Shown here: positions 1-64,000 of the stretch, one piece after another
How the letters are laid out: every line of letters starts with the position of its first letter
Position numbering within the stretch: position 1 is the first letter of the stretch
Virus record (IMG/VR): IMGVR_UViG_3300018080_000104
Span: 131,454 to 195,453 of that record
DNA from: a virus
Lineage: Duplodnaviria > Heunggongvirae > Uroviricota > Caudoviricetes
Reading direction: 5' to 3' (one strand)
DNA: 64,000 nucleotides
Translations under genes and position numbers: made by a program
Notes under the pieces: model-generated
Database searches by the model: none
Told to the model about the DNA's origin: nothing
The model's input: the letters and a program-made list of their open reading frames with translations, nothing else

Positions 1-558
1 CTTGAAGGCCTCCTGGACGGTATCGCGAGTGATACCCCCGAAGATGGTTTCCCACTGGATCACGCCGCTGGCGGGTACAACAGTGTCGGCGCCGAGAAGA
101 GCCGTGTTGACCGCCGTGAGGAATTTGCTATCTTCCTCTGCTAGCATGTCCTTGATAGCATTATCTGACAGCACTTGGCGGATATCCATCTGCCAGGTGC
201 GGAGCTCCTCGATGTCCTTGACGAACCGGGGAGTGACAATGCGATCGAACTGGACGCGATAGCGCGGACCGCGGATGTACACGGAAATCGGCAATGTTGC
301 GAATGGAATGGAAATGGCGGCCGGGGAGCCTGGCTCCTTGTCAACGACAATGACAGGCTTGTCAGTGTCGACCTGGCGATCCAGTTCGTCGTTGGCGACC
401 TGGACGGCCGGGAGGATTTTCCGATAGAAGCCATCCTCGCGCACTCGCGTGCGGGTGAACTCGTTCACCGCGTCGAGCGCGTTTTTCACCATGCCCGGCG
501 TTTCCAGTTGCGAGTACAGATCCTCGTTGAGGACTTGTACACTTGCGGGGCTGGACAT
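1..558 (-). CDS. Major capsid protein, HK97-fold. 5'-complete; 3' end runs past the window start.
   Basis: Reverse-strand translation from ATG 558-556 gives MSSPASVQVLNEDLYSQLETPGMVKNALDAVNEF...PISVYIRGPRYRVQFDRIVTPRFVKDIEEL..., resembling phage HK97-type capsid proteins. Strong SD (caAGGAGGttatcaaATG). No stop before position 1. It lies downstream of a scaffold-like gene. Confidence 0.6.
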   Translation of the reverse strand, partial: MSSPASVQVLNEDLYSQLETPGMVKNALDAVNEFTRTRVREDGFYRKILPAVQVANDELDRQVDTDKPVIVVDKEPGSPAAISIPFATLPISVYIRGPRYRVQFDRIVTPRFVKDIEELRTWQMDIRQVLSDNAIKDMLAEEDSKFLTAVNTALLGADTVVPASGVIQWETIFGGITRDTVQEAFK

Positions 559-640
559 TTGATAACCTCCTTGCAAAGGTGTAAGTCCCGTTTCCGTGGG
601 ACATATTTAGTTACTAAACAAACGCGACCCTCTTTCGCCG

Positions 641-1237
641 TTAAGTCACGGCAGCGGGCAAGAAGTACGACCAAAACGTCAGCGTTTCCACGCCATGCGC
701 GTTGGTTCCGCGGGGGCCGACAGCAGCGTCGACAACACCCAGGCCTACAGACTGGTTGTCGGCGTTAACGTGCGTCGAGCACACGCCACAGATCCAGTCG
801 ACATACTGCGTAGCGCCGTTTTCGAGGATTCCGTTGGCGTCCGCAGTGAGCAAATCGTTCACCGCGTATGTCAACTCGTCATCGAACTCGGTGGTTTGCA
901 GCTCGAAGCCGCCGGTGGCGACCAGGCCATGCATTACGCCAGTGGGCGAAATGCCGATCCAGTGGACGGTACTAGTCGTGGGACTCGTCCCGTTGTTGTA
1001 CACGTCCGCATCGTTTTTGCCTTCCCACAGGAAGATCGGCATCTGGTGGCCAGAACCGCTGAGCTCGAACTCACCGGCAGCATTCAAGTGGGCCACACGG
1101 CCCGCCGGCACTGCAGTGAGTCCCGTCAACAGATCGTTGTCCAGTTTGGCAGCTTTGTCGAGCGCATGGAGGGCACCAGGCCATCCTTTTACGGCATCGA
1201 GAGCCTGCTCAAACATTTGTGAAACAGCAGCTGGCAT
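641..1237 (-). CDS. Hypothetical head-associated protein, 198 aa.
   Basis: Internal ATG at 1237 is preceded by AAGGAGG + 6 nt. The longer track ORF (to 1432) has no SD. Lies between the scaffold-like gene and the MCP gene. Confidence 0.5.
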   Translation of the reverse strand: MPAAVSQMFEQALDAVKGWPGALHALDKAAKLDNDLLTGLTAVPAGRVAHLNAAGEFELSGSGHQMPIFLWEGKNDADVYNNGTSPTTSTVHWIGISPTGVMHGLVATGGFELQTTEFDDELTYAVNDLLTADANGILENGATQYVDWICGVCSTHVNADNQSVGLGVVDAAVGPRGTNAHGVETLTFWSYFLPAAVT

Positions 1238-1301
1238 TTCAAACCTCCTTGTTGAGATCGGGATATGCCCGTCTAAACGTCCATGTGAAAACAAAACGGT
1301 G

Positions 1302-1703
1302 TTAAACGTGGCCGTTTTGTAGAATCTGCCGAAAGATCTGGCCGGACGGCCGTTCGTCATGGTCGCTGACCGGGGCGCCCGTATAGTATCCACGATCCCC
1401 GGCAGTTTTTTCCTGGCCGACCTGCGTACCAATTTGCTCTAACTCGCTGGCATTGCGATGCTTTGCCAGATCGCGAATCAGCTCGATGCAGGCGATGTGG
1501 CTCGAAGCGATCTTCGTGGCCACGTCGTCCTTTTGGTTTTCGTAAATTCGCTCGTTTGACAAGAGCGATTGAACCGCTTCGGGGACCAGAGCCGAAACAG
1601 CCTTTTTTTCCGCCGCAGTCTTTTCCTCGCGACTCTGGAACCGAGACATCAGTTCGCTGGTAACGCGGGCGAGCTGCAGCACTTTGTCTGCCGATGTGGC
1701 CAT
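1302..1703 (-). CDS. Hypothetical small protein, 133 aa.
   Basis: ATG at 1703 is preceded by GGAGG + 6 nt. The track start at 1709 is TTG. Confidence 0.5.
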   Translation of the reverse strand: MATSADKVLQLARVTSELMSRFQSREEKTAAEKKAVSALVPEAVQSLLSNERIYENQKDDVATKIASSHIACIELIRDLAKHRNASELEQIGTQVGQEKTAGDRGYYTGAPVSDHDERPSGQIFRQILQNGHV

Positions 1704-1771
1704 TTTCAACCTCCATGTATGATTTTCTACGACGAAAAATTTCGCCGGGAAAATTCTCTGGCGAGTTGTCG

Positions 1772-2965
1772 TTATCCGTTTCGACGCATTAGATCCAGCA
1801 CATAGCTCCGCATGTAGTCGCGGGCCTGCTTTTGGGTCTTGTTTTGCGGCACTTCGACTCTGAACTTGCCGGTTCGCTTGTGCTGCTGCACAAGGCTGGC
1901 CATCTTAGCGCCCGTATCCGATGCTGCGGCGGCCAACTCAGCAGGATCAATGCCTAGCTCCAGGAGAGCCATGGCCAGCTGCTGAATGCCCTCGTCGCCG
2001 TCCATTCCAGCCAGCGCCTCTTCCGGCATGCCGGCCAGTTCGCCGCCGACTTCCGGCGGCATTGCTTCTCCGCCGCCGCCCATGGCAGCCAGAAGCTCTT
2101 CAGCGCCTTCCCCGCCACCAGCCTCCGCAAGTTCCTCGCCTTCGACGGGGAGTTCTTCACCGGCGTCAGCAGGAATTTCCTCGGAGCCATTGTCCTCGCC
2201 TTCGGCAACGCCGCCCAGGGGATCCTCTTCCTCTTCTGCAGCCTTTTGCAGTTCGGAGAGCTCCCATGCGAGGTGGTTGGCGACCAAATCAGCCTGGTGG
2301 TGTGCCACCTTGATTTGGTGTGCGATAACTGCAGCCGCCAGTTGATCGGGCATGATCTCTTCGGCTGCTTTGGCAAGACCAGCACCCGCAGCGGCCGCCT
2401 GTTCAGGCGTTACATCTGCTTGCGCTGGCGAAAAATGGCCGTTGGCAAGATCGGCTGTAATCTCGTTGCCAAGATCAGCAGCCATCTTCAACAGCTCGTC
2501 GTCTTTGGCGCCTGCCAGTTTTTCGGCAGAATACTTCTCGCCGAAACTGCCGTCGGCCGGGTGCGACGTGCCACCCATGTCGCCTTCTTGCTTGTCGCCC
2601 GTCGGCTTGCCTTTATAATCCTCCTCGGTCGAAGGATCTTCGCCCGTAGGCTTGGCCTTATCGACGCCTTGGCCCAGCTGGGTGTCGTCGGTAGAAGGCA
2701 CATTACTTGGCGTTGCATCGGGCTGCTGATCGACGGAATCGGGAATTTCCTCTTTGACGATTTTAGTATTGTCGGCCGACTGCTCGCCTTCCGGCGCCGT
2801 CTCCAACTCATTGTCGTCACTCTTGGCAGAAGGATGATCTGACGGGCCTTCGTATCCGCCCGGATCCTTCATGCCCTGCTTTTCCCGCATTGCCGCCGTC
2901 TTTTCTTGCTGGATCTCCGCGACAAGGCTGGAGACGCGATCAAAAAACAGACCTTGGTCACTCAT
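1772..2965 (-). CDS. Highly acidic low-complexity protein (rich in E, D, G, A). Scaffolding-protein candidate.
   Basis: 397 aa with long runs of EE, GE and AE. SD GGAGGaagacaATG. Positioned between the protease-like gene and the MCP gene. Confidence 0.5.
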   Translation of the reverse strand: MSDQGLFFDRVSSLVAEIQQEKTAAMREKQGMKDPGGYEGPSDHPSAKSDDNELETAPEGEQSADNTKIVKEEIPDSVDQQPDATPSNVPSTDDTQLGQGVDKAKPTGEDPSTEEDYKGKPTGDKQEGDMGGTSHPADGSFGEKYSAEKLAGAKDDELLKMAADLGNEITADLANGHFSPAQADVTPEQAAAAGAGLAKAAEEIMPDQLAAAVIAHQIKVAHHQADLVANHLAWELSELQKAAEEEEDPLGGVAEGEDNGSEEIPADAGEELPVEGEELAEAGGGEGAEELLAAMGGGGEAMPPEVGGELAGMPEEALAGMDGDEGIQQLAMALLELGIDPAELAAAASDTGAKMASLVQQHKRTGKFRVEVPQNKTQKQARDYMRSYVLDLMRRNG

Positions 2966-3083
2966 TGTCTTCCTCCATGAATTGGGGAGCCTGCCAAAAA
3001 GCAGTGGCCTCCTGATTCAGCTATTGTGGAGTATTTCCGGCAAAGCAGTCAATGCCTTTTTTCCATTTTACCGGATACGGTTT

Positions 3084-5714
3084 TCATTGCTGCAGGAAAT
3101 TCGAACGCACGACCAGCTCATTTCGGAAATCCGAATCCGGCTGATCGGCCAAATGCTGCAGCAATCCTAGCTGATAAAGGGCGTATTCTTTGGCCAATTC
3201 GTCAGTTTTAGCGGCCGCGGCGACCTTTACCAGTTGCTGTCGTTGCTGGCATTGTTGCGGATTTCGCAATACTGCCAGTTGCAGCCTTTCTACGATCCTC
3301 GGGCGGTCTAATGACCACTCATTCGCGAATTTCATAGCCCAATGCCGCAATACTCGCGGCGCAGGGCCCTGTGGCAAATAAGGGTTCTGCCGCAGATTTT
3401 CTTCCATTCTGGGGTCTGCTGCCAGTCGATTATAGACTCCTGCCAGCCGCGGAGCAACTTTGGCGGCAACAGCCGCCGCCTTTTCCCGCGACTCTCCCGA
3501 CATAACGGCGATGAATGTCGACAGTGGCAGCATGCAACGCTCCCCAGCCAACGCTGTTACAATGTGCGCCAATTTATACTGGCCGGCATCTGAATCCCCC
3601 CTGGCGGGTTGCACGACGCTATCGAAAGCGCGATCGACGGGTGAAGGTGGAGCACTCTCCAGTTCGTCTTCCAGGCGAATCAGCTCTTGGGCAATTTTCA
3701 ACTGGCCGACAACCCTGGGATCTGACCAAGGCCCTTCGGTAAGCAGCCACAACGGAGGTGCAATACCCAACCGCTCGGCGATTGCGGCGCCTCCGATAGC
3801 TTCTCCGGTAGATATGCCGGCCGCCTTGCACATAGCATCCATCTCAGCCACTTTGCCCAGCGTAAATGCAATTCGGTCGGCGCGTCGGAACACTTTGCTG
3901 ATATCGAAGAAGGTCGGATCAGGATTGTCGGCATGCAACGTATGGCCGTCTTCGAATGTTTTGCCCATGTTATCCCGCAAGCCGCCATATTTCGTGCATG
4001 CATCCGGACCGCAATAATCGGCTCGCGTGCGTGCGTGGTTTCCACATCCGGAGCAGTTATGAACGGCAAAGCCGGCAATATATGTTTCATCTTGCGCTAC
4101 GGCCATGTTGAAGACGTCTGCTTCCTCGTATTCCTGTATAATTTGCTGGACAGGCAATAGCATATAGTCGTGCAACAAAAATGCTTTTGCATGCTGCTTT
4201 TTGGATGACGTAATATTGCGCGCTTTATAGCTGTACGTTGCAAGTCTTGCAACAGCCGTGCGCGAAATGAATACTACGTAGATATCTACAGGCTTATCGG
4301 AAAAGCCGTCGACTGTCGTTTCCTTATGTACAGTCGCGGGAATACCTAGTCCCCAAAAAAGTTTTTGGCAGTCGTCCGCAAGTTGTCTGGATACAGTACT
4401 AAATCGGCCGCGGCCGATATCATCGACATGACCGTCAGAATCTAGCCAACCTGCAAGTAACGCCAGCCGATCCTCTTCACACAAATCAAAAATTGCAGCG
4501 TTGCAGTGCTTTTTATGACTGCCAGTGCCAATCATTCGTTGGATGTCAGAGGCCAGGGGCACATTGTACAGGGTCACGCGCAGCGCCTTGCGATCCGCAC
4601 ATATAGAAGGTTTACGACCAAGTACGGCTGTCGCAGCATCCGTAATATATTGTAGACTAGGATCGTTGCCGCCTGCACTAATTGCAATACCCCGCGCATA
4701 TGGTGCGCCGTCTCGCTTGCGGCCGCGTTTTTGTATTAGCAAAAAGCCATCACCAGTATAACGACCAAGAAGATAAGCTTTAGAGGCGCCAACAACTTTT
4801 GTACCAGGCGATCGTACTGGATATGCTACATAGTCTCCGACGGTAACGTTGACAGCATTATACCATTGCAAATCTAACGAAACTTCCGTTTTGCACGTAA
4901 TGCAGGTCTTGCCATTGCGCACAGTATGTCGTCGTCTTTTATCGGCCGCAGAGCCATAGCATTGCCGTATATCAGCTTGCTTTAACACCCAAACAGGATG
5001 GTTATGTGTCATCGAAATTTGTTCAGGAATGCCAAATACATTAAATCGAACTACAGTGCCAGCGAACGGCCGACAAAATGTTCGGGATACTGTTTGCCAA
5101 TTCCCCTGCTGAGTACGAACGGTATTGCCAATTTGAATAGTTTCGATTGGTTGTAAACCATTTGCTGTTTCTATCAGCGAGCCGCTCAAAAGGCACACGT
5201 CGTGCGAGACCCGCGTGGCCATCGACACTTCGATGTCTTTTCCACGATTAAGCTGCTCCACCTCTTCATCGGCAACAAGCCCGCCATTGCGATCTGCGGC
5301 CTCTTTGGTTCCGTTGAGCGCTACAAGCAATTCGATGCGCCGCATCTTGTCATTGTAATCGGAAGCCTTGATGATACCGCGGCCTTTGGCGGGGTTTTTA
5401 TTGCAGTGGTCCCTGAACCACCTTGCATATTTTACAAACGTCGGATGATATTGCTTGCATACTACCTCACGGAAACCATCGCCGTTTCTATTCGGCCCGT
5501 ATCCCTCCGTAGATCCGAGCGCAATCAAATGTATAGGCACTTCGCCTGGTCCAAATTTGATGCTGGCGATCTTGTCGATGAACTGTACGCTGGCGCGTTT
5601 TACGAAATCATCCAAGTCGCTGCCGCGGAGCCCGCGGCTAGATACTTTGACTAGTTGGGCAACAGGCTCGCCGAGATCTTGCGAGCCGGGCGTAATGATT
5701 TTCGTAAAGGCCAT
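3084..5714 (-). CDS. Prohead-protease-like (HK97/S78-like) morphogenesis protein interrupted by an intein.
   Basis: N-extein carries WFRDH...KG and ...EVSMATRVSHDV, resembling the catalytic His and Ser blocks of phage prohead proteases. The intein follows at CLLSGSLIE..., then a roughly 320-aa C-terminal extension. Sits upstream of the scaffold and MCP genes. Confidence 0.5.
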   Translation of the reverse strand: MAFTKIITPGSQDLGEPVAQLVKVSSRGLRGSDLDDFVKRASVQFIDKIASIKFGPGEVPIHLIALGSTEGYGPNRNGDGFREVVCKQYHPTFVKYARWFRDHCNKNPAKGRGIIKASDYNDKMRRIELLVALNGTKEAADRNGGLVADEEVEQLNRGKDIEVSMATRVSHDVCLLSGSLIETANGLQPIETIQIGNTVRTQQGNWQTVSRTFCRPFAGTVVRFNVFGIPEQISMTHNHPVWVLKQADIRQCYGSAADKRRRHTVRNGKTCITCKTEVSLDLQWYNAVNVTVGDYVAYPVRSPGTKVVGASKAYLLGRYTGDGFLLIQKRGRKRDGAPYARGIAISAGGNDPSLQYITDAATAVLGRKPSICADRKALRVTLYNVPLASDIQRMIGTGSHKKHCNAAIFDLCEEDRLALLAGWLDSDGHVDDIGRGRFSTVSRQLADDCQKLFWGLGIPATVHKETTVDGFSDKPVDIYVVFISRTAVARLATYSYKARNITSSKKQHAKAFLLHDYMLLPVQQIIQEYEEADVFNMAVAQDETYIAGFAVHNCSGCGNHARTRADYCGPDACTKYGGLRDNMGKTFEDGHTLHADNPDPTFFDISKVFRRADRIAFTLGKVAEMDAMCKAAGISTGEAIGGAAIAERLGIAPPLWLLTEGPWSDPRVVGQLKIAQELIRLEDELESAPPSPVDRAFDSVVQPARGDSDAGQYKLAHIVTALAGERCMLPLSTFIAVMSGESREKAAAVAAKVAPRLAGVYNRLAADPRMEENLRQNPYLPQGPAPRVLRHWAMKFANEWSLDRPRIVERLQLAVLRNPQQCQQRQQLVKVAAAAKTDELAKEYALYQLGLLQHLADQPDSDFRNELVVRSNFLQQ
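4056..5195 (-). mobile_element. Intein of 380 aa (residues 174-553 of the host ORF) with a LAGLIDADG homing endonuclease.
   Basis: Splice-junction motifs: N-terminal C-L-L-S-G, C-terminal ...AGFAVHN followed by Cys +1 (CSGCGN). Two LAGLIDADG blocks (LLGRYTGDGFLL and LLAGWLDSDGHV). Confidence 0.85.
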
Positions 5715-5740
5715 TCGTCTGTTTTCCTATTTAATAGGTA

Positions 5741-7102
5741 CTAGGTCGCGTTGTACTCGGGCTTTTTCCAGAAATCTAGGCCGAGTATTGTTCGGGCTTT
5801 TTCCAGAAATCTTATGATATCCGGATTTTTCTTGAGTCGTGGCTGAACATCCCTAGCAAAAATTACTTTCTGCAAGACGTCTTTTATGTCACCCTTAAGA
5901 AAGTCTGCAGGCAGGTCTTTGCTCGGATCGGTACCTCTTACGCTGTAAAATGCGTCAAGCACATCGGCTATTGTCTGTTTTTTATGCGCTATGCTGGCAT
6001 TATACACGCGCGGGTCGGTATAGTAATCCAATACGTTGCCTGCAAGACCGCCAAGTACGCCTGTAACCGCAGGCACACCTATGCGAGCTTTCAAGCTATA
6101 ACCGGGCCGCGCGTTAGCGCTGCGAGGCATATTTGTTTGTGACCATAGGTTGGTATATCGGGGCGCAGTTGGTTTTCCTGGCCTACTAGGCAATATTTGA
6201 CGATATTCGAGATCTTTTGCCACTGATCCACGGAAAGGAGTCCACCACGGCAGTTTTGCCTTCCTGGCAGCAACGGCCTTTGCAAGGTCTTCTGCTATAG
6301 TCGGTGTTACTGTTGTTGTTGTCGGTGGCGTTAGGCCGGTATATGTAGTCGGAGGTTTTTGCGTTACCGTACTGGGCTTTTGTTTCTGCATCATGTCAGC
6401 GACAGCCGCATCAACGACACGAGCACGATGCGCTGCTGACATGCCAAGATGTCCGGCACCGGCGCCGAGCGTAGCTCCGCCTATAGTGGCTTTGCGGGCA
6501 AGCGGTCCTTTGTTGTAAAAACGCTCGGGTTTTTGGTAGTATGCAGCAGTTCCTTCTATATCGTCTGGCTTTGGACGGGTAAACCAGGCAAGCGGCGCTC
6601 CTGTATTTTTATAATCCTCCATGCCTTGCCTATATGTTTCCTCTGCCCGATTTGTGCTGGCATTTGGCAGCCCGCCCAACAATGCCTGCATCAATGCTGT
6701 TCCGGCGCCTCCAACAAGGCCGCCCGTCAACATCCGCGAAAGCGGTCTTCCGCGACCTTTGGGCTGTCCCATACCTGAGAAGCCGCCCAGGGCTGCGCCG
6801 CCCAGCGCACCGAGTGCCGGATATAAAACAGTCGGCGAAAGTGTTTTGGTTCCCGGCGTAGTTTTGCTGTCTTGCAGTGCCCATGCTGGCATTTGCTTTT
6901 TCAACTCTGCCCACCATTCTGGTGCCTTCGCCTGCAACTGCGCCCACCATTCTTTGATTTTGTCCCAGACTGCCTGTTTTTCCAGCGGCTGTCGAGACTG
7001 TCGCAATGCAGTTTGCGTTGCTATAACTTCTTGCCTGGCGGCTTTGACAAGTGTCAGGCCTTCGGCATAAGTCATCGTACTGATATTATACTGCGGGTGC
7101 AT
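5741..7102 (-). CDS. Hypothetical Gly/Thr-rich protein, 453 aa.
   Basis: Long ORF with G-rich and T/P-rich tracts. No clear SD. Its 3' end holds a 21-bp direct repeat. Confidence 0.5.
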   Translation of the reverse strand: MHPQYNISTMTYAEGLTLVKAARQEVIATQTALRQSRQPLEKQAVWDKIKEWWAQLQAKAPEWWAELKKQMPAWALQDSKTTPGTKTLSPTVLYPALGALGGAALGGFSGMGQPKGRGRPLSRMLTGGLVGGAGTALMQALLGGLPNASTNRAEETYRQGMEDYKNTGAPLAWFTRPKPDDIEGTAAYYQKPERFYNKGPLARKATIGGATLGAGAGHLGMSAAHRARVVDAAVADMMQKQKPSTVTQKPPTTYTGLTPPTTTTVTPTIAEDLAKAVAARKAKLPWWTPFRGSVAKDLEYRQILPSRPGKPTAPRYTNLWSQTNMPRSANARPGYSLKARIGVPAVTGVLGGLAGNVLDYYTDPRVYNASIAHKKQTIADVLDAFYSVRGTDPSKDLPADFLKGDIKDVLQKVIFARDVQPRLKKNPDIIRFLEKARTILGLDFWKKPEYNAT

Positions 7103-8444
7103 TGGACGGCGCCTTTATGTTTTCTTTGCTGCTTTCGTCTTCGCTGACATTGGTAAGCTGCTTTTCAATGTCCATTAACTGGCCCATGTCAAACGGGTCC
7201 AGTGCTTGGCCTTGTTCCAAATATTTTCGAAGCAGCGCTTGCGCCATTAGTCGTTTATTCGCTGCTCGCGGCGCAAATTGCGAAATCTGGTTATAGGCAT
7301 TCATGACTTGCTCAGGATCATACCCGCTGATGATTGGATCATTCATCATAAGATCCTGTAGCATAGTCTGGGCCTGAATGGCTCGCAGGTTTTGCTCGTG
7401 TTCGGTACTGCCAAGCTCTTTTAGTCTGTCTTGGATCAGTTCTTCTTTCGATTCCGGCTTAAATGCCTGGGCGATACGGCCGGCTCCGCCGCCTATTGCG
7501 GCGCCCAGTCCGATTCCAAGCGGCCCCACTGCCTGTTTTTCAGTCTGCGATCGATGCTCCCATACTGAGCCTGTAATCACGGACATCGTGGGGCATTGGA
7601 CAAAAGGGCGGAGGGTCTCCTGAATCTGCTCTTTGGCGGTTTTTTCGAAGCTTTCCATGTCGGCCCTGACTGCATTGAACTCATCAACACGATCGAGCGC
7701 CTGCTTAATTAGCGAATATGGCGGCTGTGTCCAGTCGCAATTGTGTGGCCTACCTACGCGCTTGGTAAATTGCGGATGCTCGTGCGAAAGCTTAGTCATC
7801 AGCCTATGTGCACGTTCGCCCAATACAGCCTTAGCGTTGTCGTGGACCGTAACAAACGGCAGACTGTCTGCAGCCCGAAAATAATCTGTGATTGCGTCGA
7901 CGGCATACGCAACGTCGTAAGCCAGTTTGATGGCCTTGTGTCGTTGCTGGTCGGCTTGCTTGCGAAGCTCGTTGGCATGCGATAGCGCTTGGCGGTCTCG
8001 GAGCAGTTTGGGATACTCTGCAACCTTTTCCAGCTGCCAGGCTTCTCGCAAATCGACGTGCTTTGCTGCCGCCTTCTCATGGCGGCTCCGCCACTGCGAA
8101 GGTGGCATAGAGTAATCGTCCGATACTGCTGTCTCATCCTCTTGTTCAGCCGCCGATTTGAATGTGCTCGGAAACATGCGTTCCAGAATGACAGCGTTAT
8201 CTGCCAAGTTGAATGCGGCAGCTTTTTCGGCTAAACTGTTGGCCGCTTTGAAATGGCCGATGCTGCGACCATTGTTGTATGCGCGCGCCATCAGCCCAAT
8301 ATGGCCGGCCGGCAGCCGCATTTCAGTGGCAATTTTGACGATAGCGTCGTTCGGATGTTCGCCTGCATTAACCAAATCAGCGATTTTGGTCAATGCATTG
8401 CTGATTAGCTTTTCGCTAGACGCTGTTAGTTTGGGCATGCTCAT
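7086..8444 (-). CDS. Hypothetical protein, 452 aa.
   Basis: Long ORF. GAGGA is upstream of ATG 8444. Confidence 0.55.
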   Translation of the reverse strand: MSMPKLTASSEKLISNALTKIADLVNAGEHPNDAIVKIATEMRLPAGHIGLMARAYNNGRSIGHFKAANSLAEKAAAFNLADNAVILERMFPSTFKSAAEQEDETAVSDDYSMPPSQWRSRHEKAAAKHVDLREAWQLEKVAEYPKLLRDRQALSHANELRKQADQQRHKAIKLAYDVAYAVDAITDYFRAADSLPFVTVHDNAKAVLGERAHRLMTKLSHEHPQFTKRVGRPHNCDWTQPPYSLIKQALDRVDEFNAVRADMESFEKTAKEQIQETLRPFVQCPTMSVITGSVWEHRSQTEKQAVGPLGIGLGAAIGGGAGRIAQAFKPESKEELIQDRLKELGSTEHEQNLRAIQAQTMLQDLMMNDPIISGYDPEQVMNAYNQISQFAPRAANKRLMAQALLRKYLEQGQALDPFDMGQLMDIEKQLTNVSEDESSKENIKAPSNAPAV

Positions 8445-9463
8445 TTTTTGCCGTCCTCAATTGTGGGATAAACAGCAGCATCCATCAGATGCTGGAATCC
8501 GGGCGGCGGACATCCGACGCCAAACATAGCAAGTTCGGCCGATCGCAGGCCAATTCCCCGCATTTCGATTCGCTCGATCTCTGTTTCTGCCTCTTCAGGC
8601 GATCTGATGCCCAGATCATATTTCTTCCAAGGCAGCCGTTCCATCATGGCACTGACATTTTCGAGGATTGCCTCAGTGCCGATACCGCCGCCACTGCCAG
8701 CATTACGTTCGATTTCTACCATGCGGAGGAACATATTGCCGATCTCGATTTGGCGCTCCCAATCGACCGGCTTCTGCCGCATTGCTATTGCGGTGTTCAT
8801 TCGCACCGTTTCCGAAATATCATCTGTCCAGAGCGCAGTTACGCTCTCTGCTGTTTCGGGCCGTGACGGATTGTTGAATTTGTAGATCAACATGTCCAAT
8901 ACTTTTGGACCGCACCAATAACCGTACATCTTCCAAAGTAAATCGTACTCGCGCTCCGCAAGGCCAGTCTGCACAGACCTTCCAAATACTTGATGCGTCA
9001 GATATCCCGGCGCATCCAGTCTGTCAGTTACATTGAAGAAGTACAGTTCGTACGCCGTCACGGCATCGCTCGTCAGCGCCATTTTACGGGCGATATCTTT
9101 GTATGGTTCCTGCGCTAAAATGCGCGCTTCAATTTCTCCTCGCCGTCCGCTGTCTGCATTATCCTGATAGATTGACCATGCCGTGTAGATGTCGGCATTT
9201 TTGTTTTGCAGGAATAGCAGTTTTTCCGGCGTGTTTGCTGCTTCTACCTGTTTTCTGAATCGAAATATGTCTACCATCCTGTTCTGATCGCGGTCTCTGC
9301 GAAGGCCGCGTTCGATACGAATGAGCTCGCCAGCCCGCCGCCATCTCCAGTCGGTCGGCCGATCGTACGCGTCGATCGCGTTATTTGTCAGCAGCGCACG
9401 TGTCAATTTGTTTCTCCGTAGACAGATCAGAACTTTGGCCGACAGCCTAATGCTACTTCCCAA
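8441..9463 (-). CDS. Hypothetical protein. Start is uncertain (TTG at 9463 or at about 9406).
   Basis: Long ORF. The first ATG is far inside. TTG at about 9406 is preceded by GGAGA. Confidence 0.45.
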   Translation of the reverse strand: MGSSIRLSAKVLICLRRNKLTRALLTNNAIDAYDRPTDWRWRRAGELIRIERGLRRDRDQNRMVDIFRFRKQVEAANTPEKLLFLQNKNADIYTAWSIYQDNADSGRRGEIEARILAQEPYKDIARKMALTSDAVTAYELYFFNVTDRLDAPGYLTHQVFGRSVQTGLAEREYDLLWKMYGYWCGPKVLDMLIYKFNNPSRPETAESVTALWTDDISETVRMNTAIAMRQKPVDWERQIEIGNMFLRMVEIERNAGSGGGIGTEAILENVSAMMERLPWKKYDLGIRSPEEAETEIERIEMRGIGLRSAELAMFGVGCPPPGFQHLMDAAVYPTIEDGKK

Positions 9464-9897
9464 GTGCTAGCATCGATAGCATTGTCAAGGATGATTTCCA
9501 GATAGATCTTCTTCATGGGTACCGTGAACGTACCCTCCATATTCTTGAACGTGTAGCCCTGCGGATGGAACAGCTCCATTACGGCACCGGGCACGTGCTG
9601 CTCTTGCGTGGGTATCACTTTCGCCATTTCGATGCATGTATCGCCTTCTGCGCTAGACGATGAAGACGATGAAGACGAGGAAGAGGAACCTCCGGTACCG
9701 GCCAGCGAACACACTTGGCGGTTATACAAGTTGACCGAAAACCCGACCGGCGTGCCAGCATCCTGCCGCACCAAAAGCTTTGTGATGTCGGCCGCGTGCG
9801 GATAATCGAGCGCAAAGCAAATTCGCGTGACGCCCGCCGGAATTTCCAGCGCATTCTCGTCGCAAAAATATCTTTCGTAGACGTGTTCGCTGATCAT
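9427..9897 (-). CDS. Hypothetical protein with a run of 12 Ser.
   Basis: SD GAGGAtcaaattATG. Poly-Ser is encoded by TCn repeats. Confidence 0.5.
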   Translation of the reverse strand: MISEHVYERYFCDENALEIPAGVTRICFALDYPHAADITKLLVRQDAGTPVGFSVNLYNRQVCSLAGTGGSSSSSSSSSSSSAEGDTCIEMAKVIPTQEQHVPGAVMELFHPQGYTFKNMEGTFTVPMKKIYLEIILDNAIDASTWEVALGCRPKF

Positions 9898-9908
9898 AAT
9901 TTGATCCT

Positions 9909-12281
9909 CTAAACTTCGGGCGAATCCAGGTCAATGTCGGCGCCTTCGCCGATATAGGGCTCGATTGCCTTTTGTTTCAGTTTGAGCGTCAGTTTGCCGA
10001 GGTTCTCGAATGAATTCCGCAATGCGTCTTCTAATTCCGGCAACTCGCCGGCGTCGAAACGGTCTTCGTAGTTGTCATGGTGCCAATAGAAATTGAATAG
10101 CAGCCGGCCGATCGAGTCGAGCCCCTTGACCAGATTAGGCAAATATTGGTCAATGAGCGTATCGTCGCGAGTGCCTTCAAGCAGATTGGATAGTACCGAA
10201 GTATCCAGGATTTCTTGCTGGCCAGATTGGGCCGCCTGCATGATCTGATTCATCATTTCGGGCTCTAGCGGCGCTGCGTAATCGGGTCTCCGGTTTGTCG
10301 TCTGCAGTCCCGGTATCGGTACTTCTTCTTCCAAATACGGCTGCAACGGTATCGAAGAGCCGAAAATGGTATCCTGAGCAGTCTGGTCCTGCCCCGGAAT
10401 TGTCGGCGCGTACGAACCTCCTTGCTGCAAAGCGTAAGGCACATTTTCTTGTCCGTATGGCTGTGCATACTTAATTCGATATGTTGCGCCTTTGTGCAAT
10501 TGTGATTCTGCCAAAATGTGCCGGGCTTGCTTTTCACGCAAACCGTAATCGCGTATCAGCGAAATCAATGCTGCGCGACTGGGCAATCGCGTGCCGTTAA
10601 GCCATGCTTCGCTGCCCGTGTTGATGACTTTCAGCTCGGCAGATGCTTTATAAATGCCAAGCTGCAAATCGATATGTGCGCCAGGTCGCAATGCTGGCGG
10701 ATCGCTGTTCTCTTCGTCGATGGGCCTAGGCGGCGGATACTCGTCGTTTTTCTTCGGCTTTCGCAGCCGCACCATTTTGGTGCCGGGCGGCACAAATAGT
10801 GTCTTCAGCCGATTGATGAATTTTGGACCCTTGATGCGATTTAGCGAAATCAGGTTGCAACAACTGTCGCTTTCGTAATCGTAAAATGATTCACGATTAG
10901 CTATCGGCGGCAAATAGTCAGGACGGTTATCGCCGTAACCGCCTTTCCACCATATCCGGTAACACTTCTCTTCGCCTTCTGCCGGCATGGTCTCCTTGAC
11001 TTCGAACGGGCACGTACCTTCGCCGCGCGGAGTTAGCAGAACATAAACGCTGCCTTGCTCTAGGCTATTGGCTTCGGGCAATCCTTCCCAGTAGTCCGCA
11101 TATTCTGCATCTGCCAGCTTATCCACGGCAAACACGTTGGCTGGATGCGTTTGCGTGTAAGCTTTATTGTCCTTATCGCCAATACGGACAAGCACGCAGC
11201 CAGGCTTTCTTCCGCGATCTCCTTGCGGAGTAGCAATGAACAAACATCTGTCGAATGAATCCGGCTTGGTCAGCACCTCGTAGATACCCGTAGCGTCAGG
11301 GTTTTGCATCGCCAGCGGCGGCTGGACGTTGAGTACCTGCGACGTGTTCTTCTCTTCGCGCATGTCGCGGATATAAACACCATCGCGTTTCAGCTCTGCC
11401 GCCTGCTTATCGGTCAGTTCTGCAGGTCGTTCACCGTCATAGATGTAGATTTGCAGATCGTCGTTCGGGTGATACGGCTTCTCGTCTTGCCAAATACTGC
11501 CACGGATGACCTTGGCCTGCTTTTGGCGGCGCAATTCGATCGGCTGGGCAGAGGCAATTGTGCGAGCGGTAGCAATCGCTGTTTTCAGCATTTCGGTGCC
11601 ATAGCACTGCGCAAATTTTTCAGCCAGTTTGGGTCTTGCATCGATCATCTGCAGTATGCGATGGGCCGCCCAAGCACTTGATTTGACAAGTTCGGGTATT
11701 GTCGGTTTAACTGGGACGTACCTGCCTTTAGCGTACACGAGTCCCGGCAATCCGGCTTGGAGCCATTCTGGCTGTGCCGAAGCATATTTGCCGGGAGAGT
11801 CACGGAAATCTTGCATTGCCGGCCGTGTGGCGCCTAGCGTATTCAGACTATCGCCGGTAATATCGCCAAGAACTACAGGCTTGCGGTTGAGAACGTAGTT
11901 AATCCACCCTTCTTCCATCGGCACGAACGTGTCGCTCTCCTTCAACCAGAGTAGTTCGTGTCCTTTGAGTTCTCCATTGATAAAGAAGACCGGGGCATAC
12001 ATCATCTGCGGACCGATTTTGAAGCCGAACACACCGACGGCTTTGTCGTTGTCCTCGTTTTTCTCGAGCAGCTGGAATCCGAGCTCATACGGAATCAGCT
12101 GCGGCGCACGTTCACGGAGAAACGAATGTGCCAGATTCGATAACGCCATTTCGAATGGTACATTTTCCGCTGCTATAGCGGCTCGCTTGATGAACGCAGA
12201 CCGCTTGCATTGCTGTGCAAGCTTTGTCCAGTGGGCGATTTCGGCACTGACCTGCCTAGACGGAGCAAGAGATGTGCTCAT
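9909..12281 (-). CDS. Large hypothetical protein, 790 aa. Possibly a virion or portal-region protein.
   Basis: Long ORF. SD AAGGAAGttgaataATG. Sits between the RNAP and head genes. No recognised motifs. Confidence 0.5.
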   Translation of the reverse strand: MSTSLAPSRQVSAEIAHWTKLAQQCKRSAFIKRAAIAAENVPFEMALSNLAHSFLRERAPQLIPYELGFQLLEKNEDNDKAVGVFGFKIGPQMMYAPVFFINGELKGHELLWLKESDTFVPMEEGWINYVLNRKPVVLGDITGDSLNTLGATRPAMQDFRDSPGKYASAQPEWLQAGLPGLVYAKGRYVPVKPTIPELVKSSAWAAHRILQMIDARPKLAEKFAQCYGTEMLKTAIATARTIASAQPIELRRQKQAKVIRGSIWQDEKPYHPNDDLQIYIYDGERPAELTDKQAAELKRDGVYIRDMREEKNTSQVLNVQPPLAMQNPDATGIYEVLTKPDSFDRCLFIATPQGDRGRKPGCVLVRIGDKDNKAYTQTHPANVFAVDKLADAEYADYWEGLPEANSLEQGSVYVLLTPRGEGTCPFEVKETMPAEGEEKCYRIWWKGGYGDNRPDYLPPIANRESFYDYESDSCCNLISLNRIKGPKFINRLKTLFVPPGTKMVRLRKPKKNDEYPPPRPIDEENSDPPALRPGAHIDLQLGIYKASAELKVINTGSEAWLNGTRLPSRAALISLIRDYGLREKQARHILAESQLHKGATYRIKYAQPYGQENVPYALQQGGSYAPTIPGQDQTAQDTIFGSSIPLQPYLEEEVPIPGLQTTNRRPDYAAPLEPEMMNQIMQAAQSGQQEILDTSVLSNLLEGTRDDTLIDQYLPNLVKGLDSIGRLLFNFYWHHDNYEDRFDAGELPELEDALRNSFENLGKLTLKLKQKAIEPYIGEGADIDLDSPEV

Positions 12282-12399
12282 TATTCAACTTCCTTGTTTG
12301 TGCGTGCATCTTCCGTAACGCATTGCCGCTGGCAGAGCTGGCCTGTCTGGCAGCGGAGTATGCCTAATATCTTAACGTATACTTATCGGGCCTCCAAGC

Positions 12400-14274
12400 C
12401 TAACCCCCGGTGGGCTTTAACACATTTTGCGGCCATTCCGTGCCAAATGTTTTCCCGGCAACCAGCGCCGGAACAAACGACGTCGACGCCGTATCGGACA
12501 CGCCGCCGCTGTATACGGCACCCAATAAACTGCGTTTTTGGCCCGAACCAATAAACCGCGTTAGCCAATCGGGGTCATGGCTCACTGTTTCCATAGCCCG
12601 AACCATCTTTGGCTCGAATGGGGGTTTCTCTGCGTGGACGTCCAACGTCTTGACGCCGAAATTGTCAAGATCCGCCAACATTGACGGCTTAACCTGTGTA
12701 CCTATCGTATAGTGCAACACCGGCCGCTCAAGGTATTTACCCACCGCTTGCTTGGGTGATGCTGATATCGTCCCGTCCCGGGGCACCCAATCACGTTCGA
12801 GCCGACTGTAGGACACTAGATCGCCGGGCAAATTGTCGTCGGTTTCATCGAGAATCTCGACGTTGTCGATCAGTCCCCTTGCAATCAATTCGACGTTTCG
12901 CCTGTTGACCCCCATGCCAGCATCCCTGTAGGCTTGCGTGAACGCTTGCACGAAGTACCGCCTACCTTCGCCGATGCCTTTGTATTTGACGATTTCTGCC
13001 GGATTGGGAATGCCGTCCGAGAGGACATCGCCTGCTTCCACCGTATCGCCCTTTTTGACTGTGACATCAAATCCAGGCGACACGTAGTGACGTTCTTCGT
13101 TGACCCATACATATTTGCCTCCGGCCGGTGCGTCATCCATCTTGGTTATGTGACCATCTATTTTGGCGTGTGAAGCGCCCGCCTTAAACGTTTTCGGTAC
13201 CTGTATCAGTTGGTTCAATCCCTGAAAACCCGACACGGATTTTGCTTCACCCTTAACACCGCCAGAATGTTTGGCCGACAACTGCCCCTGTGTGAGTTTT
13301 TCGCCCAGCGCCTGGGCTGCGCCCAATCCTACAGCATCGCCAAGATTCGGCAACGTGCCTCGTTCACGAATGCCGACATCCCGCGCATACACACCGCCGC
13401 CATCAGGGCCTCCGACAATCGGAGAACGGACAAGTAATCGCTTAAAGCCGCGGTTATCAAGATCGGCAAGAATCTTCGGTGTCAGAATAGTATTACGATC
13501 GTAGCCACCGATCGGCGACGCCAGCAGTGCGCCTACATTATCAGTATCATCCGTTGCAACCGGCAGCCCAGCTACGCGCGTCTTGTCCGTTTTGTCGTCG
13601 TCTTCAGCCGTAACAAGCAGACGATGGGCAAGCTGATTAAGCTGTTTTGAAAAAAAGCCGCTATCGGCAGTAGAGAATTTTGTAGCGATAAGACCTTTCC
13701 GGGCGCCAAACGTGCCTGCCCAGTACTCGGCAGGGCTTAGCCCTTCGGAATAGCTCTTCTGGACTGGAAACGGAATGATATTATCGTGGTGATCCATGTA
13801 CAGCATATCGCCGCCGATCAGCCTATTCAAATACATAGGACTGCCTCTGGCGCCGGACTGTACTTGCATGGCCAGCGGATTGGACATTTCCGAAGTCTCT
13901 TCGATGACTTCCTTCTTCAGCCGTGCATGCTCTGCATCGGTCGCCTCGATGATTTTCTCAGCTTGATAATCCTGTGGCCAGTTCTTTGCCATTATGTCCT
14001 GCAAACGGCGTCGCAGCCTAATTCGCGATGCCAATACCGCTGGCGGCGGTTGCAAATGCTCTAAGCCAAAAGAATTACCGCCCGTGCTATATGCAACATC
14101 GCGACCAACATCACTCAGATATTTGGCAATTTCGCTGTATTTGTCCGGATGCTTCTCCGCCACTTCTGCCAACAACGCATTGATACCCTTACGATCGAGC
14201 GAACGATTATAGTTCCGCATATCGTTCGGCAGGCCGCTATTGATCAAAATTTGTCCGACAGTCGTCTTAAGCAT
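12400..14274 (-). CDS. RNA polymerase beta' subunit, C-terminal half (trigger-loop region through the C-terminus).
   Basis: GQILINSGLP resembles beta' region F. GARKGLIATKFSTADSGFFSKQL resembles beta' region G ([23 protein letters not shown]). C-terminal GDTVEAGDVL block present. Confidence 0.8.
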   Translation of the reverse strand: MLKTTVGQILINSGLPNDMRNYNRSLDRKGINALLAEVAEKHPDKYSEIAKYLSDVGRDVAYSTGGNSFGLEHLQPPPAVLASRIRLRRRLQDIMAKNWPQDYQAEKIIEATDAEHARLKKEVIEETSEMSNPLAMQVQSGARGSPMYLNRLIGGDMLYMDHHDNIIPFPVQKSYSEGLSPAEYWAGTFGARKGLIATKFSTADSGFFSKQLNQLAHRLLVTAEDDDKTDKTRVAGLPVATDDTDNVGALLASPIGGYDRNTILTPKILADLDNRGFKRLLVRSPIVGGPDGGGVYARDVGIRERGTLPNLGDAVGLGAAQALGEKLTQGQLSAKHSGGVKGEAKSVSGFQGLNQLIQVPKTFKAGASHAKIDGHITKMDDAPAGGKYVWVNEERHYVSPGFDVTVKKGDTVEAGDVLSDGIPNPAEIVKYKGIGEGRRYFVQAFTQAYRDAGMGVNRRNVELIARGLIDNVEILDETDDNLPGDLVSYSRLERDWVPRDGTISASPKQAVGKYLERPVLHYTIGTQVKPSMLADLDNFGVKTLDVHAEKPPFEPKMVRAMETVSHDPDWLTRFIGSGQKRSLLGAVYSGGVSDTASTSFVPALVAGKTFGTEWPQNVLKPTGG

Positions 14275-14542
14275 CTGGTCGCATGTCTCCGGGTTTCCAC
14301 AGTTTACCTGGCGGTTGTGGTAATTGCTTCTTGTCGATGCGATCGATGATCGTAGTGCCTTTCACGCCCATTGCCTGCAGAGCATTCTCGAATCCTTCTT
14401 CGCCTGCATGCATAATAAAGATGTGCGACGGAGTCTGCTGCATTGCAACAGCGATTGGCGTTTCGTTACTGTCGTATATGACTAATCGGGTACATTCGAT
14501 ATTGTGCAATGCGCCCAATTGATTGTGTGTTTCAATGCGCAT
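14267..14542 (-). CDS. Hypothetical small protein, 91 aa, lying between the RNAP genes.
   Basis: ORF overlaps the flanking genes by a few nt at each end. No SD. Confidence 0.4.
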   Translation of the reverse strand: MRIETHNQLGALHNIECTRLVIYDSNETPIAVAMQQTPSHIFIMHAGEEGFENALQAMGVKGTTIIDRIDKKQLPQPPGKLWKPGDMRPDA

Positions 14543-15296
14543 TACTGTTCAGGCTGCGTGCCAGCGCGGCCAGCACGTCGAGATTCTTGCTTTGTTTCTG
14601 AAATGTTGCAGCACTGATAGGCTGTCCAACATCGTTCGCGCCGAGAATATTAGCGGCAGTCTTTGCCGGTTCTATGGGAGAAATTGGAGTTTGCCCTGCA
14701 ATACCGGGCAATGCAGCCGACGCTGCAGCGTCAGCTGGAGCGCTTGCCGCAGCATCTGTAGGCTGGCTTTGAGGCTGACTGCCCATAAGCGCCTGCGCTG
14801 TCGTCTGATCTTCGAGAATGTCATCAGGCAACGGCATGCCGGTTTGTTGGTACAAATTAGTAATGAGCTTGCGGATACGGCTTAACTCCATGTACATAAA
14901 TGCCGGATCGATCTTTTTCGTGCCGCCCCCGGGGCCTGCCGGCGCAGCCGCGCCTTGATTCGCCACAGCCGTTTGTACGGCCTGATCTATGGCCATCTGT
15001 ATTTCGGGAGGCATTGCCCCTGCCCCGCCGCCTGGCGGCATTCCTCCTGCCATTGGATCCATCGCTGATTCTGCACCACCGCCTGCCATCGGATCAACCG
15101 GCGGCGCTCCACCTGCTGCCATCGGATCCATTGGCGGCGCTGCAGCTCCCGCTGCCATCGGATCCATCGGTGGCGCTCCGCCCGCTGCCGGATCCCCCGG
15201 CGGCGCAAAAGCGACTTTTTGCCGGGCCGTCTCATTGTCGAGTCTCCAGGTCGCCATTTCGAGCAGCTGTGGATAAATCTGGTATTGCTGTGACAT
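14532..15296 (-). CDS. Low-complexity Pro/Ala/Gly/Met protein with four PPMDPMAAG repeats.
   Basis: 254 aa. AAGGA upstream. Repeats are visible in both DNA and protein. Confidence 0.5.
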   Translation of the reverse strand: MSQQYQIYPQLLEMATWRLDNETARQKVAFAPPGDPAAGGAPPMDPMAAGAAAPPMDPMAAGGAPPVDPMAGGGAESAMDPMAGGMPPGGGAGAMPPEIQMAIDQAVQTAVANQGAAAPAGPGGGTKKIDPAFMYMELSRIRKLITNLYQQTGMPLPDDILEDQTTAQALMGSQPQSQPTDAAASAPADAAASAALPGIAGQTPISPIEPAKTAANILGANDVGQPISAATFQKQSKNLDVLAALARSLNSNAH

Positions 15297-15351
15297 GTCC
15301 GAAGTCCTTTATTTGAGACGTGATTGCCATTTTGATAGCTTAGCTGTCTTT

Positions 15352-18300
15352 TTACGATTCCACAATCTCAACATGCTGTCCGACGCCTATTTCGCCGCGT
15401 CTGTAAGCATTGATAGCGTCCTGTTGTGTTCTGAACGTCCGAGTCGGTTTACCGTAATCTCGCTTGGCCGATGCTGCATAGATGCCGCCGACGTACTCGT
15501 TTGTCGGGGCATGTATTGGTTTGAATTCGCTGAGCGATAACAGGTTTTGCGACGGCATTAGCTTTGTTTTGGCCTCTTCGACGGCTTCATCGGAGCTGGG
15601 TACGTGAAACTGCATGGTATCGCCGTCAAAGTCGGCCCCGAAACCGCCCGTAATGAGTGGAGGAATTTCGAGCACTTGTGAAGACGTCAGTTGCGGCCAC
15701 GCTGCCAGTATACCGAATTTATGCAGTACCGGCGCCCGGGTAATTATCACCGGACGGGATGCCATTTCGGCCAGCAGCTCTCTTTTTGTCCTGTCAGTGC
15801 GGTCCTCGACTGCTCGGAGAGCCTGCAGCTTTGGCATACCTTTGCGAACCAGTCGCCGCACAAGAAACGGCTTGTATAGCGTCCATGCTTGTTTTTCCGG
15901 CAAGCCTACATGGTCCATATCGAGGTTCGGATCAGGCGAAATGGCCCCACGGCCGACCAAATCTACTGTCGACCCAAGCAATTTCCGCTGTACCATGCCA
16001 TGTTTGGGGCTCGATGCGAAAATTTGCTTCAAAATTCCCTTTACGTTGCATTCTCTGTTTTTTGGCGTGATCGGATTTCCCAGCCCCGTCACTGCTCGAA
16101 ATGCCTTATACAGTGCTAACCGCTCATCCGTAACGTCGTCGACTACCTCTTCCATGCTTTTCAGCGCCTTATTGGCGTCAAATAACTCTTTGTAGAGGTA
16201 GTTTGCGTCCGAAACCAGCGGTGTGCCGCTTTGCTGCATGACAGAAATGGGCCGAAAAATCGGCGGAAGCACTGGAACACGGCTCAAAAACCACTCTTTT
16301 GGGTGCTGTCCAAGCTTTTTAGCGCCTTGCAGGTACCGTAACCGCCGAATGGCCATGTCGCGGGCAGTTTTTCGGCCTAATTGCGCCTGATTTCTCGCTT
16401 GTTCGATCTCTTTATCGAGATTCATGCGGTCTAACGCGTTAAATAAGGCTTGCGGGCCCGTATTTTGTGTCTTATCCGCTGCCGGATCGTTGCCATACTG
16501 CTCTTTGCCGGCCAAAATAGCCTCATATTTGGCTTTGGTCAGCCCGAGAAGGTATCGAATCGGGTCTTCCATGACAGGATTTGGCATTTTTTCGTGGAGT
16601 TTGATGTAACTCCACCGTTTTCCGCCGTGCCCGCCAGTCATCGCTTCGTCAAAAAGCCCGCCACGGATCGGTGACAAGCGATCGACGCGCCAATCGACCG
16701 TATCTGCGTTCTTTAATTCCCTGTCGCCCGTCAGCGTCTTTGCATCTTTTTCCGTCATGGCCATAATGTTCAGCTTTGTGCCCTCTTTTACCGGATTTAT
16801 TCCGGCCGCACGCAGCGATTCAACAAATTTGGTGTAGACGAACGGTACTTCTGGCACCGGCGGCGAATATCCGCTCATGACTTGGCGCCAATAATCCGTA
16901 TTTTGTTGGCCGCGGATTAAACTAGAGTCGCGAATTGTGTTATAGGCCCCATGCGATAGTAGTGCATTCAGCTCAAGCATACCTACCCGCTTTGAACCTG
17001 TCGCGCCGCCCTTTGCCGGCGCGCCTTCGCTGGTATATGCGCCCGTTGCGCGGCCTTGGCTCTTCGCTTCTGCAGTGTGATGCAATTTCATCAGAAAGCG
17101 ATTGCCGGTTTGAATATTCTCGATGTTGCGCCCTGTATCTGGATCTTTGATAGTTTCAGTTGACGTCAAACCGTGTTTTTTCAATTCGGCCATCACCCAT
17201 TTACTTAGGCTTTGTTCCGTATCGAAATCCGGAAGCTTATAAGGCTGCCCCGTCTTCTCGACAATCTTTCCGAGCGCCGATTCGAGAATCTGTGCCGGAT
17301 TTCCTCGCGAAATGATGCCGAGCGGATTCAGCAGGACTTCGAATGGCCTGCCTTGTTGGTCTTGCGGCATGCGATTATCGGGAACAATTTTGGCTACGAT
17401 TCCTTTATCGCCCATGCGGCCGCTCATTTTATCTCCGACTTCCATCGGCTGCGCAGCTTTTACGATAACGTTGACGCCATTTTTTCCTTTGTACACATCT
17501 GTCACAGTGCCGTCAGCATGATGATCCCAAGTGACAGAAGCGTCAGCGTACGCGCGTTGTCGCCGGCCGATTTTCGGCCCTGTCCGACGTTCTCTTATCG
17601 CAAGGATCAACGGGTCATCGGCATGCACTGTCTCGCCGACCTTGATTACACCGTCGCTGTCGTACTTCTGGAGCAAATCCTTCGGATACTTGGCTGGAAA
17701 ACTGGCTATGAATGCGTTCTTACTGACTTTGGTCGCGTCGTCGAACTCCAGATTATTCTGATACATATGCTCGCTAGTTGCGCGCTTTGCAAAAGACTCG
17801 GAAACAACTATTGCGTCTTCGTAGTTGTATCCCTTGTACGGAATATAAGCCACTCGGGCATTCTTTCCGAGTGCTGTTGTACCTTGTTTATCTGTGAAGT
17901 TCGATGTTGCGAGTAATTGTCCGGGCTTAACTCTGTCACCAACGGCCACAACGGGTGTATTGTGCAAAAACGTTTTTCTGTTGTACGGCAACTGCTCGTA
18001 GATCTCGATATTATGCACTTTGCGATCTGTTCCACGGACCTTGATGTTCGATCCGGTAATATCGATGACCGTGCCTGCTACTTGACTGCGAACGGCACCC
18101 ATTTGTTCGCCGTACTTATCCTCGAACGATCTGTTTTCGCCAGGAATGCCGGCTTGTACAAACGGCGCTTCAGGATCTACTAGCGGCAGTGCCTGCGTCG
18201 CCATGCGGGATGCCATGGCTACTCGTTGCGGAAATGCGGCAGCTTTTAGCGGCACCAAATTAGCGAGCGGACCAAAAGCTTCTGTCATGTGTTTCAGCTG

Positions 18301-19728
18301 ATAATCAACTTTGTCTCGCGGAGCCATGACATGCTTTCCGCGTGAAATTGCACGTATGTTTGCCCGCCCGCTTTCCAGTTCGCCGGGAAATGCAACGGTA
18401 CTTTCTGCAAGTTGTTGTGGGGATCGCCAGACAGTTTTGCCGGTTCGCGGTTCTATATATTGTGCATATAGTGTGCCGTCTTTACCGTATCGTGTATTGA
18501 TAGCTACGCGGCCATCCACGCCAATGCGTGCGCTTTCCGGTGAATGCACAGGATCGATAAAGCCGAGGTGCGATGGCTGTACCGATCTGGCTTCGTCGGG
18601 AACAGCGTCCTGGGACGGAATCCCGCCTTCGCCCATCCGTGTGATACGATGTTGCTGATCGTACAATTCTGCCGGATTGATCTCTTCGAGTGCTCCTGCT
18701 AGTCCCGTGTCGAGCAATGCGCCTCGCATGCTTTTTTCGAATATGCTTGGCTGCATCCGCTGTAGAGATCCCGATACGGCTGCTTTCCAAAACATTCGGC
18801 GAACGTCTCCACTGCCCTTCCGGATGCGTTCTGCAAAAATATCTTCGGGGCCGAGTGTTCGCTGGAACATCAACGCGTCGCGATCGTCTGGAACGTCTTC
18901 ACCGCGATACACCCGCAGTAACTTAGCCGTAGCGGCCAGCATCGTGTCCAAGTCAACTTTATCGTACGGCTTACCTAACGTCCGTTTGGTCACTTCCGGA
19001 TCCAGCGTCATTTGCTGAAAAGCTTCTCGAAGTGCTTCTTCCTGTGTTCCAGCCGGCTTTTTATCCCGATAGAATTTGGCATACAGCTTTTTCAGGACTG
19101 CTGGGTTGTCCTTGCGCATATTGGCAGCAAATAATTCATTGCCCCAGGCCTCACGCAACTGTGTATCCGTAGCGCCCATCATTTTCATTGCGCTGATCAG
19201 CGGCAGTTTCGCCTGTGCGATAGCCAACCTAAATATGCCTGTCTCGGGATCTAATAGGTATCGATGCGCCCGCCCCTTAGCCACGTTGATGTGCGATTCC
19301 AGCTCTCCAGACTCCTTTTCGCGGGTGAAAATGCCCGGACGCAGCCGCATTTGCCGGGACATGCCGTAGTCGCTGCCGCGAAAAATAAACGTTCCGCGGG
19401 GAGTCATCCACGGTACAGTGGCTAGCGTTGCCCGCCGCGTATCGACTGGCGCATTTGTGGCTGTATCCAGCAGCTGCCATGTTCCTCGTAATCGGCGGCC
19501 AAGCGTTTTACCAGCTAACAGCGCTTCCTTTTCGTCTGCCCTTGTATACGATTCAGGGCCCTCATAGCCCACGTCTTTCAGCGCTAGTGTATATCGCTGG
19601 CCCACAATAGGCTCGAAGCGGTTGGCTGCATCCAATACGCTGGAGAATATGGCATCCCTAGTGACAGCCGGATTTCCAAATTCTCGCGCATCCGGCATGC
19701 CATCAAGCTGCATAAGAGGGATTGTCAT
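15352..19728 (-). CDS. RNA polymerase beta subunit fused in frame to the N-terminal half of beta' (includes the ADFDGD catalytic loop).
   Basis: Beta blocks: SHLGFIDPVHSPESARIG, NYEDAIVVSESFAKR, GSKRVGMLELNALLSHGAY. Beta' blocks: VPVLPPIFRPI, LLGSTVDLVGRGAISPDPNLDMDHVGLP, TRAPVLHKFGILAAWPQL...GGFGADFDGDTMQFHVP. Start chosen at ATG 19728 (MTIPLMQL); the track ORF extends to 19800. Confidence 0.85.
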   Translation of the reverse strand: MTIPLMQLDGMPDAREFGNPAVTRDAIFSSVLDAANRFEPIVGQRYTLALKDVGYEGPESYTRADEKEALLAGKTLGRRLRGTWQLLDTATNAPVDTRRATLATVPWMTPRGTFIFRGSDYGMSRQMRLRPGIFTREKESGELESHINVAKGRAHRYLLDPETGIFRLAIAQAKLPLISAMKMMGATDTQLREAWGNELFAANMRKDNPAVLKKLYAKFYRDKKPAGTQEEALREAFQQMTLDPEVTKRTLGKPYDKVDLDTMLAATAKLLRVYRGEDVPDDRDALMFQRTLGPEDIFAERIRKGSGDVRRMFWKAAVSGSLQRMQPSIFEKSMRGALLDTGLAGALEEINPAELYDQQHRITRMGEGGIPSQDAVPDEARSVQPSHLGFIDPVHSPESARIGVDGRVAINTRYGKDGTLYAQYIEPRTGKTVWRSPQQLAESTVAFPGELESGRANIRAISRGKHVMAPRDKVDYQLKHMTEAFGPLANLVPLKAAAFPQRVAMASRMATQALPLVDPEAPFVQAGIPGENRSFEDKYGEQMGAVRSQVAGTVIDITGSNIKVRGTDRKVHNIEIYEQLPYNRKTFLHNTPVVAVGDRVKPGQLLATSNFTDKQGTTALGKNARVAYIPYKGYNYEDAIVVSESFAKRATSEHMYQNNLEFDDATKVSKNAFIASFPAKYPKDLLQKYDSDGVIKVGETVHADDPLILAIRERRTGPKIGRRQRAYADASVTWDHHADGTVTDVYKGKNGVNVIVKAAQPMEVGDKMSGRMGDKGIVAKIVPDNRMPQDQQGRPFEVLLNPLGIISRGNPAQILESALGKIVEKTGQPYKLPDFDTEQSLSKWVMAELKKHGLTSTETIKDPDTGRNIENIQTGNRFLMKLHHTAEAKSQGRATGAYTSEGAPAKGGATGSKRVGMLELNALLSHGAYNTIRDSSLIRGQQNTDYWRQVMSGYSPPVPEVPFVYTKFVESLRAAGINPVKEGTKLNIMAMTEKDAKTLTGDRELKNADTVDWRVDRLSPIRGGLFDEAMTGGHGGKRWSYIKLHEKMPNPVMEDPIRYLLGLTKAKYEAILAGKEQYGNDPAADKTQNTGPQALFNALDRMNLDKEIEQARNQAQLGRKTARDMAIRRLRYLQGAKKLGQHPKEWFLSRVPVLPPIFRPISVMQQSGTPLVSDANYLYKELFDANKALKSMEEVVDDVTDERLALYKAFRAVTGLGNPITPKNRECNVKGILKQIFASSPKHGMVQRKLLGSTVDLVGRGAISPDPNLDMDHVGLPEKQAWTLYKPFLVRRLVRKGMPKLQALRAVEDRTDRTKRELLAEMASRPVIITRAPVLHKFGILAAWPQLTSSQVLEIPPLITGGFGADFDGDTMQFHVPSSDEAVEEAKTKLMPSQNLLSLSEFKPIHAPTNEYVGGIYAASAKRDYGKPTRTFRTQQDAINAYRRGEIGVGQHVEIVES

Positions 19729-20602
19729 GTCGATCTCGCGGAATGTTTGATTCTGCCGTAAAATGAATCGGCGGCACGCCGCCAGTGCGCTGCAAAGCAC
19801 GTCGTCGCATCGCTTCTTCAGTGATCGCAGGCTCGCTGCGTTTACGAATAAAATCGTAAGACAGCTTGCCCGATATCAGCGCTGCCAGAATTGCTGCGGC
19901 CGTAATTGCTCCGCCGGTATATTTAAGCCCGCGATCGGTGGCGTCAAATAATGATGCTTGCTTTTCCAGCTCGGGCATGACTGCCGCCGTTATCGTATCC
20001 AGGAGTTGATCATCGCTGCGCTTTTTCAGTCCAGTGGCTATCTCTTCTTGATACTGCTGTTTGATGTCTTCCAGCTCTTTTTCTTTTTCGGACCGACGTC
20101 GCCAGTCCATAAATGCATCAGTGCCTTTGTAGCCGGCAAGCGCTGCCATTCCGGCTGCAGGAATTCCCAGCCCCATTACGGCCGGTATGCCGAAATAGGT
20201 TCTAGCCTTTGTTCCGCCTTGCCACCAACCGGGGCCTTTCAGCAGATTTTCGTAAATCAGCTCTGCAAGCCTGCCGCTTATGCCACTGCGGAATTCCGGC
20301 GCCCTTTCAGCAGTCTTAAGCTGTCCCAGCTTCTCTTCTTCCTCTTCTTCTACGGGCTTTATCGAAGGCAACTGTACTCGCTGCGCATACGGTGAAGGCA
20401 GTTTCGGCAGTTTGCTGCCACGAAATGCGCGCCCTACGCCCATCGCGCCGCGAGTTAACACGCCAGCGCCCAATGCAGCTAGAATTAGATCGACCATGTA
20501 TTGCGAAGCTTCGCGCCGCAAGCCGGTCTGCACCGGCGTCAATTCGACTTTGCCAGCAAACTTAGTCAGGGCTTCGTAGCGTAAAGTAGTTGGGGCTTCC
20601 AT
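19703..20602 (-). CDS. Hypothetical protein, 299 aa, with a glycine-zipper-like hydrophobic segment.
   Basis: SD GGGAGtaacgggaATG. Poly-Glu run (EEEEEE). Confidence 0.5.
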   Translation of the reverse strand: MEAPTTLRYEALTKFAGKVELTPVQTGLRREASQYMVDLILAALGAGVLTRGAMGVGRAFRGSKLPKLPSPYAQRVQLPSIKPVEEEEEEKLGQLKTAERAPEFRSGISGRLAELIYENLLKGPGWWQGGTKARTYFGIPAVMGLGIPAAGMAALAGYKGTDAFMDWRRRSEKEKELEDIKQQYQEEIATGLKKRSDDQLLDTITAAVMPELEKQASLFDATDRGLKYTGGAITAAAILAALISGKLSYDFIRKRSEPAITEEAMRRRALQRTGGVPPIHFTAESNIPRDRHDNPSYAA

Positions 20603-20960
20603 TCCCGTTACTCCCTAATTCGATGTTATTCGGCAATTGTGTATACAGCTGCGACCATTCGATGTATACCCAATATTTTTTTGCTTCGATGTCCCAGTGA
20701 CGTTCTACGAAATCGCAGACAAATAATCCATTCTTGATGCGGTCTCGTACCCACGCATAAATCTTCGATTGCTCTTCGTCGCCCAGATCAAATAATCGAT
20801 GGTGCGCTGTTGCAACCGTTGGAAGTTGTGCCAGCTCCCTCTTCTTCAAATTCGGCGCAGCTTCTCCGCGGAATGGTAGTCCATTGACTCCGGGCCAATG
20901 TAATTTTCCTCCGTGACGATCGTCCTGCTCGCCGAAATATTTTGATGTAGCGTGTAGCAT
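20562..20960 (-). CDS. Hypothetical protein, 132 aa.
   Basis: ORF with the same gene polarity and spacing as its neighbours. Confidence 0.4.
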   Translation of the reverse strand: MLHATSKYFGEQDDRHGGKLHWPGVNGLPFRGEAAPNLKKRELAQLPTVATAHHRLFDLGDEEQSKIYAWVRDRIKNGLFVCDFVERHWDIEAKKYWVYIEWSQLYTQLPNNIELGSNGNGSPNYFTLRSPD

Positions 20961-20964
20961 CGTT

Positions 20965-21387
20965 TCAAGCTAGCGTCCGTTGCCGTCGAGATCGTTTAAG
21001 CTGATCAATAGCCCTTGCATATTCGGCAATCTCTTCGTCAGTCTTTGCCTCATCCTTATCATACGTGCTCTCTTGCAGTTTGGCTGCTGTCGCGCCCAGC
21101 CCTGCGCCGACCAGCGGCGGTCCGGCCAATAATGCGAGCAGCGAAGCGTTCAGCGCAAAAGGCGCGACTGCCTTAATTCCTGCGGCGGCTAGGCCCGCGC
21201 CGCCGCGAATTATTGGGCCGATAATAGGAATCTCTGCGTTTTTCACGAAGATAGATTTGCCAGATGCTGCAGCAACTTTCACCAAAGCGGCCGCTTTAGC
21301 CAGCCTCGCATGTGTAGCCTCCTCGGATAATCCTTCCTGTGCACATTGCATCAAGAACCCGAATTTGAACGCTTCCTGGCTCGTCAT
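20965..21387 (-). CDS. Hypothetical Gly/Ala-rich membrane-like protein, 140 aa.
   Basis: SD GGAGGtagtaATG. Confidence 0.5.
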   Translation of the reverse strand: MTSQEAFKFGFLMQCAQEGLSEEATHARLAKAAALVKVAAASGKSIFVKNAEIPIIGPIIRGGAGLAAAGIKAVAPFALNASLLALLAGPPLVGAGLGATAAKLQESTYDKDEAKTDEEIAEYARAIDQLKRSRRQRTLA

Positions 21388-21389
21388 TA

Positions 21390-21893
21390 CTACCTCCGTG
21401 CAGAAAAGGCTCGCCGTATCTGTTCGGCTGCCGCAGGGTCAAATGTCAGATCGGGCGTAACCTGTACACCATTGAGCAGCATGCTTCGTGGATCGTCCAT
21501 CTGTATTTTGTACTTCGGCCCACCGACCGGTCCCAATATGCTGTTGATTTCGCCTGGCGTGATGATAGAGCTGCGCCGTTTATGCTTTCGCAGATGTTCC
21601 AAAACTCCGGGATCTCCGGGATCGCCCTGTGCTTTGGCTATTTTACAGATTTCGGTGGCCTGCTCCAACAGACGATTGGCCTTAGAAGCTTCATCGGGAT
21701 ACTTGTCGCCGACAGCCTGGCGGATACTGATGGCCCGTTTCATGAATTCGCCGGGGCGGATCCGCTGAATTGCTCTATGCGGATCAGCCGTGTCGTCAGC
21801 AGCCATATCCTGGTCGATAATGGTTATCATCCCTCGCTGGGCATAGAATTCCAATCCTCTCCAGTGATAATGGCGGCTTTCTGTAGGGGGCAT
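21390..21893 (-). CDS. Hypothetical protein, 167 aa.
   Basis: Internal ATG at 21893 follows AAGGAGattgcc. The track ORF start at 21941 lacks an SD. Confidence 0.5.
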   Translation of the reverse strand: MPPTESRHYHWRGLEFYAQRGMITIIDQDMAADDTADPHRAIQRIRPGEFMKRAISIRQAVGDKYPDEASKANRLLEQATEICKIAKAQGDPGDPGVLEHLRKHKRRSSIITPGEINSILGPVGGPKYKIQMDDPRSMLLNGVQVTPDLTFDPAAAEQIRRAFSARR

Positions 21894-22011
21894 GGCAATC
21901 TCCTTGACTTTTATGGTACAGGATTTCCTGTGCCGTGTCATTCTCGATTGCTACATCATACCCCACCAACAGGCCATAGATCAAGATGTGCTCAGCCAAA
22001 TCTGTGATTTT

Positions 22012-22656
22012 TTACCTGCGGTATCCAGGTGGCTGCCGCAAACTGCATCGTTTTGCGGCCTTAGTATAGCTGCGATTACGGCGCCGCGCTGCGGACATAG
22101 TTTGCGGTTTTTGCGACTTGCCGTGCGTCGGTATGTAACGTCCGAGATATTTTTGGTAAATATCGTTGCCGAGCATTTCGCGGCACACGGCATGGCTTCT
22201 TATGATTTCCTGCTGCGTGGGCGCCCGTCTTATATACTTGACTCGCTTGTTCCTGTGGTATATGCGCAACCCACGATTGTACTCTTGGTCAAAATCGCTA
22301 AACGGCGTATATGGTGCTTCCAACCAGTCAAGGATTGCATATATGCCTGCTTCCGTGATCAGTTCCTCGAAGTAGACCATCTTTTTAGGATGCGAGCACG
22401 CATCGAAAAACTTGATATTTTGAATGTAAACTTGGAACGGGTGCTTAGTAGTATGCCGCCTCGCAAAACTCCAAGCCGGATCCCGCACTAACAATACTAG
22501 GCTATCAAACTGCCCAGTGAGGAAGCATTGTTTATGCTTTTTTGGGGCAATCCGGTGCAATTTTACTGGCGGCGGACAATGCGCAATTATATTGAATGCG
22601 CGGCCGAACCAAGTAATTCCGCTCCGAGGATAAGCGGCGACGAGTGCCTTTCGCAT
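22012..22656 (-). CDS. Sulfotransferase-family protein.
   Basis: AAYPRSGITW matches the 5'-PSB loop of sulfotransferases (PKSGTTW). This is the last minus-strand gene before the strand switch. Confidence 0.5.
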   Translation of the reverse strand: MRKALVAAYPRSGITWFGRAFNIIAHCPPPVKLHRIAPKKHKQCFLTGQFDSLVLLVRDPAWSFARRHTTKHPFQVYIQNIKFFDACSHPKKMVYFEELITEAGIYAILDWLEAPYTPFSDFDQEYNRGLRIYHRNKRVKYIRRAPTQQEIIRSHAVCREMLGNDIYQKYLGRYIPTHGKSQKPQTMSAARRRNRSYTKAAKRCSLRQPPGYRR

Positions 22657-22865
22657 GACATTCCCTTGTCAACGGGCCGATATTGCTACTACAGCCTTCC
22701 AGGCTGCCCGATGATACCATATATCGAATAGCGTGTCATTGTGAGTAATGTGCAGTATACCCACTTCTGGGCCGAATTTTTCAGGGTTTACCATTGCATT
22801 CTGCCGGCAATGTTGCTACTTTTAGCGTTAGATGCAGCAACTATGCCTTTTCCAGGAGATTGCCG

Positions 22866-23243
22866 ATGTCACGCGCCGCCGATGAGTTCTACGATACCAT
22901 CGTCATCGCATCCACCAGAAATAGTGATGTCTGCAAGTTCCGAGGCAAAATGCGGGACCGCGCCGCTAAATGCATCATGGCCGTCTGGCCGGCAACAGCA
23001 GCAGACCAGGACGAATTGCCTATCTCCAAGGACGATCTGATGGCACAGGCAAAAGCCAAATACAAACAGGTCTATGGCAATCCGCTATTCATATACTTTC
23101 TGACCATAATCATCCAAGTGCTCGCAGAAATGCTGCTCGAATGGTGGCGAAATCGACAGCAAATGCGCGGAGCGTTCTTGGAATGCGCGACGATTTGCCG
23201 CAACGCCGACGAGCTGGATAAATGCTTTGCTAACAGGAGCTAA
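22866..23243 (+). CDS. Hypothetical protein, 125 aa.
   Basis: ATG 22866 follows AGGAGattgccg. First gene of the plus-strand block. Confidence 0.45.
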   Translation: MSRAADEFYDTIVIASTRNSDVCKFRGKMRDRAAKCIMAVWPATAADQDELPISKDDLMAQAKAKYKQVYGNPLFIYFLTIIIQVLAEMLLEWWRNRQQMRGAFLECATICRNADELDKCFANRS

Positions 23244-23246
23244 ACA

Positions 23247-24035
23247 ATGCCAACTAGAAAACTTTTGCCGATTTTGTTGCTCTGTTTCGCAGGAATTGTC
23301 GGATGTACTACAAGCAACACACCGACAGTGAAACCGGTTGCTCTAATAACCGGCGATGATTACTGTGCCGCGGGTGACGCTGCCAAGATTTCGTTCAAAG
23401 GCTCGTCCGGTGCCAAAATTCTGTGGAAGGCAATGCCCGAAAAAGAAGAACTTCGCATGTTCGAGCTTCGTGACGGCGATCTGCTGTATTTGCCCAACCA
23501 GTGCGGAGTTACCAACATCGTGCTAGTCGCTATAAGCGATAACGACGGAGCGATGGCAACACACGAAATCATCGTCGGGCCCGGCCCGAAGCCCGATCCG
23601 AATCCGAATCCGAATCCGAATCCGAATCCTGGTCCGGCGACAGGTCTGAAAAAGCTGGCCATAGACCTGGCAAATACGCACATCACGACCGATCGAGTTG
23701 CCGATGGAAACAAGCTCGGCGATGCCATTGCAAAAGTTTGCGCAAACGCCAATAACTACAGCACCCCCCAGCTATTTCGCGAAGGCGTCCGGCAAGCCTG
23801 CCATGATGCTCTCGATATCAAGGTTTACGACTGGGAACCTGTTAGTGCCGGCATCGCCAACGCGATCAACAACATGGTACAACAGGGCAAAATCACAACG
23901 GTGGCGGACTATGCTAAAGCGTGGGCAGAAGTCGCCGAGGGTTTCAAAAGTCTTCAACATCAAATCCAACAAAAGGTGACCTACAATGGACGGAATCGAA
24001 CGTCTTTGCGGCTGGCAATACAAAATTGCGGGTGA
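23247..24035 (+). CDS. Putative lipoprotein with a PDPNPNPNPNPNP linker.
   Basis: Signal peptide plus Cys (LLLCFAGIVGC). SD AGGAGctaaacaATG. Confidence 0.6.
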   Translation: MPTRKLLPILLLCFAGIVGCTTSNTPTVKPVALITGDDYCAAGDAAKISFKGSSGAKILWKAMPEKEELRMFELRDGDLLYLPNQCGVTNIVLVAISDNDGAMATHEIIVGPGPKPDPNPNPNPNPNPGPATGLKKLAIDLANTHITTDRVADGNKLGDAIAKVCANANNYSTPQLFREGVRQACHDALDIKVYDWEPVSAGIANAINNMVQQGKITTVADYAKAWAEVAEGFKSLQHQIQQKVTYNGRNRTSLRLAIQNCG

Positions 24036-24885
24036 AGAATTTGCTCGTCTTGCTAGTCTGTTCCTGCCGTTTGTTTTTCAGGGCGATGCGCGTAATACGC
24101 CCGGCACGCCAATCTGGGATATTGCCAGAAAAGTGCTTGGCGGCAAACTGCCGCCGACGTGGCACCAGCAATCTGGCGACTGTGTGAGCACTGGCGCAGT
24201 CCAGGCTGGCCAATACGTACAGCTATTCGAAATGTCACGGCTTGGACAAGAAGAATTGTTCAAGCTGTGGTTTCCGCCGTATATCTACGCGACTAGTCGT
24301 GTAGATATCGGCGGCGGTCGCCTAGGACGGGATGCGGGCTCCACCGGGGCCTGGGCAGCACAAGCCATGCAACGCCTTGGCGTGCTGTTCATGGACGACC
24401 CAGGCGTTCCCCAGTACAGCGGCAGTCTCGCCGATGAATGGGGTTACCGGGGAGCCCCCGACCAATTTAAGCGGCTGGCAGCCGACAACCCGGTCAAAGG
24501 CGCTGCAGCACTATCGACAGTTGATGAAATCCGCCTAGCATTGTGCAACTATAAAATCTGCACGTATGCCATCATGTGGCCGTATGACACGAACCCGTAC
24601 ACCGCCAAAGGCAAATCGGGTAAAGAGTATCCAGTGATGAGGCGGTCACGCGAAGTAGGCGGGCATCAAGTCTGTCTGCTACACTGGAACGACGATATCG
24701 ACGGTGCTTTTTGCCTGAACTCCTGGAGTGACCGCGTCCACGGGCCCAGCCTGAATGGAGAGCCCAAAGGCGGCGCTTATATCCTGCGCAGAGACATCCA
24801 GCGGGACTTGGGTGGCTATTCCGAAGTCTATGCTTTGTCCGGTTTCCAGGGATTCAAGGGAGAAGCCGACTACGGCTTTGTATGA
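23986..24885 (+). CDS. Cysteine peptidase (papain / NlpC-P60 / CHAP-like). Candidate endolysin or virion lysin.
   Basis: Cys block QQSGDCVSTGAVQ and His block GGHQVCLLHW at the spacing typical of Cys/His peptidases. It is followed by two small 2-TM proteins. Confidence 0.45.
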   Translation: MDGIERLCGWQYKIAGEEFARLASLFLPFVFQGDARNTPGTPIWDIARKVLGGKLPPTWHQQSGDCVSTGAVQAGQYVQLFEMSRLGQEELFKLWFPPYIYATSRVDIGGGRLGRDAGSTGAWAAQAMQRLGVLFMDDPGVPQYSGSLADEWGYRGAPDQFKRLAADNPVKGAAALSTVDEIRLALCNYKICTYAIMWPYDTNPYTAKGKSGKEYPVMRRSREVGGHQVCLLHWNDDIDGAFCLNSWSDRVHGPSLNGEPKGGAYILRRDIQRDLGGYSEVYALSGFQGFKGEADYGFV

Positions 24886-25112
24886 TGATCCATAAGACAC
24901 TCAAACATGGCTGCTTTTGGTTAGGCATTGTCATGGTCGCTATCTGGACGCTCTTTGCGCTCGCAACGATCTGGTTCAATGGCGTCAATGATACGATGTA
25001 TCGTATCGGAATGTCCGCTATTGCGATCTTCGTCAGCTCGCTCGGCGTACTGATGCTGGAAAGTTTCATATTCGGTGAATCCAAGCCGGAAGACAAAAAG
25101 GCGGAAGAATAG
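24882..25112 (+). CDS. Small membrane protein with two TM helices (holin-like candidate).
   Basis: 76 aa. Paralogous to the next ORF (shared CxWLGI...W...A.IW.N....T..RIG motif). Confidence 0.5.
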   Translation: MMIHKTLKHGCFWLGIVMVAIWTLFALATIWFNGVNDTMYRIGMSAIAIFVSSLGVLMLESFIFGESKPEDKKAEE

Positions 25113-25126
25113 CTACCGCGTATACG

Positions 25127-25336
25127 ATGGTCATACAAAAGCTGATTCAGTACATCTGCCCTTGGCTCGGCATCGCTGTAACTGTTGTCTGGCTGTATCG
25201 CGCAATTGCAGCAATTTGGACTAATAGCAGCTACAACACGTCGTCCCGCATTGGATTGATTGTTTTTGCAGGATTTATCGGCACGATCGGCATATGGATG
25301 CTGAGCGGCATTATGCGGAACGAAACAGAAGACTGA
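25127..25336 (+). CDS. Small membrane protein with two TM helices, paralog of the preceding ORF.
   Basis: 69 aa. Tandem duplicate. Confidence 0.5.
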   Translation: MVIQKLIQYICPWLGIAVTVVWLYRAIAAIWTNSSYNTSSRIGLIVFAGFIGTIGIWMLSGIMRNETED

Positions 25337-25510
25337 AAATTAGCGTGCGAACCGATCCAAACCAGCCGTCCTAGCTTTACTAACAACGGTTTAACCAAAA
25401 GGGGGAAACCTTTTGTCCCGTATTGCGATACGGAGATCCATGAAAAGAACTGTAGATAGTAATCTGTCCTACAACAGATGCTGGGACGGCTGCAAATCAG
25501 GGAGGAGATA

Positions 25511-25585
25511 ATGACTGCAGAAGAACTGTTATTGTGCTCCATTCATAATGCCGCAAGCAGCCGCCAAACCAGGTGCCTCGCGTAG
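25511..25585 (+). CDS. Candidate 24-aa leader or mini-ORF (MTAEELLLCSIHNAASSRQTRCLA).
   Basis: Perfect SD GGGAGGAGataATG inside a 296-bp intergenic region. A CGCGT-agc-ACGCG hairpin overlaps its stop. Confidence 0.25.
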   Translation: MTAEELLLCSIHNAASSRQTRCLA

Positions 25586-25632
25586 CACGCGGCCAAAACG
25601 ACTATGTCGGGGCATCAGGATAGGGCCAGACA

Positions 25633-25887
25633 ATGAAACATAATTTCAAATTTTACCAATGCACGCTAGAAAAGCACGGATGTAACAACGTACGAATAGA
25701 AACAGCGTGGATCTGTGCCAAATATGCGCATGTCGGAAACGTCGTACGTATTTGCGGCATTGATGGCTGGAAAATTAAAGCGGTCGGCGCAGGTGCTGAT
25801 AAGTTACCCGATTGGCGTAAAGCAATCCGCATACACGAAACTGCAACAGGAGACAATTTGCCGAAAGCCGTGCCATGCATAAAATAA
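25633..25887 (+). CDS. Hypothetical Cys-containing small protein, 84 aa.
   Basis: ORF follows the long intergenic region. Weak SD. Confidence 0.4.
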   Translation: MKHNFKFYQCTLEKHGCNNVRIETAWICAKYAHVGNVVRICGIDGWKIKAVGAGADKLPDWRKAIRIHETATGDNLPKAVPCIK

Positions 25888-26057
25888 CGAGACGCGAAGC
25901 AATCCGGCTAGCAATTGCTGCCGCTGTCACTACAGCGGTCGGTAAACTGCCAACACCGCAGCCGCGGCCCTATTGTCTTGAATTCTATTGTTATGAGACA
26001 GTTGGCGCAGCTATCGGTCACACAGCGTCACGAGATGTGTTTATCAATCCCAAATGA
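25875..26057 (+). CDS. Small hypothetical protein, 60 aa, with an RR-containing N-terminus (TAT-like: TRREAIRLAIAAAV).
   Basis: Fills the gap before the methyltransferase gene. Weak SD. Confidence 0.3.
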   Translation: MHKITRREAIRLAIAAAVTTAVGKLPTPQPRPYCLEFYCYETVGAAIGHTASRDVFINPK

Positions 26058-26070
26058 GAGGAGTATTCCG

Positions 26071-27060
26071 ATGAAATTACGACTGTGGTTCTTACGTCCT
26101 GCATTGCTTTCGCGTATTCTGCTCTTTGCATTTATCGTTACGGTCATGCTTATGACTGTTGTGTTCTTTGCAAACGGGATTGCCGCCGGCGCAGAATCCT
26201 GGTCATGGCCGGGCTATCCCGACAAGGGCGCTCTCGGCACATATTTGATGAGCCGACATAATTACAAACAAGCCCAACTCGAACAATGGACATTCAATCA
26301 ATGGCGGGAAGTCCACGACAAGATCCAGAACCAGAACAGGACTAAAGGCTACGTCATCGAACATGTTCCCGGCTTAGTGGACATGGGTCTTTCACGCGGC
26401 TGCGGCAATCCCGCCTGCGTTATGTGTTACGGCTACGATCGCCGAGTGCCAGCCTGGGATACCAGCTTGCAGCAAGTAGCACCGCCCGTACAACCGCCGC
26501 CGGTACAAAAATTGCCTAGAGAGCCAGTACTAATCCAAACTGAATCTGCCCACAAGCCGGCCGCACAAGCGCCCACACCGCAATGGGTTGTTGACGAAGC
26601 GCTGAAATTTGCCGATGTTAAGAAAACCGATCACGTCTGCGATCTTGGCAGCGGCGACGGGCGCGTTATTGTTACAGCAGCTAAAACATACGGGTGTCGA
26701 GCAACCGGCGTAGAGCGAGATGCCGCTCAGTACATCGCTTCGAAAGATGCTGCCAAAGGGTTACCAGTGCATGTCATCCATGGCGATATACTGGATGCTA
26801 AAGATCTCAGTGAAATCGACGTCGTGTATATGTATCTGTATCCGGAATTGATCAAGAAGCTCATTCCATTACTAAGTACGCTGAAAGAAGGTTCGCGGAT
26901 CGTAACCTATTTCCATGAAATTCCCGATTTACTGGCAGATAGATCTCTGACCATCCAAGCCGAAGACGGCAAACATACGCTATACCTTCTTACCGTTAAG
27001 CACGATACATTCGATGCGATCATGCATGACACTAAATCCGACGACGACAAACAGCAATAG
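26071..27060 (+). CDS. Membrane-anchored class I SAM-dependent methyltransferase.
   Basis: ATG 26071 follows GAGAGGAGtattccg. N-terminal TM helix. Motif I VCDLGSGDGRV and a downstream acidic loop (VERD). Confidence 0.65.
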   Translation: MKLRLWFLRPALLSRILLFAFIVTVMLMTVVFFANGIAAGAESWSWPGYPDKGALGTYLMSRHNYKQAQLEQWTFNQWREVHDKIQNQNRTKGYVIEHVPGLVDMGLSRGCGNPACVMCYGYDRRVPAWDTSLQQVAPPVQPPPVQKLPREPVLIQTESAHKPAAQAPTPQWVVDEALKFADVKKTDHVCDLGSGDGRVIVTAAKTYGCRATGVERDAAQYIASKDAAKGLPVHVIHGDILDAKDLSEIDVVYMYLYPELIKKLIPLLSTLKEGSRIVTYFHEIPDLLADRSLTIQAEDGKHTLYLLTVKHDTFDAIMHDTKSDDDKQQ

Positions 27061-27079
27061 TTTTAGCGAAAGGGATACT

Positions 27080-27439
27080 ATGCCGCAGATTCGCAGATAC
27101 CATCTGGGAGACTCGGGCTGCCAGCCGCAAGAAGTAACAAGCTATGTGCTAGTCGACCCAGATGAATTGGACAGACTTGAAGCCGAAACTGCCCAGCTGC
27201 GACAAGCAATTGGCAAATGGCAGGAGTGCGTCGTTCAATCGGCAGAATTGGAAGAATCGCTGAAAGAGCAGATTGTTCGGTTGGAAACTGCGGCAGAGGA
27301 CAAAAACAGCTGCCGCGAACTGCTGCTGGCCAGACTCGCAATCAGAATAGCCAACGCAATTGTGCCGACCCCCGATTTTCGCTATGACGCAGTGTCCCAT
27401 ATTCAACAAATTTTGGCAGAAGAGCTGTACAACGAATGA
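27080..27439 (+). CDS. Hypothetical coiled-coil protein, 119 aa.
   Basis: ATG follows AAGGGAtact. Confidence 0.45.
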   Translation: MPQIRRYHLGDSGCQPQEVTSYVLVDPDELDRLEAETAQLRQAIGKWQECVVQSAELEESLKEQIVRLETAAEDKNSCRELLLARLAIRIANAIVPTPDFRYDAVSHIQQILAEELYNE

Positions 27440-27448
27440 GGTAGAACT

Positions 27449-27667
27449 ATGATCCAGTACATTGGTGGCATCGTTGTCTTACTGTGGATTGCTGCCGGTA
27501 GCGTACTCGGCCAACGCTATTACCGGCAGCTTCGCGACGAGCAGGGCTATTCGCCGTGGCCTGCAATGCTGCGGGCAGTTATTCTGGGCTTTAGCCGTCC
27601 GCCCTGGTTACTTGTCAAAGGCGCCTGGGGCATCCTTTCGCTGGGCTTCATCAGAAAGAAGAAATAA
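27449..27667 (+). CDS. Small membrane protein, 72 aa.
   Basis: SD GAGGTagaactATG. Hydrophobic N-terminus. Confidence 0.45.
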   Translation: MIQYIGGIVVLLWIAAGSVLGQRYYRQLRDEQGYSPWPAMLRAVILGFSRPPWLLVKGAWGILSLGFIRKKK

Positions 27668-27669
27668 CA

Positions 27670-28257
27670 ATGCGAATCATTCAATGGCTGCTAAAACTGC
27701 TCGGTAGCAAAATCTGGAGCTGGCTAGCTCCGTTCCTGGTCTGGATTGCCGTTGCCGGCGGTGCCGTACTATTCATGGTCTTCGCACAATCCGTTACGGC
27801 CATGAAAGCCATCGGCAGCGTGTTGTGGTACAGTCTATGGCTGCTCGGACTTCCGCTGGCAGCCGTCGTCAGCATTGTCGAAAAACTGGCTGCCTGGCGG
27901 GCAGAAGTGTCCGGCACGCCTATAGCCAAGACCAGGCCGATCGTATCTGGCTGGATTACACTGGCCCTGTTGTTCGGTTTTGTAGTACTATCAATACGGG
28001 GATGCATGCTGACTCCAGGGCCGAATCCCGGCCCGCCGCCTGGCCCCAATCCCGGACCGCAGCCCGGACCCGAACCACAACCGTGGGATCCTGTTCCAGT
28101 TCCATCAGAATGGGAAATTTGGTTTAACAACCACAAACGTAACTGCAAACAATGCTCTCGGCCGTGGACGCCAATGTGCCGGGAAGCTCGGGAAATGCGA
28201 CGGAAACTGACCGGATCTATAAACGAATGGATACCAGCACAGGAGCAAGACCAATGA
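27670..28257 (+). CDS. Membrane protein with a PGPNPGPPPGPNPGPQPGPEPQP linker.
   Basis: Three to four TM segments. The stop overlaps the next start (ATGA). Confidence 0.5.
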   Translation: MRIIQWLLKLLGSKIWSWLAPFLVWIAVAGGAVLFMVFAQSVTAMKAIGSVLWYSLWLLGLPLAAVVSIVEKLAAWRAEVSGTPIAKTRPIVSGWITLALLFGFVVLSIRGCMLTPGPNPGPPPGPNPGPQPGPEPQPWDPVPVPSEWEIWFNNHKRNCKQCSRPWTPMCREAREMRRKLTGSINEWIPAQEQDQ

Positions 28258-29159
28258 AACAGCTAATTCTTGCCGCCATGGCATTGCTGCTCATGGCAGC
28301 CGCTGCAATGTCGCAGCCTATTGAAACAGCAGAATTGATTGACTATGGTTTCGTACTCAAGCGGCTCGAAGCACCCGCCCCGGAGCCTGAAACTGTGCCA
28401 ATCGATTCAGTACCGGCACCCGACACGCCGCCCGAGCCCGAACAAGAGCCTGCAGCGGCGCCGACCACACAGTTGGGCATTCCGGACGACTACGAACCCG
28501 AACCGCAACCATACAAGCCCGAAGACCGCATTATCCCCGGACCACCTATCGACGACAATTCGACAACGCCGCCGCGAGAGCCTTCGCCTGGCAAGTGGTG
28601 GATCAAATCGAAACTAACCGGGAAATGGTATGAAGTCAGTAGAAAGTTGAAATGGCATGAATTTCCAAACGGCGATCTTTGGGGCTGCCCGCCGGACAAA
28701 CAAATCATATTTTCCAAGACGCTGCAGAAATACCTACAAGTCGATCCCGGTTTCACCTATTGGGATACTGCCGACGGGCTTATTGCCACACTGAAACAGA
28801 ACAAGCTGGTACAGGGCCCGATTACCGGCAACTACTACGAAATTTCACGCCGCAACACGCTGCACGAATCCTTGACCACCCATACGTCGTCCAATCTGGC
28901 GGCTGTACGACGGCCTGCCTTGCTATCCCGTAATCGTTGGATCGCTCTTCCGCTGACTAAAAGCAAAACTGGCGTTAGCGCCTGGATGACCGGCCCGGAT
29001 GTACCAAATACGAATGCTGGTAATATATCGGATGCGTGGCAGGCCAAAAGTAATTGTCCGTCCGGCAACTGCTCTAGCGGCTGCTGCGGAGGTTGCTGCG
29101 GAGGCTGCTCCAGCGGCAATTGCGGAAGTTGTTGTGGCGGTCGCTGTTCTACTTGGTAA
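28254..29159 (+). CDS. Secreted Pro-rich protein with a C-terminal Cys/Gly-rich tail.
   Basis: ATG 28254 follows AGGAGcaagacca. Signal peptide MKQLILAAMALLLMAAAAMS. Tail is CPSGNCSSGCCGGCCGGCSSGNCGSCCGGRCSTW. Confidence 0.55.
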   Translation: MKQLILAAMALLLMAAAAMSQPIETAELIDYGFVLKRLEAPAPEPETVPIDSVPAPDTPPEPEQEPAAAPTTQLGIPDDYEPEPQPYKPEDRIIPGPPIDDNSTTPPREPSPGKWWIKSKLTGKWYEVSRKLKWHEFPNGDLWGCPPDKQIIFSKTLQKYLQVDPGFTYWDTADGLIATLKQNKLVQGPITGNYYEISRRNTLHESLTTHTSSNLAAVRRPALLSRNRWIALPLTKSKTGVSAWMTGPDVPNTNAGNISDAWQAKSNCPSGNCSSGCCGGCCGGCSSGNCGSCCGGRCSTW

Positions 29160-29173
29160 AAAGGAGCTATCTG

Positions 29174-29590
29174 ATGGCTAAAAAAAAGGAAAAGGAAACG
29201 GAGTTGCCGCCGCTGCCTCCGCCTATCTTGCCAGAACAAGAGCAGGCGCCCGAGCCTAAAGCCCAGGCTGCCGGCGAACCCGTCAAGAGCCCAGTGAAAA
29301 GCAAAACATTCTGGACTGGATTGCTGGTAGCTGCGCTGGGCTTCCTGGGATTTATTCAGGCAATTCCGTACGTAGCCAACAACCAGATAATCTCGTCACT
29401 GTTGCTGATGGCTGTCGGCATCATTATGATCGTACTGCGGCTGCTCACGAGCCAGCCGGTTGCGCCGGTATTCAATATCCCGCACATCGGCAACATGAAA
29501 CCGCATCCGGCACCGCAGCCGAGTAGCCCAGACGACGATACGTGGCAGGATTGGCAGCAAGCCAGTACAACCACTTTCAAACAACCGTAG
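29174..29590 (+). CDS. Membrane protein, 138 aa, with a Lys- and Pro-rich N-terminus.
   Basis: ATG 29174 follows AAAGGAGctatctg. Two TM helices. Confidence 0.5.
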   Translation: MAKKKEKETELPPLPPPILPEQEQAPEPKAQAAGEPVKSPVKSKTFWTGLLVAALGFLGFIQAIPYVANNQIISSLLLMAVGIIMIVLRLLTSQPVAPVFNIPHIGNMKPHPAPQPSSPDDDTWQDWQQASTTTFKQP

Positions 29591-29593
29591 TTG

Positions 29594-30163
29594 TTACGGC
29601 GTTTCTTCAGCCGGCGGTGTAGCAAACACGGGCGTCGGATCGGCCTCTGCGGGCTCGGTGCCACGAATGCCGGCTTTGACACTGCCTGCTTCCTGCGAGC
29701 CCCAAATCGTCGGATCTGCCATGATCAGTACGTGGAGCAGCCTACGTTTATTCCTGCCTGTTTGTTGGCACAGCACCTGCCATTCTTGATAGATGGCAAC
29801 GTATTCCCGCCGTGAAACCTTGAAATCGGCCCAGATGGCTCGAGTTACTTTACCAGCTAACTCCGGATACTCTTCGACCATGTCGACAATTTTGCCATAT
29901 TCCACGTTGGAAATTTCAGTATCGGCATAATAGGGTCGGCATTCTGGCACAGCCGCTTCTACAACTGGCAACGTAGCTGGCTGCGCTGTCGGCGCTTCCG
30001 CGGCAGCTACGGGCAAATCTGCCTGGGAAGCCGGCAGCTTTGCAATCTCTGGATCAATCGGCTTGCAGCCCGGAATCATTGACTGTACTGCTATTGTACA
30101 GCACACAATAAATGCAACGATTGCACTGCCGAGGCCGGCAGCTCCTGCTTTGTTGGCTACCAT
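29594..30163 (-). CDS. Putative lipoprotein or secreted protein, 189 aa.
   Basis: SD AAAGGAGtactaactATG. N-terminal hydrophobic segment with Cys. Convergent with the plus-strand block. Confidence 0.5.
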   Translation of the reverse strand: MVANKAGAAGLGSAIVAFIVCCTIAVQSMIPGCKPIDPEIAKLPASQADLPVAAAEAPTAQPATLPVVEAAVPECRPYYADTEISNVEYGKIVDMVEEYPELAGKVTRAIWADFKVSRREYVAIYQEWQVLCQQTGRNKRRLLHVLIMADPTIWGSQEAGSVKAGIRGTEPAEADPTPVFATPPAEETP

Positions 30164-30223
30164 AGTTAGTACTCCTTTATAAGGTCTTGAAGTGCATAGA
30201 TGATCCCGAAATGAGTTTCGGGA

Positions 30224-30808
30224 TCATCGAAACAGCCTACACTGCCGAAGCATATCGAGCGGACAGTCGTCCATTTGATTGTGTTCTTCAATCGGTTCAT
30301 ATATCATTTGGCCGAACTGGCCTTCCGTAACACGATATGCAGGCGATGTTTTATTCAAATGATCTTCGAGCGTTGGGTATTTGCCGGTTTCCTGCTGTAT
30401 CAGCATGGCCGACGAACACGAAATTCGCATGTCGTCGGGCAGAGGTCGAAATTTCTGTCGTTGTGGCAGTTTATGGACATCTTTGATCACTATATCTGCA
30501 TCATCCAGCTTATCTTGCGTACACGGACCCTTGCCTGGCGATAATACAATCTGTTTTCCTTCGGCCAAAGTTGCCAAGCTCTCTGCAGCGACGGCAACAT
30601 CATTATGTGTAATGTTGCATTCAGGTCGAGTGGTACGCCCGCAAAGTACACGAAATGCGGCATTATCTGCAACTAATTGACGCTTCCGCGCTGCAAGTTC
30701 AGCAGCCATTCGCTGGTATTCTTCGCCAGATATTGTTCCAGTCGGCCTGGGATCAGGCAGAGCTTGCGGCGCAATGTGAATGCGGCGCAGATTGCGTAAG
30801 ATTGTCAT
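30224..30808 (-). CDS. Hypothetical protein, 194 aa.
   Basis: ORF with coherent gene spacing. Confidence 0.45.
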   Translation of the reverse strand: MTILRNLRRIHIAPQALPDPRPTGTISGEEYQRMAAELAARKRQLVADNAAFRVLCGRTTRPECNITHNDVAVAAESLATLAEGKQIVLSPGKGPCTQDKLDDADIVIKDVHKLPQRQKFRPLPDDMRISCSSAMLIQQETGKYPTLEDHLNKTSPAYRVTEGQFGQMIYEPIEEHNQMDDCPLDMLRQCRLFR

Positions 30809-30813
30809 CGGGC

Positions 30814-31797
30814 TTACATCATTCCAAAGGTCTTAAATACTCCGGCAAGCATGCCAGCTCTCTGGATATCATTTCTGGCTTCCGGAGTCAAGCGCAGCAC
30901 CGGGCCTGCTACCCGCCCGATCACACTGCCGACCATGCCGCCCAGCCCGGCATTGGCTGCAACGCGTGTGACGTCCATGGGTGACACCCAACGGGAACCC
31001 TTTGCTACGGCAGCCCCCATCGGCAGTCCGCCTACAATTGCTTTAGTCGGCGGCGACATGATCGGATCACTTTTTACAACGTCCAACCAGTAAGGCACAT
31101 CAATATCGGGAAGGTAGTCCTGGCCTGCCCTCGCAGCCTGGATAGCCGCATTGTCCTTATCGTACATCAGCCCAGTGCCTCTTTCTACGCGATCGAGGAT
31201 TCCCGGCAGCGCAGAAAAGCCCGGGCTTGCCCATTTTTCCATGGCAATGGCTTCCATGCCTTCCGGCATTTCGCAGGCCAGTTTTTGCTCTTGGATTGGC
31301 GACGGATGGAAAAATCCCGTCGGACCCTTTTGAAGTACATTTGGCAGGCCATGCAAACCAAGGGCTCCCACACCACCCAAAATGGCTCCAAGTGGCATTC
31401 CCAGCCGCCAGCTAACGTCTTTCTTGATTTTCTCCGGATACAGCATGTGCATCAGCTTCCCGGTGCCCCAGCCCAGACCGGCTCCCAGCGTCCCGTACAG
31501 CAACGCTGACGTCAATGGATTGGGACCGCCCAGCAAAGACTGCAGTGATGCCGAAGTCCTCGCAAGAGGCCGTAGCGGCGTCGTAGAGCGTGCTCCTGCT
31601 TTGGCTGCTGCCCAGGCTTTGGCAAGTGCATCAGCTATACTGGCATCGGCCTGCTTCAAAATACCCACTTCTGGGGTATCTATGACCCAGGCATCCTCGT
31701 TTTCCGGGAAATCCTCCATCAGCTGCCGCATCTCGCCGGCATACTTGACGTACAGATTTTTGATGCGGTAAGGCACCGCCAGCCATTGCTCATCCAT
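30814..31797 (-). CDS. Hypothetical Gly-rich protein, 327 aa.
   Basis: ORF with G-rich segments (GTLGAGLGWGTG). Confidence 0.45.
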   Translation of the reverse strand: MDEQWLAVPYRIKNLYVKYAGEMRQLMEDFPENEDAWVIDTPEVGILKQADASIADALAKAWAAAKAGARSTTPLRPLARTSASLQSLLGGPNPLTSALLYGTLGAGLGWGTGKLMHMLYPEKIKKDVSWRLGMPLGAILGGVGALGLHGLPNVLQKGPTGFFHPSPIQEQKLACEMPEGMEAIAMEKWASPGFSALPGILDRVERGTGLMYDKDNAAIQAARAGQDYLPDIDVPYWLDVVKSDPIMSPPTKAIVGGLPMGAAVAKGSRWVSPMDVTRVAANAGLGGMVGSVIGRVAGPVLRLTPEARNDIQRAGMLAGVFKTFGMM

Positions 31798-31804
31798 GAT
31801 TTGT

Positions 31805-32362
31805 CTATCCGCAGACAGATTTGATTATGTCGGGTGTTTTTCGGACCCACCACGAAGGGCACGATTCTGCTGTCTTCTGTACCGGAATATCACCAAAGAA
31901 CGTGTGCACGGCTTCGACTACGCCGTTGCGTTTCCACGGTCGAAAATCGTGTCCCGAAAAAATGCCATTTTCGCGCAGCTTCGACCACCATGCCCGCATA
32001 TCTGCCAACACAGCGGACTCGGAATGACAGGCATCGATGAAGATCCAATCGAAAAAGCTGTCCGGAAAGAGCCTAGCGCCGATCGGCGAAGATCCGACGA
32101 CAATATGCACATTGGGCCTGTCTTTGAATTTGCTTTCAACGGTTTTGCGACGCTGTCGCTGTGACTTACGTACCTTTGGTTTAAGATTGTCGCCGCTGTC
32201 CCACATATCCAGCAAGTAAATCTGGCTATCCTTCGGCAACTTCGGAATATATTTCTCGGCAAACTGACCCTTAAGCACGCCGATTTCGATCGTTGTCGGG
32301 CACTGTATGTCACACAGCAGCTTCGGAAAAGCTTCTCGGCATTTAATCGTAGTAATGGGCAT
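31805..32362 (-). CDS. Class I SAM-dependent methyltransferase (O-MTase family-3-like).
   Basis: Internal ATG at 32362 (MPITTIK). Motif ...WIFIDACHSESAVLADMRAWWSKL. Confidence 0.5.
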   Translation of the reverse strand: MPITTIKCREAFPKLLCDIQCPTTIEIGVLKGQFAEKYIPKLPKDSQIYLLDMWDSGDNLKPKVRKSQRQRRKTVESKFKDRPNVHIVVGSSPIGARLFPDSFFDWIFIDACHSESAVLADMRAWWSKLRENGIFSGHDFRPWKRNGVVEAVHTFFGDIPVQKTAESCPSWWVRKTPDIIKSVCG

Positions 32363-32384
32363 AACAAAACCTAGGCAGTTGCAT

Positions 32385-34163
32385 TTACGGTAGCTGCGGC
32401 TGCGGCGGCTGTTGTGGTTGTTGTGGTTGTTGCGCTGCGGACTCGGGCCCGAACACTGGCGGCGCCGGAGTAGCTGGCGGCGCGGGAGCCGCTGGGCCTT
32501 GTGTCCCCCGCTGTCCAATCATGGCCAACGGCTGTACGCCGGGTATTTGATGTGTCGTACCGCCGGGATTCAATTCTCGCAATTCTCGCTTGGTCGGGAT
32601 TCCTGCCAAACGGAAAATGGCCTCTGCAGCGTCGATAGGCTGCTTTCCTCGCCGCTGCAATGTCGTTACGAACCTTCGCGGAAAATGTTCCTGCGCAATA
32701 CCCGTCCATCCGGCTTCTTGTCTGGCTCTATTTGCGTATTCGCGCATCTTTTGTACGGATTGTGGTCCATATCGCAATACTTCCTGCAGTTTCTCGTAAG
32801 CCGACATATCCGGGTCGGACATCAATGATTTAACGCCGGCCCGCTGCGCAAGCCGCTCTGCCATGAGATTCAATGCATGTTGTCGTTGCATCTGTATTTT
32901 CGGAGAATTCCCGGCATAGCTCCCGCGGATATTGGTGACTTGCGGCATCCACACGCTAGCAGCCTGCGACATTATTGCATTCTGCAGTGCCGGATTGTTT
33001 GCCAGATACGTTTGCTTGTTGAATCGTGATTGGTTGAAGATATTATCGATCGTAATGCCTTTGGCATTGATCGACTTATTCATCATGTTTTTCCATTCCC
33101 TAAACGACAGTGGTACAGGCCCTCGTGGCGTTTGTTTTATGAATCCTTGTCCTTGGTTCAGGGCCTGAGCAAATCGTTCGCCGGGTGATCCAGGCTTAAA
33201 GCCGCCAATCAGAGGGTCATTGATGATTCTAGCGGTTGCCGCGGCTGCGCTGGCTCGCCAATCCCGTTGCAATAATCGCCAGATTCCAGAACGAGCTTCG
33301 GCAATGTCTGTCGGGGACAATCGCAATGGCTGTCCGGCGGCGCTCGCAGCTGCGCCGTATAGGCCCGCTTTACCGCCTTGCTCTGTAGCATAATTAGCGA
33401 TACGGGCTAATTCGGCATACCGCTCCGGATTCTGAATACCTCCGCCCTGTTCAAATGCGTTCCACACAGACTGTGCATCTGTCGGAAATCCCATCGTTCG
33501 CATTTGATCCTTGGTCACGGCTAGCGACATGGTCAGCCGCCGTAAATTGTTTTTGAACTGCACGGGATCCGTTGTTGGCAGTTGCCCCGCCTGCGCCGCC
33601 TGCATAATAATTTCGGCCATGTCATTGGCTCGGAAGCCAGCACTCAAACTGGGATCCTCATTGAAAGCCTGCGCAACTGCATCAGCAAACGGTTTTGTCT
33701 GCGTCGGATTCATTCCGCGATTCTGCATCGCCCGCTGTACAGCGCCCCCGATAGCGGAAGCTCCGCCGAAAGCGCCGTTGGTCAGTTGATCGAGCCATGG
33801 GCCCAAAAATTGTCCAACGGGGCCGGCTAAAATGGTGCCAAGCTGCTGCTGCACTTTGGGCGTCCAGTCTACGCCCATGAATGCCAATAGCCCGCGGATA
33901 GCGCTCATGACTTCCTGCTGCGTAGTGCTGCTCCATTGCGATCCTTGCGCTGCCAGCACGTTCTGCTGCATGGCCTGTTCTTGGAGCCTGCGAGTCAGCG
34001 GAACGTCCGGACTCCCGCCGATTGCAACACGCTCAGGGCCGGCTATCGATTGAAGCAACGACTGCCCAACAGGCACGCCTACCATGCTGCCAGCTTGCTG
34101 CGCAAACTGCCCAAAGGGTATATTCGGTGACATGTCGGCTTGTTTTTCAGGCATAGCAGCCAT
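32385..34163 (-). CDS. Gln-rich hypothetical protein, 592 aa (possibly a virion-internal protein).
   Basis: ATG 34163 follows GGAGGGccacgga. C-terminal QQPQQPQQPPQPQLP tail. Confidence 0.5.
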   Translation of the reverse strand: MAAMPEKQADMSPNIPFGQFAQQAGSMVGVPVGQSLLQSIAGPERVAIGGSPDVPLTRRLQEQAMQQNVLAAQGSQWSSTTQQEVMSAIRGLLAFMGVDWTPKVQQQLGTILAGPVGQFLGPWLDQLTNGAFGGASAIGGAVQRAMQNRGMNPTQTKPFADAVAQAFNEDPSLSAGFRANDMAEIIMQAAQAGQLPTTDPVQFKNNLRRLTMSLAVTKDQMRTMGFPTDAQSVWNAFEQGGGIQNPERYAELARIANYATEQGGKAGLYGAAASAAGQPLRLSPTDIAEARSGIWRLLQRDWRASAAAATARIINDPLIGGFKPGSPGERFAQALNQGQGFIKQTPRGPVPLSFREWKNMMNKSINAKGITIDNIFNQSRFNKQTYLANNPALQNAIMSQAASVWMPQVTNIRGSYAGNSPKIQMQRQHALNLMAERLAQRAGVKSLMSDPDMSAYEKLQEVLRYGPQSVQKMREYANRARQEAGWTGIAQEHFPRRFVTTLQRRGKQPIDAAEAIFRLAGIPTKRELRELNPGGTTHQIPGVQPLAMIGQRGTQGPAAPAPPATPAPPVFGPESAAQQPQQPQQPPQPQLP

Positions 34164-34179
34164 TCCGTGGCCCTCCAGC

Positions 34180-37014
34180 CTACATCTTAGTGGGTTGCCC
34201 CGGTTTCTCCAAGACAACGTTCGCCGCTTTTGATTGGAATAGCTGCGATGCGACAGCCCGCAGCTGCGAGCCTTCGGCCAGCCAATCCTTAAACTGATCT
34301 AGTGTCAACCCCGTAATATTGCCAAAGCCTGCCCAGCCTTTCTCGTAATTGGCCATGTAGGCAGCTTTGGCGGCCTCCTTAGTGTCAAATCCGAGCATTA
34401 CTTTGTGCTCGTCGAACCGTTTGGTCTGCGGGTCGACCTGATCGACCACGAAAATGAGCTCAGTATCCGGATTGGGCCCAAGGAAAACATCGACATGGTC
34501 TCCGTCCTTATCTTCGGTTCGGCGGATGTAGCCGTAGTGGTTCTTCATCGCGATCGACCACTTTTTGCCGTCCCGCGAAACACCGGATCGCGTACTGCCT
34601 TTGGCGTTCTCGATAGTGACGTCGAAGCCGTGCATGCGCACATGCCCCTTGCGGTAATTGCCGGCTTCGGCCTGCGCTTCCGTGGGTTCTTGTACTTTCC
34701 GCGATTCGGCGGCGATCAACTGCGGCAGTGTCATTGCTTCCTTGACTCGCCCGCTTCGTTTCATGTCGGACCAGCCGCAGACCATGCAATGCGGATGCAG
34801 ATATTCGTCGTCGACGTGCGGCGCCCAGTATGTTTTGTGGCCGCACTCGCCGCAGATCATATCATCGTCGGACGCCGCCTTACTCTCTTGCAGCGGATAA
34901 TCCTCGTGCAGTGCGTGCAAAGCTGGCGCCCTCAATGCTCCTGACGGGAACGCTCCCTGACTCTTGATGCGGGCCATACGACCGATAAAGGCATCAGGGT
35001 CTGTTTGAAGCTCACGACGCAGTTCGTCCGACAGTCCAGTGCCGACACGTCCAATTGTCGGCCCATCCGGTCCTCGCGAATAAGTAAAACCACCTGCTCC
35101 GGTATCGCGGTACTTACCTTCACCGGGAAAGACTCCTGTAATCCATACATCGTGTTCGTCTAGTAGTTTGATTTTTTTCGGTTTGCCCGGTGGATCGTGA
35201 ATCACGATCCCTTCTTCGGTAAGCGGGTGGCGGCCTTCTGCAATTTCCCGCCAAAGCGATTTAGCTCCTTCCGGAGTTGTTGCCTCCTCCGGCGCGTGGA
35301 AGACATCTTCCGGCAGGTGAGACAAAACCTTGCGCAACATGGCCAGCCGCTCGGCATAGGGAGTCTCCTTGGCTATCGGTTCTTTTCCGAGTTGTTGAAT
35401 GTCATAGAGCATTTGCTTCAGCTTGACTCGCTGGTCTCGCTGCTTGGCAATGCTGTTGGCAACAGTGGCGTTGAGGATTCCTCCGAGTTCTTGCGGCGGA
35501 ATAGTTAGGCGTCCTGTTTGTGCCGGAGTGCGTGTGCCGTAGATTTCTCCCTTCAAAACTGTACCGACGAGCTCTTTTGGTATTTGTAGTTCAGGGCGTC
35601 CGTGGAGTATTCGCTCCGTGTGAACTAGCGGCCGCCCTGTCTCTTTGGCCACCCGATACGACATGATTTCGACGCCGTTTTCGAGTAGACGCGTAAGGCT
35701 TGCGGCCCCGTCGATTTTAGCCTGTACGGATGCGCCTGGCTTCAATTTAGCCAGCACGTCTTCGACCTGCTCTTGCGGAATCTTGGTATAGTGTACCTTA
35801 TTGTACGGTGTAACTTCCACCGGCGTTGTATTGACCAGCAGCCACGCTTTATCCTTGAAGCTGCGCGGCTTGATCAGCGCAAAGCGTTCGGGATGCCGCT
35901 GTCCGGCCATTGTGAAGCTGATCTTATCCGGTGTAGCCTTGGTGATAAGGATCTTTCCCTTCCGATGGGTTCGCACTGTGCCAGCACCGTAGCCGCCTCT
36001 AAGCGCGCCTTCGAACGGCATGTATCCGTGGTGATGAAGCGGCTGCCGGTAGATCGAAATTTTCTTTTTGGCATCGGGAAGCTCCTTTCTGGTGGCCCAA
36101 CTGAAGGCCCCCATAGCAGGATCGCCAAACCGGATATCGAAATGTTCGCCGGCACGCCGTGCATTGTGTTTCTGTATGACGAAATCCAGCAGCTGCCCGG
36201 CGCGGACTTTAGAAAGATCTCCCATGTTTTTGATGTCGGGAATTCCGGGAATTGCTACAGCACATTTCATAAGACCCAACAGATTAGCCCAGTCATTATC
36301 ACCGCCATGAGGATCAGCATCGGCCAACGGACCTCCCGCCAAGTCTCGTCCCAACGCTCCGTCTGTTCCCGCCGCTTTTGTATGCGGCCGTAGTAGTATC
36401 TGGCTAGCAGCCTTCGCTTGACCAATTCGCCCAAGGTAGGCGCTTCCTGTCGCAGGCGCTCCAGTATATTGTCCCGAGACGCCCTGTCGTAGTTCGCTAT
36501 TGTCTTTGCTATTCGTTCCGCTTCCTCTCGCGTTTCCGTGCGCGTTAGATATCGTCGCCCCATTGCCTTTCCCCTTGTCATTCTGGTAAAGGATGCCCTT
36601 ACGCCGTACCGCAACAGTAATGTGAAAAGGATATTTTGGCTGCGGAGGCAAGCCATACGTCCTGCGAAATCGCTCTAATTCGACGCTCTTGACCGGAATG
36701 ATCCACGCCTTAGACATCTCTTCCCAGCCGGCCGGCTCGATAATCTTCATTTTACCGACTATGTAATGAAAATCACGCCCTCTTTCCGAAACAGCTCGAG
36801 CTCCGCCTATCTGCGCAAGTTCTTCGGGACGGACAACAGAGATATGGGCATTCAGCTGCCCAGTCTCGTTTGTGGGCAGTTCGATTCCCGGCTCGTCGAG
36901 CGCGTCGAAGTAACCGCGTACTATGGCATTCGGCACGGCGAGCAATAACCAGCCGGATTTGGAGAAGTACAATTTCCCCACTTGCTGTGAATCTGTCGCG
37001 ACTTTTTCATTCAT
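34180..37014 (-). CDS. Multidomain nucleic-acid end-healing and sealing protein: 2H phosphoesterase + LigD-type 3'-phosphoesterase + ATP-dependent ligase + Zn ribbon + inorganic-pyrophosphatase-like domain.
   Basis: Two HxT/S motifs (AHISVV, FHITVA). PE block FVIQKHNARRAGEHFDIRFGD. Ligase motif I KIDGAAS, motif IV EGIVIH, motif V KIKLLDEHDVWITGV. Zn ribbon CGECGH...CMVCGW. PPase-like NHYGYIRRTEDKDGDHVDVFLGP...NYEKGW. Its start overlaps the stop of the PAS gene (ATGAATGA). Confidence 0.7.
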   Translation of the reverse strand: MNEKVATDSQQVGKLYFSKSGWLLLAVPNAIVRGYFDALDEPGIELPTNETGQLNAHISVVRPEELAQIGGARAVSERGRDFHYIVGKMKIIEPAGWEEMSKAWIIPVKSVELERFRRTYGLPPQPKYPFHITVAVRRKGILYQNDKGKGNGATISNAHGNARGSGTNSKDNSELRQGVSGQYTGAPATGSAYLGRIGQAKAASQILLRPHTKAAGTDGALGRDLAGGPLADADPHGGDNDWANLLGLMKCAVAIPGIPDIKNMGDLSKVRAGQLLDFVIQKHNARRAGEHFDIRFGDPAMGAFSWATRKELPDAKKKISIYRQPLHHHGYMPFEGALRGGYGAGTVRTHRKGKILITKATPDKISFTMAGQRHPERFALIKPRSFKDKAWLLVNTTPVEVTPYNKVHYTKIPQEQVEDVLAKLKPGASVQAKIDGAASLTRLLENGVEIMSYRVAKETGRPLVHTERILHGRPELQIPKELVGTVLKGEIYGTRTPAQTGRLTIPPQELGGILNATVANSIAKQRDQRVKLKQMLYDIQQLGKEPIAKETPYAERLAMLRKVLSHLPEDVFHAPEEATTPEGAKSLWREIAEGRHPLTEEGIVIHDPPGKPKKIKLLDEHDVWITGVFPGEGKYRDTGAGGFTYSRGPDGPTIGRVGTGLSDELRRELQTDPDAFIGRMARIKSQGAFPSGALRAPALHALHEDYPLQESKAASDDDMICGECGHKTYWAPHVDDEYLHPHCMVCGWSDMKRSGRVKEAMTLPQLIAAESRKVQEPTEAQAEAGNYRKGHVRMHGFDVTIENAKGSTRSGVSRDGKKWSIAMKNHYGYIRRTEDKDGDHVDVFLGPNPDTELIFVVDQVDPQTKRFDEHKVMLGFDTKEAAKAAYMANYEKGWAGFGNITGLTLDQFKDWLAEGSQLRAVASQLFQSKAANVVLEKPGQPTKM

Positions 37015-37618
37015 ATCGCTTCAGTTCTATGTGCTTTGGCTCCGGCTGCACTTGGCTGACGTCGCCCGAGATATACAGTTTCTTCTCTGCGCCGTACTTG
37101 TCTGGATAGAACAGCAGCACAAAACTCTTATGGGCATTTTGCGCGCCGGTTACTTTTCCTTTAACGCGGATCGTAGTGCCGTCTTTGCACATTGCATCGG
37201 TCGCCATTTCGAGTACGTCGCCCTCGAACAGCCCATTGCGCAGTTCTTCGTCCGCCCAAAGCTTACGATGTATATCTCGCAATTCGTCACTTGGCATAAG
37301 AAATGCGGTCGACGATCCCACAATCTCTTTTTCTTCCCAGCCAAATAACTTTGTGGCGCCGTTATTCCAGGCAATAATGTCGCCCTCTTCATTTGTCGCG
37401 ACGATCGCGGTAGGAATGTGTTCGATCACATTTTGCCATAACCGCGCTTTGGCAGCCGCTGCTTCGGACCTGTCCTGCGCTTTTTGCAGCCCGTATGCGA
37501 GCGCCGTAACGGCTACAAGCAGTCCGCAAAATATGATCGTAGAGATCAGCTTCCGGCATTTCCAGCCAGCATGCTGAATTTCAGTCATCGGCGTTTCCAG
37601 TCGCTGCAACGTAATCAT
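37007..37618 (-). CDS. Membrane-anchored PAS-domain protein.
   Basis: SD AAGGAGGacaagaaATG. One TM helix, then a PAS-like fold (IEHIPTAIVATNEEGDIIAWNNGATKLFGWEEKEIVGSSTAFLMP...DGTTIRVKGKV). Confidence 0.6.
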   Translation of the reverse strand: MITLQRLETPMTEIQHAGWKCRKLISTIIFCGLLVAVTALAYGLQKAQDRSEAAAAKARLWQNVIEHIPTAIVATNEEGDIIAWNNGATKLFGWEEKEIVGSSTAFLMPSDELRDIHRKLWADEELRNGLFEGDVLEMATDAMCKDGTTIRVKGKVTGAQNAHKSFVLLFYPDKYGAEKKLYISGDVSQVQPEPKHIELKRYE

Positions 37619-38025
37619 TTCTTGTCCTCCTTTGACCTCTTACGACGCGATTTCGTCGTTTTGATTTCCTTATCTTCCGGCGGACTGGGCGCTTCTTCCC
37701 GTTTAACATCGGGCATTGCCTCGGCATGCAAGACCAGTTTGAGTTTGCCGCCAAGGAGCAGCATGGTCAAATCCACTACGTTGGCGCCGCCGATTCCTGT
37801 AAGTCCGCTGATAGCTAACAAAAGGAAAATATTGTCTTTGGCATCAAAGTAATTATACAACGCCAAGCAAATAAGCAGACCAACAATGCCGGAAAATAGA
37901 AAGGCGACTGTAATGCTCCGCAATGTTATTTGTTCCTTGGACCGCAAATGGGCAGCGGTACCGCCAAAAGCGGCAATGCCGAATGCAGAAAAGAACACCC
38001 AAATTGGTTCAAATTCTGCTGGCAT
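37615..38025 (-). CDS. Small membrane protein (3-4 TM) with a Lys-rich C-terminus.
   Basis: SD GGAGAcgcggaATG. Its stop overlaps the PAS gene start (ATGA). Confidence 0.55.
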   Translation of the reverse strand: MPAEFEPIWVFFSAFGIAAFGGTAAHLRSKEQITLRSITVAFLFSGIVGLLICLALYNYFDAKDNIFLLLAISGLTGIGGANVVDLTMLLLGGKLKLVLHAEAMPDVKREEAPSPPEDKEIKTTKSRRKRSKEDKK

Positions 38026-38314
38026 TCCGCGTCTCCGTACTGCCCAGTTTATCGGCAGCCCCCTTTGACATCCCCTCGATCGTTATTTACGACGGCCAAA
38101 GGTCCAGGGCTCTTTTGAGCCTTGCGACGGTTCTTACTGCCGCGTCCGCCGCTCCTCCTACCGCGCCTCAGTACGCTCTATGGCACGGGTGCCTGAGCCC
38201 GGCCACCGCGTCCGTGGTAGTTGCCGGACTCTCCTAACCAGTCAGCGGCTTGACCAAGCCACCGACAAACTGTTATCCGACAACATACAGTATCTAGGCA
38301 CATTACAAAAGTGC

Positions 38315-38351
38315 AGGTGTTGTGCCAAACTTCATGTCTGACACAACACCT
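38315..38351. promoter_or_regulatory. Perfect 10-bp inverted repeat with a 17-nt loop (AGGTGTTGTG...CACAACACCT). Operator or terminator candidate.
   Basis: Seen directly in the 400-bp intergenic region between the RHH gene and the membrane/PAS/ligase operon. More GC hairpins lie at about 38376-38415. Confidence 0.4.
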
Positions 38352-38428
38352 TGTAGTGTACTTGGATTTTGGCCTGGCAACGTTTGTTGCCGCCCCACTC
38401 CAAGGGGGTAGCCAGCAAGCACGGGCTG

Positions 38429-38662
38429 TCATCGTTTCGGAATGCTGATTTTGGCCGCTTTCAACGCATTATCCAGCAGCGCGCCTGTAACCCGTAGTTT
38501 AGCAATTGCCAGTTTGTTTACAGATGTCTGCCTTGCCCGGGCTTCCGCGTTCAGTGCCGCATGCAATTCTGCAGGCAATCGGATCGTAATTACGCGTACG
38601 CTCTTTCCGTCCGCTCCTCCGACAGGATGCAACAGTTTATCGAGAAAATCTGGGTTGTCCAT
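38429..38662 (-). CDS. Ribbon-helix-helix (CopG/Arc-like) DNA-binding protein.
   Basis: VITIRLPAELHAALNAEARARQTSVNKLAIAKL fits the beta-strand plus two-helix RHH pattern. Confidence 0.55.
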   Translation of the reverse strand: MDNPDFLDKLLHPVGGADGKSVRVITIRLPAELHAALNAEARARQTSVNKLAIAKLRVTGALLDNALKAAKISIPKR

Positions 38663-38702
38663 CGGACTCTCCTTGCTGGCTTGACTGCCTTATTATGGCA
38701 GT

Positions 38703-39344
38703 TTAGTTGGCATTAAGCAATTCTTCGGCAACTACCAGCTGGTTTGTAGCCCCGACTAAGAATTTGTCTTCTACGGCCCGAATAATGTTTATGCAGCCGT
38801 ACGTTTGATCCAGATCCCTGGCTCGTTGCAGCGGTACGCCAGCAATACCGGCAATAGCTGCCCGGATGACGGCCTGGTGTGTCACCACCACAATTTGCTG
38901 CCTCGGATGTGACTTTACGCACTTTTGCATAAACTGCAATGCCCGCGCTTGCACAGCGCCGAGCGTTTCGCCACCGCCTAATGCATTATCGCGCGGATCC
39001 CGCAAATACGCGCTAAAGGCATTCCCGTCACCGGCAGCCGCCTGCTGCCATGTCTGTCCTTCCCAGCTGCCGTAGTCGACAGCATTCAATTCTCCGGCGA
39101 TTCTAAACATTGTCGTGTCGCAGGCATTCATCAGTATTCTTGCTGTTTCGGTAGCCCTGTAGGCGGGACTAGTATAGATTGTGTGCAAATTCCGCCGACA
39201 TAGCGTCTTTGCTAATTGCTGTATTTGTTGTTTGCCGTCGGCCGCCAATCCGGCGTCCAACGTACGGCCCAGAATGATAGGCACAGGCAAAGCGTCGTTG
39301 ACGGTCTTGCCACAACAAAGCAAATACAGCACACAATCTGTCAT
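38703..39344 (-). CDS. Histidine-phosphatase / phosphoglycerate-mutase-family protein with a degenerate active site (RHGET replaced by CCGKT).
   Basis: ATG 39344 follows GGAGccaaaa. Blocks LYLLCCGKTVND, YTSPAYRATETARI, GSWEG, GGETL, VVVTHQAVIRA. Confidence 0.65.
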   Translation of the reverse strand: MTDCVLYLLCCGKTVNDALPVPIILGRTLDAGLAADGKQQIQQLAKTLCRRNLHTIYTSPAYRATETARILMNACDTTMFRIAGELNAVDYGSWEGQTWQQAAAGDGNAFSAYLRDPRDNALGGGETLGAVQARALQFMQKCVKSHPRQQIVVVTHQAVIRAAIAGIAGVPLQRARDLDQTYGCINIIRAVEDKFLVGATNQLVVAEELLNAN

Positions 39345-40090
39345 TTTTGGCTCCATTGCAATTTGGCTAGCTCTTTGGCTACCATATCCGCACACCATTC
39401 CGCATCGTGGCCGATCAGTTCCATGGCGAGAATGGCATGTGCAGCGCCAGCAAGCATTACTTCATATGGCCCCGGCTGGCTTTGCTCTTCGGGGCTAATG
39501 GCCACCTCGTAGCTTTCGACCCGTCTGCGTATGTTCACCAACAGTGGAAGGTCTGGACATACACGTTTGACGTGCGGAATATCCTCGTATTCGACGATCA
39601 TCGCATGCACTCCAGCGGAATGGCAAATAATAGCCTGCTGGCATACGAAATCGAATCGCGTTTTTAAGTCGATTCGCGACTGTCGCATTACGGCGGCATT
39701 GAATGCCGCTGGAACTGCAGCGCCGATTATTTTGGGCGTGTTAATACGCTGCGAGTAGTCACGGCTTTTGTCGGCTGCTTCTACGGCCAGCGTAAGCAAT
39801 TCAGTGCCGCATATCGATTGTACGACGATACCTGCTATGCCCGGTAACTTAGCCGCTTCTGTGACAGCTGTCCAAATTTCTTGGTGATGGCCGAACAGCC
39901 GGGCATCCAAGATGATGTCTCGCATACCCAATTCACCAAGACCGCGCACACCGTAAAGGCCCCAGGTTAAGAGAAAAGCAGGGCCCAATTTGATCGTAGT
40001 AGTGCATCCGCGGAAATCGCGGGCTACTCGCTGTACGCGTTCAAAATCAGCTCCGTCTACAGCGAGACAGAGATTATCCCGAAACAGCAT
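39341..40090 (-). CDS. OMP-decarboxylase-suprafamily (ribulose-phosphate-binding barrel)-like protein with degenerate DxKxxD (DARLFG).
   Basis: ATG 40090 follows GGAGGctagg. Blocks LAVDGAD, TIKLGPAF, ILDARLF. Its stop overlaps the next start (ATGA). Confidence 0.35.
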   Translation of the reverse strand: MLFRDNLCLAVDGADFERVQRVARDFRGCTTTIKLGPAFLLTWGLYGVRGLGELGMRDIILDARLFGHHQEIWTAVTEAAKLPGIAGIVVQSICGTELLTLAVEAADKSRDYSQRINTPKIIGAAVPAAFNAAVMRQSRIDLKTRFDFVCQQAIICHSAGVHAMIVEYEDIPHVKRVCPDLPLLVNIRRRVESYEVAISPEEQSQPGPYEVMLAGAAHAILAMELIGHDAEWCADMVAKELAKLQWSQK

Positions 40091-40103
40091 CCTAGCCTCC
40101 AAG

Positions 40104-40790
40104 CTAGTCTATTGTCCCTTTCAACCGCTTTATGAACTCGTCACGAAGTTTTTGCGCGATTATCTCTTGCTGCTCTGGCGTGCAGACTTCCAAGATAGCT
40201 TGCTCCATTGCCAGCCGAAAATAGTCGCCAGCAGTAATCGCAAGAACGTTATGAAGCGAAACTATTTCTTGGCAACTGAGATTTTTTGACGCCGCAATAC
40301 AAATAGCAGCAGGGGCAGCCTCTTTAGAGTCGGCATCTTGCGCGGACAGTTTTTCCGTTTGCATTTCGAGTTTCCGCCGGTGCAGTTCCCAGGCTGCTTC
40401 TAGTGCAGCATCGCATAGATCGAACGGATCTGCCGAGCGTATAACTTGCATTGGATCCTCTGCATTGATACGCACTTTCCAGTGATCATCATGCGGCTCC
40501 AGGATAATGCAGTCTGCGCCGGCAATCAGCTGTACTTCACGCCGATCTATTGCCCCTTGTAGTATTGCCGACGTGCGGGTGGCTGCCATCTGTACGGCTT
40601 GATTATCGGCAGAGCCCATTGTACGATGCTGAAAATTTTTAGCAGTGTCGCCCAAATAGCCGATGGCGATCTTTGCCGGCCATGCGCCGGCATTCATGCT
40701 GCTGGGCGAGGATTCAGCTCTTTCTACCCATACCCATACCCATTGTGCAGCGGCGTAATGCCCCTCTGGCCCGCGTTTTAGCTTTTCCAT
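40104..40790 (-). CDS. Hypothetical protein, 228 aa.
   Basis: SD AGGAGcgaaaaATG. Confidence 0.5.
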   Translation of the reverse strand: MEKLKRGPEGHYAAAQWVWVWVERAESSPSSMNAGAWPAKIAIGYLGDTAKNFQHRTMGSADNQAVQMAATRTSAILQGAIDRREVQLIAGADCIILEPHDDHWKVRINAEDPMQVIRSADPFDLCDAALEAAWELHRRKLEMQTEKLSAQDADSKEAAPAAICIAASKNLSCQEIVSLHNVLAITAGDYFRLAMEQAILEVCTPEQQEIIAQKLRDEFIKRLKGTID

Positions 40791-40906
40791 TTTTCGCTCC
40801 TGCTCATTTACACGATTGTACTGCTTTTTTTGCTGTCATCAATAGCAAATCCCCTTTTTTGGTGGTATTCAGTGCTAAAAATAACACGATATTCGGATTT
40901 TGCCCG

Positions 40907-41596
40907 CTAGTCTTGGTCATTTTTGGTAATTCGTATGCCTCGCAACAGCCGTTCATGCGCGCTGACCTGCCCCTGATCAGATTCTGCAGGTCGCGTTTTA
41001 GCATACAAATAAAGGCCAGGCGTTATTACGGGAGTAGTGGCCAAATATGATGCGTTGGAGGCTAAATATGCCACGTCGGCTTCAGGAATCTGACGGCATC
41101 CTGGTAAATCTTGATTGGGCCCAAAAATAGCAACAACATGTCTATTCGGCGGAACCGTGATACGTTGTATGCTTGCTCTGCCATAGCTATGTCGCAGGCG
41201 GCGAACACAAGCTATTGCAGCGGTTTCGGACAGATATGCGCTATAACGCACCCATTGCTCGGTCCATTTCTCGACGGTATACGGCATAGACGTACAGCAA
41301 CCGTTACAAGGACATACGACCACGTCGCCGCCTGCTATACGACCATCCGCATCTACGACATGCACTTCGCACGCAGGCCTGCCAGTTTGTTTGGCTATGC
41401 GCAATGTAATACGTTCATCGTACCATGGCGATACAATCACTGCGTGCTGCCGTTCGCGTGTCAAGTAAACGACGTGCCCGGCATCCTGCCAAGACAACCA
41501 TGGGCCTGCAGGCACCGGAATCAAAGGATACATAGTATCAAATGACACTGATAATCCCCCTTCTTCTTTTTCATGCCAATACAACAGTGTAATCAT
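40907..41596 (-). CDS. Hypothetical protein, 229 aa.
   Basis: Its start overlaps the stop of the upstream sulfotransferase gene (ATGA). Confidence 0.5.
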   Translation of the reverse strand: MITLLYWHEKEEGGLSVSFDTMYPLIPVPAGPWLSWQDAGHVVYLTRERQHAVIVSPWYDERITLRIAKQTGRPACEVHVVDADGRIAGGDVVVCPCNGCCTSMPYTVEKWTEQWVRYSAYLSETAAIACVRRLRHSYGRASIQRITVPPNRHVVAIFGPNQDLPGCRQIPEADVAYLASNASYLATTPVITPGLYLYAKTRPAESDQGQVSAHERLLRGIRITKNDQD

Positions 41597-42207
41597 TTGC
41601 CAAACTCAAAGCCCCATGTCATGATGTCATCCTTAAATTTCTCAGCAACTATTTGCCTAGATTCTGCGTCATAATATGCTGTATACGGAAGCCCGTGCCT
41701 AGCAGCATCTTTGTGTATGTGGGGTAATTTCGACGTAGGAATCTTCAACAGCCTACACAGGTTATTCCAGTCTTCTAGCAAATGCTCAAACCTGATAATG
41801 AAGTCAGCTTGAAATGCTCCATCTACGGTAAGGAAGTCTATCTGCTGACGCCGATGAGCTAATCTTTCGTGCGGATTCCCTCCGTTTCGTGGCCATTCCT
41901 CCCCTTTCGTCATCAAGTCTTGCTTGAACGCCTCTGCCGATGCCCTGTGCTTTGCGTGTGAATGATAACTAGATACTGCTCGCGACCATGAGTTCCTAAT
42001 CGGCGCTACTATCAAGTATTGTTGTAGCCATTCTGGTTGCACAAACCCGTTGTCCGATAATTCCTGTATGCTCAAATGTTGTCTACAAAAATCCTTCGTT
42101 CCAACTTCATGTGCGTCACTATCTATGCGCCGTATGGCCTGCGTCAAGCTGCCACCGGCGCACTTGGGAATATGGACGAATATCAGTTTGAGTTTGTGCG
42201 AAATCAT
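41593..42207 (-). CDS. Sulfotransferase (Sulfotransfer_2-like; HIPKCAGGS resembles the PAPS-binding HIPKTGGT).
   Basis: N-terminal LIFVHIPKCAGGSLTQAI motif. Confidence 0.55.
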   Translation of the reverse strand: MISHKLKLIFVHIPKCAGGSLTQAIRRIDSDAHEVGTKDFCRQHLSIQELSDNGFVQPEWLQQYLIVAPIRNSWSRAVSSYHSHAKHRASAEAFKQDLMTKGEEWPRNGGNPHERLAHRRQQIDFLTVDGAFQADFIIRFEHLLEDWNNLCRLLKIPTSKLPHIHKDAARHGLPYTAYYDAESRQIVAEKFKDDIMTWGFEFGK

Positions 42208-42246
42208 AGAAAGCTCTAATCAGGAACAATCCAAACTCCACCTCTC

Positions 42247-42912
42247 TCATACCAATACGAGCTTCTCTTTAAGCAGAAATTCGTTGATGCAGATTCTGGA
42301 CCAAGTTTCAAATTGCGCTTCGCGTTGTTTCAGCTCCGAAGCCGTATACCAATGCGCATCGTGCATGCTGTTCTCTTTCTTTAATACAACAAACCTGGAA
42401 GCATGCCCTAGAAAGACGACGCCTAAATGCACTTTGCCAACAGCATTGGAATCGTCGTTGATGAATCCCATGCAATCTATACGGGCCGTACAGACCGGCG
42501 CTGACTCGTCTTCGTCCAGTCTGCGCATGGGCAAAAGCGTGATTTCTTCTCCAAGTTCTCGCCACATGCCGGCCGTAAATGGATCTTTGGCATCGTCGTT
42601 CTGGTTTACATGCCCGCCGATGCCAATGCTGTATTTGTTATGCAGCCTGGCCTCGCTCTGCGCTCGACTACGAGAATACGAGAAAAAGAGCGGCGCAGTC
42701 TGTGCCGCGTCCGCTGGTAAATGTTTGCCTAGAATAACATACGGTATCAATTGCTTCCAATCAGGATCGTTTTCAACGGCGTCTCGCGGTTGAAACGTAA
42801 TTACTTCTGCAGATAGCAGTTTGCTATAGTGCACAACGTCCGGACTGAATCCTTCAAAATAGCCGTATGATTTGAATAACTCCGTAGGCACGCAAGCGAC
42901 GTTTTCGGTCAT
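42247..42912 (-). CDS. Hypothetical protein with a Nudix-like segment (weak).
   Basis: SD GGGAGctagtATG. GGHVNQNDDAKDPFTAGMWRELGEEITL is only loosely Nudix-box-like. Confidence 0.3.
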   Translation of the reverse strand: MTENVACVPTELFKSYGYFEGFSPDVVHYSKLLSAEVITFQPRDAVENDPDWKQLIPYVILGKHLPADAAQTAPLFFSYSRSRAQSEARLHNKYSIGIGGHVNQNDDAKDPFTAGMWRELGEEITLLPMRRLDEDESAPVCTARIDCMGFINDDSNAVGKVHLGVVFLGHASRFVVLKKENSMHDAHWYTASELKQREAQFETWSRICINEFLLKEKLVLV

Positions 42913-43025
42913 ACTAGCTCCCTGATTGTTCCTGGTTTAGCGGGCCACACAATTCACCGTGTTCTGCCTTCGACAGCTGTGCATCCCCTATTCCTGCGAG
43001 ATGCACAGCTGTCTCGGCATGCGCT

Positions 43026-43496
43026 TCAGCAAGCGGGCTCCTGCTGTTTCTGTTCTTCCGCTTTGTCGGTCTTATCCAGGACGCCATACTTATCAGCCAG
43101 CACTAAAATAGCCTCAGCGCGGTTTGCGTGCTCCTGCACATGTTGCAGCATCTCCGCAATTGCTGCAAGAAAAGCGGCCTCGCGTGTACGATAGCAATGA
43201 TCGTGCGCTGGCTCTGCAAACACATGAAGCCCCCGCGCTTTGTGGAACATTTCCATTGTTGCGCCCTCGTGTGTCTGCGTCGTGCGATAATAAAGTAGAC
43301 GCGGTGCGGCGCCTTCAAGCGGAACGAGCGCAATGGAATCGCCGCACCGTACAGCAACTACGCACTCTACCTTCGGCTCACAGCGCGGCATGTCATAATA
43401 GGTATCCTCGTGTGTAACCCAGTAGAGCTTGCCAGGTTCCAACAGCGAAATTGGAACTGCTTTAGGCGCAGTACATTTAATTTCAGTTGGCATCAT
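43026..43496 (-). CDS. Hypothetical protein, 156 aa.
   Basis: ATG 43496 follows AAAGGAcagca. The longer track ORF would overlap the upstream gene by 110 nt. Confidence 0.4.
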   Translation of the reverse strand: MMPTEIKCTAPKAVPISLLEPGKLYWVTHEDTYYDMPRCEPKVECVVAVRCGDSIALVPLEGAAPRLLYYRTTQTHEGATMEMFHKARGLHVFAEPAHDHCYRTREAAFLAAIAEMLQHVQEHANRAEAILVLADKYGVLDKTDKAEEQKQQEPAC

Positions 43497-44037
43497 TGCT
43501 GTCCTTTCCCAGTGATTCGCCGTCCAGCCATACCCATGCCTGGACCCAAATACCAGTATCAGTGACACTAGTAAGAGCGTCATCGTCAATTGCAATGTTA
43601 TCGTCGCTGTCTGTCACATACCGCGTACGCGCCAGTTCAAGCATCGCTGGAGTGGCTGGCGGCCTATATGGGCCGGAGCCGGCCTTGTCGGCTCTCGCCC
43701 ATTCTTCCAGCTTGTACCACACTTTATTGCACTCTATTAGCACATCCATGCTGTTTGCAATGTCAGTGGGCGTATCACCCCAGGACATGCCACCGCTGAA
43801 TACCATATCGTAGGGCCAATCCGTAAAGCCCATAACCATCGCTTCTCGGCCGTTGACGCTGTCGAGATAGTCGTCGAACGAGGTCTCGAGTAATTCTCGC
43901 GGCTGCGGTGGATCATTGATGTTGTCTTCGGGTAACTCTTTTTCATCCAGCTCTTTAATCAATTGCTTCATTTCGGTTATCCGCGCGTCGTCGAAACGGC
44001 ACGCGGGTAAAGCGTAGAGAATAAAATCGGCTCCCAC
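43483..44037 (-). CDS. Hypothetical acidic protein, 184 aa. GTG start.
   Basis: Track ORF. The start codon reads GTG on the sequence. Confidence 0.4.
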   Translation of the reverse strand: MGADFILYALPACRFDDARITEMKQLIKELDEKELPEDNINDPPQPRELLETSFDDYLDSVNGREAMVMGFTDWPYDMVFSGGMSWGDTPTDIANSMDVLIECNKVWYKLEEWARADKAGSGPYRPPATPAMLELARTRYVTDSDDNIAIDDDALTSVTDTGIWVQAWVWLDGESLGKDSNDAN

Positions 44038-44041
44038 AGGC

Positions 44042-45049
44042 CTATCCTTTCTGGAATTCCGTAAAGCTGGCTTCTGGATCTACCGTTTTACCCGTAGCAG
44101 GATCGAAGCCCAGCAATTCAATTACAATAGCCGGATCGGAAGATATTGCTTCGGCCTGTTCTTGTGTGGTCATTGTGTCCAGGTAGCTTTTGATAATGCC
44201 TTTAAGGTAGTCCCAATTTTGGAGACAGTCTTCATATATACAACTGTAAGCTGTATCGTAGATGCTGTCTTTCTGTTCGTCGGTAAGCACGTTGGCTTCA
44301 TTTGAGGACATCTGAACCCCTATCGCGGACGCGTTGGCGAACCTTGCCGTCGTAGCAAAGTATTCTCGCAAGCAGTTTCCGCAGTTTTTACACGCGGATC
44401 CGCCAGGAACGTTTTCGGTTCCACACGAATGCACTAGCGGTTCTTTTTCATAGGCTGCCATGACGCTTTTCCAGGCTGCATGCGTAATCGCCCAGTATGG
44501 ATTCAGTGTTCGTTTTCGGAAACTATAGCCGTCGCGATAGTGGTGCGGAATGCTTTCGAGTTCGTGGTATGCCATGAACGTCAAAACAACAGGCACCTGC
44601 TGCTTGCAATAATGGGCAACTACTGCATCGCATTGTCTGCAGTTCCACATATTCGCGCGGAACCGCACATACATCAGATTCGGCGGAATTTCCTTAAGCA
44701 ACACAGGCGACGCGTCGGTTTGGTCTCCCGGATTTACCGTCAATACGACAGGCGCCGGAAATTCTTCCAAGTGTTTTGGAATTGCTGTGTTGAAAAACCT
44801 GTGAGGATACTGGGCCGTATCAGCGATGACTTTCTCACGGTTAACGTTGGAATCGTTGCCATCATTTACCCGCACTACGCAATTCGTATCTACGGGTGGC
44901 ATGTTTGGCAAGTTTTCGGAAAGCGGTTCGAGGTAGCTTCGGCCCGATTGGAAGAAACAATCTTTGCATCGGTTTGGACATTCACCCGTTTGGGGAATGC
45001 AGCATACGATTCCGCTTCCTCTAGTCTTTGGATTTTCGATATACGCCAT
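44042..45049 (-). CDS. Radical-SAM-like protein (CX3CX2C).
   Basis: N-terminal GECPNRCKDCFFQSG cluster. Extra Cys pairs near the C-terminus (CKNCGNC). Confidence 0.35.
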   Translation of the reverse strand: MAYIENPKTRGSGIVCCIPQTGECPNRCKDCFFQSGRSYLEPLSENLPNMPPVDTNCVVRVNDGNDSNVNREKVIADTAQYPHRFFNTAIPKHLEEFPAPVVLTVNPGDQTDASPVLLKEIPPNLMYVRFRANMWNCRQCDAVVAHYCKQQVPVVLTFMAYHELESIPHHYRDGYSFRKRTLNPYWAITHAAWKSVMAAYEKEPLVHSCGTENVPGGSACKNCGNCLREYFATTARFANASAIGVQMSSNEANVLTDEQKDSIYDTAYSCIYEDCLQNWDYLKGIIKSYLDTMTTQEQAEAISSDPAIVIELLGFDPATGKTVDPEASFTEFQKG

Positions 45050-45075
45050 TAAATTGCGCCTTAATTTTGTTGTTG

Positions 45076-45342
45076 TTAACGTATTGTGGGGAAACCCAGC
45101 TCGTCGCCGTCGGGGCTCTGTCCAAACAAAGCGCCGGCGTCGTTTCCTTCGTCGTCTCTCACCGGAAATAGCAGCGTTCCGTCTTCAAGAACGAGGACAG
45201 GACAACTCTGGGCGAATCCCAAAGTTTCCACTTCTGCAGGATCCAGATAACGACAATCGACGATCTTTTTGCCCACTAGCCACCTTTTCAGTTCACGCGT
45301 CCACCGTGTTTTACACTCCGTAACAGTCTCTACCTTTTCCAT
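45076..45342 (-). CDS. Hypothetical small protein, 88 aa.
   Basis: SD AAGGAGGcaaaagccaATG. Confidence 0.5.
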   Translation of the reverse strand: MEKVETVTECKTRWTRELKRWLVGKKIVDCRYLDPAEVETLGFAQSCPVLVLEDGTLLFPVRDDEGNDAGALFGQSPDGDELGFPTIR

Positions 45343-45443
45343 TGGCTTTTGCCTCCTTGTTTTTGGTAGTTACCATAATGATACCCAATCCTAGCGCTTC
45401 AACGTATTTCGAGGCCCCACGATCGTTGGGTCTCAGTTATAAG

Positions 45444-45499
45444 CCGTAATATATTGTGAGTCATATCTTGATTTCCAAGATAAAGCGACGTATATTACG
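45444..45499. promoter_or_regulatory. Nested palindrome CGTAATATAT...ATCTTG-attcc-CAAGAT...ATATATTACG in an AT-rich intergenic segment, flanked by 45-bp direct repeats.
   Basis: Seen directly. Flanking repeats are at 45381-45425 and 45506-45551 (cccaatYctagcgcttcaacgtatttcgaRgcccc). Confidence 0.45.
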
Positions 45500-45523
45500 A
45501 TATAGATGCCCAATTCTAGCGCT

Positions 45524-45736
45524 TCAACGTATTTCGAAGCCCCCGCAATCGCGTAGAAACTCGACGAATTCCCGGACATTTTCCGTAGAGAACGGATAAT
45601 GGGCAGCTAACGATTTTCGCTTGCCGGTGCCATCGCATCCGTTGCACTCCTGATCCCCGGGGCCCGTTTGCGGAGGTGGCAGCCGTTTTCCGGTACCGCC
45701 ACAAATCGGACATGGTTCCTCGGGCAACATATCCAT
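45524..45736 (-). CDS. DnaJ-type zinc-finger small protein (two CxxCxGxG repeats).
   Basis: CPICGGTG and CNGCDGTG. Overlaps the upstream ORF by about 130 nt in another frame. Confidence 0.4.
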   Translation of the reverse strand: MDMLPEEPCPICGGTGKRLPPPQTGPGDQECNGCDGTGKRKSLAAHYPFSTENVREFVEFLRDCGGFEIR

Positions 45737-45984
45737 CGCGCGCTTATATGCTTTGCATACGCATCACAGTTGCCGCTATCGAGCTCTCCCTGCAGGATTT
45801 CGGCCAATTGCATGGCATCTTCGGCGTCTAAACCGCAGCCATCGTTGCTATGCCAATACTGGCAAGCTTCACAGATATCGCTAGCAACGTGAACACAGTA
45901 ATCTGCCAAAGGGTGCCACCACCAAACGTTATTTCGAAAGTACTCGCCTTTTTCAGACATGGGTTTTTTGCCGTATACGTCCAT
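45607..45984 (-). CDS. Cys-rich hypothetical protein, 125 aa from ATG 45984.
   Basis: CEACQYWHSNDGCG motif. Its 3' third overlaps the Zn-finger ORF. Confidence 0.35.
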   Translation of the reverse strand: MDVYGKKPMSEKGEYFRNNVWWWHPLADYCVHVASDICEACQYWHSNDGCGLDAEDAMQLAEILQGELDSGNCDAYAKHISARWICCPRNHVRFVAVPENGCHLRKRAPGIRSATDAMAPASENR

Positions 45985-46003
45985 ACCCACTGTTTCTTTT
46001 CTC

Positions 46004-46279
46004 CTATTTTTTCGGATCAATTACAATGCGACGACACGTCCGTTTGGTTGTAGCAACCGGGACCGACGAAATACCTAAAATCGCACATTTCTGCGATTCA
46101 GTAAGTTCGACATTGAACCTTCTCAGCCGTCGTTGCATATCATCCAGCGCTTCCTGTCTGTATTTGCGGATCCGCCGCTCGTCTAGCCAGGCTAGGTGAC
46201 GTGCGTAAGCCACATTACTTATAGCCTCTAGTGTTATTAGCGCTCCCAATATTTTTTCAATCAAACAGTGACACTTCAT
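46004..46279 (-). CDS. Small basic hypothetical protein, 91 aa from ATG 46279.
   Basis: No SD. Track ORF trimmed to the first ATG. Confidence 0.3.
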   Translation of the reverse strand: MKCHCLIEKILGALITLEAISNVAYARHLAWLDERRIRKYRQEALDDMQRRLRRFNVELTESQKCAILGISSVPVATTKRTCRRIVIDPKK

Positions 46280-46504
46280 TTGGTAATCGCCGTTATAATG
46301 TATATTGCCTCTTTCGGACCATCCGCCGAAATAGAGATGACCTCTCGGAGATCTCCAAAGCCACCGCGGACGACCGGCAAGCCAGGACGCCACGCAACAT
46401 TGCCGGAGCCCCGTTTCCGGGCTGCAGACGGTGATATTCTTCGCAAGCGTAGGGCTGCAATAGATTCAGACGGCGACTCAATTCTCATCGTCGCAGCCAT
46501 AGGT

Positions 46505-47506
46505 CTACGCTCCGCTCCTTCCGGCACGGTACTCTCTTTCAATCCATGCATAGGTTTTGCGGAGTCCTTCGCTGAACGGTGTACTTGGCTCCCAGCCCAA
46601 TATCTGCCGGATCATCGTATTGTCGCTGTTGCGTCCGGCAACACCGCGAGGTGCATCAGGTTCGTATTCCTTGGTAAGCTCGACTTCGCCGATTTCACAG
46701 GCCAAATCGACCAGGGAGTTGACCGATATCAGCTCCGAAGAGCCAAGATTGATCGGCGTAGCGATCAAAGCCTTGCAATGCATAATTTTGTTGATGCCGT
46801 TGATGCAGTCATCGATGTACATATAGCTGCGATTCTGCGTACCGTCGCCCCAAACTTTAACGGTATGGTCACCGGTCGCTTTGGCATGAATCACCTTACG
46901 GCAAATCGCCGCCGGCGCTTTTTCTCTGCCGCCATCCCAAGTACCGCGTGGTCCGTACACGTTGTGGAAACGGGCGATGTGTGTTTCCAGCCCGCGCTCT
47001 TTCCAGTATTCTTGGCACATGATCTCGGAAAATAGCTTTTCCCAGCCGTAGCCTCGTTCGGCATTGGCAGGATAGGCGTCGGATTCCTTTAACGCTCTGC
47101 AGTTAGGATCTTGTTGCAGATCGATATTGTAAGCGCAGGCCGACGACGAATAGAAATACCGCTGTACGCCGGCCTTGTACGCGGCTTCCAGCATGTGGGT
47201 ATTGATCAGCACACTTTGCATGCACGCACAGCGGAATCGCTCGATAAAGCCCATCCCGCCCATATCGCAAGCAAGCTGATAGACTTCAGTTGCATTGCGG
47301 CAGGCATATTCACACGCCGCGCGGTTTGCCAGATCCATGCAAATCGCTTCGACGCCGTTCGTCCGTTGATACCACTGGCAGAGTGGTTTTTTGTCGACAG
47401 CCCGTATTTTAGTCAATGGTCCGTATTGCTGCTGCAACCATTTCACTAGATGCCCACCGATAAAACCGCCAGCGCCACACACTACAATAGTTTTTGCTAA
47501 TGGCAT
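46505..47506 (-). CDS. NAD-dependent sugar-nucleotide epimerase (GDP-mannose-3,5-epimerase-like SDR).
   Basis: Rossmann motif VVCGAGGFIGGHL, catalytic-region block ACDMGGMGFI, and SSSACAY, FHNVYGPRGTW, GGREKAPAAICRK blocks. SD AAAGGAGtaacaattATG. Confidence 0.75.
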   Translation of the reverse strand: MPLAKTIVVCGAGGFIGGHLVKWLQQQYGPLTKIRAVDKKPLCQWYQRTNGVEAICMDLANRAACEYACRNATEVYQLACDMGGMGFIERFRCACMQSVLINTHMLEAAYKAGVQRYFYSSSACAYNIDLQQDPNCRALKESDAYPANAERGYGWEKLFSEIMCQEYWKERGLETHIARFHNVYGPRGTWDGGREKAPAAICRKVIHAKATGDHTVKVWGDGTQNRSYMYIDDCINGINKIMHCKALIATPINLGSSELISVNSLVDLACEIGEVELTKEYEPDAPRGVAGRNSDNTMIRQILGWEPSTPFSEGLRKTYAWIEREYRAGRSGA

Positions 47507-47551
47507 AATTGTTACTCCTTTTCTATAAAAACTGTGAATGGAACGGCTACG

Positions 47552-48013
47552 TTATTGCAGCCATTTGTCGACGGCATTGCGCCAATTGAGGATTGCTTGT
47601 TCCTGTTTTGGCGTCCACCGATTCAGCTTGATTACCGTCTGACCGACCGACTGTGCAGATTCGGCCACATCCTCCAGGAACGCAGCGCCGGCCGGTTTCG
47701 CTGCCGCTGCCCCCGTGGCATCATCGACCAGCATATCGATAAACGACACAATCTCGTCAATGTTTTTGAACTCCGGCAGCTCCTTTTGCTGGCCCAGCAA
47801 ACTCAGCGATTGTTGTGCCGCCGGCGGTTGCTGCGACGGTGCCTGCGGAACAGCCACAGTCTCGTCTGCCGCTGCAAGCAGGCCTGCTCTTTCCAGCGCT
47901 GCCGCAATTTCGCTAGATATCTCCGGCACGTCTGCGCTGATAAGCGTGATTTTATGCAGCATTCTGTTAGCTATTGCCTGCTGGATGACCTCTATCGTCC
48001 GCGTATTTGGCAT
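47552..48013 (-). CDS. Hypothetical protein, 153 aa.
   Basis: SD GGGAGcataaataATG. Confidence 0.45.
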   Translation of the reverse strand: MPNTRTIEVIQQAIANRMLHKITLISADVPEISSEIAAALERAGLLAAADETVAVPQAPSQQPPAAQQSLSLLGQQKELPEFKNIDEIVSFIDMLVDDATGAAAAKPAGAAFLEDVAESAQSVGQTVIKLNRWTPKQEQAILNWRNAVDKWLQ

Positions 48014-48070
48014 TATTTATGCTCCCAGTTCTGTGAATTGTCTGTCGGCAGACAAATACTGCCCAGCGCA

Positions 48071-48328
48071 TCATTGTTCAGCAGCTGTAGATTGGCGCCT
48101 CCACGTTAGAGTACGTCGATGCTGATCGTATTCCCACCGTCCGGGAACCTGTAGATGATCGTGGGCCACTCCCAGGCAGTCCACACTATATTCGAGCCCG
48201 TTTTCCTGCAACGCCTCCCGCAGAGCATTGCCGTTGGAATGCTCCGATAGGCGATCCATCAGCTCGACGGTATGATCAATCCAGTGGCTAATTTGCCGTA
48301 TGAGTTTGATTAGTTCGCCGTCCGTCAT
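48071..48328 (-). CDS. Hypothetical protein, 85 aa.
   Basis: SD AAGGTGGAGaatagtaATG. Confidence 0.45.
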   Translation of the reverse strand: MTDGELIKLIRQISHWIDHTVELMDRLSEHSNGNALREALQENGLEYSVDCLGVAHDHLQVPGRWEYDQHRRTLTWRRQSTAAEQ

Positions 48329-48685
48329 TACTATTCTCCACCTTTATTTTGCGTATCTTCCCATACGGCAGCCCCAACACTTACAGGCAAACATATCCCC
48401 AGGGCTATGTCCCGTTTGTCAGTCATCTGATTCCTGGCAGTGGTATAGGGCAACAATGATTTACTAGTCTGTCGCATCGTCTTCTCTTTTCCTGTTTGCG
48501 TAATGTTGATATGCCCGGCAATCTAGAGTTGAACGAACGGCGTCCGGACCCCGCAGAAAGCTTGACGGCGCATCTGAGAATTCTGCCGTACAAACAGCGA
48601 ATTTGATGCTAGATATGCTATTCATCGGACTCTCCTAGCAGTCCGAAGTATAGCAGGCGCGACTGTTGCAGTCAACGCGCCGGAG

Positions 48686-49549
48686 TCAACTGGCTCTGTG
48701 CCGAATATATTCGGCAACCCGCCTGTGCAATGAAGGCTTTTTGCTGCTCCATCGCAGACCCTCGCCGGCCACGACTTTGACGTCTTTGCTAGGATTATAA
48801 TCCCGTAGAAGCAAATGCCGCGTACCGCATCCGCGGCCGTCACGGCGTCCGTGCGACTGAAAAATTGCCGTACATTGTACATAATCTATTCGTTTGGCAA
48901 CCGCTTTCTGCCACCTTTTGGCCCATAGCATCAGATTCTGCTGCATCTCCAACGAATAGCCCCAATCACGGTATGTTTCGACCATTGATTGGGGATCAAA
49001 CATGCCTGCATAATGCACAGCATCTCCGCTACCCACAATACACCGTTGATATAGTCCGGGCTTCTTGATGATGTCGGCATGGTAACCCCAGACACCGCCG
49101 CTGGTAACGCGTTTGAGTTTGCCGTCGCGTTTCCATGCAGCCACGGCGCCTGTGCCGACTAACGTTCGCTCGTCGCCGATGGATCGCAGACGACCAAAGC
49201 ATTGGATTGCCTTATTGACGTTCAACAGCATGGATGCCCGCTGTAACCACCCTTTGCGGCGAATCAGACAATCGCCGTCCATGCAAACGATCTTTTTGTA
49301 GCCGCGCTTGATGAGCATTTCGCAACCGATTTGCATCAGCCGCTCTTTCTGCCACAAGACGTCGCCGGGCACAATATGCGAAATGCTGCCAAGATCGGCC
49401 GTACAGACGTGCCCCATATCACACTCGACGATCAACACTTGTTTTGCATCGCAGCTGCCCAGCTCGTCAAGTGTTTTTCGCAGATTCTCGTTTCGCCGCG
49501 GCGATGGCCCGGCGGCGAAGAAAGGGATACAAACGCCAACGTCTTTCAT
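48686..49549 (-). CDS. Glycosyltransferase-like protein (GT-A-like, DxD-type CMDGDC).
   Basis: SD AAGGAAGccatacATG. Assignment is weak; based on motif and neighbouring genes. Confidence 0.35.
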   Translation of the reverse strand: MKDVGVCIPFFAAGPSPRRNENLRKTLDELGSCDAKQVLIVECDMGHVCTADLGSISHIVPGDVLWQKERLMQIGCEMLIKRGYKKIVCMDGDCLIRRKGWLQRASMLLNVNKAIQCFGRLRSIGDERTLVGTGAVAAWKRDGKLKRVTSGGVWGYHADIIKKPGLYQRCIVGSGDAVHYAGMFDPQSMVETYRDWGYSLEMQQNLMLWAKRWQKAVAKRIDYVQCTAIFQSHGRRDGRGCGTRHLLLRDYNPSKDVKVVAGEGLRWSSKKPSLHRRVAEYIRHRAS

Positions 49550-49572
49550 GGTATGGCTTCCTTACCAAATAA

Positions 49573-50148
49573 TTACTTCTTGCCAGGGCTCCTCCTGGTA
49601 TTGTGCTTCGTTTTGAACGTCCTCATAGCCTCAGCAAAATTGCCTTGGCAGCCGGCCCATTTCCAAAATTGCGCAAAATGCTCCGGATGGTCGATATCGA
49701 CCGTCATGTATTGTCTTGCGCTGCCGTCCAATTTTGGCGACCGCAAAAAGATTTTGATCAGCCCGTTGGATGCCGCAACATATTCGCGGCAGTCGAGCAT
49801 AACATCGCGATCCGGGGATTTAGGCCGCTTCCAGCCCATCCGCATGCTGTTTCGCCAGGCAGAGATGATTTTGGCCGGTTGGTTTACGCAATGCTTGGCG
49901 TGCGACACTGCAACAGCCTCCGGATCCCGGATTAGATGCACATAACGTGCATCTGGATATTTCTCGTCGAGGATGCCGAGAAACCAGGTCAAACGATTGT
50001 TGACTTCGATGTGATTGTCCGGATACCACAGATCATTTCGTAAGCTGGCAGATTCATGCCTTGCCGTATAGTTTGTCGCGTGGCTACATGCTCGTGCCAT
50101 AGTCATCGAGCCACAGCGACCAGTACACAATACGAAAATGTTGTTCAT
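49573..50148 (-). CDS. Stf0-type sulfotransferase.
   Basis: FVLCTGRCGSMTM resembles the Stf0 PAPS loop (CTQRSGST). ATG 50148 follows AAAGGAttgaac. Confidence 0.5.
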   Translation of the reverse strand: MNNIFVLCTGRCGSMTMARACSHATNYTARHESASLRNDLWYPDNHIEVNNRLTWFLGILDEKYPDARYVHLIRDPEAVAVSHAKHCVNQPAKIISAWRNSMRMGWKRPKSPDRDVMLDCREYVAASNGLIKIFLRSPKLDGSARQYMTVDIDHPEHFAQFWKWAGCQGNFAEAMRTFKTKHNTRRSPGKK

Positions 50149-50150
50149 GT

Positions 50151-50822
50151 TCAATCCTTTCTGGCAGGGTCGTCCTTGCGCTTCTGTACTTTGGCACGCA
50201 CAGCTGCCAGCATTTTCATTTTGTTGCCGACTCCCAATGTCCAGTTGGCATGATGCATCACGATATCATCGGGCACATGCAACGGCTGACCTGGCGCCCA
50301 TTTCCGTCGTGGCGACCAAAAGCGATTATCGAGAGTATTGCAGCGGAATTGCCTGCGGATTTTCTTGCGATTAAGTAACTGCTGCTCATTTGTTGTTGCT
50401 GTAACGCGGGCTGCAATCTGCGACCACACATCGTACATAAGGTCGGACGCGCGGCAAATAAAAAAGCCACCACTAAGCCGCGGGCCGTCTCCCCTCCAAC
50501 TTTTTGCCGATTCCGCCACCAAATCATTGCCGTCGATTGCGTTTAACAGTATTTCTACTGTACGACCAAAAAATTGTATGTCGCAGTCCGTCTGTACAAA
50601 AAATTCTTCGCCCTCTTGCTGTGCTACTCGTACAGCTTGCGCCGTCAGCAACGCCCGCTCTCGCATTGTTTCATTGAAACCCTTTGTGCGAAAACGGCCG
50701 CGGGGATCCCGCTGTGGCAGTTGGCCGATAGTCAACGTATATTCCCCGGGTATCAAGGATGGCAGGAAATATTCATCCAGCATCCGTTTGTGGGAGTCGG
50801 TGAAATATACGTAGAGTCGCAT
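50151..50822 (-). CDS. Glycosyltransferase-like protein (TDCDI DxD-like motif).
   Basis: Its start overlaps the stop of the upstream gene (TAATG). Weak assignment. Confidence 0.3.
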   Translation of the reverse strand: MRLYVYFTDSHKRMLDEYFLPSLIPGEYTLTIGQLPQRDPRGRFRTKGFNETMRERALLTAQAVRVAQQEGEEFFVQTDCDIQFFGRTVEILLNAIDGNDLVAESAKSWRGDGPRLSGGFFICRASDLMYDVWSQIAARVTATTNEQQLLNRKKIRRQFRCNTLDNRFWSPRRKWAPGQPLHVPDDIVMHHANWTLGVGNKMKMLAAVRAKVQKRKDDPARKD

Positions 50823-51682
50823 TAGTCTTCAGCCAACTGGTATAAGTGCCCGTATATGTCTTCGGCCGGCATGTCTGGATTCAGACATCGCACGAAATTC
50901 GTCACGTTGGAGTTGCCATGGACAAACACGTCCGACTTGGCCAATAGCCACGCGTCTTTGATGATATCGACGCCCAGAATATACGGATTGAACTTCTTGG
51001 CAAGATGCGGTTCGCCTTTCGCTGGCGTAAATTCGCTCGCGCACACAACGCGGGTGCCATATCGCCTGTTCACTTTATCGATGACTTCGCCGGCATCTGT
51101 AGCTAACAGAATTACGCTGTTCTCTGTTAAATGCTTTTCAACCCGCGCGAAATAAGCCGGATAGCTCGGATGCCCCACTCCGAGCTGATCGCTAAAGTAA
51201 ATAGCGCCGCCGTGGAAACGCAGCGGGCCGCGGAGATGCAGCCCAATGACGTGATGGCCTTCCAAATGCTCTCTGTAGAACATGTCAATGAGCATCACAA
51301 TGTCCTGCCGCAGCTGAATGTGCTCTTTGATCAGGACATGAGCATGCCACGGATCGGTCGGCGGCATCAGGACGTCCGGGCATTTGTATTTTTCACGGTA
51401 CTCCTTCGGCAGCACAGCGCCTCGTGGCGCCACAATTGCCACTTTTGGTTTGCGGAGCAGTTCCATCGACCGATCGCCACGCTTGACAATCTGCCCTTCC
51501 TGTTCTTCCCGCACAAAGAACTGCGGCCAGGCATCCTTGCCTGGTGCCGAATAAAGCCCGCCCTGCCACTTGGGCCATATTCGCCATTCCCGCTGTTCGG
51601 CCAATGCACAGGCATGTACGTAATGGTTTAGATTACAGAACATGCCACTCTTCCCGAGCCTGTAAATGAATAAGCCCGCCAT
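50822..51682 (-). CDS. Fucosyltransferase / GT23-like glycosyltransferase candidate.
   Basis: ATG 51682 (MAGLFIYRLGKSGMFCN...). Weak similarity to the NodZ / O-FucT families. Confidence 0.3.
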   Translation of the reverse strand: MAGLFIYRLGKSGMFCNLNHYVHACALAEQREWRIWPKWQGGLYSAPGKDAWPQFFVREEQEGQIVKRGDRSMELLRKPKVAIVAPRGAVLPKEYREKYKCPDVLMPPTDPWHAHVLIKEHIQLRQDIVMLIDMFYREHLEGHHVIGLHLRGPLRFHGGAIYFSDQLGVGHPSYPAYFARVEKHLTENSVILLATDAGEVIDKVNRRYGTRVVCASEFTPAKGEPHLAKKFNPYILGVDIIKDAWLLAKSDVFVHGNSNVTNFVRCLNPDMPAEDIYGHLYQLAED

Positions 51683-51928
51683 CGTATTTCTCTTTGACAA
51701 GGGGTTGTAGAGTTACGGAATTTCTACAGTCAATGTTACCTGTTTTGGCTGCGGCATGACAATATCACCTTTGATCAATACGGCTGTTTTGAACGGAAAA
51801 GTGTCATATCGATGCATAATAGCCGCATTTTCGACGAATGTAAAGCCGTCTCGCAGCATTTCGGCGACCGTTTTTCGAGCACATCTTTGTCGCTGGTTGC
51901 AAATATTTCGGTATACGGGCCGTCTTCA

Positions 51929-52570
51929 TTATTGCATATCAAGAAATACATTCTTATCTCTCAGCGTCCTGATTGTTTCTACCGCCGCTTCGAGGCTTTG
52001 CACCATGATATCGCTCCGGTTTTTCAGCCAAGGGCTGGGCTTATCGCCTGAAAAGACCGTCACGATCGTTTTATTCAGCATGTATGCCATTTCCACCGCT
52101 ATTGCAGTGCCCCAGCCTGGCCGTGTTGCCATTACCAAAACGATATCGCTTGCTGCGATGCCGGCCTCGTCAAAACTGACGAGTTCTGCTTCCATTTCCG
52201 CTTCGCGACCCCGACAATCCAAATCCATTGGATTGTGATAGTCGTAGTCGTCGCCTAATAGGCACATCGCTTCTTTGCGCCAATCGATGCACTCGGCATC
52301 AGTACATCCTTGGATCGGGCCTTCCAGCGCTATTTGTATCCGTTGCTTGGTTTTATACGGGAATCCATATTTATCCCACTCTGCCAGCCAGCACTGCGCG
52401 CTGTGTACGAGCTTTTCTCTGTCACGCCGCGGGGCTTTGACACGCGTTAGATATCGCAGTATTTGCGATTGCCAATAACCGAAATTATGGTCGCGAGCAT
52501 ATTCGCACGGCTGAATTTTGCCTTGCAAATAGTGCTGCCCGTCTACTTGGCTCTTAAACGGATCGTTCAT
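51929..52570 (-). CDS. DUF3310-like N-terminal domain fused to a nucleoside-2'-deoxyribosyltransferase-like C-terminal domain.
   Basis: SD AGGAGaacagtATG. N-terminal GQHYLQGKIQPCEY...ILRYLTR. C-terminal DIVLVMATRPGWGTAIAVEMAYMLNKTIVTVFSG. Confidence 0.4.
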   Translation of the reverse strand: MNDPFKSQVDGQHYLQGKIQPCEYARDHNFGYWQSQILRYLTRVKAPRRDREKLVHSAQCWLAEWDKYGFPYKTKQRIQIALEGPIQGCTDAECIDWRKEAMCLLGDDYDYHNPMDLDCRGREAEMEAELVSFDEAGIAASDIVLVMATRPGWGTAIAVEMAYMLNKTIVTVFSGDKPSPWLKNRSDIMVQSLEAAVETIRTLRDKNVFLDMQ

Positions 52571-52654
52571 ACTGTTCTCCTAAAGTGTGTTATACCCTGC
52601 TTCGTTTAGCCGCACTACATCGCGCTGTGCCAGCTGCGCAGAGCTAAACGGGGA

Positions 52655-53329
52655 CTATTTCTCCAACTCCCAGACTGCCAAATCGGCCGTGCCGAATGCT
52701 GGACGGAACGCGCCCAGACCGATCGTCGGCGCTCCGGCTTCAAAGAAGCCTTCCATCATGTCTGGCGTGATTACGCTTGCGCGCAGTCTGATCAGCACCT
52801 TAAACACGATGCTCCACGGCAACGGCAAGACCGGGCGGAACAGCTCGACGGGAATGAGACTCCCGCCCTTCTGCACGCGGCCGGCACCGTGATGCACCCA
52901 GATACCGCTTTCCGGATCATGCTTTACACCATCGTCGCGCGTTTTCCAGCCGTGCCATACGACTTGCTTGCCGGCGGAAAGGATCGGAATCTCGGTCGGC
53001 TCGATCTTGACGAATGACAGGATATTCTCTGCGAGCTCCTGTCGCGCGCCCGCCTTCATCCTGCCTTGCGGCCCCCAGCGGTTTACGCAACTGGCGCCTT
53101 TCTGCTTCGCCAAAAATGACAAAATGTTAATATTGGGAATAAACAGCTTCTTGCCGATACCGTCGGCTTCGTCGTGTGCATAAAACCGCCGCTCTGGGTG
53201 TCGGTTGTGCTCCTCTGCAATTTTGGTATCCGTTCCTGCAAACCTGTCGAACATGAGCGGCGAAATACCGCTTAATTCGCATCGATAGGTTTTAATCGTG
53301 TCCTTCGGCTGTCGTCTCTTTGCAGCCAT
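52655..53329 (-). CDS. Hypothetical protein, 224 aa, abutting the repeat array.
   Basis: SD AAAGGAGaaaagATG. Has a truncated paralog inside the array. Confidence 0.55.
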   Translation of the reverse strand: MAAKRRQPKDTIKTYRCELSGISPLMFDRFAGTDTKIAEEHNRHPERRFYAHDEADGIGKKLFIPNINILSFLAKQKGASCVNRWGPQGRMKAGARQELAENILSFVKIEPTEIPILSAGKQVVWHGWKTRDDGVKHDPESGIWVHHGAGRVQKGGSLIPVELFRPVLPLPWSIVFKVLIRLRASVITPDMMEGFFEAGAPTIGLGAFRPAFGTADLAVWELEK

Positions 53330-53681
53330 CTTTTCTCCTTTTTCCTGTTAGTGAAAAACTCGCTCAGAAAAAACTTGCTTTACTTTGCTGTGTTTTTGCT
53401 GTGCTGCACAGTGCTGAGCGCTGCTACGCGCCGCTGCGCTGAACTATGCTAGGCCTAGCTTCGATTTTATTCTATGGTTTTGGCGGTAAAGTATGCTTTG
53501 CATTGCACTGCATTGCATTGCAGCGCTGCGCACGGCTCTGCCTAGCCCGGCTACGATTTCATTCTATGGTTTTGGCGGTAAAGTGTGCTTTGCTTTGCAT
53601 CGCTATGCTTTGCACGGCGTTGCAGAGCTGCACAAGGCTATGCACAGCACAGCTCAGCAGCTGATTCAACTGAATTCTACT

Positions 53682-53918
53682 CTATTGACGTCTTGGCAGC
53701 AACTTTGCCAAAAACGACAAAACGTTAGTACTGAATGTAAGCAGCTTTTTGCCGATACCGCCAGCATCGTTGGCATTGTTGTCGGCCAGAAGGCGCCCCA
53801 GGTGCTTCAGGCGATCCAATTCCCAAAGGTATTCCCATTCAGCAAACCTGTCGTACATGATCGGTGAAATACCGGGTAATTCGCATTGATAGGTTTTATT
53901 GTACGACCCCGTTGGCAT
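53682..53918 (-). pseudogene. Decayed N-terminal paralog of the 52655..53329 gene, embedded in the repeat array.
   Basis: KTYQCELPGISPIMYDRFAE and GIGKKLLTFSTNVLSFLAKL match KTYRCELSGISPLMFDRFAG and GIGKKLFIPNINILSFLAKQ. The same SD context is present, but ATG is changed to ATA with an indel. Truncated at 78 aa. Confidence 0.6.
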
Positions 53919-54913
53919 CTCTTTGCCACTATCTTTTCTCCTTTTGTTAATGCAAGCGCGTTCGAGAAAATATAGTAAAAGTGTGCTTTGCATTGCGCTG
54001 CATCGCCTCGCTGAACTGGGCCGCGCAATGTTGCGATCTGTTTGGTTGTATCCGAACTCTATGCTATTGGTCTCCTGCCAATAAAATGCGCTTTACCATG
54101 CTTTACATTGCACCGCTGGACCAAGCAGTGCTTCATCTCGCTGAGTTGCATTGAACTATAATTCTGTTGGTCGCGATAGTAAAGTACGCTTTGCTTTGCA
54201 TTGCATCGCAGCGCTATGCTTTGCCGCGCCGCGCCGCGCAGAGCCTTGATTATGTTCTGTCGGTCTTGGTAGTAAAGTGTGCTTTGCATTGCTGAGCTTC
54301 GCACGGCTGAGCTAGGCTGAGCCCCGCCGAGCCTCGATTATATTCTGTTGGTCTTGGTAGTAAGTGTGCTTTGCTATGCATTGCTGTGCTGAGCAAAGCA
54401 GTACTCTGCTGGGCTAAGCCTTGCCCGGCAACGATTATGTCCTGTTGGTCTCGGTAGTAAAGTATGCTTCGCTGGGCTTAGCTTTGCTGAGCCCTGCTTT
54501 GCGCAGCGATGCTATGCAGAGCGCAGCCTGGCATTGATTATGTTCTGCTGGTCTTGGTAGTAAAGTGCGCTTCGCTTTGCTGCGCCGAGCTCGGCTGCGC
54601 CTAGCTGGGCTGAGCTAGGCCCAGCTCTTGTTCTGTTGGTCTTGATATAGAGTGTGCTTTGCTTTGCTCTGCATCGCAGCGCATAGCTCTGCGATGCCCT
54701 GCCGGGCCCCGATTATGTTCTGTTGGTCTTGGCAGTAAAGTGTGCTTTGCTTCGCTGAGCATCGCTAGGCAATGCACTGCTATGCTATGCTGAGCCAGAC
54801 TAAGCCGCGATTATGTTCTGTTGATTTTGCAATGGAGTATGCTGCGCTTTGCATTGCTTTGCTTAGCCGGACTCTCTGCCGCGCTCACACCGCGGCAGGT
54901 GGGGAGAAGTCGC

Positions 54914-55099
54914 TTAGGTGTCTGAGATTCGCCGAACTAATTGATCGAGGCTGGTCGCGTGATTCACGAGTCGTCCAATCGCCTTCTTGACAGCCTCGGC
55001 CGATAGACCACTTTCCTCGACGGCTTCGCTACGGAGAAACGTGTAGCGACCACTAGATTGTCGGTCGTCGATCCACTTTTCCAGGGTTGCAGCTGCCAT
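54914..55099 (-). CDS. 61-aa ORF on a unique island inside the array.
   Basis: SD GGAGAcggtgaaATG. Protein MAAATLEKWIDDRQSSGRYTFLRSEAVEESGLSAEAVKKAIGRLVNHATSLDQLVRRISDT. Confidence 0.35.
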   Translation of the reverse strand: MAAATLEKWIDDRQSSGRYTFLRSEAVEESGLSAEAVKKAIGRLVNHATSLDQLVRRISDT

Positions 55100-56716
55100 T
55101 TCACCGTCTCCATGTAGTCTGCACAAAGGGACAGAAAGTATCCCGCTATGCAGACTATTGTACGATATGGATCGATCCGGCGCCGCTTTGCTATGCTATG
55201 CTCTACTAAGCCACGATTATGTTCTGTTGGTCTTGGTAGTAAGTATGCTTTGCTTCGCTGTGCAGCGCTTTGCTGGGCTGAACAGAGCCTAGCCGTGCCG
55301 GGCGCCGATTATGTTCTGTTGGTCTTGGCAGTAAAGTGTGCTTTGCTGCGCTTTGCTGTGCTGTGCTGAGCAGGGCAGTACTTTGCTTCGCTAAGCCCAG
55401 CCCCGATTATGTTCTGTTGGTCTCGGCAGTAAAATATGCTTCGCTGCGCCGAGCCGAGTTGGGCTCCGCCGGGCTCTGCCATGCTGAGCCTGGCCCCGAT
55501 TATGTTCTGTTGGTCTTGGTAGTAAGTGTGCTTTGCTTTGCTGAGCATGGCTAAGCTATACACGGCAATGCTGCGCTACGCTGCGCTTTGCTAGGCCGGG
55601 CAAAGCCTCGCTGCAATTATGTTCTGCTGGTCTTGGTAATAGAGTATGCTTTGCTATGCTTTGCTTCGCTGGGCCCAGCTGGACTATGCAGTGCTGTGCC
55701 TCGCACGGCCTGGCAGCGATTATGTTCTGTTGGTCTTGATAGTAAGTGTGCTTTGCTTTGCTTTGCAGCGCTCTGCTCTGCCACGCCGAGCTACGCGGGG
55801 CTCTGCTGCGCCTAGCCCGGATTATGTTCTGTTGTTTTGGCAGTAGAGTGTGCTCTGCTTTGCAGCGCTGCGCTGGGCCTGGCCGCACTGTGCCTAGCCC
55901 TGATTATGTTCTGCTGGTCTTGGTAGTAAGTATGCTTTGCTACGCTGCGCCACGCTAGACTACGCTAAGCTCGGCTTAGCCAAGCCTCGCCCCGATTATA
56001 TTCTGTTGGTCTTGGTAGTAAAGTGTGCTTTGCTTTGCTGGGCTATGCCTAGCTAGACTACGCTAAGCTCGGCTTAGCCGAGCCGCGCCCCGATTATGTT
56101 CTGTTGGTCTTGGTAGTAAGTGTGCTTTGCTGCGCTGGGCATCGCTCGGCTATGCTGTGCTCTGCTGGGCCCGGCAAAGCCTGGCAGCGATTATGTTCTG
56201 CTGGTCTTGGTAATAAAGTGTGCTTTGTTATGCTTTGCTTCGCTGGGCCCAGCTGGACTACGCAGTGCTGCGCCTCTCGCAGCATGGCAGCGATTATGTT
56301 CTGTTGGTCTTGATAGTAAGTGTGCTTTGCTGCGCTGAGCCAGGCAACGCTACGCTGAGCCGGGCGTTGCTGCGCGGGGCCAAGCTGCGATTATATTCTA
56401 TTGGTCTTGGTTCGCAGCGCTCTGTATGGCTTTGCTGCGCTGAGCGGCGCTCTGCCTGGCACTGATTATGTTCTGTTGGTCTTGGTAATAAAGTGTGCTT
56501 TGCTTCGCTGCGCTGAGCTGAGCATTGCCCTGCTTAGCTATGCCGGGCCCCGATTATGTTCTATTGGTCTTGGTAGTAAAGTATGCTTTGCTTTGCGGCG
56601 CTACGCACGGCTACGCTCCGCCGCGCTCAGCTGAGCCATGCAGCGATTATGTTCTGTTGGTCTTGGTAGTAAGTGTGATTTGCTTTGTCCTGCTTTTGCT
56701 GCCGCTTAACTGGACA

Positions 56717-57622
56717 CTATGCGCAAGGGTCGGTCTGCTTGTCGATCTCGACCTGCTTAGCTCGCATCTTGGCCAGTTGCTTATCATACGCTTTGCCGAT
56801 TGGATGATTGAGACACATCAACGGAGCGTGAGCAACACCATTATCCCTCACTACAACGTGATTATCTCTTCTTGCCTCGCGGAGGATCTCTTGGGCTTTG
56901 TCGATCTGTTCGTCCGAGTGCGGACCCTTACTGTGGCAATCGAATGCTCGTGCCATTCTCTCGGCCATCAACTGGATCAGCTCGCTCTTGGTGCCGATCT
57001 GGATCTCGGGGACCAAGCAGAACTGCCTGGTACGCGGCCAAAGTGGAGCATCCTTGGGGATCTTGCCCTCTTCCTTGTTCTTCTCGTAACCTTTGGTTGT
57101 TTCATTCTCGATTGTCGGCACTTGTTCGAGCCACATGCAACGGTGGCGGTCGTTCTTATCCGGAGGATCGCTCGCCGGCCTGACATTGAACGGGTAGAAA
57201 TCCTCATTGGGCATGGTCGGTATCACGCCGGCCATCACAATACAGTAGAGCTTTTCTGCTTCTTTGACAGGCTTATTCGTTTTGACTACGCGAGTACGCG
57301 CGACTCCCAGGTCATCGAGTTCAACGCACTCCGGACGAACCTCGATGATCTTTTGTTTCAATTCGTTCCAGATAAACAGGTTGCCATGTATGCCCGTGTC
57401 AAGCACAAAGCCATATTCGTTCGGCTGGAAGGCCGGGTCGCGAGAGTCCTTCCTCGGTCTGACCCAAGTTCCTCGCGGGAAGCACTTGCCGATCTCGGCG
57501 TGCATGCCACACGTTGCTTCAATCCCCTTGGTCTTGGCAACACCCTTGGCGGCTAAGAACCAAGCGAACATACCGGCGACAGTGGCAGCACAACTGCCCA
57601 TGAAACCTCTACGATTCGACAT
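56717..57622 (-). CDS. Lipoprotein-like or secreted hypothetical protein, 301 aa, on a unique island inside the array.
   Basis: ATG 57622 follows AAGGAGAGtagtg. Signal-like N-terminus MSNRRGFMGSCAATVAGMFAWFLAA. Confidence 0.55.
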   Translation of the reverse strand: MSNRRGFMGSCAATVAGMFAWFLAAKGVAKTKGIEATCGMHAEIGKCFPRGTWVRPRKDSRDPAFQPNEYGFVLDTGIHGNLFIWNELKQKIIEVRPECVELDDLGVARTRVVKTNKPVKEAEKLYCIVMAGVIPTMPNEDFYPFNVRPASDPPDKNDRHRCMWLEQVPTIENETTKGYEKNKEEGKIPKDAPLWPRTRQFCLVPEIQIGTKSELIQLMAERMARAFDCHSKGPHSDEQIDKAQEILREARRDNHVVVRDNGVAHAPLMCLNHPIGKAYDKQLAKMRAKQVEIDKQTDPCA

Positions 57623-58031
57623 CACTACTCTCCTTCTTGATAACGACGAGGACACTGCCTCTTGGATGATCGCGGCCGAGCCTCGCCCTGTCACGATTTT
57701 GTTCTGCTGTTCTTGGTAGTAAAGTGTGCTTTGCTTTGCGGTGCTGCGCCGGGCTGTGCAGTGCTCCGCATCGCTGAGCACGGCCACGCCGCGATTATGT
57801 TCTGTTGGTCTTAGTGTAAAGTGTGCTTTGCTTTGCTGGGCTAAGCGCCGCTACACCGGGCTCCGCTGGACTTTGCTTGGCCCCGCTAGGATTATGTTCT
57901 ATTGGCCTCGGCAGTAAAGTGTGCTTTGCTGTGCTTTGCTGGGCCCAGCTGGGCTATGCAGTGCTGTGCCTTGCGTTGCCGCGCTCCGATTATGCTCTGT
58001 TGGTCTGGAAAAGAATTGAAGCACAAAAGGC

Positions 58032-58214
58032 TGTCCTAAATGTGGCCATGTTTCCAAATCCAACCGAAACGGATTAGTGTTTCGGTGCGAAGTCTGTGGT
58101 TATGCAGACAACGCAGATCGTATTGGCGCTACTAACGTAGCACTTCGGTCCTTGGACATAGGGGACCGTAGCGGATCGCGTCTTGACACACGTTCATTCC
58201 AGCATCCCCTCTAG
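58032..58214 (+). pseudogene. tnpB: IS200/IS605-family TnpB (OrfB) 3' remnant: the zinc-finger C-terminus only.
   Basis: Translates to CPKCGHVSKSNRNGLVFRCEVCGYADNADRIGATNVALRS, the typical TnpB C-terminal Zn-finger region. An in-frame stop lies immediately upstream. The preceding sequence is a truncated repeat unit. Confidence 0.7.
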
Positions 58215-58335
58215 TTCTGCAACGTATTCGTCCAGACCTTTTCGCCTTAGCTTTACCTCTTTCAACTCCTTTTCAATAAATTCCTTTGGGGGGTTTCTCA
58301 ATAGGCTCCCAATCAAATCCTCGCCAAAGGTCTGA

Positions 58336-58470
58336 TCACGGCACGCCACAGCCTAAATCTATCAGATAATCACCAACATTATACTCTTCAGTAATAATGT
58401 CTTTAGGAATTTTAATGAATTGCCAGCTACCATGCATAGCAGCATCATTTGACCTAAATCTGTACCACAT
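58336..58470 (-). pseudogene. Possible 5' fragment of a SAM-methyltransferase gene (motif I VGDYLIDLGCG), ending in a premature stop.
   Basis: ORF ends right after the Gly-rich motif. It lies between the TnpB remnant and more repeat units. Confidence 0.25.
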
Positions 58471-58811
58471 TATTTGTCCTCGAACTTGTGAAGTTTTATG
58501 GGGAAGGATGCCATGCCCAACAACTTCCACTATTGATCTTGGGAGTAAGTGTGCTTTGCTTCGCATTGCATTGCTGAGCATCGCTGAGCTATACAGCGCC
58601 TTGCCTGGCCCGGATTATATCCTGTTGATTTTGGCAGTAAAGTGTGCTTTGCTTTGCATCGCAGGGCGCCGCTTCGCAGTGCTGTGCTGAACTTAGCAGC
58701 GCTTTGCCAAGCCCCGATTATGTTCTGTTGGTCTTAGTAGTAAAGTGTGCTTTGCACTGCAGGGCTGCGCCCTGCGCAGCTAGGCCGTGCATTGCCCGGA
58801 TGATCTCGGCT

Positions 58812-59633
58812 TTACCTGGTCTCTACCACGCCAAACCGCTGCCGGTTGAACGGCTGTAACGGTATTCTGGGCGAGCCCAGCGGAACGGGATCGTATCCCC
58901 GCTTTTCCGCATAGGTCGTAGTACCTTCGGCGTAAGTGGCCAAATAGCTGCCGGTCATCACGCCCAGCCGTTCTCTCTCCACTATCTTGCCGTCCTGCGG
59001 GACCAACTGAATGTCGGGATACACGAGCTTGTCGTGTAAATGGCCCATCAGCGTAATATCTGCATTGGTCTGATCGACGAACTTTTTCAGTCGCTGCATC
59101 TTACCGCCGCGGGTCTGAGCATATCCGCTGCCGTGGTGCGCCCTGATAGTAAACGTATCAGTCTTTTTTCCGCGCTTGAATACGATTGAGGCAAAACACG
59201 AATAGCCCAGGTTTTGCACTTTCAAACGATCACAGAGTTCCCGATGTAAATGCTGCTGCTCTTGATGGAGCTGATAAGCATCTTCGTGATTGCCGTAAAG
59301 CAGCCCCATGCACTTGTCTGCAATTGGTGCAAACCATTCGGCAATAGTGTCATTTCCTTTTTGTCCCATTGCACCGAGATCGGAGACCCGGAGCATCTTA
59401 TCGACCACAGTCGGGTCAAACCGACTGTCTTTGTAGCCGATGAAATCACAGTAGTCGCCCATCCCGATCCATAGGCACCGTTCTTGCCTCTTGATCCAGT
59501 CGATAGTCTCTTGCGCTCGGTCCTTTGCACAAGCTTCATTCAAGAGATGAATATCGCCTAGCGGTACAAGGTAAAACGGACAATCCAAATCCTTTTTTCG
59601 TAGCGTAACATTCCATGGTTTTGCAGCGTACAT
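58812..59633 (-). CDS. Calcineurin-like metallophosphoesterase (Ser/Thr phosphatase-like).
   Basis: Motifs GDIHL, GMGDYCD, GNHE and GHLH in canonical order. Confidence 0.75.
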   Translation of the reverse strand: MYAAKPWNVTLRKKDLDCPFYLVPLGDIHLLNEACAKDRAQETIDWIKRQERCLWIGMGDYCDFIGYKDSRFDPTVVDKMLRVSDLGAMGQKGNDTIAEWFAPIADKCMGLLYGNHEDAYQLHQEQQHLHRELCDRLKVQNLGYSCFASIVFKRGKKTDTFTIRAHHGSGYAQTRGGKMQRLKKFVDQTNADITLMGHLHDKLVYPDIQLVPQDGKIVERERLGVMTGSYLATYAEGTTTYAEKRGYDPVPLGSPRIPLQPFNRQRFGVVETR

Positions 59634-59836
59634 GGCTCCCTTTCTACAACTAGGAGTGAAAATACTGCGACACGCTGTGCCTTACAGAACAACGTTCAGT
59701 AAGGCAGCGCTACAACGATTATATTTTACCGGACATAAAAATGCCCGTATATTTTCCCTGCGCTAAAGAGATTAAAGTATGCCCTGCTACACACCGCCCG
59801 CATTGCGGGACTGCGCTGGGCTTCGCCCGGCTTGGA

Positions 59837-60385
59837 TTATTCTTCGCCGTATGATTGCGGGAAATTCCCGACATGATTCAGGACTATGGAAGGAGCAAAG
59901 TCGGTGAGTTGGGCTTTCGCCGCCTCGACGCCGTACGCTTTTAGCGCCGAACCTATCTTGCGTGTGATATCGTTGTTCACTTTGGAGCGATCCAGTTGAA
60001 TGTCTTCGAGCCGCTTCCTGGTGACATACTGGCACAGAACTGCCAATGATTCGTCTATCACGGCTGTCTCTACGTCGTGCGTCTCGACTAACGCCTGGAT
60101 TGCGTTTGTCACTGTATACCTGACCATACCGCCAACAACTACTCGTTGGCCGTCTTTGGTTATCAGCGACTGCGACGGCAAACTCTTTGTCTGCCGTTTG
60201 CGCGCCAGAGTATAGATGCTCGACCAGAAAGGCCAATAGAAATAGATTCCGGGTTTTAGCTCCCGGACGCGATTCCCGCGCTTGATCAGCACAGCAACAT
60301 CGGTACATTCCACGTGTTTCCACGCCGGGAAGAAACTCCCCAGCGTAGTCATCAACTGGCCGAGCCAGGCGAATGCCGCTTCCAT
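59837..60385 (-). CDS. SPFH / band-7 domain protein.
   Basis: Pattern ...ITKDGQRVVVGGMVRYTVTNAIQALVETHDVETAVIDESLAVL...DITRKIGSALKAYGVE... fits the SPFH fold. Confidence 0.55.
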   Translation of the reverse strand: MEAAFAWLGQLMTTLGSFFPAWKHVECTDVAVLIKRGNRVRELKPGIYFYWPFWSSIYTLARKRQTKSLPSQSLITKDGQRVVVGGMVRYTVTNAIQALVETHDVETAVIDESLAVLCQYVTRKRLEDIQLDRSKVNNDITRKIGSALKAYGVEAAKAQLTDFAPSIVLNHVGNFPQSYGEE

Positions 60386-60467
60386 GGCCCCGCTCCCATA
60401 TTGCCGGCTGAATTTCCGCAGTTCTCACGCTAATCACAATTGCTACCAAATCGACGATCGAAACAAG

Positions 60468-60677
60468 TTATTGTGGCACGACCTTGCTGGCCCTAGTTTT
60501 ACCTTCATCGGTCGTGATCGTCTCGTACTCTACTGCCGTGCCTTCAGTCAATCCGTCGATGTCGCTTTTATTCGGCAATGCCGTGCAGTGAAAAAACACA
60601 TCGGTCTTCCCGCTGTCTGGCATAATAAAGCCAAATCCACGATCAACAATCACTTTTTTAATGGTACCGCGTAACAT
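60468..60677 (-). CDS. Cold-shock protein (CspA family).
   Basis: MLRGTIKKVIVDRGFGFIMPDSGKTDVFFHCTAL carries RNP1-like GFGFI and the FFH motif. ATG 60677 follows GGAGAgcgag. Confidence 0.8.
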   Translation of the reverse strand: MLRGTIKKVIVDRGFGFIMPDSGKTDVFFHCTALPNKSDIDGLTEGTAVEYETITTDEGKTRASKVVPQ

Positions 60678-60770
60678 CTCGCTCTCCATCATCGTTCAGG
60701 GTAATTGCAAAGAATGCAGGACATCTACCCTTTGAATGTCTCACATATCAGTAAATCGCGTTCGCTGGTT

Positions 60771-61079
60771 TCAGTCGCGTGTTCGCAGGATTGCCAGGAT
60801 ATCTTCCTCGCGGGCCATAACATATTCCTGGCCGTCGAACCTAAATACATCGCCGGCAAAATTGGACAAGACTACACGATCGCCTTCGCCGATCTGGCCG
60901 GAAACGTATGTGCCGTCGGGCTGCAGCCTTCCTGGCCCTACCGCAATAACAGTGCCAAGCCGCGGACGATCTTGCGACGCATCGGGAATGACTACGCCGC
61001 CCGGCGACATTTCTTCTGCTGAATCTCGTTCTACGACAATTCGGGTGCCGATTGGCTCAAACACAATCTTCGCTGACAT
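60771..61079 (-). CDS. groES: Co-chaperonin GroES (Cpn10).
   Basis: MSAKIVFEPIGTRIVVERDSAEEMSPGGVVIPDAS...GTVIAVGPGR...DGTYV...GDRVVLSNFAG...DGQEYVMAREEDILAIL. ATG 61079 follows GGGAGagaaag. Confidence 0.85.
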   Translation of the reverse strand: MSAKIVFEPIGTRIVVERDSAEEMSPGGVVIPDASQDRPRLGTVIAVGPGRLQPDGTYVSGQIGEGDRVVLSNFAGDVFRFDGQEYVMAREEDILAILRTRD

Positions 61080-61362
61080 CTTTCTCTCCCTGTACTTGTA
61101 TTGGACGAAAAGCCTCACACTCCCAGACCGGCGTAACTACCATCATATCGTCGATCTTCCCGCAGCAGATCTCATACAGTGCCGCTGCAATTCGGCAGTT
61201 GTCTATCTGACCTGGATGAAAATGATCGCACCGGCAGCATAGACAGTGGTCCCGATGCCGACCTCGCAGATCCGTCTGCACGCTCACAGTGTGCCCGTGA
61301 TGTTCGTACTGTTCGATCATCGCATTATTCCTTACCCTATCTAGGGTAGCGTAACCGCCCCA

Positions 61363-62199
61363 TCATTGCAATATGTTGCATACCTGCCGGAAAACCGCGT
61401 CCAGTGTAAAATAGGCCGGAACGACCTCCCGGAGCCTTGCTTGCATGGCAGGAACCGCCCCAGATGCCTCCAGCGTCCGCAGGCAGCCCGCCAAGCCGTC
61501 CAAATCGTCTACGTGGCAAAGGACACTAAATTCCTCCCAACGCAGCCTATCGGCGTACGGGAGCCATAATTCGTCATAGATGTAGACCGGGATTGCCCCG
61601 TAGGTCATAGCCTCGTACAGCCGAAAGGACGTCTTACCATATCCGCGGGGACATAACGCGAATATACAGCGGGATAACCCCCCTGCAGCGGGTCGCCATA
61701 GTCTGCTTTGCCTATAAGTGTCATGGATTACGAATCCTGGCTCTTTGGCCAGCCGATTCCGCATCCTGGTGCGTACGCGGTGAGTGTTGCAACTCTTACT
61801 GGTAATTCTGCCGGAAAAATAGGCAAAATGCTTTCTTTCTACTCCAGCAACAGCAGGCAGAAAATCGTATACCAGCGGAACCGCAATATCGCCGACGCCG
61901 CCGGCCGCGAACGTCAACAGATTGGCCGGCACTTCATTGCGAAAGGCGCCGCTGTCATGCTGTACGATCGTGAATGCCGGCGCCTTGACGCGATCCAGCG
62001 CCGCCTGTATCTGCGCTGTGCGCGACTTCTTTGCTGTGTACAGATGCGTCCAGAATATGGGCAGGTACTGTCGGCTCAATCCTTTTGGCTGCTCCTGTTT
62101 CCACCTCGCATAGAAATAGTCTTCCAGCTTCGGTCCAGGAAACGGATAGGCCCAGCATCTGGTCCGTATTTTTCGCAAGCTTTCGGGCACATCAATCAT
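61363..62199 (-). CDS. Exostosin-like (GT47) glycosyltransferase.
   Basis: C-terminal block FALCPRGYGKTSFRLYEAMTYGAIPVYIYDE typical of the exostosin family. Confidence 0.5.
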   Translation of the reverse strand: MIDVPESLRKIRTRCWAYPFPGPKLEDYFYARWKQEQPKGLSRQYLPIFWTHLYTAKKSRTAQIQAALDRVKAPAFTIVQHDSGAFRNEVPANLLTFAAGGVGDIAVPLVYDFLPAVAGVERKHFAYFSGRITSKSCNTHRVRTRMRNRLAKEPGFVIHDTYRQSRLWRPAAGGLSRCIFALCPRGYGKTSFRLYEAMTYGAIPVYIYDELWLPYADRLRWEEFSVLCHVDDLDGLAGCLRTLEASGAVPAMQARLREVVPAYFTLDAVFRQVCNILQ

Positions 62200-62947
62200 G
62201 GAAATGGAATCCTTTCGGTAACGATGCCAATACGCCGCGGCTCGGCATTGCATTAGTGACGTTGCGCTCGTGGCACACAGCTATGCAGCATTGATCGCCG
62301 ACGAATTCATCTACAGTCCATATATTATGGCTTCGACACATTACCGTAGTAAGTTTATCGCGCCAGGGCTCCAAATAGGATACGAACGGCGATGCTTGCC
62401 TTGCCGACAATTGCTTTGTTACGCCACTATTCGCCTCCATGCGGAAAAACGTCCTGAAATCCAATGTCCGCGGTTTTGTGTTTCGATAGCAAGCATCCTG
62501 CAGCAGCTGTACGAAATCTTCACGCACAGCGTCGTCGTTGTCCACCCTGGATGTGAGTAAGTGCGAATACTTCGTAGCCGTCTCGGCAACAATCGTCTTG
62601 ATTGCCGCTTTGTAGTCGACCCCGTGGCCGCCGCGCGCTGCCCGGAACGCTGTCATGACCAGTCGTACCGGACATTTGGCGGCCGCAACTATCGCTTTGA
62701 TGTCTGCCGCCGGCGTACGGCTGTCCATAGCGAGCACCCAAAAGAAATCCTTGTTGAGCTGATACTGTATGCTGGGCGCACAGAATCGCCGGAAGAGGAC
62801 AAACCGCTGTTTCATCCATCGTTCCGGCGATCCAATGCGCCGATGCCGCCTTTTCACATTTGCCCGCCGCCTATCTGAGGCTTTCCGCCAATCGTCGTAC
62901 AGGCCAACGTTGTAGCGAGTAAAGATGAAATGGGCGATCTTCGGCAT
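62192..62947 (-). CDS. Putative glycosyltransferase-like protein, 251 aa.
   Basis: Adjacent to and overlapping the GT47 gene. No strong motif. Weak assignment. Confidence 0.3.
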   Translation of the reverse strand: MPKIAHFIFTRYNVGLYDDWRKASDRRRANVKRRHRRIGSPERWMKQRFVLFRRFCAPSIQYQLNKDFFWVLAMDSRTPAADIKAIVAAAKCPVRLVMTAFRAARGGHGVDYKAAIKTIVAETATKYSHLLTSRVDNDDAVREDFVQLLQDACYRNTKPRTLDFRTFFRMEANSGVTKQLSARQASPFVSYLEPWRDKLTTVMCRSHNIWTVDEFVGDQCCIAVCHERNVTNAMPSRGVLASLPKGFHFHD

Positions 62948-63579
62948 TATTCCAGATCCTTGCGATCCTCGTCCGTGTACGTCGTATCTACAGGCTCAGA
63001 AGTCGATGTACATTTCCGTGCGCTGGTAACCTTTTCCGACATCTTTCGGTAGGCGGCACCGGGCTTACACAGATTATATTGCACAACACACGGAGCCCGA
63101 ATACCAATATTGGTGGCCTGGTCGAACACATCGGCATTCGCACCGAGGAAGTTGAAGTGCCAGGAATACTTGTCCCGCTGTTCTTCGATCATCGCCTTAA
63201 CCTGCTGCAGCGTGTATTCCCTGGAAGCGTTTTCCTTGCCGTCCGTAACAATGACGCAGATTACGGTTGCGGGTCTGTCGGCCTCGGTCATCGCTGCCAG
63301 TCGCTCGCCTGTCTCGGAGATGGCGCGCCCGACGGCATCCAGCAGCGCTGTCATGCCGGCTGGTCGCAACCGATATGGTGTTACATCTCCGATCGGCGTA
63401 CCTTTGTAGACGAAGTCATACCTCGTATCGAATTGTACCAGTGTCAAGTTGGCTTCGCCGACGCCTTTCTTTTGCTCTTCGATAAACGTGTTGATCCCGC
63501 CTTCGGCATCTTCTTGGCAGGCACTCATCGATCCCGACCGATCCACGATCAGGATAATTTCTGTCAAATCTTGTCGCAT
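62947..63579 (-). CDS. von Willebrand factor A (vWA) domain protein.
   Basis: MIDAS motif DRSGSMS. Thr in GMTALLDAV. VTDGKEN block. Confidence 0.65.
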   Translation of the reverse strand: MRQDLTEIILIVDRSGSMSACQEDAEGGINTFIEEQKKGVGEANLTLVQFDTRYDFVYKGTPIGDVTPYRLRPAGMTALLDAVGRAISETGERLAAMTEADRPATVICVIVTDGKENASREYTLQQVKAMIEEQRDKYSWHFNFLGANADVFDQATNIGIRAPCVVQYNLCKPGAAYRKMSEKVTSARKCTSTSEPVDTTYTDEDRKDLE

Positions 63580-63606
63580 AATAATTCTCCTTTGTAAAAA
63601 GTGCTG

Positions 63607-63936
63607 TTACTGCTGCACCACAAACTCATCTGGATGATGTCCGTGATTGCACCACGTTATCGCTTGCTCCGCCGTTTTGACGTCAGGCGGAACCCTAAGC
63701 ATATGAATATCGCCTGTCGACGGGCAGGTCATTTTCAGTACGTTGTACTTGACCGGCATGTTGGACATTGGAACGTTGAGTAATTCGTACTCTCGCCAAG
63801 TATCCAAGATTTTACAGCCAAGCTGTAAAACCATTCGCTCGTATCCGATCTCTCTGATCAGAATGCGGCGTACTTCGGCATTATCTTCATCCAGAATCCA
63901 TTCTGGCCTCCAATGCTCGCAATTTACCGCACCCAT
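63607..63936 (-). CDS. Hypothetical protein, 109 aa.
   Basis: ORF with the same polarity as its neighbours. Confidence 0.4.
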   Translation of the reverse strand: MGAVNCEHWRPEWILDEDNAEVRRILIREIGYERMVLQLGCKILDTWREYELLNVPMSNMPVKYNVLKMTCPSTGDIHMLRVPPDVKTAEQAITWCNHGHHPDEFVVQQ

Positions 63937-64000
63937 TCTTTCTGGAATCTTGACATTATGCCAGTGATACAGATTGAACCCCCAGTACTCTACACTAGGC

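Follow-up and report, generated by a model that had tools for sequence, protein, structure and literature searches.

Class 1 inteins whose Hint domain is split by a two-motif LAGLIDADG endonuclease include PI-SceI (the yeast VMA1 intein), PI-PfuI, and TliVMA, which are hosted by an ATPase, polymerase, or RNR. Repeated insertion into a single phage morphogenesis gene has been described for the large terminase of mycobacteriophages, in which several insertion sites lie in a confined conserved region and full-length and mini-inteins are mixed (Kelley et al. 2016, PMC5050341). The hosts in that survey, which stressed nucleic acid-binding proteins, were terminase, portal, helicase, methylase, and similar proteins, with no capsid protease among them (Kelley et al. 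2016, PMC5050341). Our literature search found no intein reported in a prohead or capsid-maturation protease, and in publications mentioning both inteins and such proteases, the intein sits in other genes.

The window, the 64,000-nucleotide stretch of viral DNA analyzed here, contains a class 1 intein in an open reading frame (ORF) that probably encodes the precursor of a jumbo-phage prohead protease, a divergent branch of the assemblin/T4 gp21/HK97 fold (MEROPS clan SH). The intein shares Cys1, TxxH, the terminal His-Asn, and Cys+1 with PI-SceI, PI-PfuI, and TliVMA, but is only 12 to 17% identical to them, has an extra Cys-rich loop in its N-terminal splicing half and Asn/Glu in block F, and resides in a putative capsid protease. 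Like the mycobacteriophage terminase, the host family represents a phage morphogenesis gene with multiple confined intein sites; unlike the terminase, the host would be a protease, and its inteins show detectable relatedness across sites.

A class 1 intein interrupts the ORF

The intein is a class 1 element with a LAGLIDADG homing endonuclease, and the coordinates given for it in the original prediction proved exact (Table 1). The precursor start codon lies ~9 nt downstream of an AGGAAA, the N terminus MAFTKIITPGS agrees with homologues, and a 99.9% identical copy of the precursor in a JGI metagenome contig is called there as a single 876-aa gene. The junctions are canonical, as had been claimed, with Cys1, a terminal His-Asn, and Cys+1. 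Removal of 380 aa leaves a 496-aa spliced product that aligns end to end to hundreds of intein-less homologues (best, 74% identity and 100% coverage), free of gaps to P0001 and others, and such homologues run uninterrupted across the junction. The DNA sequence likewise shows an exact insertion when set against the empty allele of locus L003, which reads ...GTCAGCCACGACGTT up to the insertion point and TGTTCAGGATGTGGCAAC... beyond it.

Both LAGLIDADG motifs that had been recognized are present and close with an acidic residue and Gly; the Pfam model LAGLIDADG_3 scores above its gathering threshold (E 2.5e-9, 37.7 bits versus a cut-off of 22.5). The domain scan that had been proposed as a check was less clear for the splicing domain, with Hint_2 just under threshold (26.8 bits versus 28.4) and PT-HINT and Intein_splicing also below their cut-offs; the intein parts of NCBIfam models do match. 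The Hint fold was recovered by structure prediction. The intein was modeled with AF2 (pLDDT 85.8, pTM 0.85) and compared with the PDB by Foldseek, and the top 16 matches were all inteins (PI-SceI, TliVMA, PhoVMA, PI-PfuI, and PI-TkoII), with PI-SceI at E 2e-17 and the best structural matches spanning E 2e-17 to 3e-15. The fold also matches the homing endonucleases I-DmoI and I-Tsp061I.

Residues T63, H66, H379, and N380 are invariant or almost so in 13 related inteins, and blocks A, B, F, and G, together with two acidic LAGLIDADG motifs, are common to the window intein and 42 related inteins. In block F, Asn and Glu stand in place of the Asp and His of many inteins; its relatives share these residues, which need not impair splicing. 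The G+C content of the intein is 46.9%, versus 53 to 56% for the exteins. No second related intein was found within the window, and scanning the window for tRNAs and against Rfam yielded nothing.

Table 1. Features of the interrupted gene and its neighbors, in window coordinates
Feature	Position	Strand	Remarks
Precursor ORF, 876 aa (N-extein, intein, C-extein)	3084-5714	-	ATG at 5712-5714
N-extein, aa 1-173	5196-5714	-	first part of protease-fold domain
NRNGD motif	5478-5492	-	N-extein
His103	5406-5408	-	N-extein, invariant
Cys104, rare	5403-5405	-	N-extein
Ser164	5223-5225	-	N-extein, invariant
Asp172	5199-5201	-	N-extein
Class 1 intein with LAGLIDADG homing endonuclease, 380 aa	4056-5195	-	CLLSG...FAVHN, aa 174-553; in frame
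Intein Cys1 (CLLSG)	5193-5195	-	
Intein block B, THNH	4998-5009	-	intein aa 63-66
Cys-rich intein loop, 23 aa	4893-4961	-	AF2 model, low confidence
LAGLIDADG motif LLGRYTGDGF	4743-4772	-	
LAGLIDADG motif LLAGWLDSDGH	4428-4460	-	
Intein block F	4074-4115	-	
Intein block G, GFAVHN	4056-4073	-	AVHN, intein aa 377-380
C-extein, aa 554-876, and stop codon	3084-4055	-	homologue alignment, AF2 model
Cys+1 (CSGCGN)	4053-4055	-	first residue of C-extein
Cys4 cluster CSGCGNHARTRADYCGPDAC, invariant	3996-4055	-	C-extein; opened by Cys+1
Conserved strand FFDISKVFRRADRI	3870-3911	-	C-extein, after Cys4 cluster
Helical C-terminal domain	about 3087-3737	-	preceded by disordered linker; AF2 model
397-aa very acidic, low-complexity protein	1772-2965	-	downstream gene, scaffold position; putative scaffold
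198-aa protein	641-1237	-	between scaffold-like and capsid genes; candidate decoration protein from position only
Major capsid protein gene, 5' part	2-604	-	runs off window start; Arash MCP similarity
790-aa protein	9909-12281	-	portal position; both ends homologous to Arash gp218 ('structural protein')

The host is probably a prohead protease

The host had been described as prohead-protease-like, and this view is supported by structural matches, residue conservation, and gene position, although no sequence family matches the protein. The motifs on which the description was based, EVSMATRVSHDV and WFRDH...KG, are present and contain the family-invariant Ser164 and His103. Thirteen positions are at least 97% conserved in 256 members (N75, R76, N77, D79, H103, S164, D172, C174, C177, C188, C193, D224, and S226), and His103 precedes Ser164 by 61 residues, with both order and spacing as usual for clan SH. 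Modeled by AF2, the spliced extein (pLDDT 85.8) has the assemblin-like fold of clan SH capsid-maturation proteases, and the viral models matched by Foldseek included phage G gp19 as well as numerous proteins annotated as 'prohead (serine) protease' or 'capsid maturation protease.'

Gene order points the same way. The protease gene lies between the portal-position gene and the major capsid protein (MCP) gene in the window, in Salmonella phage Arash, and in phage G, and Pfam and PHROG searches of the window's head module revealed no other protease candidate. The MCP fragment matches the protein annotated as major capsid protein in Arash at 38% identity (E 2e-31); the MCP gene in L082 encodes 308 aa. 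The acidic protein encoded downstream of the protease has no Pfam or PHROG match, and its gene order is kept in L003 and L082.

Sequence searches place the extein in no named family. The proposed alignment to Peptidase_S78 failed, with no match to that model, to S77/U9 (PF03420), or to any other Pfam protease family at E up to 10 in 74 members; the suggested resemblance to HK97-family S78 enzymes therefore stands for clan (SH) and fold but not for S78 membership. Pfam yielded no protease family for the spliced extein, the Arash homologue, or the phage G homologue, NCBIfam gave no protease family match for the extein, PHROGs returned only 'unknown function' families and no named protease family, and a PDB sequence search with the extein, by single sequence and then by profile, gave no protease match. 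Comparison by hhalign with T4 gp21 alone, with 120 close homologues, and with 39 more diverse homologues from IMG/VR gave probabilities below 2%, which are not significant. The top match placed a VSSRGL 6-mer (aa 24-29) on the identical T4 catalytic-Ser motif and was rejected, as its serines are not family-conserved and its probability is 1.7%. Order, spacing, and invariance, with a nonsignificant alternative hhalign alignment, suggest instead that His103 corresponds to T4 His85 and Ser164 to T4 Ser140.

The protein thus has no significant sequence or profile similarity to T4 gp21 (MEROPS S77, PDB 5JBL) or herpesvirus assemblin (S21), both of clan SH, and it differs from them in its 496-aa length, its 215-aa C-terminal domain, its absence from Pfam, and an invariant Cys4 cluster inserted after the Ser strand. 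HK97 gp4-type proteases (Peptidase_S78) belong to the same clan and have the same block order, but the HMM finds no match; the late strand FFD(I/E)ISxV..(P/G)AD resembles the S78 'E-V-S-L-V..PA' strand. Cys+1 is the invariant Cys174 (spliced numbering) of the CxxC...C....C cluster, which probably binds zinc. Several family members have weak zinc-ribbon or zinc-binding Pfam matches over this region. The C-terminal domain may play a scaffold-like role.

Inteins recur at four sites in the host family

Metagenomes contain at least 3,518 members of the protease family, and of its 150 best cluster representatives, 42 (about 28%) carry an intein. Inteins in phage head-maturation proteases had been called uncommon, which holds for the searchable literature but not within this family. 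Four insertion sites were found in homologues, between G73 and (C/S)74 (ahead of NRNGD), H103 and C104, A166 and C167 (past Ser164-Met-Ala), and V173 and C174, the last being the site used in the window and the rarest of the four. All four lie next to invariant motifs, the usual placement for inteins. A word-index search had suggested that the window intein has no close relatives, returning only ~24% identical inteins from C5 methyltransferases, but an exhaustive search found P0244, P0252, and P0363. Of these, P0252 and P0363 occupy the window's site, are 43 to 46% identical to the window intein, and keep the same blocks.

Discussion

The location of the intein suggests how splicing might govern the host. 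The break, placed nine residues past the invariant Ser164 and directly before Cys174, leaves the strand with the Ser on one side and both the Cys4 cluster and the fold's final conserved strand (FFDISxV..AD) on the other, so that the precursor should be inactive and capsid maturation splicing-dependent. It is reasonable to expect protease activity to require splicing. The intein is predicted to excise posttranslationally through an N-S acyl shift at Cys1, trans-thioesterification at Cys+1, and cyclization of Asn380 with the assistance of His379, which would join ...SHDV to CSGCGN... and yield a 496-aa protease. During coinfection, the nested endonuclease would cut intein-less alleles between DV and CSGC, and repair would then copy the intein in, resulting in homing.

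Other readings of this locus must be considered. The host might be a pseudo-protease, noncatalytic and structural or scaffolding in function, which would put the intein in a structural gene rather than an enzyme. We regard this as unlikely, as His103 and Ser164 are invariant in clan SH order and spacing, four independent sites of intein insertion are concentrated at these motifs, and the head module offers no alternative protease candidate, even though the Arash homologue, gp222, has no annotation beyond 'structural protein,' no sequence family matches, and the big C-terminal helical domain and disordered linker look scaffold-like. Virion presence, moreover, is compatible with catalysis. Extremely improbable is a degenerate intein that has lost splicing or has a dead endonuclease, which would make this allele a disabled gene and the genome defective or a dead end. 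Against the departure of block F from the commonest consensus, the Hint_2 score just under threshold, and the low model confidence of the Cys-rich loop stand the intact nucleophiles, TxxH, and HN, both LAGLIDADG acidic residues, an unbroken ORF, and an identical intein in an independent metagenome contig, with 0 of 1,140 nt differing. The blocks kept in P0252 and P0363 further point to purifying selection.

Some inteins are modulated by zinc and disulfides. With Cys1 and Cys+1 flanking the junction, Cys+1 belonging to the invariant Cys4 cluster, and inteins kept in more than a quarter of the sampled cluster representatives, splicing could respond to redox state or zinc and have been recruited to hold back protease activation until the prohead is assembled, making the intein regulatory rather than purely selfish. 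This is very unlikely, because most family members are intein-less, sites and intein lineages differ, and mini-inteins occur, a pattern that argues for selfish homing and decay rather than a fixed regulatory device. A wider speculation, also distinctly unlikely, would make the family an arena of intragenic site-hopping, with one LAGLIDADG intein lineage moving among four active-site positions and the rare Cys104 as the scar of a lost intein at the second site. At the window's site, the +1 nucleophile, as a ligand of the Cys4 metal site, would then couple splicing, metal-site assembly, and protease activation, which could produce a redox- or zinc-sensitive delay of capsid maturation.

We therefore favor a jumbo-phage prohead protease interrupted by a class 1 intein. 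The element is of an ordinary type, whereas its host is unusual and unannotated, from a family covered by neither Pfam nor NCBIfam nor any named PHROG. This family supplies related inteins, with Cys or Ser as the +1 residue, at four places in a single small enzyme, and could be used to study the influence of extein context on splicing or to build a splicing-gated protease. The four insertion sites naturally flag functional residues, namely, NRNGD, His103, Ser164, and the Cys4 cluster. Combined with the T4 gp21-like fold, they provide a testable annotation for what may be the missing head protease of a widespread jumbo-phage group related to Salmonella phage Arash and, at a greater distance, to phage G.

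An intein in a probable prohead protease

The 876-aa precursor carries an intein exactly where the original prediction had placed it, from Cys1 to the nucleotide before the +1 Cys codon. Both claimed LAGLIDADG motifs were found, ending in Asp-Gly, and these are common to related inteins, as are blocks A (Cys1), B (THNH), F, and G (VHN), all of which are present. In the domain scan that had been proposed as a check, LAGLIDADG_3 was over the Pfam threshold (E 2.5e-9), Hint_2 scored 26.8 bits against a cutoff of 28.4, and PT-HINT, Intein_splicing, and Hom_end gave weaker Pfam matches than Hint_2; NCBIfam matches were confined to the intein portions of intein-containing models. For an AF2 model of the intein, built from an alignment of 12 related inteins (pLDDT 85.8, pTM 0.85), the best PDB matches were PI-SceI, TliVMA, PI-PfuI, and PI-TkoII, with I-DmoI-type LAGLIDADG enzymes coming next.

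Deletion of the 380-aa intein leaves a 496-aa protein for which a word-index search returned 641 homologues, nearly all of 480-500 aa, the closest at 74% identity over 100% of its length, and the alignment is free of gaps over the intein junction. The empty allele at one homologous locus (L003) reads ...CACGACGTT|TGTTCAGGATGTGG..., compared with ...CACGACGTG|[intein]|TGCTCCGGATGTGG... in the window, and G+C content is 53-56% in the exteins and 46.9% in the intein. The identification of the intein is secure: it is an ordinary class 1 LAGLIDADG intein with a Hint_2 profile score just under the cutoff.

By sequence, the host protein lies outside every described family, with no match in Pfam, NCBIfam, or PDB sequence searches and a sole PHROG match to a family of unknown function. 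It had been described as resembling S78 prohead proteases. The likeness to a prohead protease stands at the level of fold, as the spliced protein's AF2 model (pLDDT 85.8, from a 74-sequence alignment) resembles T4 gp21 and assemblin, but by sequence the protein is a member of neither S77 nor S78. Among 256 family members with inteins removed, residues conserved in at least 97% (spliced numbering, that is, of the intein-free protein) include N75, R76, N77, D79, H103, N105, S164, M165, D172, C174, C177, C188, C193, D224, S226, A232, D233, and R234, among them the putative catalytic pair His103 and Ser164. The same NRN-His-Ser order occurs in T4 gp21 (NRNKR at aa 51-55, His85, Ser140), with a His-Ser spacing of 61 residues in the window protein versus 55 in T4; motif order and spacing fit clan SH, and the T4 residues are putative equivalents. 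Comparison of the family with gp21 profiles by hhalign gave no significant match, and NRNGD/NRNKR and His103/His85 were paired only in a low-scoring alternative alignment. The four invariant Cys residues form a CxxC-x10-C-x4-C cluster, an insertion that T4 gp21 lacks; the region has weak zinc-ribbon Pfam matches in several members, and the cluster is predicted to bind zinc. The account of Iyer et al. is consistent with this protease family.

The window protein also contains VSSRGL (aa 24-29; window 5628-5645, minus strand), an exact six-residue match to the T4 gp21 catalytic-serine motif. It sits near the N-terminus, far from invariant Ser164, and was treated as a chance match because its serines show no conservation across the family.

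Features of the window, the spliced protease, and the family's intein sites
Feature	Position	Strand	Remarks
Fused RNA polymerase (RNAP) beta/beta' gene, 1,458-aa ORF	15352-19728	-	Rpb2 domains 3 and 6, Rpb1 domains 1 and 2
beta' C-terminal part, separate 624-aa ORF	12400-14274	-	Rpb1 domain 5
790-aa protein, portal position		-	Related to Arash gp218
Three genes of unknown function, 278, 452, and 453 aa		-	After portal-position gene, before intein-bearing gene
Precursor ORF, 876 aa	3084-5714	-	ORF translation
Intein, CLLSG to FAVHN	4056-5195 (aa 174-553)	-	Then Cys in CSGCGN
397-aa highly acidic protein		-	Next after intein-bearing gene
133-135-aa protein, then 198-aa protein		-	Between acidic protein and MCP gene
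Major capsid protein (MCP) gene, start only		-	38% identity, E 2e-31, to Arash MCP
944-aa protein	34180-37014	-	2H phosphoesterase, LigD-type 3'-phosphoesterase, and "InPase" domain (E 6e-59)
N-terminal alpha/beta domain	About aa 13-232		AF2 model of spliced protein
Disordered linker	aa 233-279		AF2 model of spliced protein
Helical C-terminal domain	aa 280-496		AF2 model of spliced protein
Site a	G73 / (C or S)74-NRNGD		11 inteins
Site b	H103 / C104		6 inteins
Site c	S164-M-A166 / C167		23 inteins
Site d (window's site)	V173 / C174		3 inteins (homologues P0252, P0363, P0244)

Intein sites across the family

An exhaustive profile search recovered 3,518 family members at E <=1e-3. Long proteins that match the profile in two or three pieces make up 42 of the 150 best cluster representatives, and mapping of the breaks within these 150 gave 43 inteins at four sites, each adjoining an invariant motif, which independently marks those motifs as the functional core. 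P0244 represents the cluster to which the window protein itself belongs, and the two are identical at 874 of 876 aa. Cys1 is present in 43/43 inteins, and all but two, in P0257 and P0281 (KN), end in (H/S)N. Mini-inteins, 135-216 aa long, are present at sites b and c. The family displays the whole cycle from intein invasion to decay, because one 1,297-aa protease, P0275, holds two inteins (sites a and c) and several homologues (P0118, P0328, P0345, and P0346) have mini-inteins of 135-191 aa that lack an endonuclease. Site-d inteins share 43-46% identity with one another and 21-33% over full length with those at sites a, b, and c (E down to 1e-50, pairwise BLAST). This relatedness suggests, with inteins outside the family compared by a non-exhaustive search, that a single lineage spread between sites inside the protease gene.

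The +1 residues differ in conservation. Cys174 never varies among the 256 members, whether or not they carry an intein, and Cys167 is found in 88% of members, being Thr in the window protein. Cys104, directly after invariant His103, is present in 6/6 alleles with a site-b intein and in 5 of 250 without one, including the window protein (window 5403-5405, minus strand), where, speculatively, it may mark the precise loss of an intein.

Genomic neighborhood

Matches in cultured-phage records were limited to Salmonella phage Arash gp222, annotated as "structural protein," three Vibrio phages, and Bacillus phage G gp19. In the two records examined, Arash and phage G, the protease gene has the portal or portal-position gene on one side and the MCP gene on the other. 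Because homologous contigs reach 220-227 kb, we assign the window to a jumbo phage. In a JGI metagenome (sample 3300017987), one contig matches at 99.9% identity across 8.6 kb, and its intein is identical. All 15 protease matches in the species-representative genome collection (loci L083-L097) fall on contigs of "bacterial" metagenome-assembled genomes from many phyla, several of them 130-200 kb; most likely these are mis-binned jumbo-phage contigs. In L092-L094 the match stops at residue 166, which suggests site-c inteins.

Adjoining the head module is the RNAP fusion, which couples beta with an N-terminal segment of beta'. The phage RNAP encoded here is of the multisubunit type and is split at an unusual point; in Arash, too, an RNAP beta gene lies upstream of the head genes. 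Elsewhere, the 944-aa protein looks like an RNA/DNA end-repair or nucleotide-processing fusion. A noncoding array of ~4.6 kb (window ~53,400-58,020) comprises about 30-45 copies of an 88-103-nt unit. In each unit, a ~40-nt core (CGATTATGTTCTGTTGGTCTTGGTAGTAAAGTGTGCTTTGC) is conserved, and after it come 50-60 nt of degenerate NNGCN pentamers with a 5-nt period. The array contains no tRNAs, Rfam matches, or ORFs other than spurious ones; it may serve as an origin or iteron field, as an array for a DNA-binding protein, or as small-RNA or promoter units.

Discussion

The precursor would be spliced by the standard four-step class 1 pathway, and in coinfections the LAGLIDADG domain would promote homing into DV|CSGC alleles that lack the intein. 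The intein separates the Ser164 strand from the Cys4 cluster and the last conserved strand (FFDISxV..AD), so the unspliced protein is unlikely to fold as an active protease, and head maturation would depend on efficient splicing, in line with the original prediction. Nothing indicates regulation beyond selfish persistence; there is a small possibility of conditional splicing, given that the +1 nucleophile would be a putative metal-ligand Cys.

Inteins in head-maturation proteases had been called uncommon in the original prediction. The literature searched contained no report of one in a prohead or capsid-maturation protease, and the hosts named in a survey of mycobacteriophages (PMC5050341) are terminase, portal, helicase, methylase, and the like, but 42 of the 150 best family cluster representatives carry one. 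What is new here is the host, the insertion sites, and a family-wide intein hot spot, with annotation for a large orphan protease family as a useful by-product.

Follow-up and report, generated by a model that had tools for sequence, protein, structure and literature searches.

The window (the whole 64-kb stretch of phage DNA analysed here) contains genes that are predicted, from their sequence, to encode the catalytic core of a phage RNA polymerase (RNAP) of the bacterial, two-barrel type in two polypeptides: one in which the beta subunit is fused to the N-terminal part of beta' (beta'-N), and one that carries the rest of beta' (beta'-C; Table 1). This fusion layout is widespread in one phage group and had previously gone undescribed as such; since no published description of a beta::beta'-N fusion with a separate beta'-C was found for phages, we count the window RNAP as new among phage multisubunit RNAPs. 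A two-chain core that assembles without alpha and omega and is packaged in the virion is the best explanation of the evidence as a whole, and we regard it as likely.

Table 1. Features of the RNAP gene region, in window coordinates
Feature	Position (nt)	Strand	Size or residues	Basis
beta::beta'-N fusion gene	15352..19728	-	1458 aa, stop codon included	Pfam, PHROGs, homologues
beta-like part	16777..19728	-	residues 1-~984	profile alignment to E. coli RpoB
beta/beta' junction	16771..16788	-	~5 linker residues (KEGTK)	motif coordinates
beta'-N part	15355..16770	-	residues ~987-1458	Pfam, profile alignment, motifs
repeat protein	14532..15296	-	254 aa	conserved; translation, tandem repeat, jackhmmer
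small protein	14267..14542	-	91 aa	conserved; overlaps both neighbours
beta'-C gene	12400..14274	-	624 aa	Pfam, motifs; homologues Arash gp216, D69 0264
downstream protein	9909..12281	-	790 aa	synteny; tblastn match to Arash gp218

One reading frame through beta and beta'-N

ORF calling in the window gave four minus-strand ORFs for the two RNAP genes and the interval between them (Table 1). The longest is read from ATG; a GTG further upstream, at 19800, would give 1482 aa. Its Pfam matches are Rpb2_3 (residues 347-410) and Rpb2_6 (572-899, E=1.6e-58), followed by Rpb1_1 (1100-1194) and Rpb1_2 (1324-1388, E=1.1e-20); PHROGs returned both phrog_24349 (beta-like) and phrog_25354 (beta'-like), and a family profile aligned to the E. 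coli subunits equates residues 258-979 with RpoB 420-1337 and residues 1063-1455 with RpoC 160-550. Pfam and the profile alignment thus bear out an initial annotation of this DNA, which had proposed that beta is fused to beta'-N in this ORF and that its second half is beta'.

The beta part is compact but complete, continuous in one chain from about RpoB 113 to 1337 (fusion 90-196 aligns to RpoB 113-226, 258-716 to 420-892, 717-830 to 1008-1128, and 859-979 to 1211-1337), and the E. coli insertions SI1 and SI2 are missing. The catalytic lysine pair is retained in GDKMSGRMGDKG (residues 765-776, nt 17401-17436), where no variation occurs at D766, K767, K775 or G776 among 31 family members. The linker is flanked by the beta C-terminal motif AAGINPV (residues 974-980) and the first beta'-like motif LNIMAMT (986-992), and fusion residues 994-1034 give a weak profile match to RpoC 24-63. 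In E. coli numbering beta'-N spans from about 17-24 to ~550; it keeps the clamp helices as well as the DPBB, whose Mg loop is ADFDGD (residues 1365-1370, nt 15619-15636), with D1366, D1368 and D1370 likewise invariant in these 31 members. The fusion does end shortly after this motif, as had been noted, with 88 residues following it. The statement that both halves are much shorter than their bacterial counterparts holds against E. coli (beta part ~985 aa vs 1342; beta' ~472+624 vs 1407) but shrinks to a moderate difference against the beta' of Firmicutes (1161-1199 aa).

The initial annotation advised a check for a frameshift at the beta/beta' junction, and none was found: the frame runs through beta and beta'-N without stop or frameshift, and the same 1458-aa protein occurs on at least 10 contigs from three samples (among the matches listed), in independent JGI and Logan assemblies. 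An artefact of assembly or sequencing, in which the stop or frameshift that really separates an rpoB-like from an rpoC-like gene was lost, would be compatible with the broken frame seen in one of 80 related IMG/VR loci (locus L077); that break, however, lies within beta (residues ~442-470) and not at the junction, and a single frame is kept in the other 79 loci as well as in phages Arash and D69. The linker length is constant among the family members displayed in the junction alignment, and more than 100 protein clusters have lengths of 1442-1504 aa. Given the independent assemblies, the 79 loci in frame and the invariant linker length, the artefact is rejected; its probability is negligible. 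With more than 120 protein clusters, 177 relatives in IMG/VR, and members among cultured phages (Salmonella phage Arash, Vibrio phages D69, D181 and D148), the layout defines a large phage clade and is not an isolated case.

The divided beta' and the genes around it

The rest of beta' was correctly assigned to a separate gene, whose product matches Rpb1_5 (E=2e-26) and, weakly, Rpb1_4 in Pfam and contains the bridge helix, GARKGLIATKFSTADSGFF (residues 190-208, nt 13651-13707), and the trigger loop (residues 324-339, nt 13258-13305). This 624-aa protein, whose start (TTVGQIL) corresponds to E. coli beta' ~569-572, lacks SI3 and has no cysteine. Beta' is divided at ~551/569 (E. coli numbering), where the E. 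coli subunit has a long loop exposed on the surface, and the break removes this dispensable loop. The description of the split as cyanobacterial-like is only roughly right: cyanobacterial gamma (8h3v_E, 625 aa) aligns to the fusion end only up to gamma residue 555 and runs ~60-70 residues further. In all loci, beta'-C lies downstream of the fusion gene on the same strand and never adjacent to it, with a gap of at least 855 nt.

In the window this gap holds two genes. The PPMDPMAAG repeats attributed to the first are real, as shown by translation and a TRF tandem repeat at 15043-15189; the protein is rich in Pro, Ala, Gly and Met, has a conserved helical core, KIDPAFMYMELSRIRKLITNLYQQTGMPLP, and no cysteine. 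Pfam and PHROG searches with it gave no match; of the 75 loci with both RNAP genes, 72 have a member of its family by jackhmmer, in every case located between the two. The second gene shares 11 nt with the gene before it and 8 nt with the start of beta'-C; its 91-aa product has a predicted fold of five strands and one helix. The view that these genes are unrelated to the RNAP is accurate for sequence kinship but not for organization: they are conserved (72-73 of the 75 loci), tightly packed and translationally coupled with the RNAP genes in the same operon, and their products are probably partners made together with the RNAP, which could act, for instance, in assembly, packaging or specificity. 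In most related loci with enough downstream DNA fetched, beta'-C is followed by the gene for the 790-aa protein, which has no Pfam or PHROG match and whose C-terminus resembles the Arash virion protein gp218 (tblastn); we treat it as context and not as an established part of the RNAP.

The divided beta' could also be read as the scar of a mobile element, the halves being rejoined by protein trans-splicing (split intein) or RNA splicing, in which case the mature enzyme would carry an intact beta'. Inteins and homing endonucleases do concentrate in the RNAP genes of this clade: family members have in-frame insertions at no fewer than six sites of the fusion and also at the trigger loop of beta'-C, several longer members match LAGLIDADG_3 and Intein_splicing in Pfam, and a homing endonuclease gene interrupts D181 and D148. 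Yet Pfam shows no Hint/intein domain where the fusion ends or where beta'-C begins, the interval consists of two conserved protein-coding genes and no intron (an Rfam search of it gave no match), the loop removed at the break is dispensable, and mass spectrometry of Arash lists the two proteins separately (PMC10585845). Rejoining of the halves is therefore very improbable.

Subunit composition and virion packaging

Among the called genes, at ~5-63 kb of the 64-kb window (genome ~183-199 kb), none matched the Pfam families of alpha, omega or sigma, and no homologues of the Arash sigma proteins were found in the window. The two chains would form an enzyme that lacks alpha and omega. In bacterial RNAP, the beta C-terminus adjoins the beta' N-terminus, and the two can be tethered without loss of function; Zakharova et al. 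in 1998/1999 and Severinov et al. in 1997 reportedly dealt with the Helicobacter rpoB-rpoC fusion and with engineered tethered E. coli beta-beta'. Because these ends are adjacent and tetherable, the covalent beta-beta' link may take over part of the assembly function of bacterial alpha2.

Both beta' zinc sites are lost. The N-terminal zinc-binding domain, with its Cys4 element, is deleted from beta'-N at GGLFDEAMTGGHGGKRWSYIKL (nt 16597-16662), and the second site, in beta'-C, is without cysteine (VRSPIVGGPDGGGVYARDVG). Fusion and beta'-C together contain one cysteine in 2082 residues, and most family members contain none; E. coli beta and beta' have 22 in 2749, and the probability of at most one is ~1e-6 at a 0.8% background. 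The N4 virion RNAP (vRNAP) has no cysteine in 3500 residues, vs 41 in 3965 for the N4 replication proteins. Packaged RNAPs are not always depleted of cysteine: the phiKZ vRNAP (16 in 2614) is only about two-fold lower than the phiKZ non-virion RNAP (33 in 2850).

The RNAP genes do lie next to head genes, as the initial annotation stated: homologues of the major capsid protein, gp222 and gp218 follow downstream in the window, and portal homologues lie upstream of the RNAP genes in divergent relatives. In Arash virions, mass spectrometry detected Gp206, the fusion homologue, with 128 unique peptides, 3516 spectra and 100% coverage, making it the most detected protein of the particles, above the capsid protein, and Gp216 with 40 peptides (PMC10585845). 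The Arash homologues are only ~31% identical to the window fusion, and experimental virion detection is confined to Arash. From the head-module position, the abundance in Arash virions, the loss of zinc sites and cysteine, and the analogy with the cysteine-free, ejected N4 vRNAP, we infer that the enzyme is rather more probably than not packed in the capsid; it would enter the host with the ejected DNA and then read the early genes. A single RNAP gene set was seen (each Arash record has it in one place, the window has one set, and the listed loci lie on different contigs), and since only one set per genome is seen, newly made enzyme probably serves later transcription too.

Alternatively, the enzyme could be a non-virion polymerase only, produced in the infected cell to transcribe middle and late genes; its position among head genes would then be incidental, and early genes would be left to the host RNAP, which phage sigma factors might redirect. 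In favour of this, Arash has genes for two sigma-like proteins, the packaged phiKZ-type RNAPs are not cysteine-free, and the Arash virion preparation also held ribonucleotide reductases and ligases, its authors allowing that particles may be contaminated by abundant infection-phase proteins (PMC10585845). However, Gp206 is the most detected protein of the Arash particles, above even the capsid protein; relatives of only ~31-45% identity still have the RNAP genes placed between portal and capsid genes, and near-total cysteine loss together with the loss of both zinc sites parallels the N4 vRNAP. The non-virion reading is thus unlikely and packaging remains preferred. A further-reaching proposal, that the four coupled genes make a self-sufficient zinc- and cysteine-free holoenzyme, that the whole complex is head-packed, passes the tail unfolded or threaded and refolds inside the host, and that the two small proteins (the 91-aa one with an orphan fold) are new subunits taking over what alpha, omega and sigma do in assembly or promoter specificity, is doubtful.

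Comparison with known RNA polymerases

The same architecture is found in Arash (OQ632216; Gp206 and Gp216) and in D69, D181 and D148. Arash gp206 and D69 0261 each align in one piece to 99% of the fusion; in the Arash and Vibrio phages one ORF matches fusion residues 17-1455 at ~31% identity, with a separate beta'-C ~27-30% identical, and both genes lie in the portal-to-capsid region, share a strand and are separated by others, as in the window. The intervening genes differ: Arash has nine unrelated ones and D69 two small ORFs, and neither interval has detectable members of the 254-aa or 91-aa families. The database records call the fusion homologues "beta subunit" or "hypothetical", and the Arash paper nowhere mentions a fusion (PMC10585845).

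The RNAPs of the phiKZ/AR9 type are likewise phage two-barrel enzymes without alpha, omega or sigma homologues, with one set packaged in the head and with beta' split after the Mg-binding barrel (PMC7598289, PMC13282480), although the phiKZ split positions are rough estimates only; in jumbo phage RP13, beta'-C starts within ~5 residues of the window beta'-C start. A helicase gene adjoins beta'-C in phiKZ (gp75), Arash (gp217) and some relatives. In contrast to the one-chain beta of the window, phiKZ/AR9-type beta is cut into 2-3 pieces with nothing fused to beta', and these phages have two paralogous sets (virion and non-virion), whereas one was seen here. The profile match to phiKZ is marginal (E=1.5e-5 for gp178, 9e-3 for gp55), whereas bacterial RNAPs match at 1e-47 to 1e-67; phiKZ gp178 is of similar length (1451 aa) but beta-like only.

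Bacterial-like beta and beta' also occur in tailed phages outside the phiKZ group, namely mReC phages (PMC7481178), Kleczkowskaviridae (RHph_TM30; beta' 1127 aa) and Vibrio phage Va2 (beta' 1192 aa), where, unlike in the window RNAP, the subunits are separate and beta' is unsplit. The mReC pairs (e.g., 1011+904 or 1364+1005 aa, two genes per contig; supplement of Weinheimer and Aylward, 2020) were defined as separate beta and beta' proteins of at least 800 aa each, a definition that leaves the window RNAP outside.

In cyanobacteria and plastids, beta' is likewise encoded in two genes after the catalytic barrel (gamma/rpoC1 and beta'/rpoC2), but beta is separate and the two beta' genes are adjacent, whereas here beta is fused and other genes lie between. 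The rpoB-rpoC fusions of Helicobacter and Wolbachia and the engineered E. coli tether join the beta C-terminus directly to the beta' N-terminus, as here; they have a complete beta' and act with alpha2, omega and sigma, whereas the window beta' is cut again after residue ~550. The N4 virion RNAP, gp50, shares with the proposed role of the window RNAP that it is packaged, ejected, used for early transcription and cysteine-free, but it is a single-subunit, T7-like polymerase of unrelated fold.

Phage multisubunit RNAPs have been known mainly from phiKZ-like phages, in which the enzyme is cut into 4-5 pieces, and according to a 2020 review the virion form had never been purified up to then. A large environmental clade has a different solution, a two-chain enzyme with a single covalent beta-beta' link that lacks zinc sites and nearly all cysteine, and since this clade includes cultured phages, Arash (Salmonella) and D69 (Vibrio), the enzyme is experimentally accessible. 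The database labels "beta subunit" and "hypothetical" are corrected accordingly. As a near-minimal bacterial-type RNAP, the enzyme may serve as a model for assembly without alpha and omega, for the requirements of an RNAP that survives packaging and ejection, and for the origin of subunit fusions and splits in intein-invaded genes.

Domain content and integrity of the fusion

The RNA polymerase (RNAP) locus comprises four ORFs, all co-oriented on the minus strand by ORF calling in the window. In Pfam, the long ORF matches Rpb2_3 and Rpb2_6 (E=1.6e-58) within residues 1-900 and Rpb1_1 and Rpb1_2 (E=1.1e-20) within its last 360 residues, and the 624-aa protein matches Rpb1_5 (E=2e-26). In PHROGs, the long ORF aligns with the beta-like phrog_24349 and with positions 168-540 of the beta'-like phrog_25354 (1216 positions), and the 624-aa protein covers positions 710-1105 of the same beta'-like family; among PDB sequences, the long ORF retrieves bacterial beta (~1e-67) and beta' (~1e-47), and the 624-aa ORF the C-terminal half of beta' (best 3e-39). 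The three databases agree with the initial annotation, which had described a beta::beta'-N fusion with beta'-C as a separate gene at these positions. Megablast found no near-identical DNA for the region among phage genomes, and a promoter/terminator scan of 9.5-23.5 kb was uninformative, with counts equal to those of shuffled sequence.

Features of the window and of the beta::beta'-N fusion protein (nucleotide positions refer to the window, residues to the fusion)
Feature	Position	Strand	Remarks
Major capsid protein	1-576 (left end)		homologue of Arash gp226
Structural protein, 876 aa	3084-5714	minus	both ends homologous to Arash virion protein gp222
790-aa protein	9909-12281	minus	C-terminus matches abundant Arash virion protein gp218
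beta'-C ORF	12400-14274	minus	624 aa; ORF call
91-aa ORF	14267-14542	minus	ORF call
254-aa ORF	14532-15296	minus	ORF call
beta::beta'-N fusion ORF	15352-19728	minus	1458 aa, counted from ATG
944-aa protein	34180-37014	minus	2H-SAK, LigD_N (phosphoesterase) and InPase domains
RpoB 113-226	residues 90-196		profile alignment
RpoB 420-892	residues 258-716		profile alignment
RpoB 1008-1128	residues 717-830		profile alignment
RpoB 1211-1337	residues 859-979		profile alignment
Last beta motif, AAGINPV	residues 974-980
First beta'-like motif, LNIMAMT	residues 986-992
RpoC 24-63	residues 994-1034		profile alignment, weak
RpoC 160-550	residues 1063-1455		profile alignment

A profile built from 31 family members placed the fusion on E. 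coli RpoB and RpoC. Judging from the RpoB residue ranges covered, the beta part is complete except for the lineage-specific insertions SI1 and SI2. The last beta motif and the first beta'-like motif are separated by five residues, a gap that is constant among the family members displayed (junction sequence ...AAGINPVKEGTKLNIMAMT...). The catalytic lysine pair (in GDKMSGRMGDKG), the Mg loop ADFDGD, the bridge helix (in beta'-C, GARKGLIATKFSTADSGFF) and a trigger loop with its His are all present, and the catalytic Lys and Asp residues are invariant family-wide. Both beta' zinc sites are gone from the window RNAP; a short Gly-rich stretch, GGLFDEAMTGGHGGKRWSYIKL, stands in place of the N-terminal zinc-binding element, and the second site, within beta'-C, is without cysteine.

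A frameshift or missed stop at the beta/beta' junction, raised in the initial annotation as a possible source of the fusion, was not found. An identical 1458-aa protein occurs on the 10 contigs read, with places shown from three samples (one JGI, two Logan), and beta and beta'-N share one open frame in 79 of the 80 related IMG/VR loci that were fetched for comparison out of 177 relatives; these relatives were retrieved with an alignment query, and a single beta'-C protein query retrieved none. In the sole exception, L077, the frame changes inside beta and not at the junction (L077:11296-11307, query residues ~442-470 of the beta part), and is a sequencing error or a pseudogene. More than 120 clusters of 51-75% identity are present in a large protein database; over 100 have lengths of 1442-1504 aa, and the longer ones carry extra length, several with intein or LAGLIDADG domains. 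The fusion is real, and its initial interpretation was largely right.

Insertions in the RNAP genes of relatives were observed at several places. In-frame inserts of roughly 340-450 aa occur in the fusions of six loci (L045, L062, L073, L079, L081, L084), with six or more insertion sites (about residues 232, 345, 380, 590, 1037 and 1374), and the beta'-C of L015, L079 and L082 has insertions at the trigger loop (~residues 320-337); several of these relatives have LAGLIDADG and Intein_splicing domains. In the Vibrio phages D181 and D148, a homing endonuclease gene interrupts the RNAP gene.

The beta' split and its counterparts in other polymerases

In terms of E. coli beta', the last residues of the fusion correspond to ...HARVKV (~550) and the first of beta'-C to ...TTVGRAIL (~569-572); the E. 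coli loop in between has no counterpart in these two proteins, and is only a few residues long in the unsplit phage beta' of RHph_TM30 and Va2. The break falls after the Mg loop, as the initial annotation had noted in calling it cyanobacterial-like; the cyanobacterial split, however, lies about 70 residues further downstream, since the 625-aa cyanobacterial gamma (the N-terminal beta' part; 8h3v_E) matches the fusion end no further than gamma residue 555. The N-terminal 161 residues of beta'-C retrieved no cyanobacterial chains from PDB, so that this boundary is placed through gamma length alone. A closer counterpart is the Ralstonia jumbo phage RP13, where the beta'-C gene begins no more than ~5 residues away from this position; the beta'-N of RP13 stops ~36 residues earlier, and five genes lie between the two. 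According to a review (PMC7598289), the virion and the non-virion enzymes of phiKZ type have in common a split after the Mg-binding barrel of beta'; alignments to phiKZ itself were too weak to place split residues.

The arrangement as a whole differs from those of several known kinds of RNAP. The phiKZ-type enzymes are far more divergent from the fusion family (best profile E=1.5e-5), occur in two sets and have a split beta; the mReC phages, with their bacterial-like subunits, encode beta and beta' as separate genes; and in Kleczkowskaviridae and Vibrio phage Va2 beta' is unsplit. phiKZ gp178 (1451 aa) was considered as a fusion precedent and rejected, as its C-terminal third alone matches, and to beta only. 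Helicobacter-type rpoB-rpoC fusions have the same junction as the phage fusion, with beta' kept whole.

Gene neighborhood of the RNAP locus

A recurring gene order runs across the loci: up132, fusion, 254-aa, 91-aa, beta'-C, 790-aa, 340-aa and 452-aa genes. Among the 75 loci that have both RNAP genes, jackhmmer searches of the interval ORFs detected the 254-aa family in 72 and the 91-aa family in 73, always between the fusion and beta'-C, and gene order is conserved in 64 of 71. The operon is tightly packed in the relatives too: in 36 of 71 loci the 254-aa gene runs 11 nt into the 91-aa gene, as it does in the window, and in 57 of 73 the 91-aa stop lies <=30 nt from the start of beta'-C (an 8-nt overlap in the window). 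In the 254-aa protein, a short helix lies at the N-terminus, the repeats, of (A)PPMDPAAMGG type, vary, the helical core is conserved and the C-terminus is basic. The 91-aa protein is confidently predicted to fold into five strands and one helix (pLDDT 85.5 with a 72-sequence alignment; a model from three homologues was poor, pLDDT 64.8), and gave no structural or Pfam relative. Profile searches detected neither family in Salmonella phage Arash, Vibrio phage D69 or RP13; Arash gp213 and gp215 occupy the corresponding place and look unrelated to them. Co-translation with beta'-C suggests a possible stoichiometric partner, and the two small proteins may play some role.

The RNAP genes belong to a head/structural module, and the initial annotation had noted their placement next to head genes: the window holds the gp226 (capsid), gp222 and gp218 homologues, and more divergent relatives have a portal homologue 7-9 kb upstream. 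The 790-aa protein follows beta'-C in most related loci and has no Pfam or PHROG match; among ten flanking ORFs, none was above threshold in Pfam or PHROGs, except for one marginal PHROG match. The gp222-like ORF carries a Hint_2 and LAGLIDADG_3 intein in its middle. A Gp217-like helicase gene directly follows the fusion in five loci (L023, L028, L029, L030, L039), and a helicase gene adjoins the RNAP genes also in Arash (gp217, detected in virions) and phiKZ (gp75, beside gp74), echoing the helicase-RNAP linkage noted among phiKZ-like phages (PMC7824862); none of this kind was found in the window at E<=0.01.

Other parts of the window hold features of their own. On the plus strand at 54200-58800, in a gene-poor region with strong AT skew, a conserved core, GATTATGTTCTGTTGGTCTTGGTAGTAA(A)GTGTGCTTTGC, is repeated at least 23 times on the same strand, mostly ~88-103 nt apart (20 matches at <=3 mismatches vs 0 expected). 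After each core come 50-60 nt that vary in sequence and keep strictly to a 5-nt period, (GCNNN)n. The array gave no Rfam match, tRNA or consistent RNA fold, and a 15-mer scan of IMG/VR yielded no similar array; candidate explanations are promoters, short RNAs, a decoy that binds protein, or a centromere-like site. The 944-aa protein, whose gene is preceded by that of a PAS-domain protein, is a candidate enzyme of RNA or nucleotide repair or of signalling. A minus-strand sugar-modifying cluster (~41000-63600) includes genes for a sulfotransferase, NodZ-like and Exostosin-type glycosyltransferases, a rhamnosyltransferase-like protein and an epimerase; nearby are a Cpn10 (GroES) homologue, a cold-shock domain protein and a Band_7 protein.

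Probable virion association and phylogenetic breadth

Arash gp206 (1525 aa) and D69 0261 (1527 aa) match residues 17-1455/1456 of the fusion in one piece at ~31% identity, and Arash gp216 and D69 0264 are homologous to beta'-C. In Arash virion mass spectrometry, Gp206 was the top-detected protein (3516 spectra, 128 unique peptides, 100% coverage), Gp216 had 1210 spectra, and the sigma-like Gp10 and the helicase Gp217 were detected as well; the authors, who named Gp206 "beta" and Gp216 "beta-prime" with the fusion unmentioned, cautioned that particles could be contaminated by abundant infection proteins (PMC10585845). Homologues of Arash gp10 or gp196 (sigma-like) were found neither in the window nor in related loci.

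Cysteine content bears on the same question. The window enzyme (fusion plus beta'-C) has 1 Cys in 2082 residues, compared with 22 in 2749 for E. coli beta plus beta' and 16 in 1127 for RHph_TM30 beta'; at 0.8% background, the probability of <=1 Cys is ~1e-6, and most family members have 0 Cys in the ~1460 residues of the fusion. The N4 virion RNAP, the classic ejected polymerase, has 0 Cys in 3500 residues, and the N4 replication proteins 41 in 3965. The virion-detected Arash Gp206, Gp217, Gp10, Gp4 and capsid protein have 0-1 Cys each; Cys makes up about 0.8-1.4% of the Arash replication enzymes. In the phiKZ control, virion subunits (16 in 2614) are depleted only about two-fold relative to the non-virion set (33 in 2850); Cys depletion thus supports a virion-borne, ejected enzyme without proving it, and is suggestive rather than diagnostic. 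The RNAP of the window phage is probably packaged in the virion, would assemble without alpha and omega, and may be the one enzyme used throughout infection. The literature searched, including a 2026 jumbo-phage review, yielded no description of the beta::beta'-N arrangement; this variant of phage multisubunit RNAPs marks a large clade, not a single genome.

Follow-up and report, generated by a model that had tools for sequence, protein, structure and literature searches.

A jumbo-phage polypeptide that joins a LigD-like phosphoesterase and DNA ligase to 2H phosphoesterase and pyrophosphatase-type domains

An uncultivated jumbo phage of ~185–200 kb encodes a 944-aa multi-enzyme protein, preceded by the genes for two membrane proteins. 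A preliminary description read this locus as a self-contained repair pathway for RNA or DNA breaks with a membrane sensor attached. Do the domains of this protein act together, on which nucleic acid, and do the membrane proteins belong with them? We addressed this by analysing a 64,000-nucleotide stretch of the phage (the window) and related loci. The features are given in Table 1.

Table 1. Features of the locus, with window coordinates
Feature	Position	Strand	Basis
944-aa multi-enzyme ORF: 2H, linker, PE, DNA ligase, CxxC..CxxC, InPase	34180..37014	-	ORF list and domain searches
2H phosphoesterase domain, aa 9-142	36589..36990	-	H57xS59 and H131xT133; PF22547
Disordered linker, ~114 aa (aa 143-256), with K-x-A-A/S motifs	36247..36588	-	pLDDT below 50
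LigD-type 3'-phosphoesterase (PE), aa 257-398	35821..36246	-	PF13298, TIGR02777, conserved residues
ATP-dependent DNA ligase core (nucleotidyltransferase + OB), aa 399-706	34897..35820	-	PHROG 114, conserved columns, fold
Putative Zn ribbon, aa 719-748	34771..34860	-	C721xxC724 ... C743xxC746 read in sequence
InPase domain, aa 769-925, polyvalent-protein type of family I pyrophosphatase	34240..34710	-	PF18823
203-aa membrane-anchored PAS protein	37007..37618	-	ORF list, PF00989 and TM segment
136-aa small membrane protein, first gene of unit	37615..38025	-	ORF list and hydropathy scan
Upstream non-coding leader with terminator-like hairpin	38026..38351	-	Hairpin search and folding
Downstream 592-aa ORF ('domain X')	32385..34163	-	Family-member similarity

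The ORF list confirmed three overlapping genes on the minus strand, and both overlaps were as first described. The junction of the PAS stop and the enzyme start reads ...TATGAATGAAAA, with an 8-nt overlap (ATGAATGA), and that of the small membrane protein gene and the PAS gene reads ...AAATGATT, with a 4-nt overlap (ATGA). No Shine–Dalgarno sequence precedes the enzyme ATG, which overlaps the PAS stop. Judged from these junctions, the three genes are translationally coupled. The 944-aa ORF is not an assembly artefact, because exactly the same protein recurs on 8 metagenomic contigs (50–200 kb). The same trio of genes is found in loci L002, L005/L041 and L006, where identity is only 20–23% for the PAS protein and 27–40% for the small membrane protein. 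Upstream, a 16-bp terminator-like hairpin (38315–38351) closes the preceding gene, and the leader is probably the start of the transcription unit. The leader has a folding energy of −115.7 kcal/mol (z = −2.64), and matched no family in an Rfam search.

Of the five domains proposed for the protein, the 2H, PE, ligase and InPase domains were recovered by profile, motif and fold, while the putative Zn ribbon amounts to four Cys only. These four residues are conserved in the closest homolog (P0002), but the region matched no profile and has a pLDDT below 50. The 2H motifs read as H57-I-S and H131-I-T, and a Pfam profile search matched residues 52–139 to the 2H-SAK family (PF22547, E 1.5e-9). On this evidence the 2H domain is genuine, with its catalytic residues intact. 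By fold comparison it is equally close to RNA cyclic phosphodiesterases and to the anti-CBASS phosphodiesterase Acb1. It shows no sequence-level similarity to solved 2H proteins, including Acb1 and viral 2',5'-PDEs (MHV ns2), and differs from these also in being fused to, or adjoining, end-healing and ligase modules.

The PE domain matched LigD_N (PF13298, residues 281–382, E 1.9e-8) and, in NCBIfam, LigD_PE_dom (TIGR02777, E 4e-11). Its PDB relatives are 3p4h and 3p43. Residues H283, H291, D293, R295, H327 and Y331 are 95–100% conserved among 91 homologs and align with the mutationally tested H36, H42, D44, R46, H78 and Y82 of MbaPE. The domain has the complete His/His/Asp/Arg/His/Tyr site of bacterial LigD and the archaeal PE proteins (PaePE, CkoPE 3p4h, MbaPE 3p43), and, as in LigD, its fusion partner is a minimal ATP-dependent ligase. 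The expected chemistry, by analogy, would be Mn-dependent removal of 3'-phosphates, resection of 3'-ribonucleosides and nick sealing. Unlike LigD, the protein is phage-encoded, lacks the POL (primase-polymerase) domain and carries the 2H, putative Zn ribbon and InPase additions. The window yielded no recognisable Ku. The protein has little sequence similarity to LigD, with NCBIfam scores far under the equivalog cutoffs.

The ligase matched the ATP-dependent DNA ligases of PHROG 114 (residues 411–705, E 2e-21). Motif I is K433-I-D-G, and E490, E601, K614 and K616 are conserved. Loss of the catalytic Lys had been named as a finding that would overturn the preliminary reading; Lys433 is intact. 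A Foldseek search with the ligase model gave only ATP-dependent DNA ligases among the 50 PDB matches listed, including T4, M. tuberculosis LigD, archaeal, LigE and Chlorella virus ligases. As modelled, the enzyme is of the DNA-ligase type (NTase + OB) and not an Rnl-type RNA ligase; the PHROG match and the Foldseek matches listed were to OB-bearing DNA ligases and not to Rnl1, Rnl2 or RtcB.

The InPase domain matched its profile over the full length (PF18823, residues 779–912, E 6e-59, profile positions 1–134 of 135). Its motif reads NHYGYIRRT...DGDHVDVF, and E802, Y827, Y829, D837, D839, D842, D868, E869 and K871 are 97–100% conserved. The domain had been assigned the task of hydrolysing PPi released by the ligase. 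However, 16 of the 37 family clusters have the domain but no ligase, and GenBank has 462 phage records in which it is part of DarB-like, portal, internal head or virion proteins. By its distribution it is therefore no dedicated partner of the ligase. Its closest PDB sequence is the structurally unresolved C-terminus of the Pa193 portal protein gp19.

The 944-aa protein is one of a large family of metagenomic jumbo-phage proteins with a beads-on-a-string architecture, and by sequence is itself a genuine enzyme of this kind with intact catalytic residues. PE and ligase were never split (97/97 clusters), and around this PE-LIG unit are shuffled 2H, InPase, HAD phosphatase, P-loop kinase, SNF2, NUDIX and other modules. 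Domain order is freely permuted. 2H is fused to PE-LIG in 34 clusters, 2H+InPase proteins without PE-LIG form 16 clusters, and most PE-LIG proteins lack both 2H and InPase. Bare PE-LIG ORFs of 457–560 aa account for about half of 49 IMG/VR loci; PE-LIG is the ligase that these phages commonly carry. Its substrate is likely to be DNA, as many relatives carry fusions to SNF2 dsDNA translocases. A P-loop kinase is fused in P0026 (in the order 2H-kinase-ZnR-PE-LIG), P0070 and P0081, HAD in about 24 clusters and His_Phos_1 in P0084; C39 peptidase, SET and GNAT domains and HExxH motifs also occur. In L003 and the P0016 locus, a separate 2H gene (178–180 aa) lies immediately upstream of InPase-PE-LIG.

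Two further observations bear on how the modules are held together. The linker between 2H and PE carries K-x-A-A/S motifs at K201, K213 and K250. Family-wide, K-x-[AS]-[AGSVT] was observed 388 times outside domain cores (205 ± 13 expected), and it directly precedes the GIPD start of PE in most of 79 homologs. The long disordered linker and this recurring border motif would fit cleavage into separate enzymes. Domain X begins 14 nt past the 944-aa stop, with its own GGAGG. It has no relatives in Pfam, PHROG, PADLOC or PDB, but resembles internal segments of family members (22–27% identity, E 1e-12 to 1e-5; P0054, P0044, P0052, P0040, P0030, P0113 and the 1350-aa PE-ligase ORF of L050) and the gene directly after PE-ligase in L073/L074. 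From these similarities, it is probably a fourth module or gene of the same system. A His_Phos_1 gene is also present in the window, two genes upstream.

The PAS protein has one TM segment (aa 21–46) and a PAS domain (aa ~58–168; PF00989, E 8e-13) with an invariant His117. When the PDB was searched with a profile built from 6 phage homologs, the top 14 matches were all haem-PAS O2 sensors, exclusively FixL and DosP proteins (DosP 6e-20, FixL 8e-18), and the first match beyond these reached only 2e-8. His117 lies in the motif [IM]P..LR..H and corresponds in the alignment to His77 of DosP (EcDOS), the proximal haem ligand. The protein thus looks like a FixL/DosP-like haem-based oxygen sensor, with haem binding predicted. 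Unlike FixL and DosP, it is phage-encoded and has an N-terminal TM anchor only, with no kinase, phosphodiesterase or other output domain. In the small membrane protein, a hydropathy scan flagged segments at aa 33–61 and 66–84, ahead of a Lys/Arg-rich C-terminal tail; we read a third, N-terminal hydrophobic segment at aa ~8–24. Its family (273 clusters, 111–157 aa, contigs up to 206 kb) had no Pfam match.

Homolog neighbourhoods, which the preliminary description proposed to examine for the PAS gene, showed a 2H protein just downstream of the small membrane protein gene in 29 of 32 IMG/VR loci, usually without PE-ligase; the middle gene kept its PAS domain in about half of the 32. Across the block, the small membrane protein (31/36 loci) and 2H (32/36) are the two most conserved families. 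Other ORF families are common to 20–26 of the 36 loci, reflecting wider synteny, and because the clade is broadly syntenic the adjacency is weaker evidence of a functional link. The membrane-protein link is real within one phage clade, and tracks the 2H module rather than the ligase. Thus the adjacency of a membrane sensor stands, but it is tied to 2H, and PAS is dispensable.

What, then, does the protein do? On balance we lean towards an enzyme that heals and seals the ends of DNA (or of ribo-terminated DNA), fused to a 2H+InPase module. Two modules that are apart in related phages are joined here: PE-LIG, a presumably Mn-dependent 3'-phosphoesterase with its ligase, and 2H with InPase, a module that in this clade comes immediately after the genes for a small multi-TM protein and a TM-anchored protein, the latter often with a haem-type PAS domain. 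The most likely mechanism is inferred, at every step, from domain identity. The 2H domain would open 2',3'-cyclic phosphate ends, and PE would strip terminal 3'-phosphates or trim 3'-ribonucleotides to leave a 3'-OH. The ligase, adenylylated on Lys433, would seal 3'-OH/5'-P nicks in duplex DNA or DNA with a 3'-ribonucleotide, and InPase would hydrolyse PPi or a nucleotide substrate. As for the membrane proteins, their probable role is to tether the 2H-bearing protein to the inner membrane or to gate it there, with the PAS protein as an optional O2/redox-type sensor. The claim of a self-contained pathway for 2',3'-cyclic-P/5'-OH breaks did not hold, as the protein lacks a 5'-kinase and none of the ORFs in the whole window has a genuine Walker A motif; alone, the protein would therefore handle 5'-phosphate breaks. 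Where relatives also carry a P-loop kinase and a DxDGT HAD phosphatase, the heal-and-seal kit is complete. Since the modules occur apart and in permuted order, the fusion may reflect co-expression or co-delivery and no pathway.

That last point leads to a rival reading, which we consider possible but doubtful: a polyvalent effector polyprotein whose domains form no single pathway. The Acb1-like 2H, InPase and the relatives' NUDIX and HAD would degrade nucleotides, either the immune signals of the host or others, and PE-LIG would simply be the phage's DNA ligase, all fused for co-expression and possibly for capsid co-packaging and co-injection, and perhaps cut at the K-x-A-A/S linkers. The phage 'polyvalent proteins' (Iyer, Burroughs, Anand, de Souza and Aravind 2017, PMC5512222) are likewise multi-domain, linker-joined and shuffled; that paper lists InPase and 2H among its phage-type domains and predicts their packaging in the virion, the 2H versions are stated never to be associated with RNA ligases, and the relatives' SNF2, papain/C39-like peptidase, SET, GNAT, NUDIX and HExxH additions fit the pattern. 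The InPase contexts and Pa193 portal match, the border enrichment of the linker motif, the permuted domains and the ligase-free 2H+InPase proteins point the same way. However, LigD-PE and DNA-ligase modules are not mentioned in that paper (zero occurrences of 'LigD'), and MPTase, MuF and portal modules are all missing from the 944-aa protein. Near the locus we recognised neither head nor portal genes, and a protease was not assigned either. Moreover, Pfam places 2H in the RNA-repair 'Swiss Army Knife' family and in no other 2H family, a separate 2H gene still adjoins InPase-PE-LIG, and the kinase, HAD and His-phosphatase domains fused in relatives are readily understood as end-healing enzymes.

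The 2H-SAK classification would suit dedicated, membrane-sensor-controlled repair of RNA (tRNA) damaged by anticodon nucleases or other RNases, which leave 2',3'-cyclic-P/5'-OH ends. RNA-repair kits are known from jumbo phages, and the family-wide set of 2H, kinase, HAD and ligase, exemplified by P0026, is that of fungal Trl1 or of T4 Pnkp plus a ligase. Like Trl1 (fungal/plant; ligase-kinase-2H CPDase) and Pnkp with Rnl1, the 944-aa protein pairs 2H with a lysyl-AMP ligase in one polypeptide. Unlike them, it has a DNA-ligase-type enzyme with OB and lacks the kinase, and its PE and InPase have no counterpart there. With SNF2 fusions frequent, no tRNA genes in the window and an optional PAS sensor, we regard RNA repair as improbable; of the proposed RNA or DNA break-repair module, the DNA side is supported by the ligase fold and SNF2 fusions, and the ligase is not of the Rnl type. 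We also think it unlikely that the membrane genes are a lysis-timing pair (a class I holin and a membrane-anchored antiholin-like regulator) that adjoins the 2H gene by conserved synteny only, with no functional tie to the enzyme. The small protein's hydrophobic segments, highly charged tail and weak matches to LydA-type and PHROG holin profiles (PF16083, E 5e-4; PHROG holins, E 1e-5) would suit a holin, as would a single-TM partner whose soluble domain can be lost and the broad synteny. These matches, however, are below threshold and only 2 of 12 family members give them, the neighbourhood showed no recognisable endolysin or spanin, and the membrane genes are coupled to an enzyme gene without a Shine–Dalgarno sequence, in a block whose best-conserved families are precisely the small membrane protein and 2H.

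As the preliminary description supposed, we found no such domain fusion described, either in the searchable literature or in 50,697 GenBank phage records. Each enzyme type is already known; in these sources the four-enzyme combination and its operon were undescribed.

The assignments made for the 944-aa protein in the preliminary description (2H phosphoesterase, LigD-type 3'-phosphoesterase or PE, DNA ligase and InPase, a polyvalent-protein-type pyrophosphatase) were supported both by profile matches and by conserved catalytic residues. A Pfam scan returned three significant matches, to 2H-SAK (residues 52-139, E 1.5e-9), LigD_N (PF13298; residues 281-382, E 1.9e-8, 34.9 bits, cutoff 31.1) and InPase (PF18823; residues 779-912, E 6e-59, 198 bits, profile positions 1-134 of 135). 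Residues 411-705 matched an ATP-dependent DNA ligase in a PHROGs scan (PHROG 114, E 2e-21), and an NCBIfam scan gave LigD_PE_dom (TIGR02777, E 4e-11, under the equivalog cutoff); the OB domain had a weak Pfam match only (PF14743). We took the meaning of 2H-SAK from its Pfam title and one citing sentence; the name 'Swiss Army Knife' is said to come from the 2016 RNA-repair paper of Burroughs and Aravind.

The 2H domain has two HxT/S motifs, H57xS and H131xT, on a 2H fold; its candidate substrates are RNA 2',3'-cyclic-P ends and, alternatively, cyclic or 2'-5' oligonucleotide signals. In the PE, residues H283, H291, D293, R295, H327 and Y331 were 95-100% conserved in 91 homologs, and align with H36, H42, D44, R46, H78 and Y82 of the M. 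barkeri enzyme MbaPE, which are essential by mutagenesis (PMC3082917). The AF2 model shows the PE region as all-beta with good confidence (pLDDT about 90). Ligase motif I reads K433-I-D-G (K433/D435/G436), where K433 occupies the lysine position adenylylated in ligases; motifs III, IV and V were present, with G489-E490, E601-G602 and K614/K616 at least 90% conserved in 23 aligned relatives. Among the 50 Foldseek PDB matches listed for the NTase and OB fold, all were ATP-dependent DNA ligases, with E values as low as 1.7e-13. The InPase residues E802, Y827, Y829, D837, D839, D842, D868, E869 and K871 were 97-100% conserved and presumably correspond to residues of the E. coli PPase, with D837, D839, D842, D868 and E869 as the predicted acidic metal-binding set. 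With the phosphoesterase and pyrophosphatase profiles matching, the catalytic residues conserved and the KIDG lysine in place, the observation therefore stands. The CxxC...CxxC Zn ribbon is the sole element of the protein that remains putative.

Searched against 5.8 billion proteins, the sequence had 183 relatives, many of which lie on 100-235-kb contigs; domains were mapped in the best 120 of them (protein clusters P0001-P0120). Among these 120, PE and ligase occurred together, PE first, in 97 of 97 clusters. A 2H domain was added in 34 and InPase was added to PE-ligase in 21, while 10 had all four domains, eight of them together with a DxDGT HAD phosphatase. Domain order was freely permuted across the family, InPase being N-terminal, central or C-terminal. 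Some relatives carried a fused P-loop kinase (P0026, P0070 and P0081), and others contained SNF2 helicase, C39 peptidase, NUDIX, SET or GNAT modules, inteins or HExxH motifs. The preliminary description had proposed that InPase hydrolyses the PPi released by the ligase. Its distribution does not support this pairing: 16 of the 37 InPase-bearing clusters in the same 120 had no ligase (mostly 2H+InPase proteins), and just 3 of the 49 PE-ligase ORFs encoded at IMG/VR loci, about half of which are bare PE-ligases of 457-560 aa, carried InPase.

Neither the full architecture nor a PE-ligase was present in 50,697 GenBank phage records when these were searched by tblastn with the whole protein and with its N-terminal 710 aa. 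The ligase region found ordinary phage ligases weakly (25-28% identity), and the InPase domain matched in 462 records, where it forms part of DarB-like, portal, head and 'tail' proteins. Judged by the family distribution and the GenBank comparison, the 944-aa protein joins a clade-wide PE-ligase to other modules in a lineage-specific way. An assembly artefact is excluded by identical copies of the protein on 8 contigs of 50-200 kb.

Outside the domain cores, the motif K-x-[AS]-[AGSVT] was found 388 times in the family P0001-P0120, where 205 +/- 13 would be expected. Almost all domain borders have it (for example as AKAAS, MKCAV, SKAAS or SKAAN), and it may be a proteolytic processing signal of a polyprotein. 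No peptidase domain is present in the 944-aa protein; HExxH motifs were seen in relatives only. Two further features of the relatives were observed. Inteins (Hint/LAGLIDADG) split the PE domain in several (P0013, P0021, P0034, P0041, P0074, P0087 and P0088), and in P0013 the insertion immediately precedes the catalytic HxDxR motif; the window has an intein-containing ORF of its own (876 aa, 3084-5714, minus strand). A conserved C-terminal domain of ~80 aa ('FYLRALRTT...HHWLDR..QG'), which may serve in targeting or docking, occurs in P0006-P0010, P0017, P0025, P0031, P0042 and P0091-P0098 and is absent from the 944-aa protein.

Features of the operon and its neighbourhood, by position in the window
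Feature	Position	Strand	Remarks
RNA-polymerase beta/beta'-like genes	12400-19800	-	split multisubunit, 624 aa + 1482 aa; mark a jumbo phage with its own RNAP
Domain X ORF, 592 aa	32385-34163	-	directly downstream of the 944-aa ORF
944-aa ORF	34180-37014	-	
Disordered linker with K-x-[AS]-[AGSVT] motif	36247-36588	-	long, between 2H and PE
PAS ORF, 203 aa	37007-37618	-	
Small TM ORF, 136 aa	37615-38025	-	
Non-coding stretch, ~400 nt	38026-38351	-	separates the unit from the preceding gene; genome otherwise tightly packed
Terminator-like hairpin, 16-bp	38315-38351	-	within the non-coding stretch upstream of the operon
His_Phos_1 histidine-phosphatase gene	38703-39344	-	E 4.5e-39; two genes upstream of the operon
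Sugar-modifying gene cluster	41593-62253	-	Sulfotransfer_2, NAD-dependent epimerase, nucleotide-diphospho-sugar transferase, NodZ-like, GT47 exostosin-like glycosyltransferase

The three minus-strand ORFs of the operon (small TM, PAS and 944-aa) lay exactly where the preliminary description had placed them. By the junction sequences, the stop of the PAS ORF overlaps the 944-aa start by 8 nt (ATGAATGA), and the small and PAS ORFs overlap by 4 nt (ATGA). The PAS ORF, the small ORF and the downstream ORF are each preceded by a GGAG-type site of their own, and inspection of the sequence upstream of the 944-aa start showed no recognisable Shine-Dalgarno, so that translation of the large ORF probably depends on coupling. 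A GC-rich leader follows the upstream hairpin and folds more stably than shuffled sequences (z = -2.64); no Rfam family was matched in the window, this leader included.

The 592-aa ORF directly downstream (domain X) is homologous to a helical segment of ~450 aa internal to several PE-ligase and 2H family proteins, and also matches the gene after PE-ligase at two loci (L073/L074); it is probably a fourth module of the system. Its C-terminus is Q/P-rich, and it had no relatives in Pfam, PHROGs, PADLOC or PDB profiles. A PADLOC scan of the three operon genes and two neighbours returned nothing. As a His_Phos_1 domain is fused to PE-ligase in one relative (P0084), the histidine-phosphatase gene upstream of the operon suggests an additional end-healing component. 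The source is an uncultivated jumbo phage: in addition to the polymerase genes, the window has many orphan genes, and the contigs measure 183-199 kb. An RNAP gene also lies 3-5 kb downstream of the ligase gene in relatives (L005, L008), and sugar genes flank the ligase locus elsewhere (an epimerase at L005, glycosyl- and sulfotransferases at the P0016 and L003 loci). No tRNA genes were found in the window, and no portal, MuF or capsid genes were recognised there, where most ORFs are orphans.

The preliminary description had also attached a membrane sensor to the enzyme. The order small TM, TM+PAS, 2H-PE-ligase recurs at L002 (P0008), L005/L041 (P0026) and L006/7 (P0012), and is kept even though the PAS proteins at these loci are 20-23% identical and the small proteins 27-40%. 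In two other lineages PAS is absent and 2H is a separate gene of 178-180 aa just upstream of an InPase-PE-ligase gene. A scan of IMG/VR with a small-TM profile gave 32 loci, 29 of which had a 2H multidomain protein within 1 kb downstream (372-645 aa, usually without PE-ligase). Between the two lies either a TM+PAS protein of ~200 aa or a TM stub of 60-98 aa that stops where the PAS domain would start, and by HMM count 17 of about 36 loci had the PAS domain. What is conserved is thus the pairing of membrane protein(s) with the 2H module, the PAS domain being optional. Other ORF families are common to 20-26 of the same 36 loci, so the adjacency is partly clade synteny, which weakens it as independent functional evidence.

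Two variations on this arrangement were seen. At many of the IMG/VR loci (L012-L039) the 2H gene is followed by a conserved protein of ~83-133 aa (close to 100 aa in most) whose N-terminal half is Pro-rich and whose C-terminus has a TM segment (e.g. L012 7990-8391, L023 7844-8152), and the 2H protein is therefore flanked on both sides by membrane proteins; no homolog of it was seen after the 944-aa ORF in the window. At L010/L011 (6275-8065) a 596-aa multi-TM protein with a C-terminal PAS comes after the small TM gene in place of the short TM+PAS protein, and no 2H gene comes next.

The PAS protein is probably a haem-based gas or redox sensor. With a profile of six phage homologs, the top 14 PDB matches were all haem-PAS O2 sensors of the DosP/FixL type (E 6e-20 to 1e-13), the next PDB family following at 2e-8; FixL and DosP also ranked first when the window protein was searched alone. 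The sole invariant histidine of the phage homologs, His117 in the motif [IM]P..LR..H, aligns with the proximal haem ligand of DosP, His77, and is kept at 15-25% identity. At the level of sequence, the likeness to FixL and DosP covers the PAS fold and the proximal His, which in those sensors lies in the F-alpha helix. The protein is anchored by a single TM segment at its N-terminus and lacks an output domain; the flanking charges (+2 vs +1) leave its topology ambiguous. A literature search on phage haem-PAS found no report of a phage-encoded sensor of this kind.

The small TM protein is hydrophobic, and its size and basic C-terminal tail suit a holin-like architecture. Class I holins have three TM segments, a charged C-terminus and an adjacent endolysin. 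Here a hydropathy scan flagged two segments beside the charged tail (a third came from reading the sequence), and no endolysin was recognised near the gene. The holin assignment stayed below threshold: the match to PF16083 reached 20.5 bits, below the 28.4 cutoff, 2 of 12 homologs matched, and the homologs found were all unnamed. The family comprises 273 clusters, all of them unnamed and on large phage contigs.

The best-supported reading is that the 944-aa protein is an end-healing and sealing enzyme acting on duplex DNA or ribonucleotide-ended DNA. The PE would generate a 3'-OH that the ligase would join to a 5'-phosphate. Opening of 2',3'-cyclic phosphates would fall to 2H, and the substrate of InPase would be PPi or a nucleotide. 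DNA is favoured as the substrate because of the DNA-ligase fold, the widespread stand-alone PE-ligases and the frequent SNF2 translocase fusions. A healing role for the accessory domains is suggested by the kinase, HAD and His-phosphatase fusions in relatives, by the adjacency of 2H even when unfused, and by its 2H-SAK class.

The self-contained repair pathway originally proposed was not supported. A six-frame regex search found no genuine Walker-A, and thus no 5'-kinase, in the 944-aa protein or the real ORFs of the window (one match fell in a spurious antisense ORF, and the sulfotransferase-like neighbour at 41593-42207 was rejected as a kinase, having a genuine Sulfotransfer_2 match), and the modules combine independently across the family. 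Moreover, the 2H fold is equally close to Acb1, ns2 and poxvirus cGAMP PDE and to CPDase and LigT, InPase is characteristic of polyvalent proteins associated with virions, and the domain borders carry the long disordered linker and the K-x-[AS]-x motif, a possible processing site. For these reasons a single coupled pathway is doubtful, and we keep a polyvalent effector polyprotein as a strong rival to the end-healing enzyme, possible rather than probable. Repair of tRNA we consider unlikely, since there is no kinase in protein or window and the ligase is of the DNA-ligase type. A longer shot still is a conserved jumbo-phage machine in which a dedicated small multi-TM protein and the output-less haem-PAS O2/redox sensor would tether or gate the end-processing protein (2H, PE-ligase, InPase, domain X), perhaps a polyprotein cut at its K-x-A-A/S linkers, at the inner membrane of the host, coupling genome or RNA repair, counter-defence or lysis timing to the host's respiratory state.

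Every domain of the 944-aa protein belongs to a known family, and its class resembles LigD (without POL and Ku) and the polyvalent proteins. The six-residue active site, the profile match and the predicted all-beta region place its PE in the LigD-type superfamily, for which the expected chemistry is a Mn2+-dependent 3'-phosphomonoesterase and 3'-ribonucleoside-resecting activity. Bacterial NHEJ LigD has a POL (AEP primase-polymerase) domain and a Ku partner, whereas Pfam and NCBIfam scans found no POL in the protein and there was no Ku among about 50 scanned ORFs of the window. KxDG and motifs III, IV and V are shared with ATP-dependent DNA ligases, and the NTase and OB fold resembles these more than RNA ligases; Trl1 and T4 Pnkp-Rnl combine a 5'-OH polynucleotide kinase with an Rnl-type ligase, neither of which is present here. 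Phage polyvalent proteins (Iyer et al. 2017, PMC5512222) are likewise large and multi-domain, as is this protein with its five domains, InPase and 2H included; its relatives add SNF2, C39, SET, GNAT and NUDIX. That survey leaves LigD-PE and DNA-ligase modules unmentioned, and its 2H versions were never seen with RNA ligases. The fusion seen in the 944-aa protein is not described in jumbo-phage or NAD/ADPr surveys either, and a literature search for LigD or phosphoesterase in jumbo phages found nothing relevant. The small TM family, the output-less haem-PAS protein and domain X are three partners that are genuinely uncharacterised. As a finding this is solid, and it reaches further than was first thought; what is said here of function we infer.

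If the predicted activities are real, a LigD-like PE-ligase would be the standard ligase of a whole clade of uncultivated ~200-kb phages, absent from the 50,697 GenBank phage records. Were PE-ligase the only ligase of this phage, it would probably serve in replication too. Some lineages would have built a modular repair kit around it (2H, HAD, kinase, His-phosphatase, InPase, SNF2), with parallels in both the end-healing of bacterial NHEJ and the chemistry of eukaryotic tRNA ligases, and the 'polyvalent protein' concept would widen to DNA/RNA break repair. Biotechnology would also gain compact new enzymes for end healing and ligation. The PAS protein would be the first candidate phage-encoded haem-PAS sensor, and three widespread dark-matter families (the small TM protein, domain X and the relatives' C-terminal domain) would gain a defined context.
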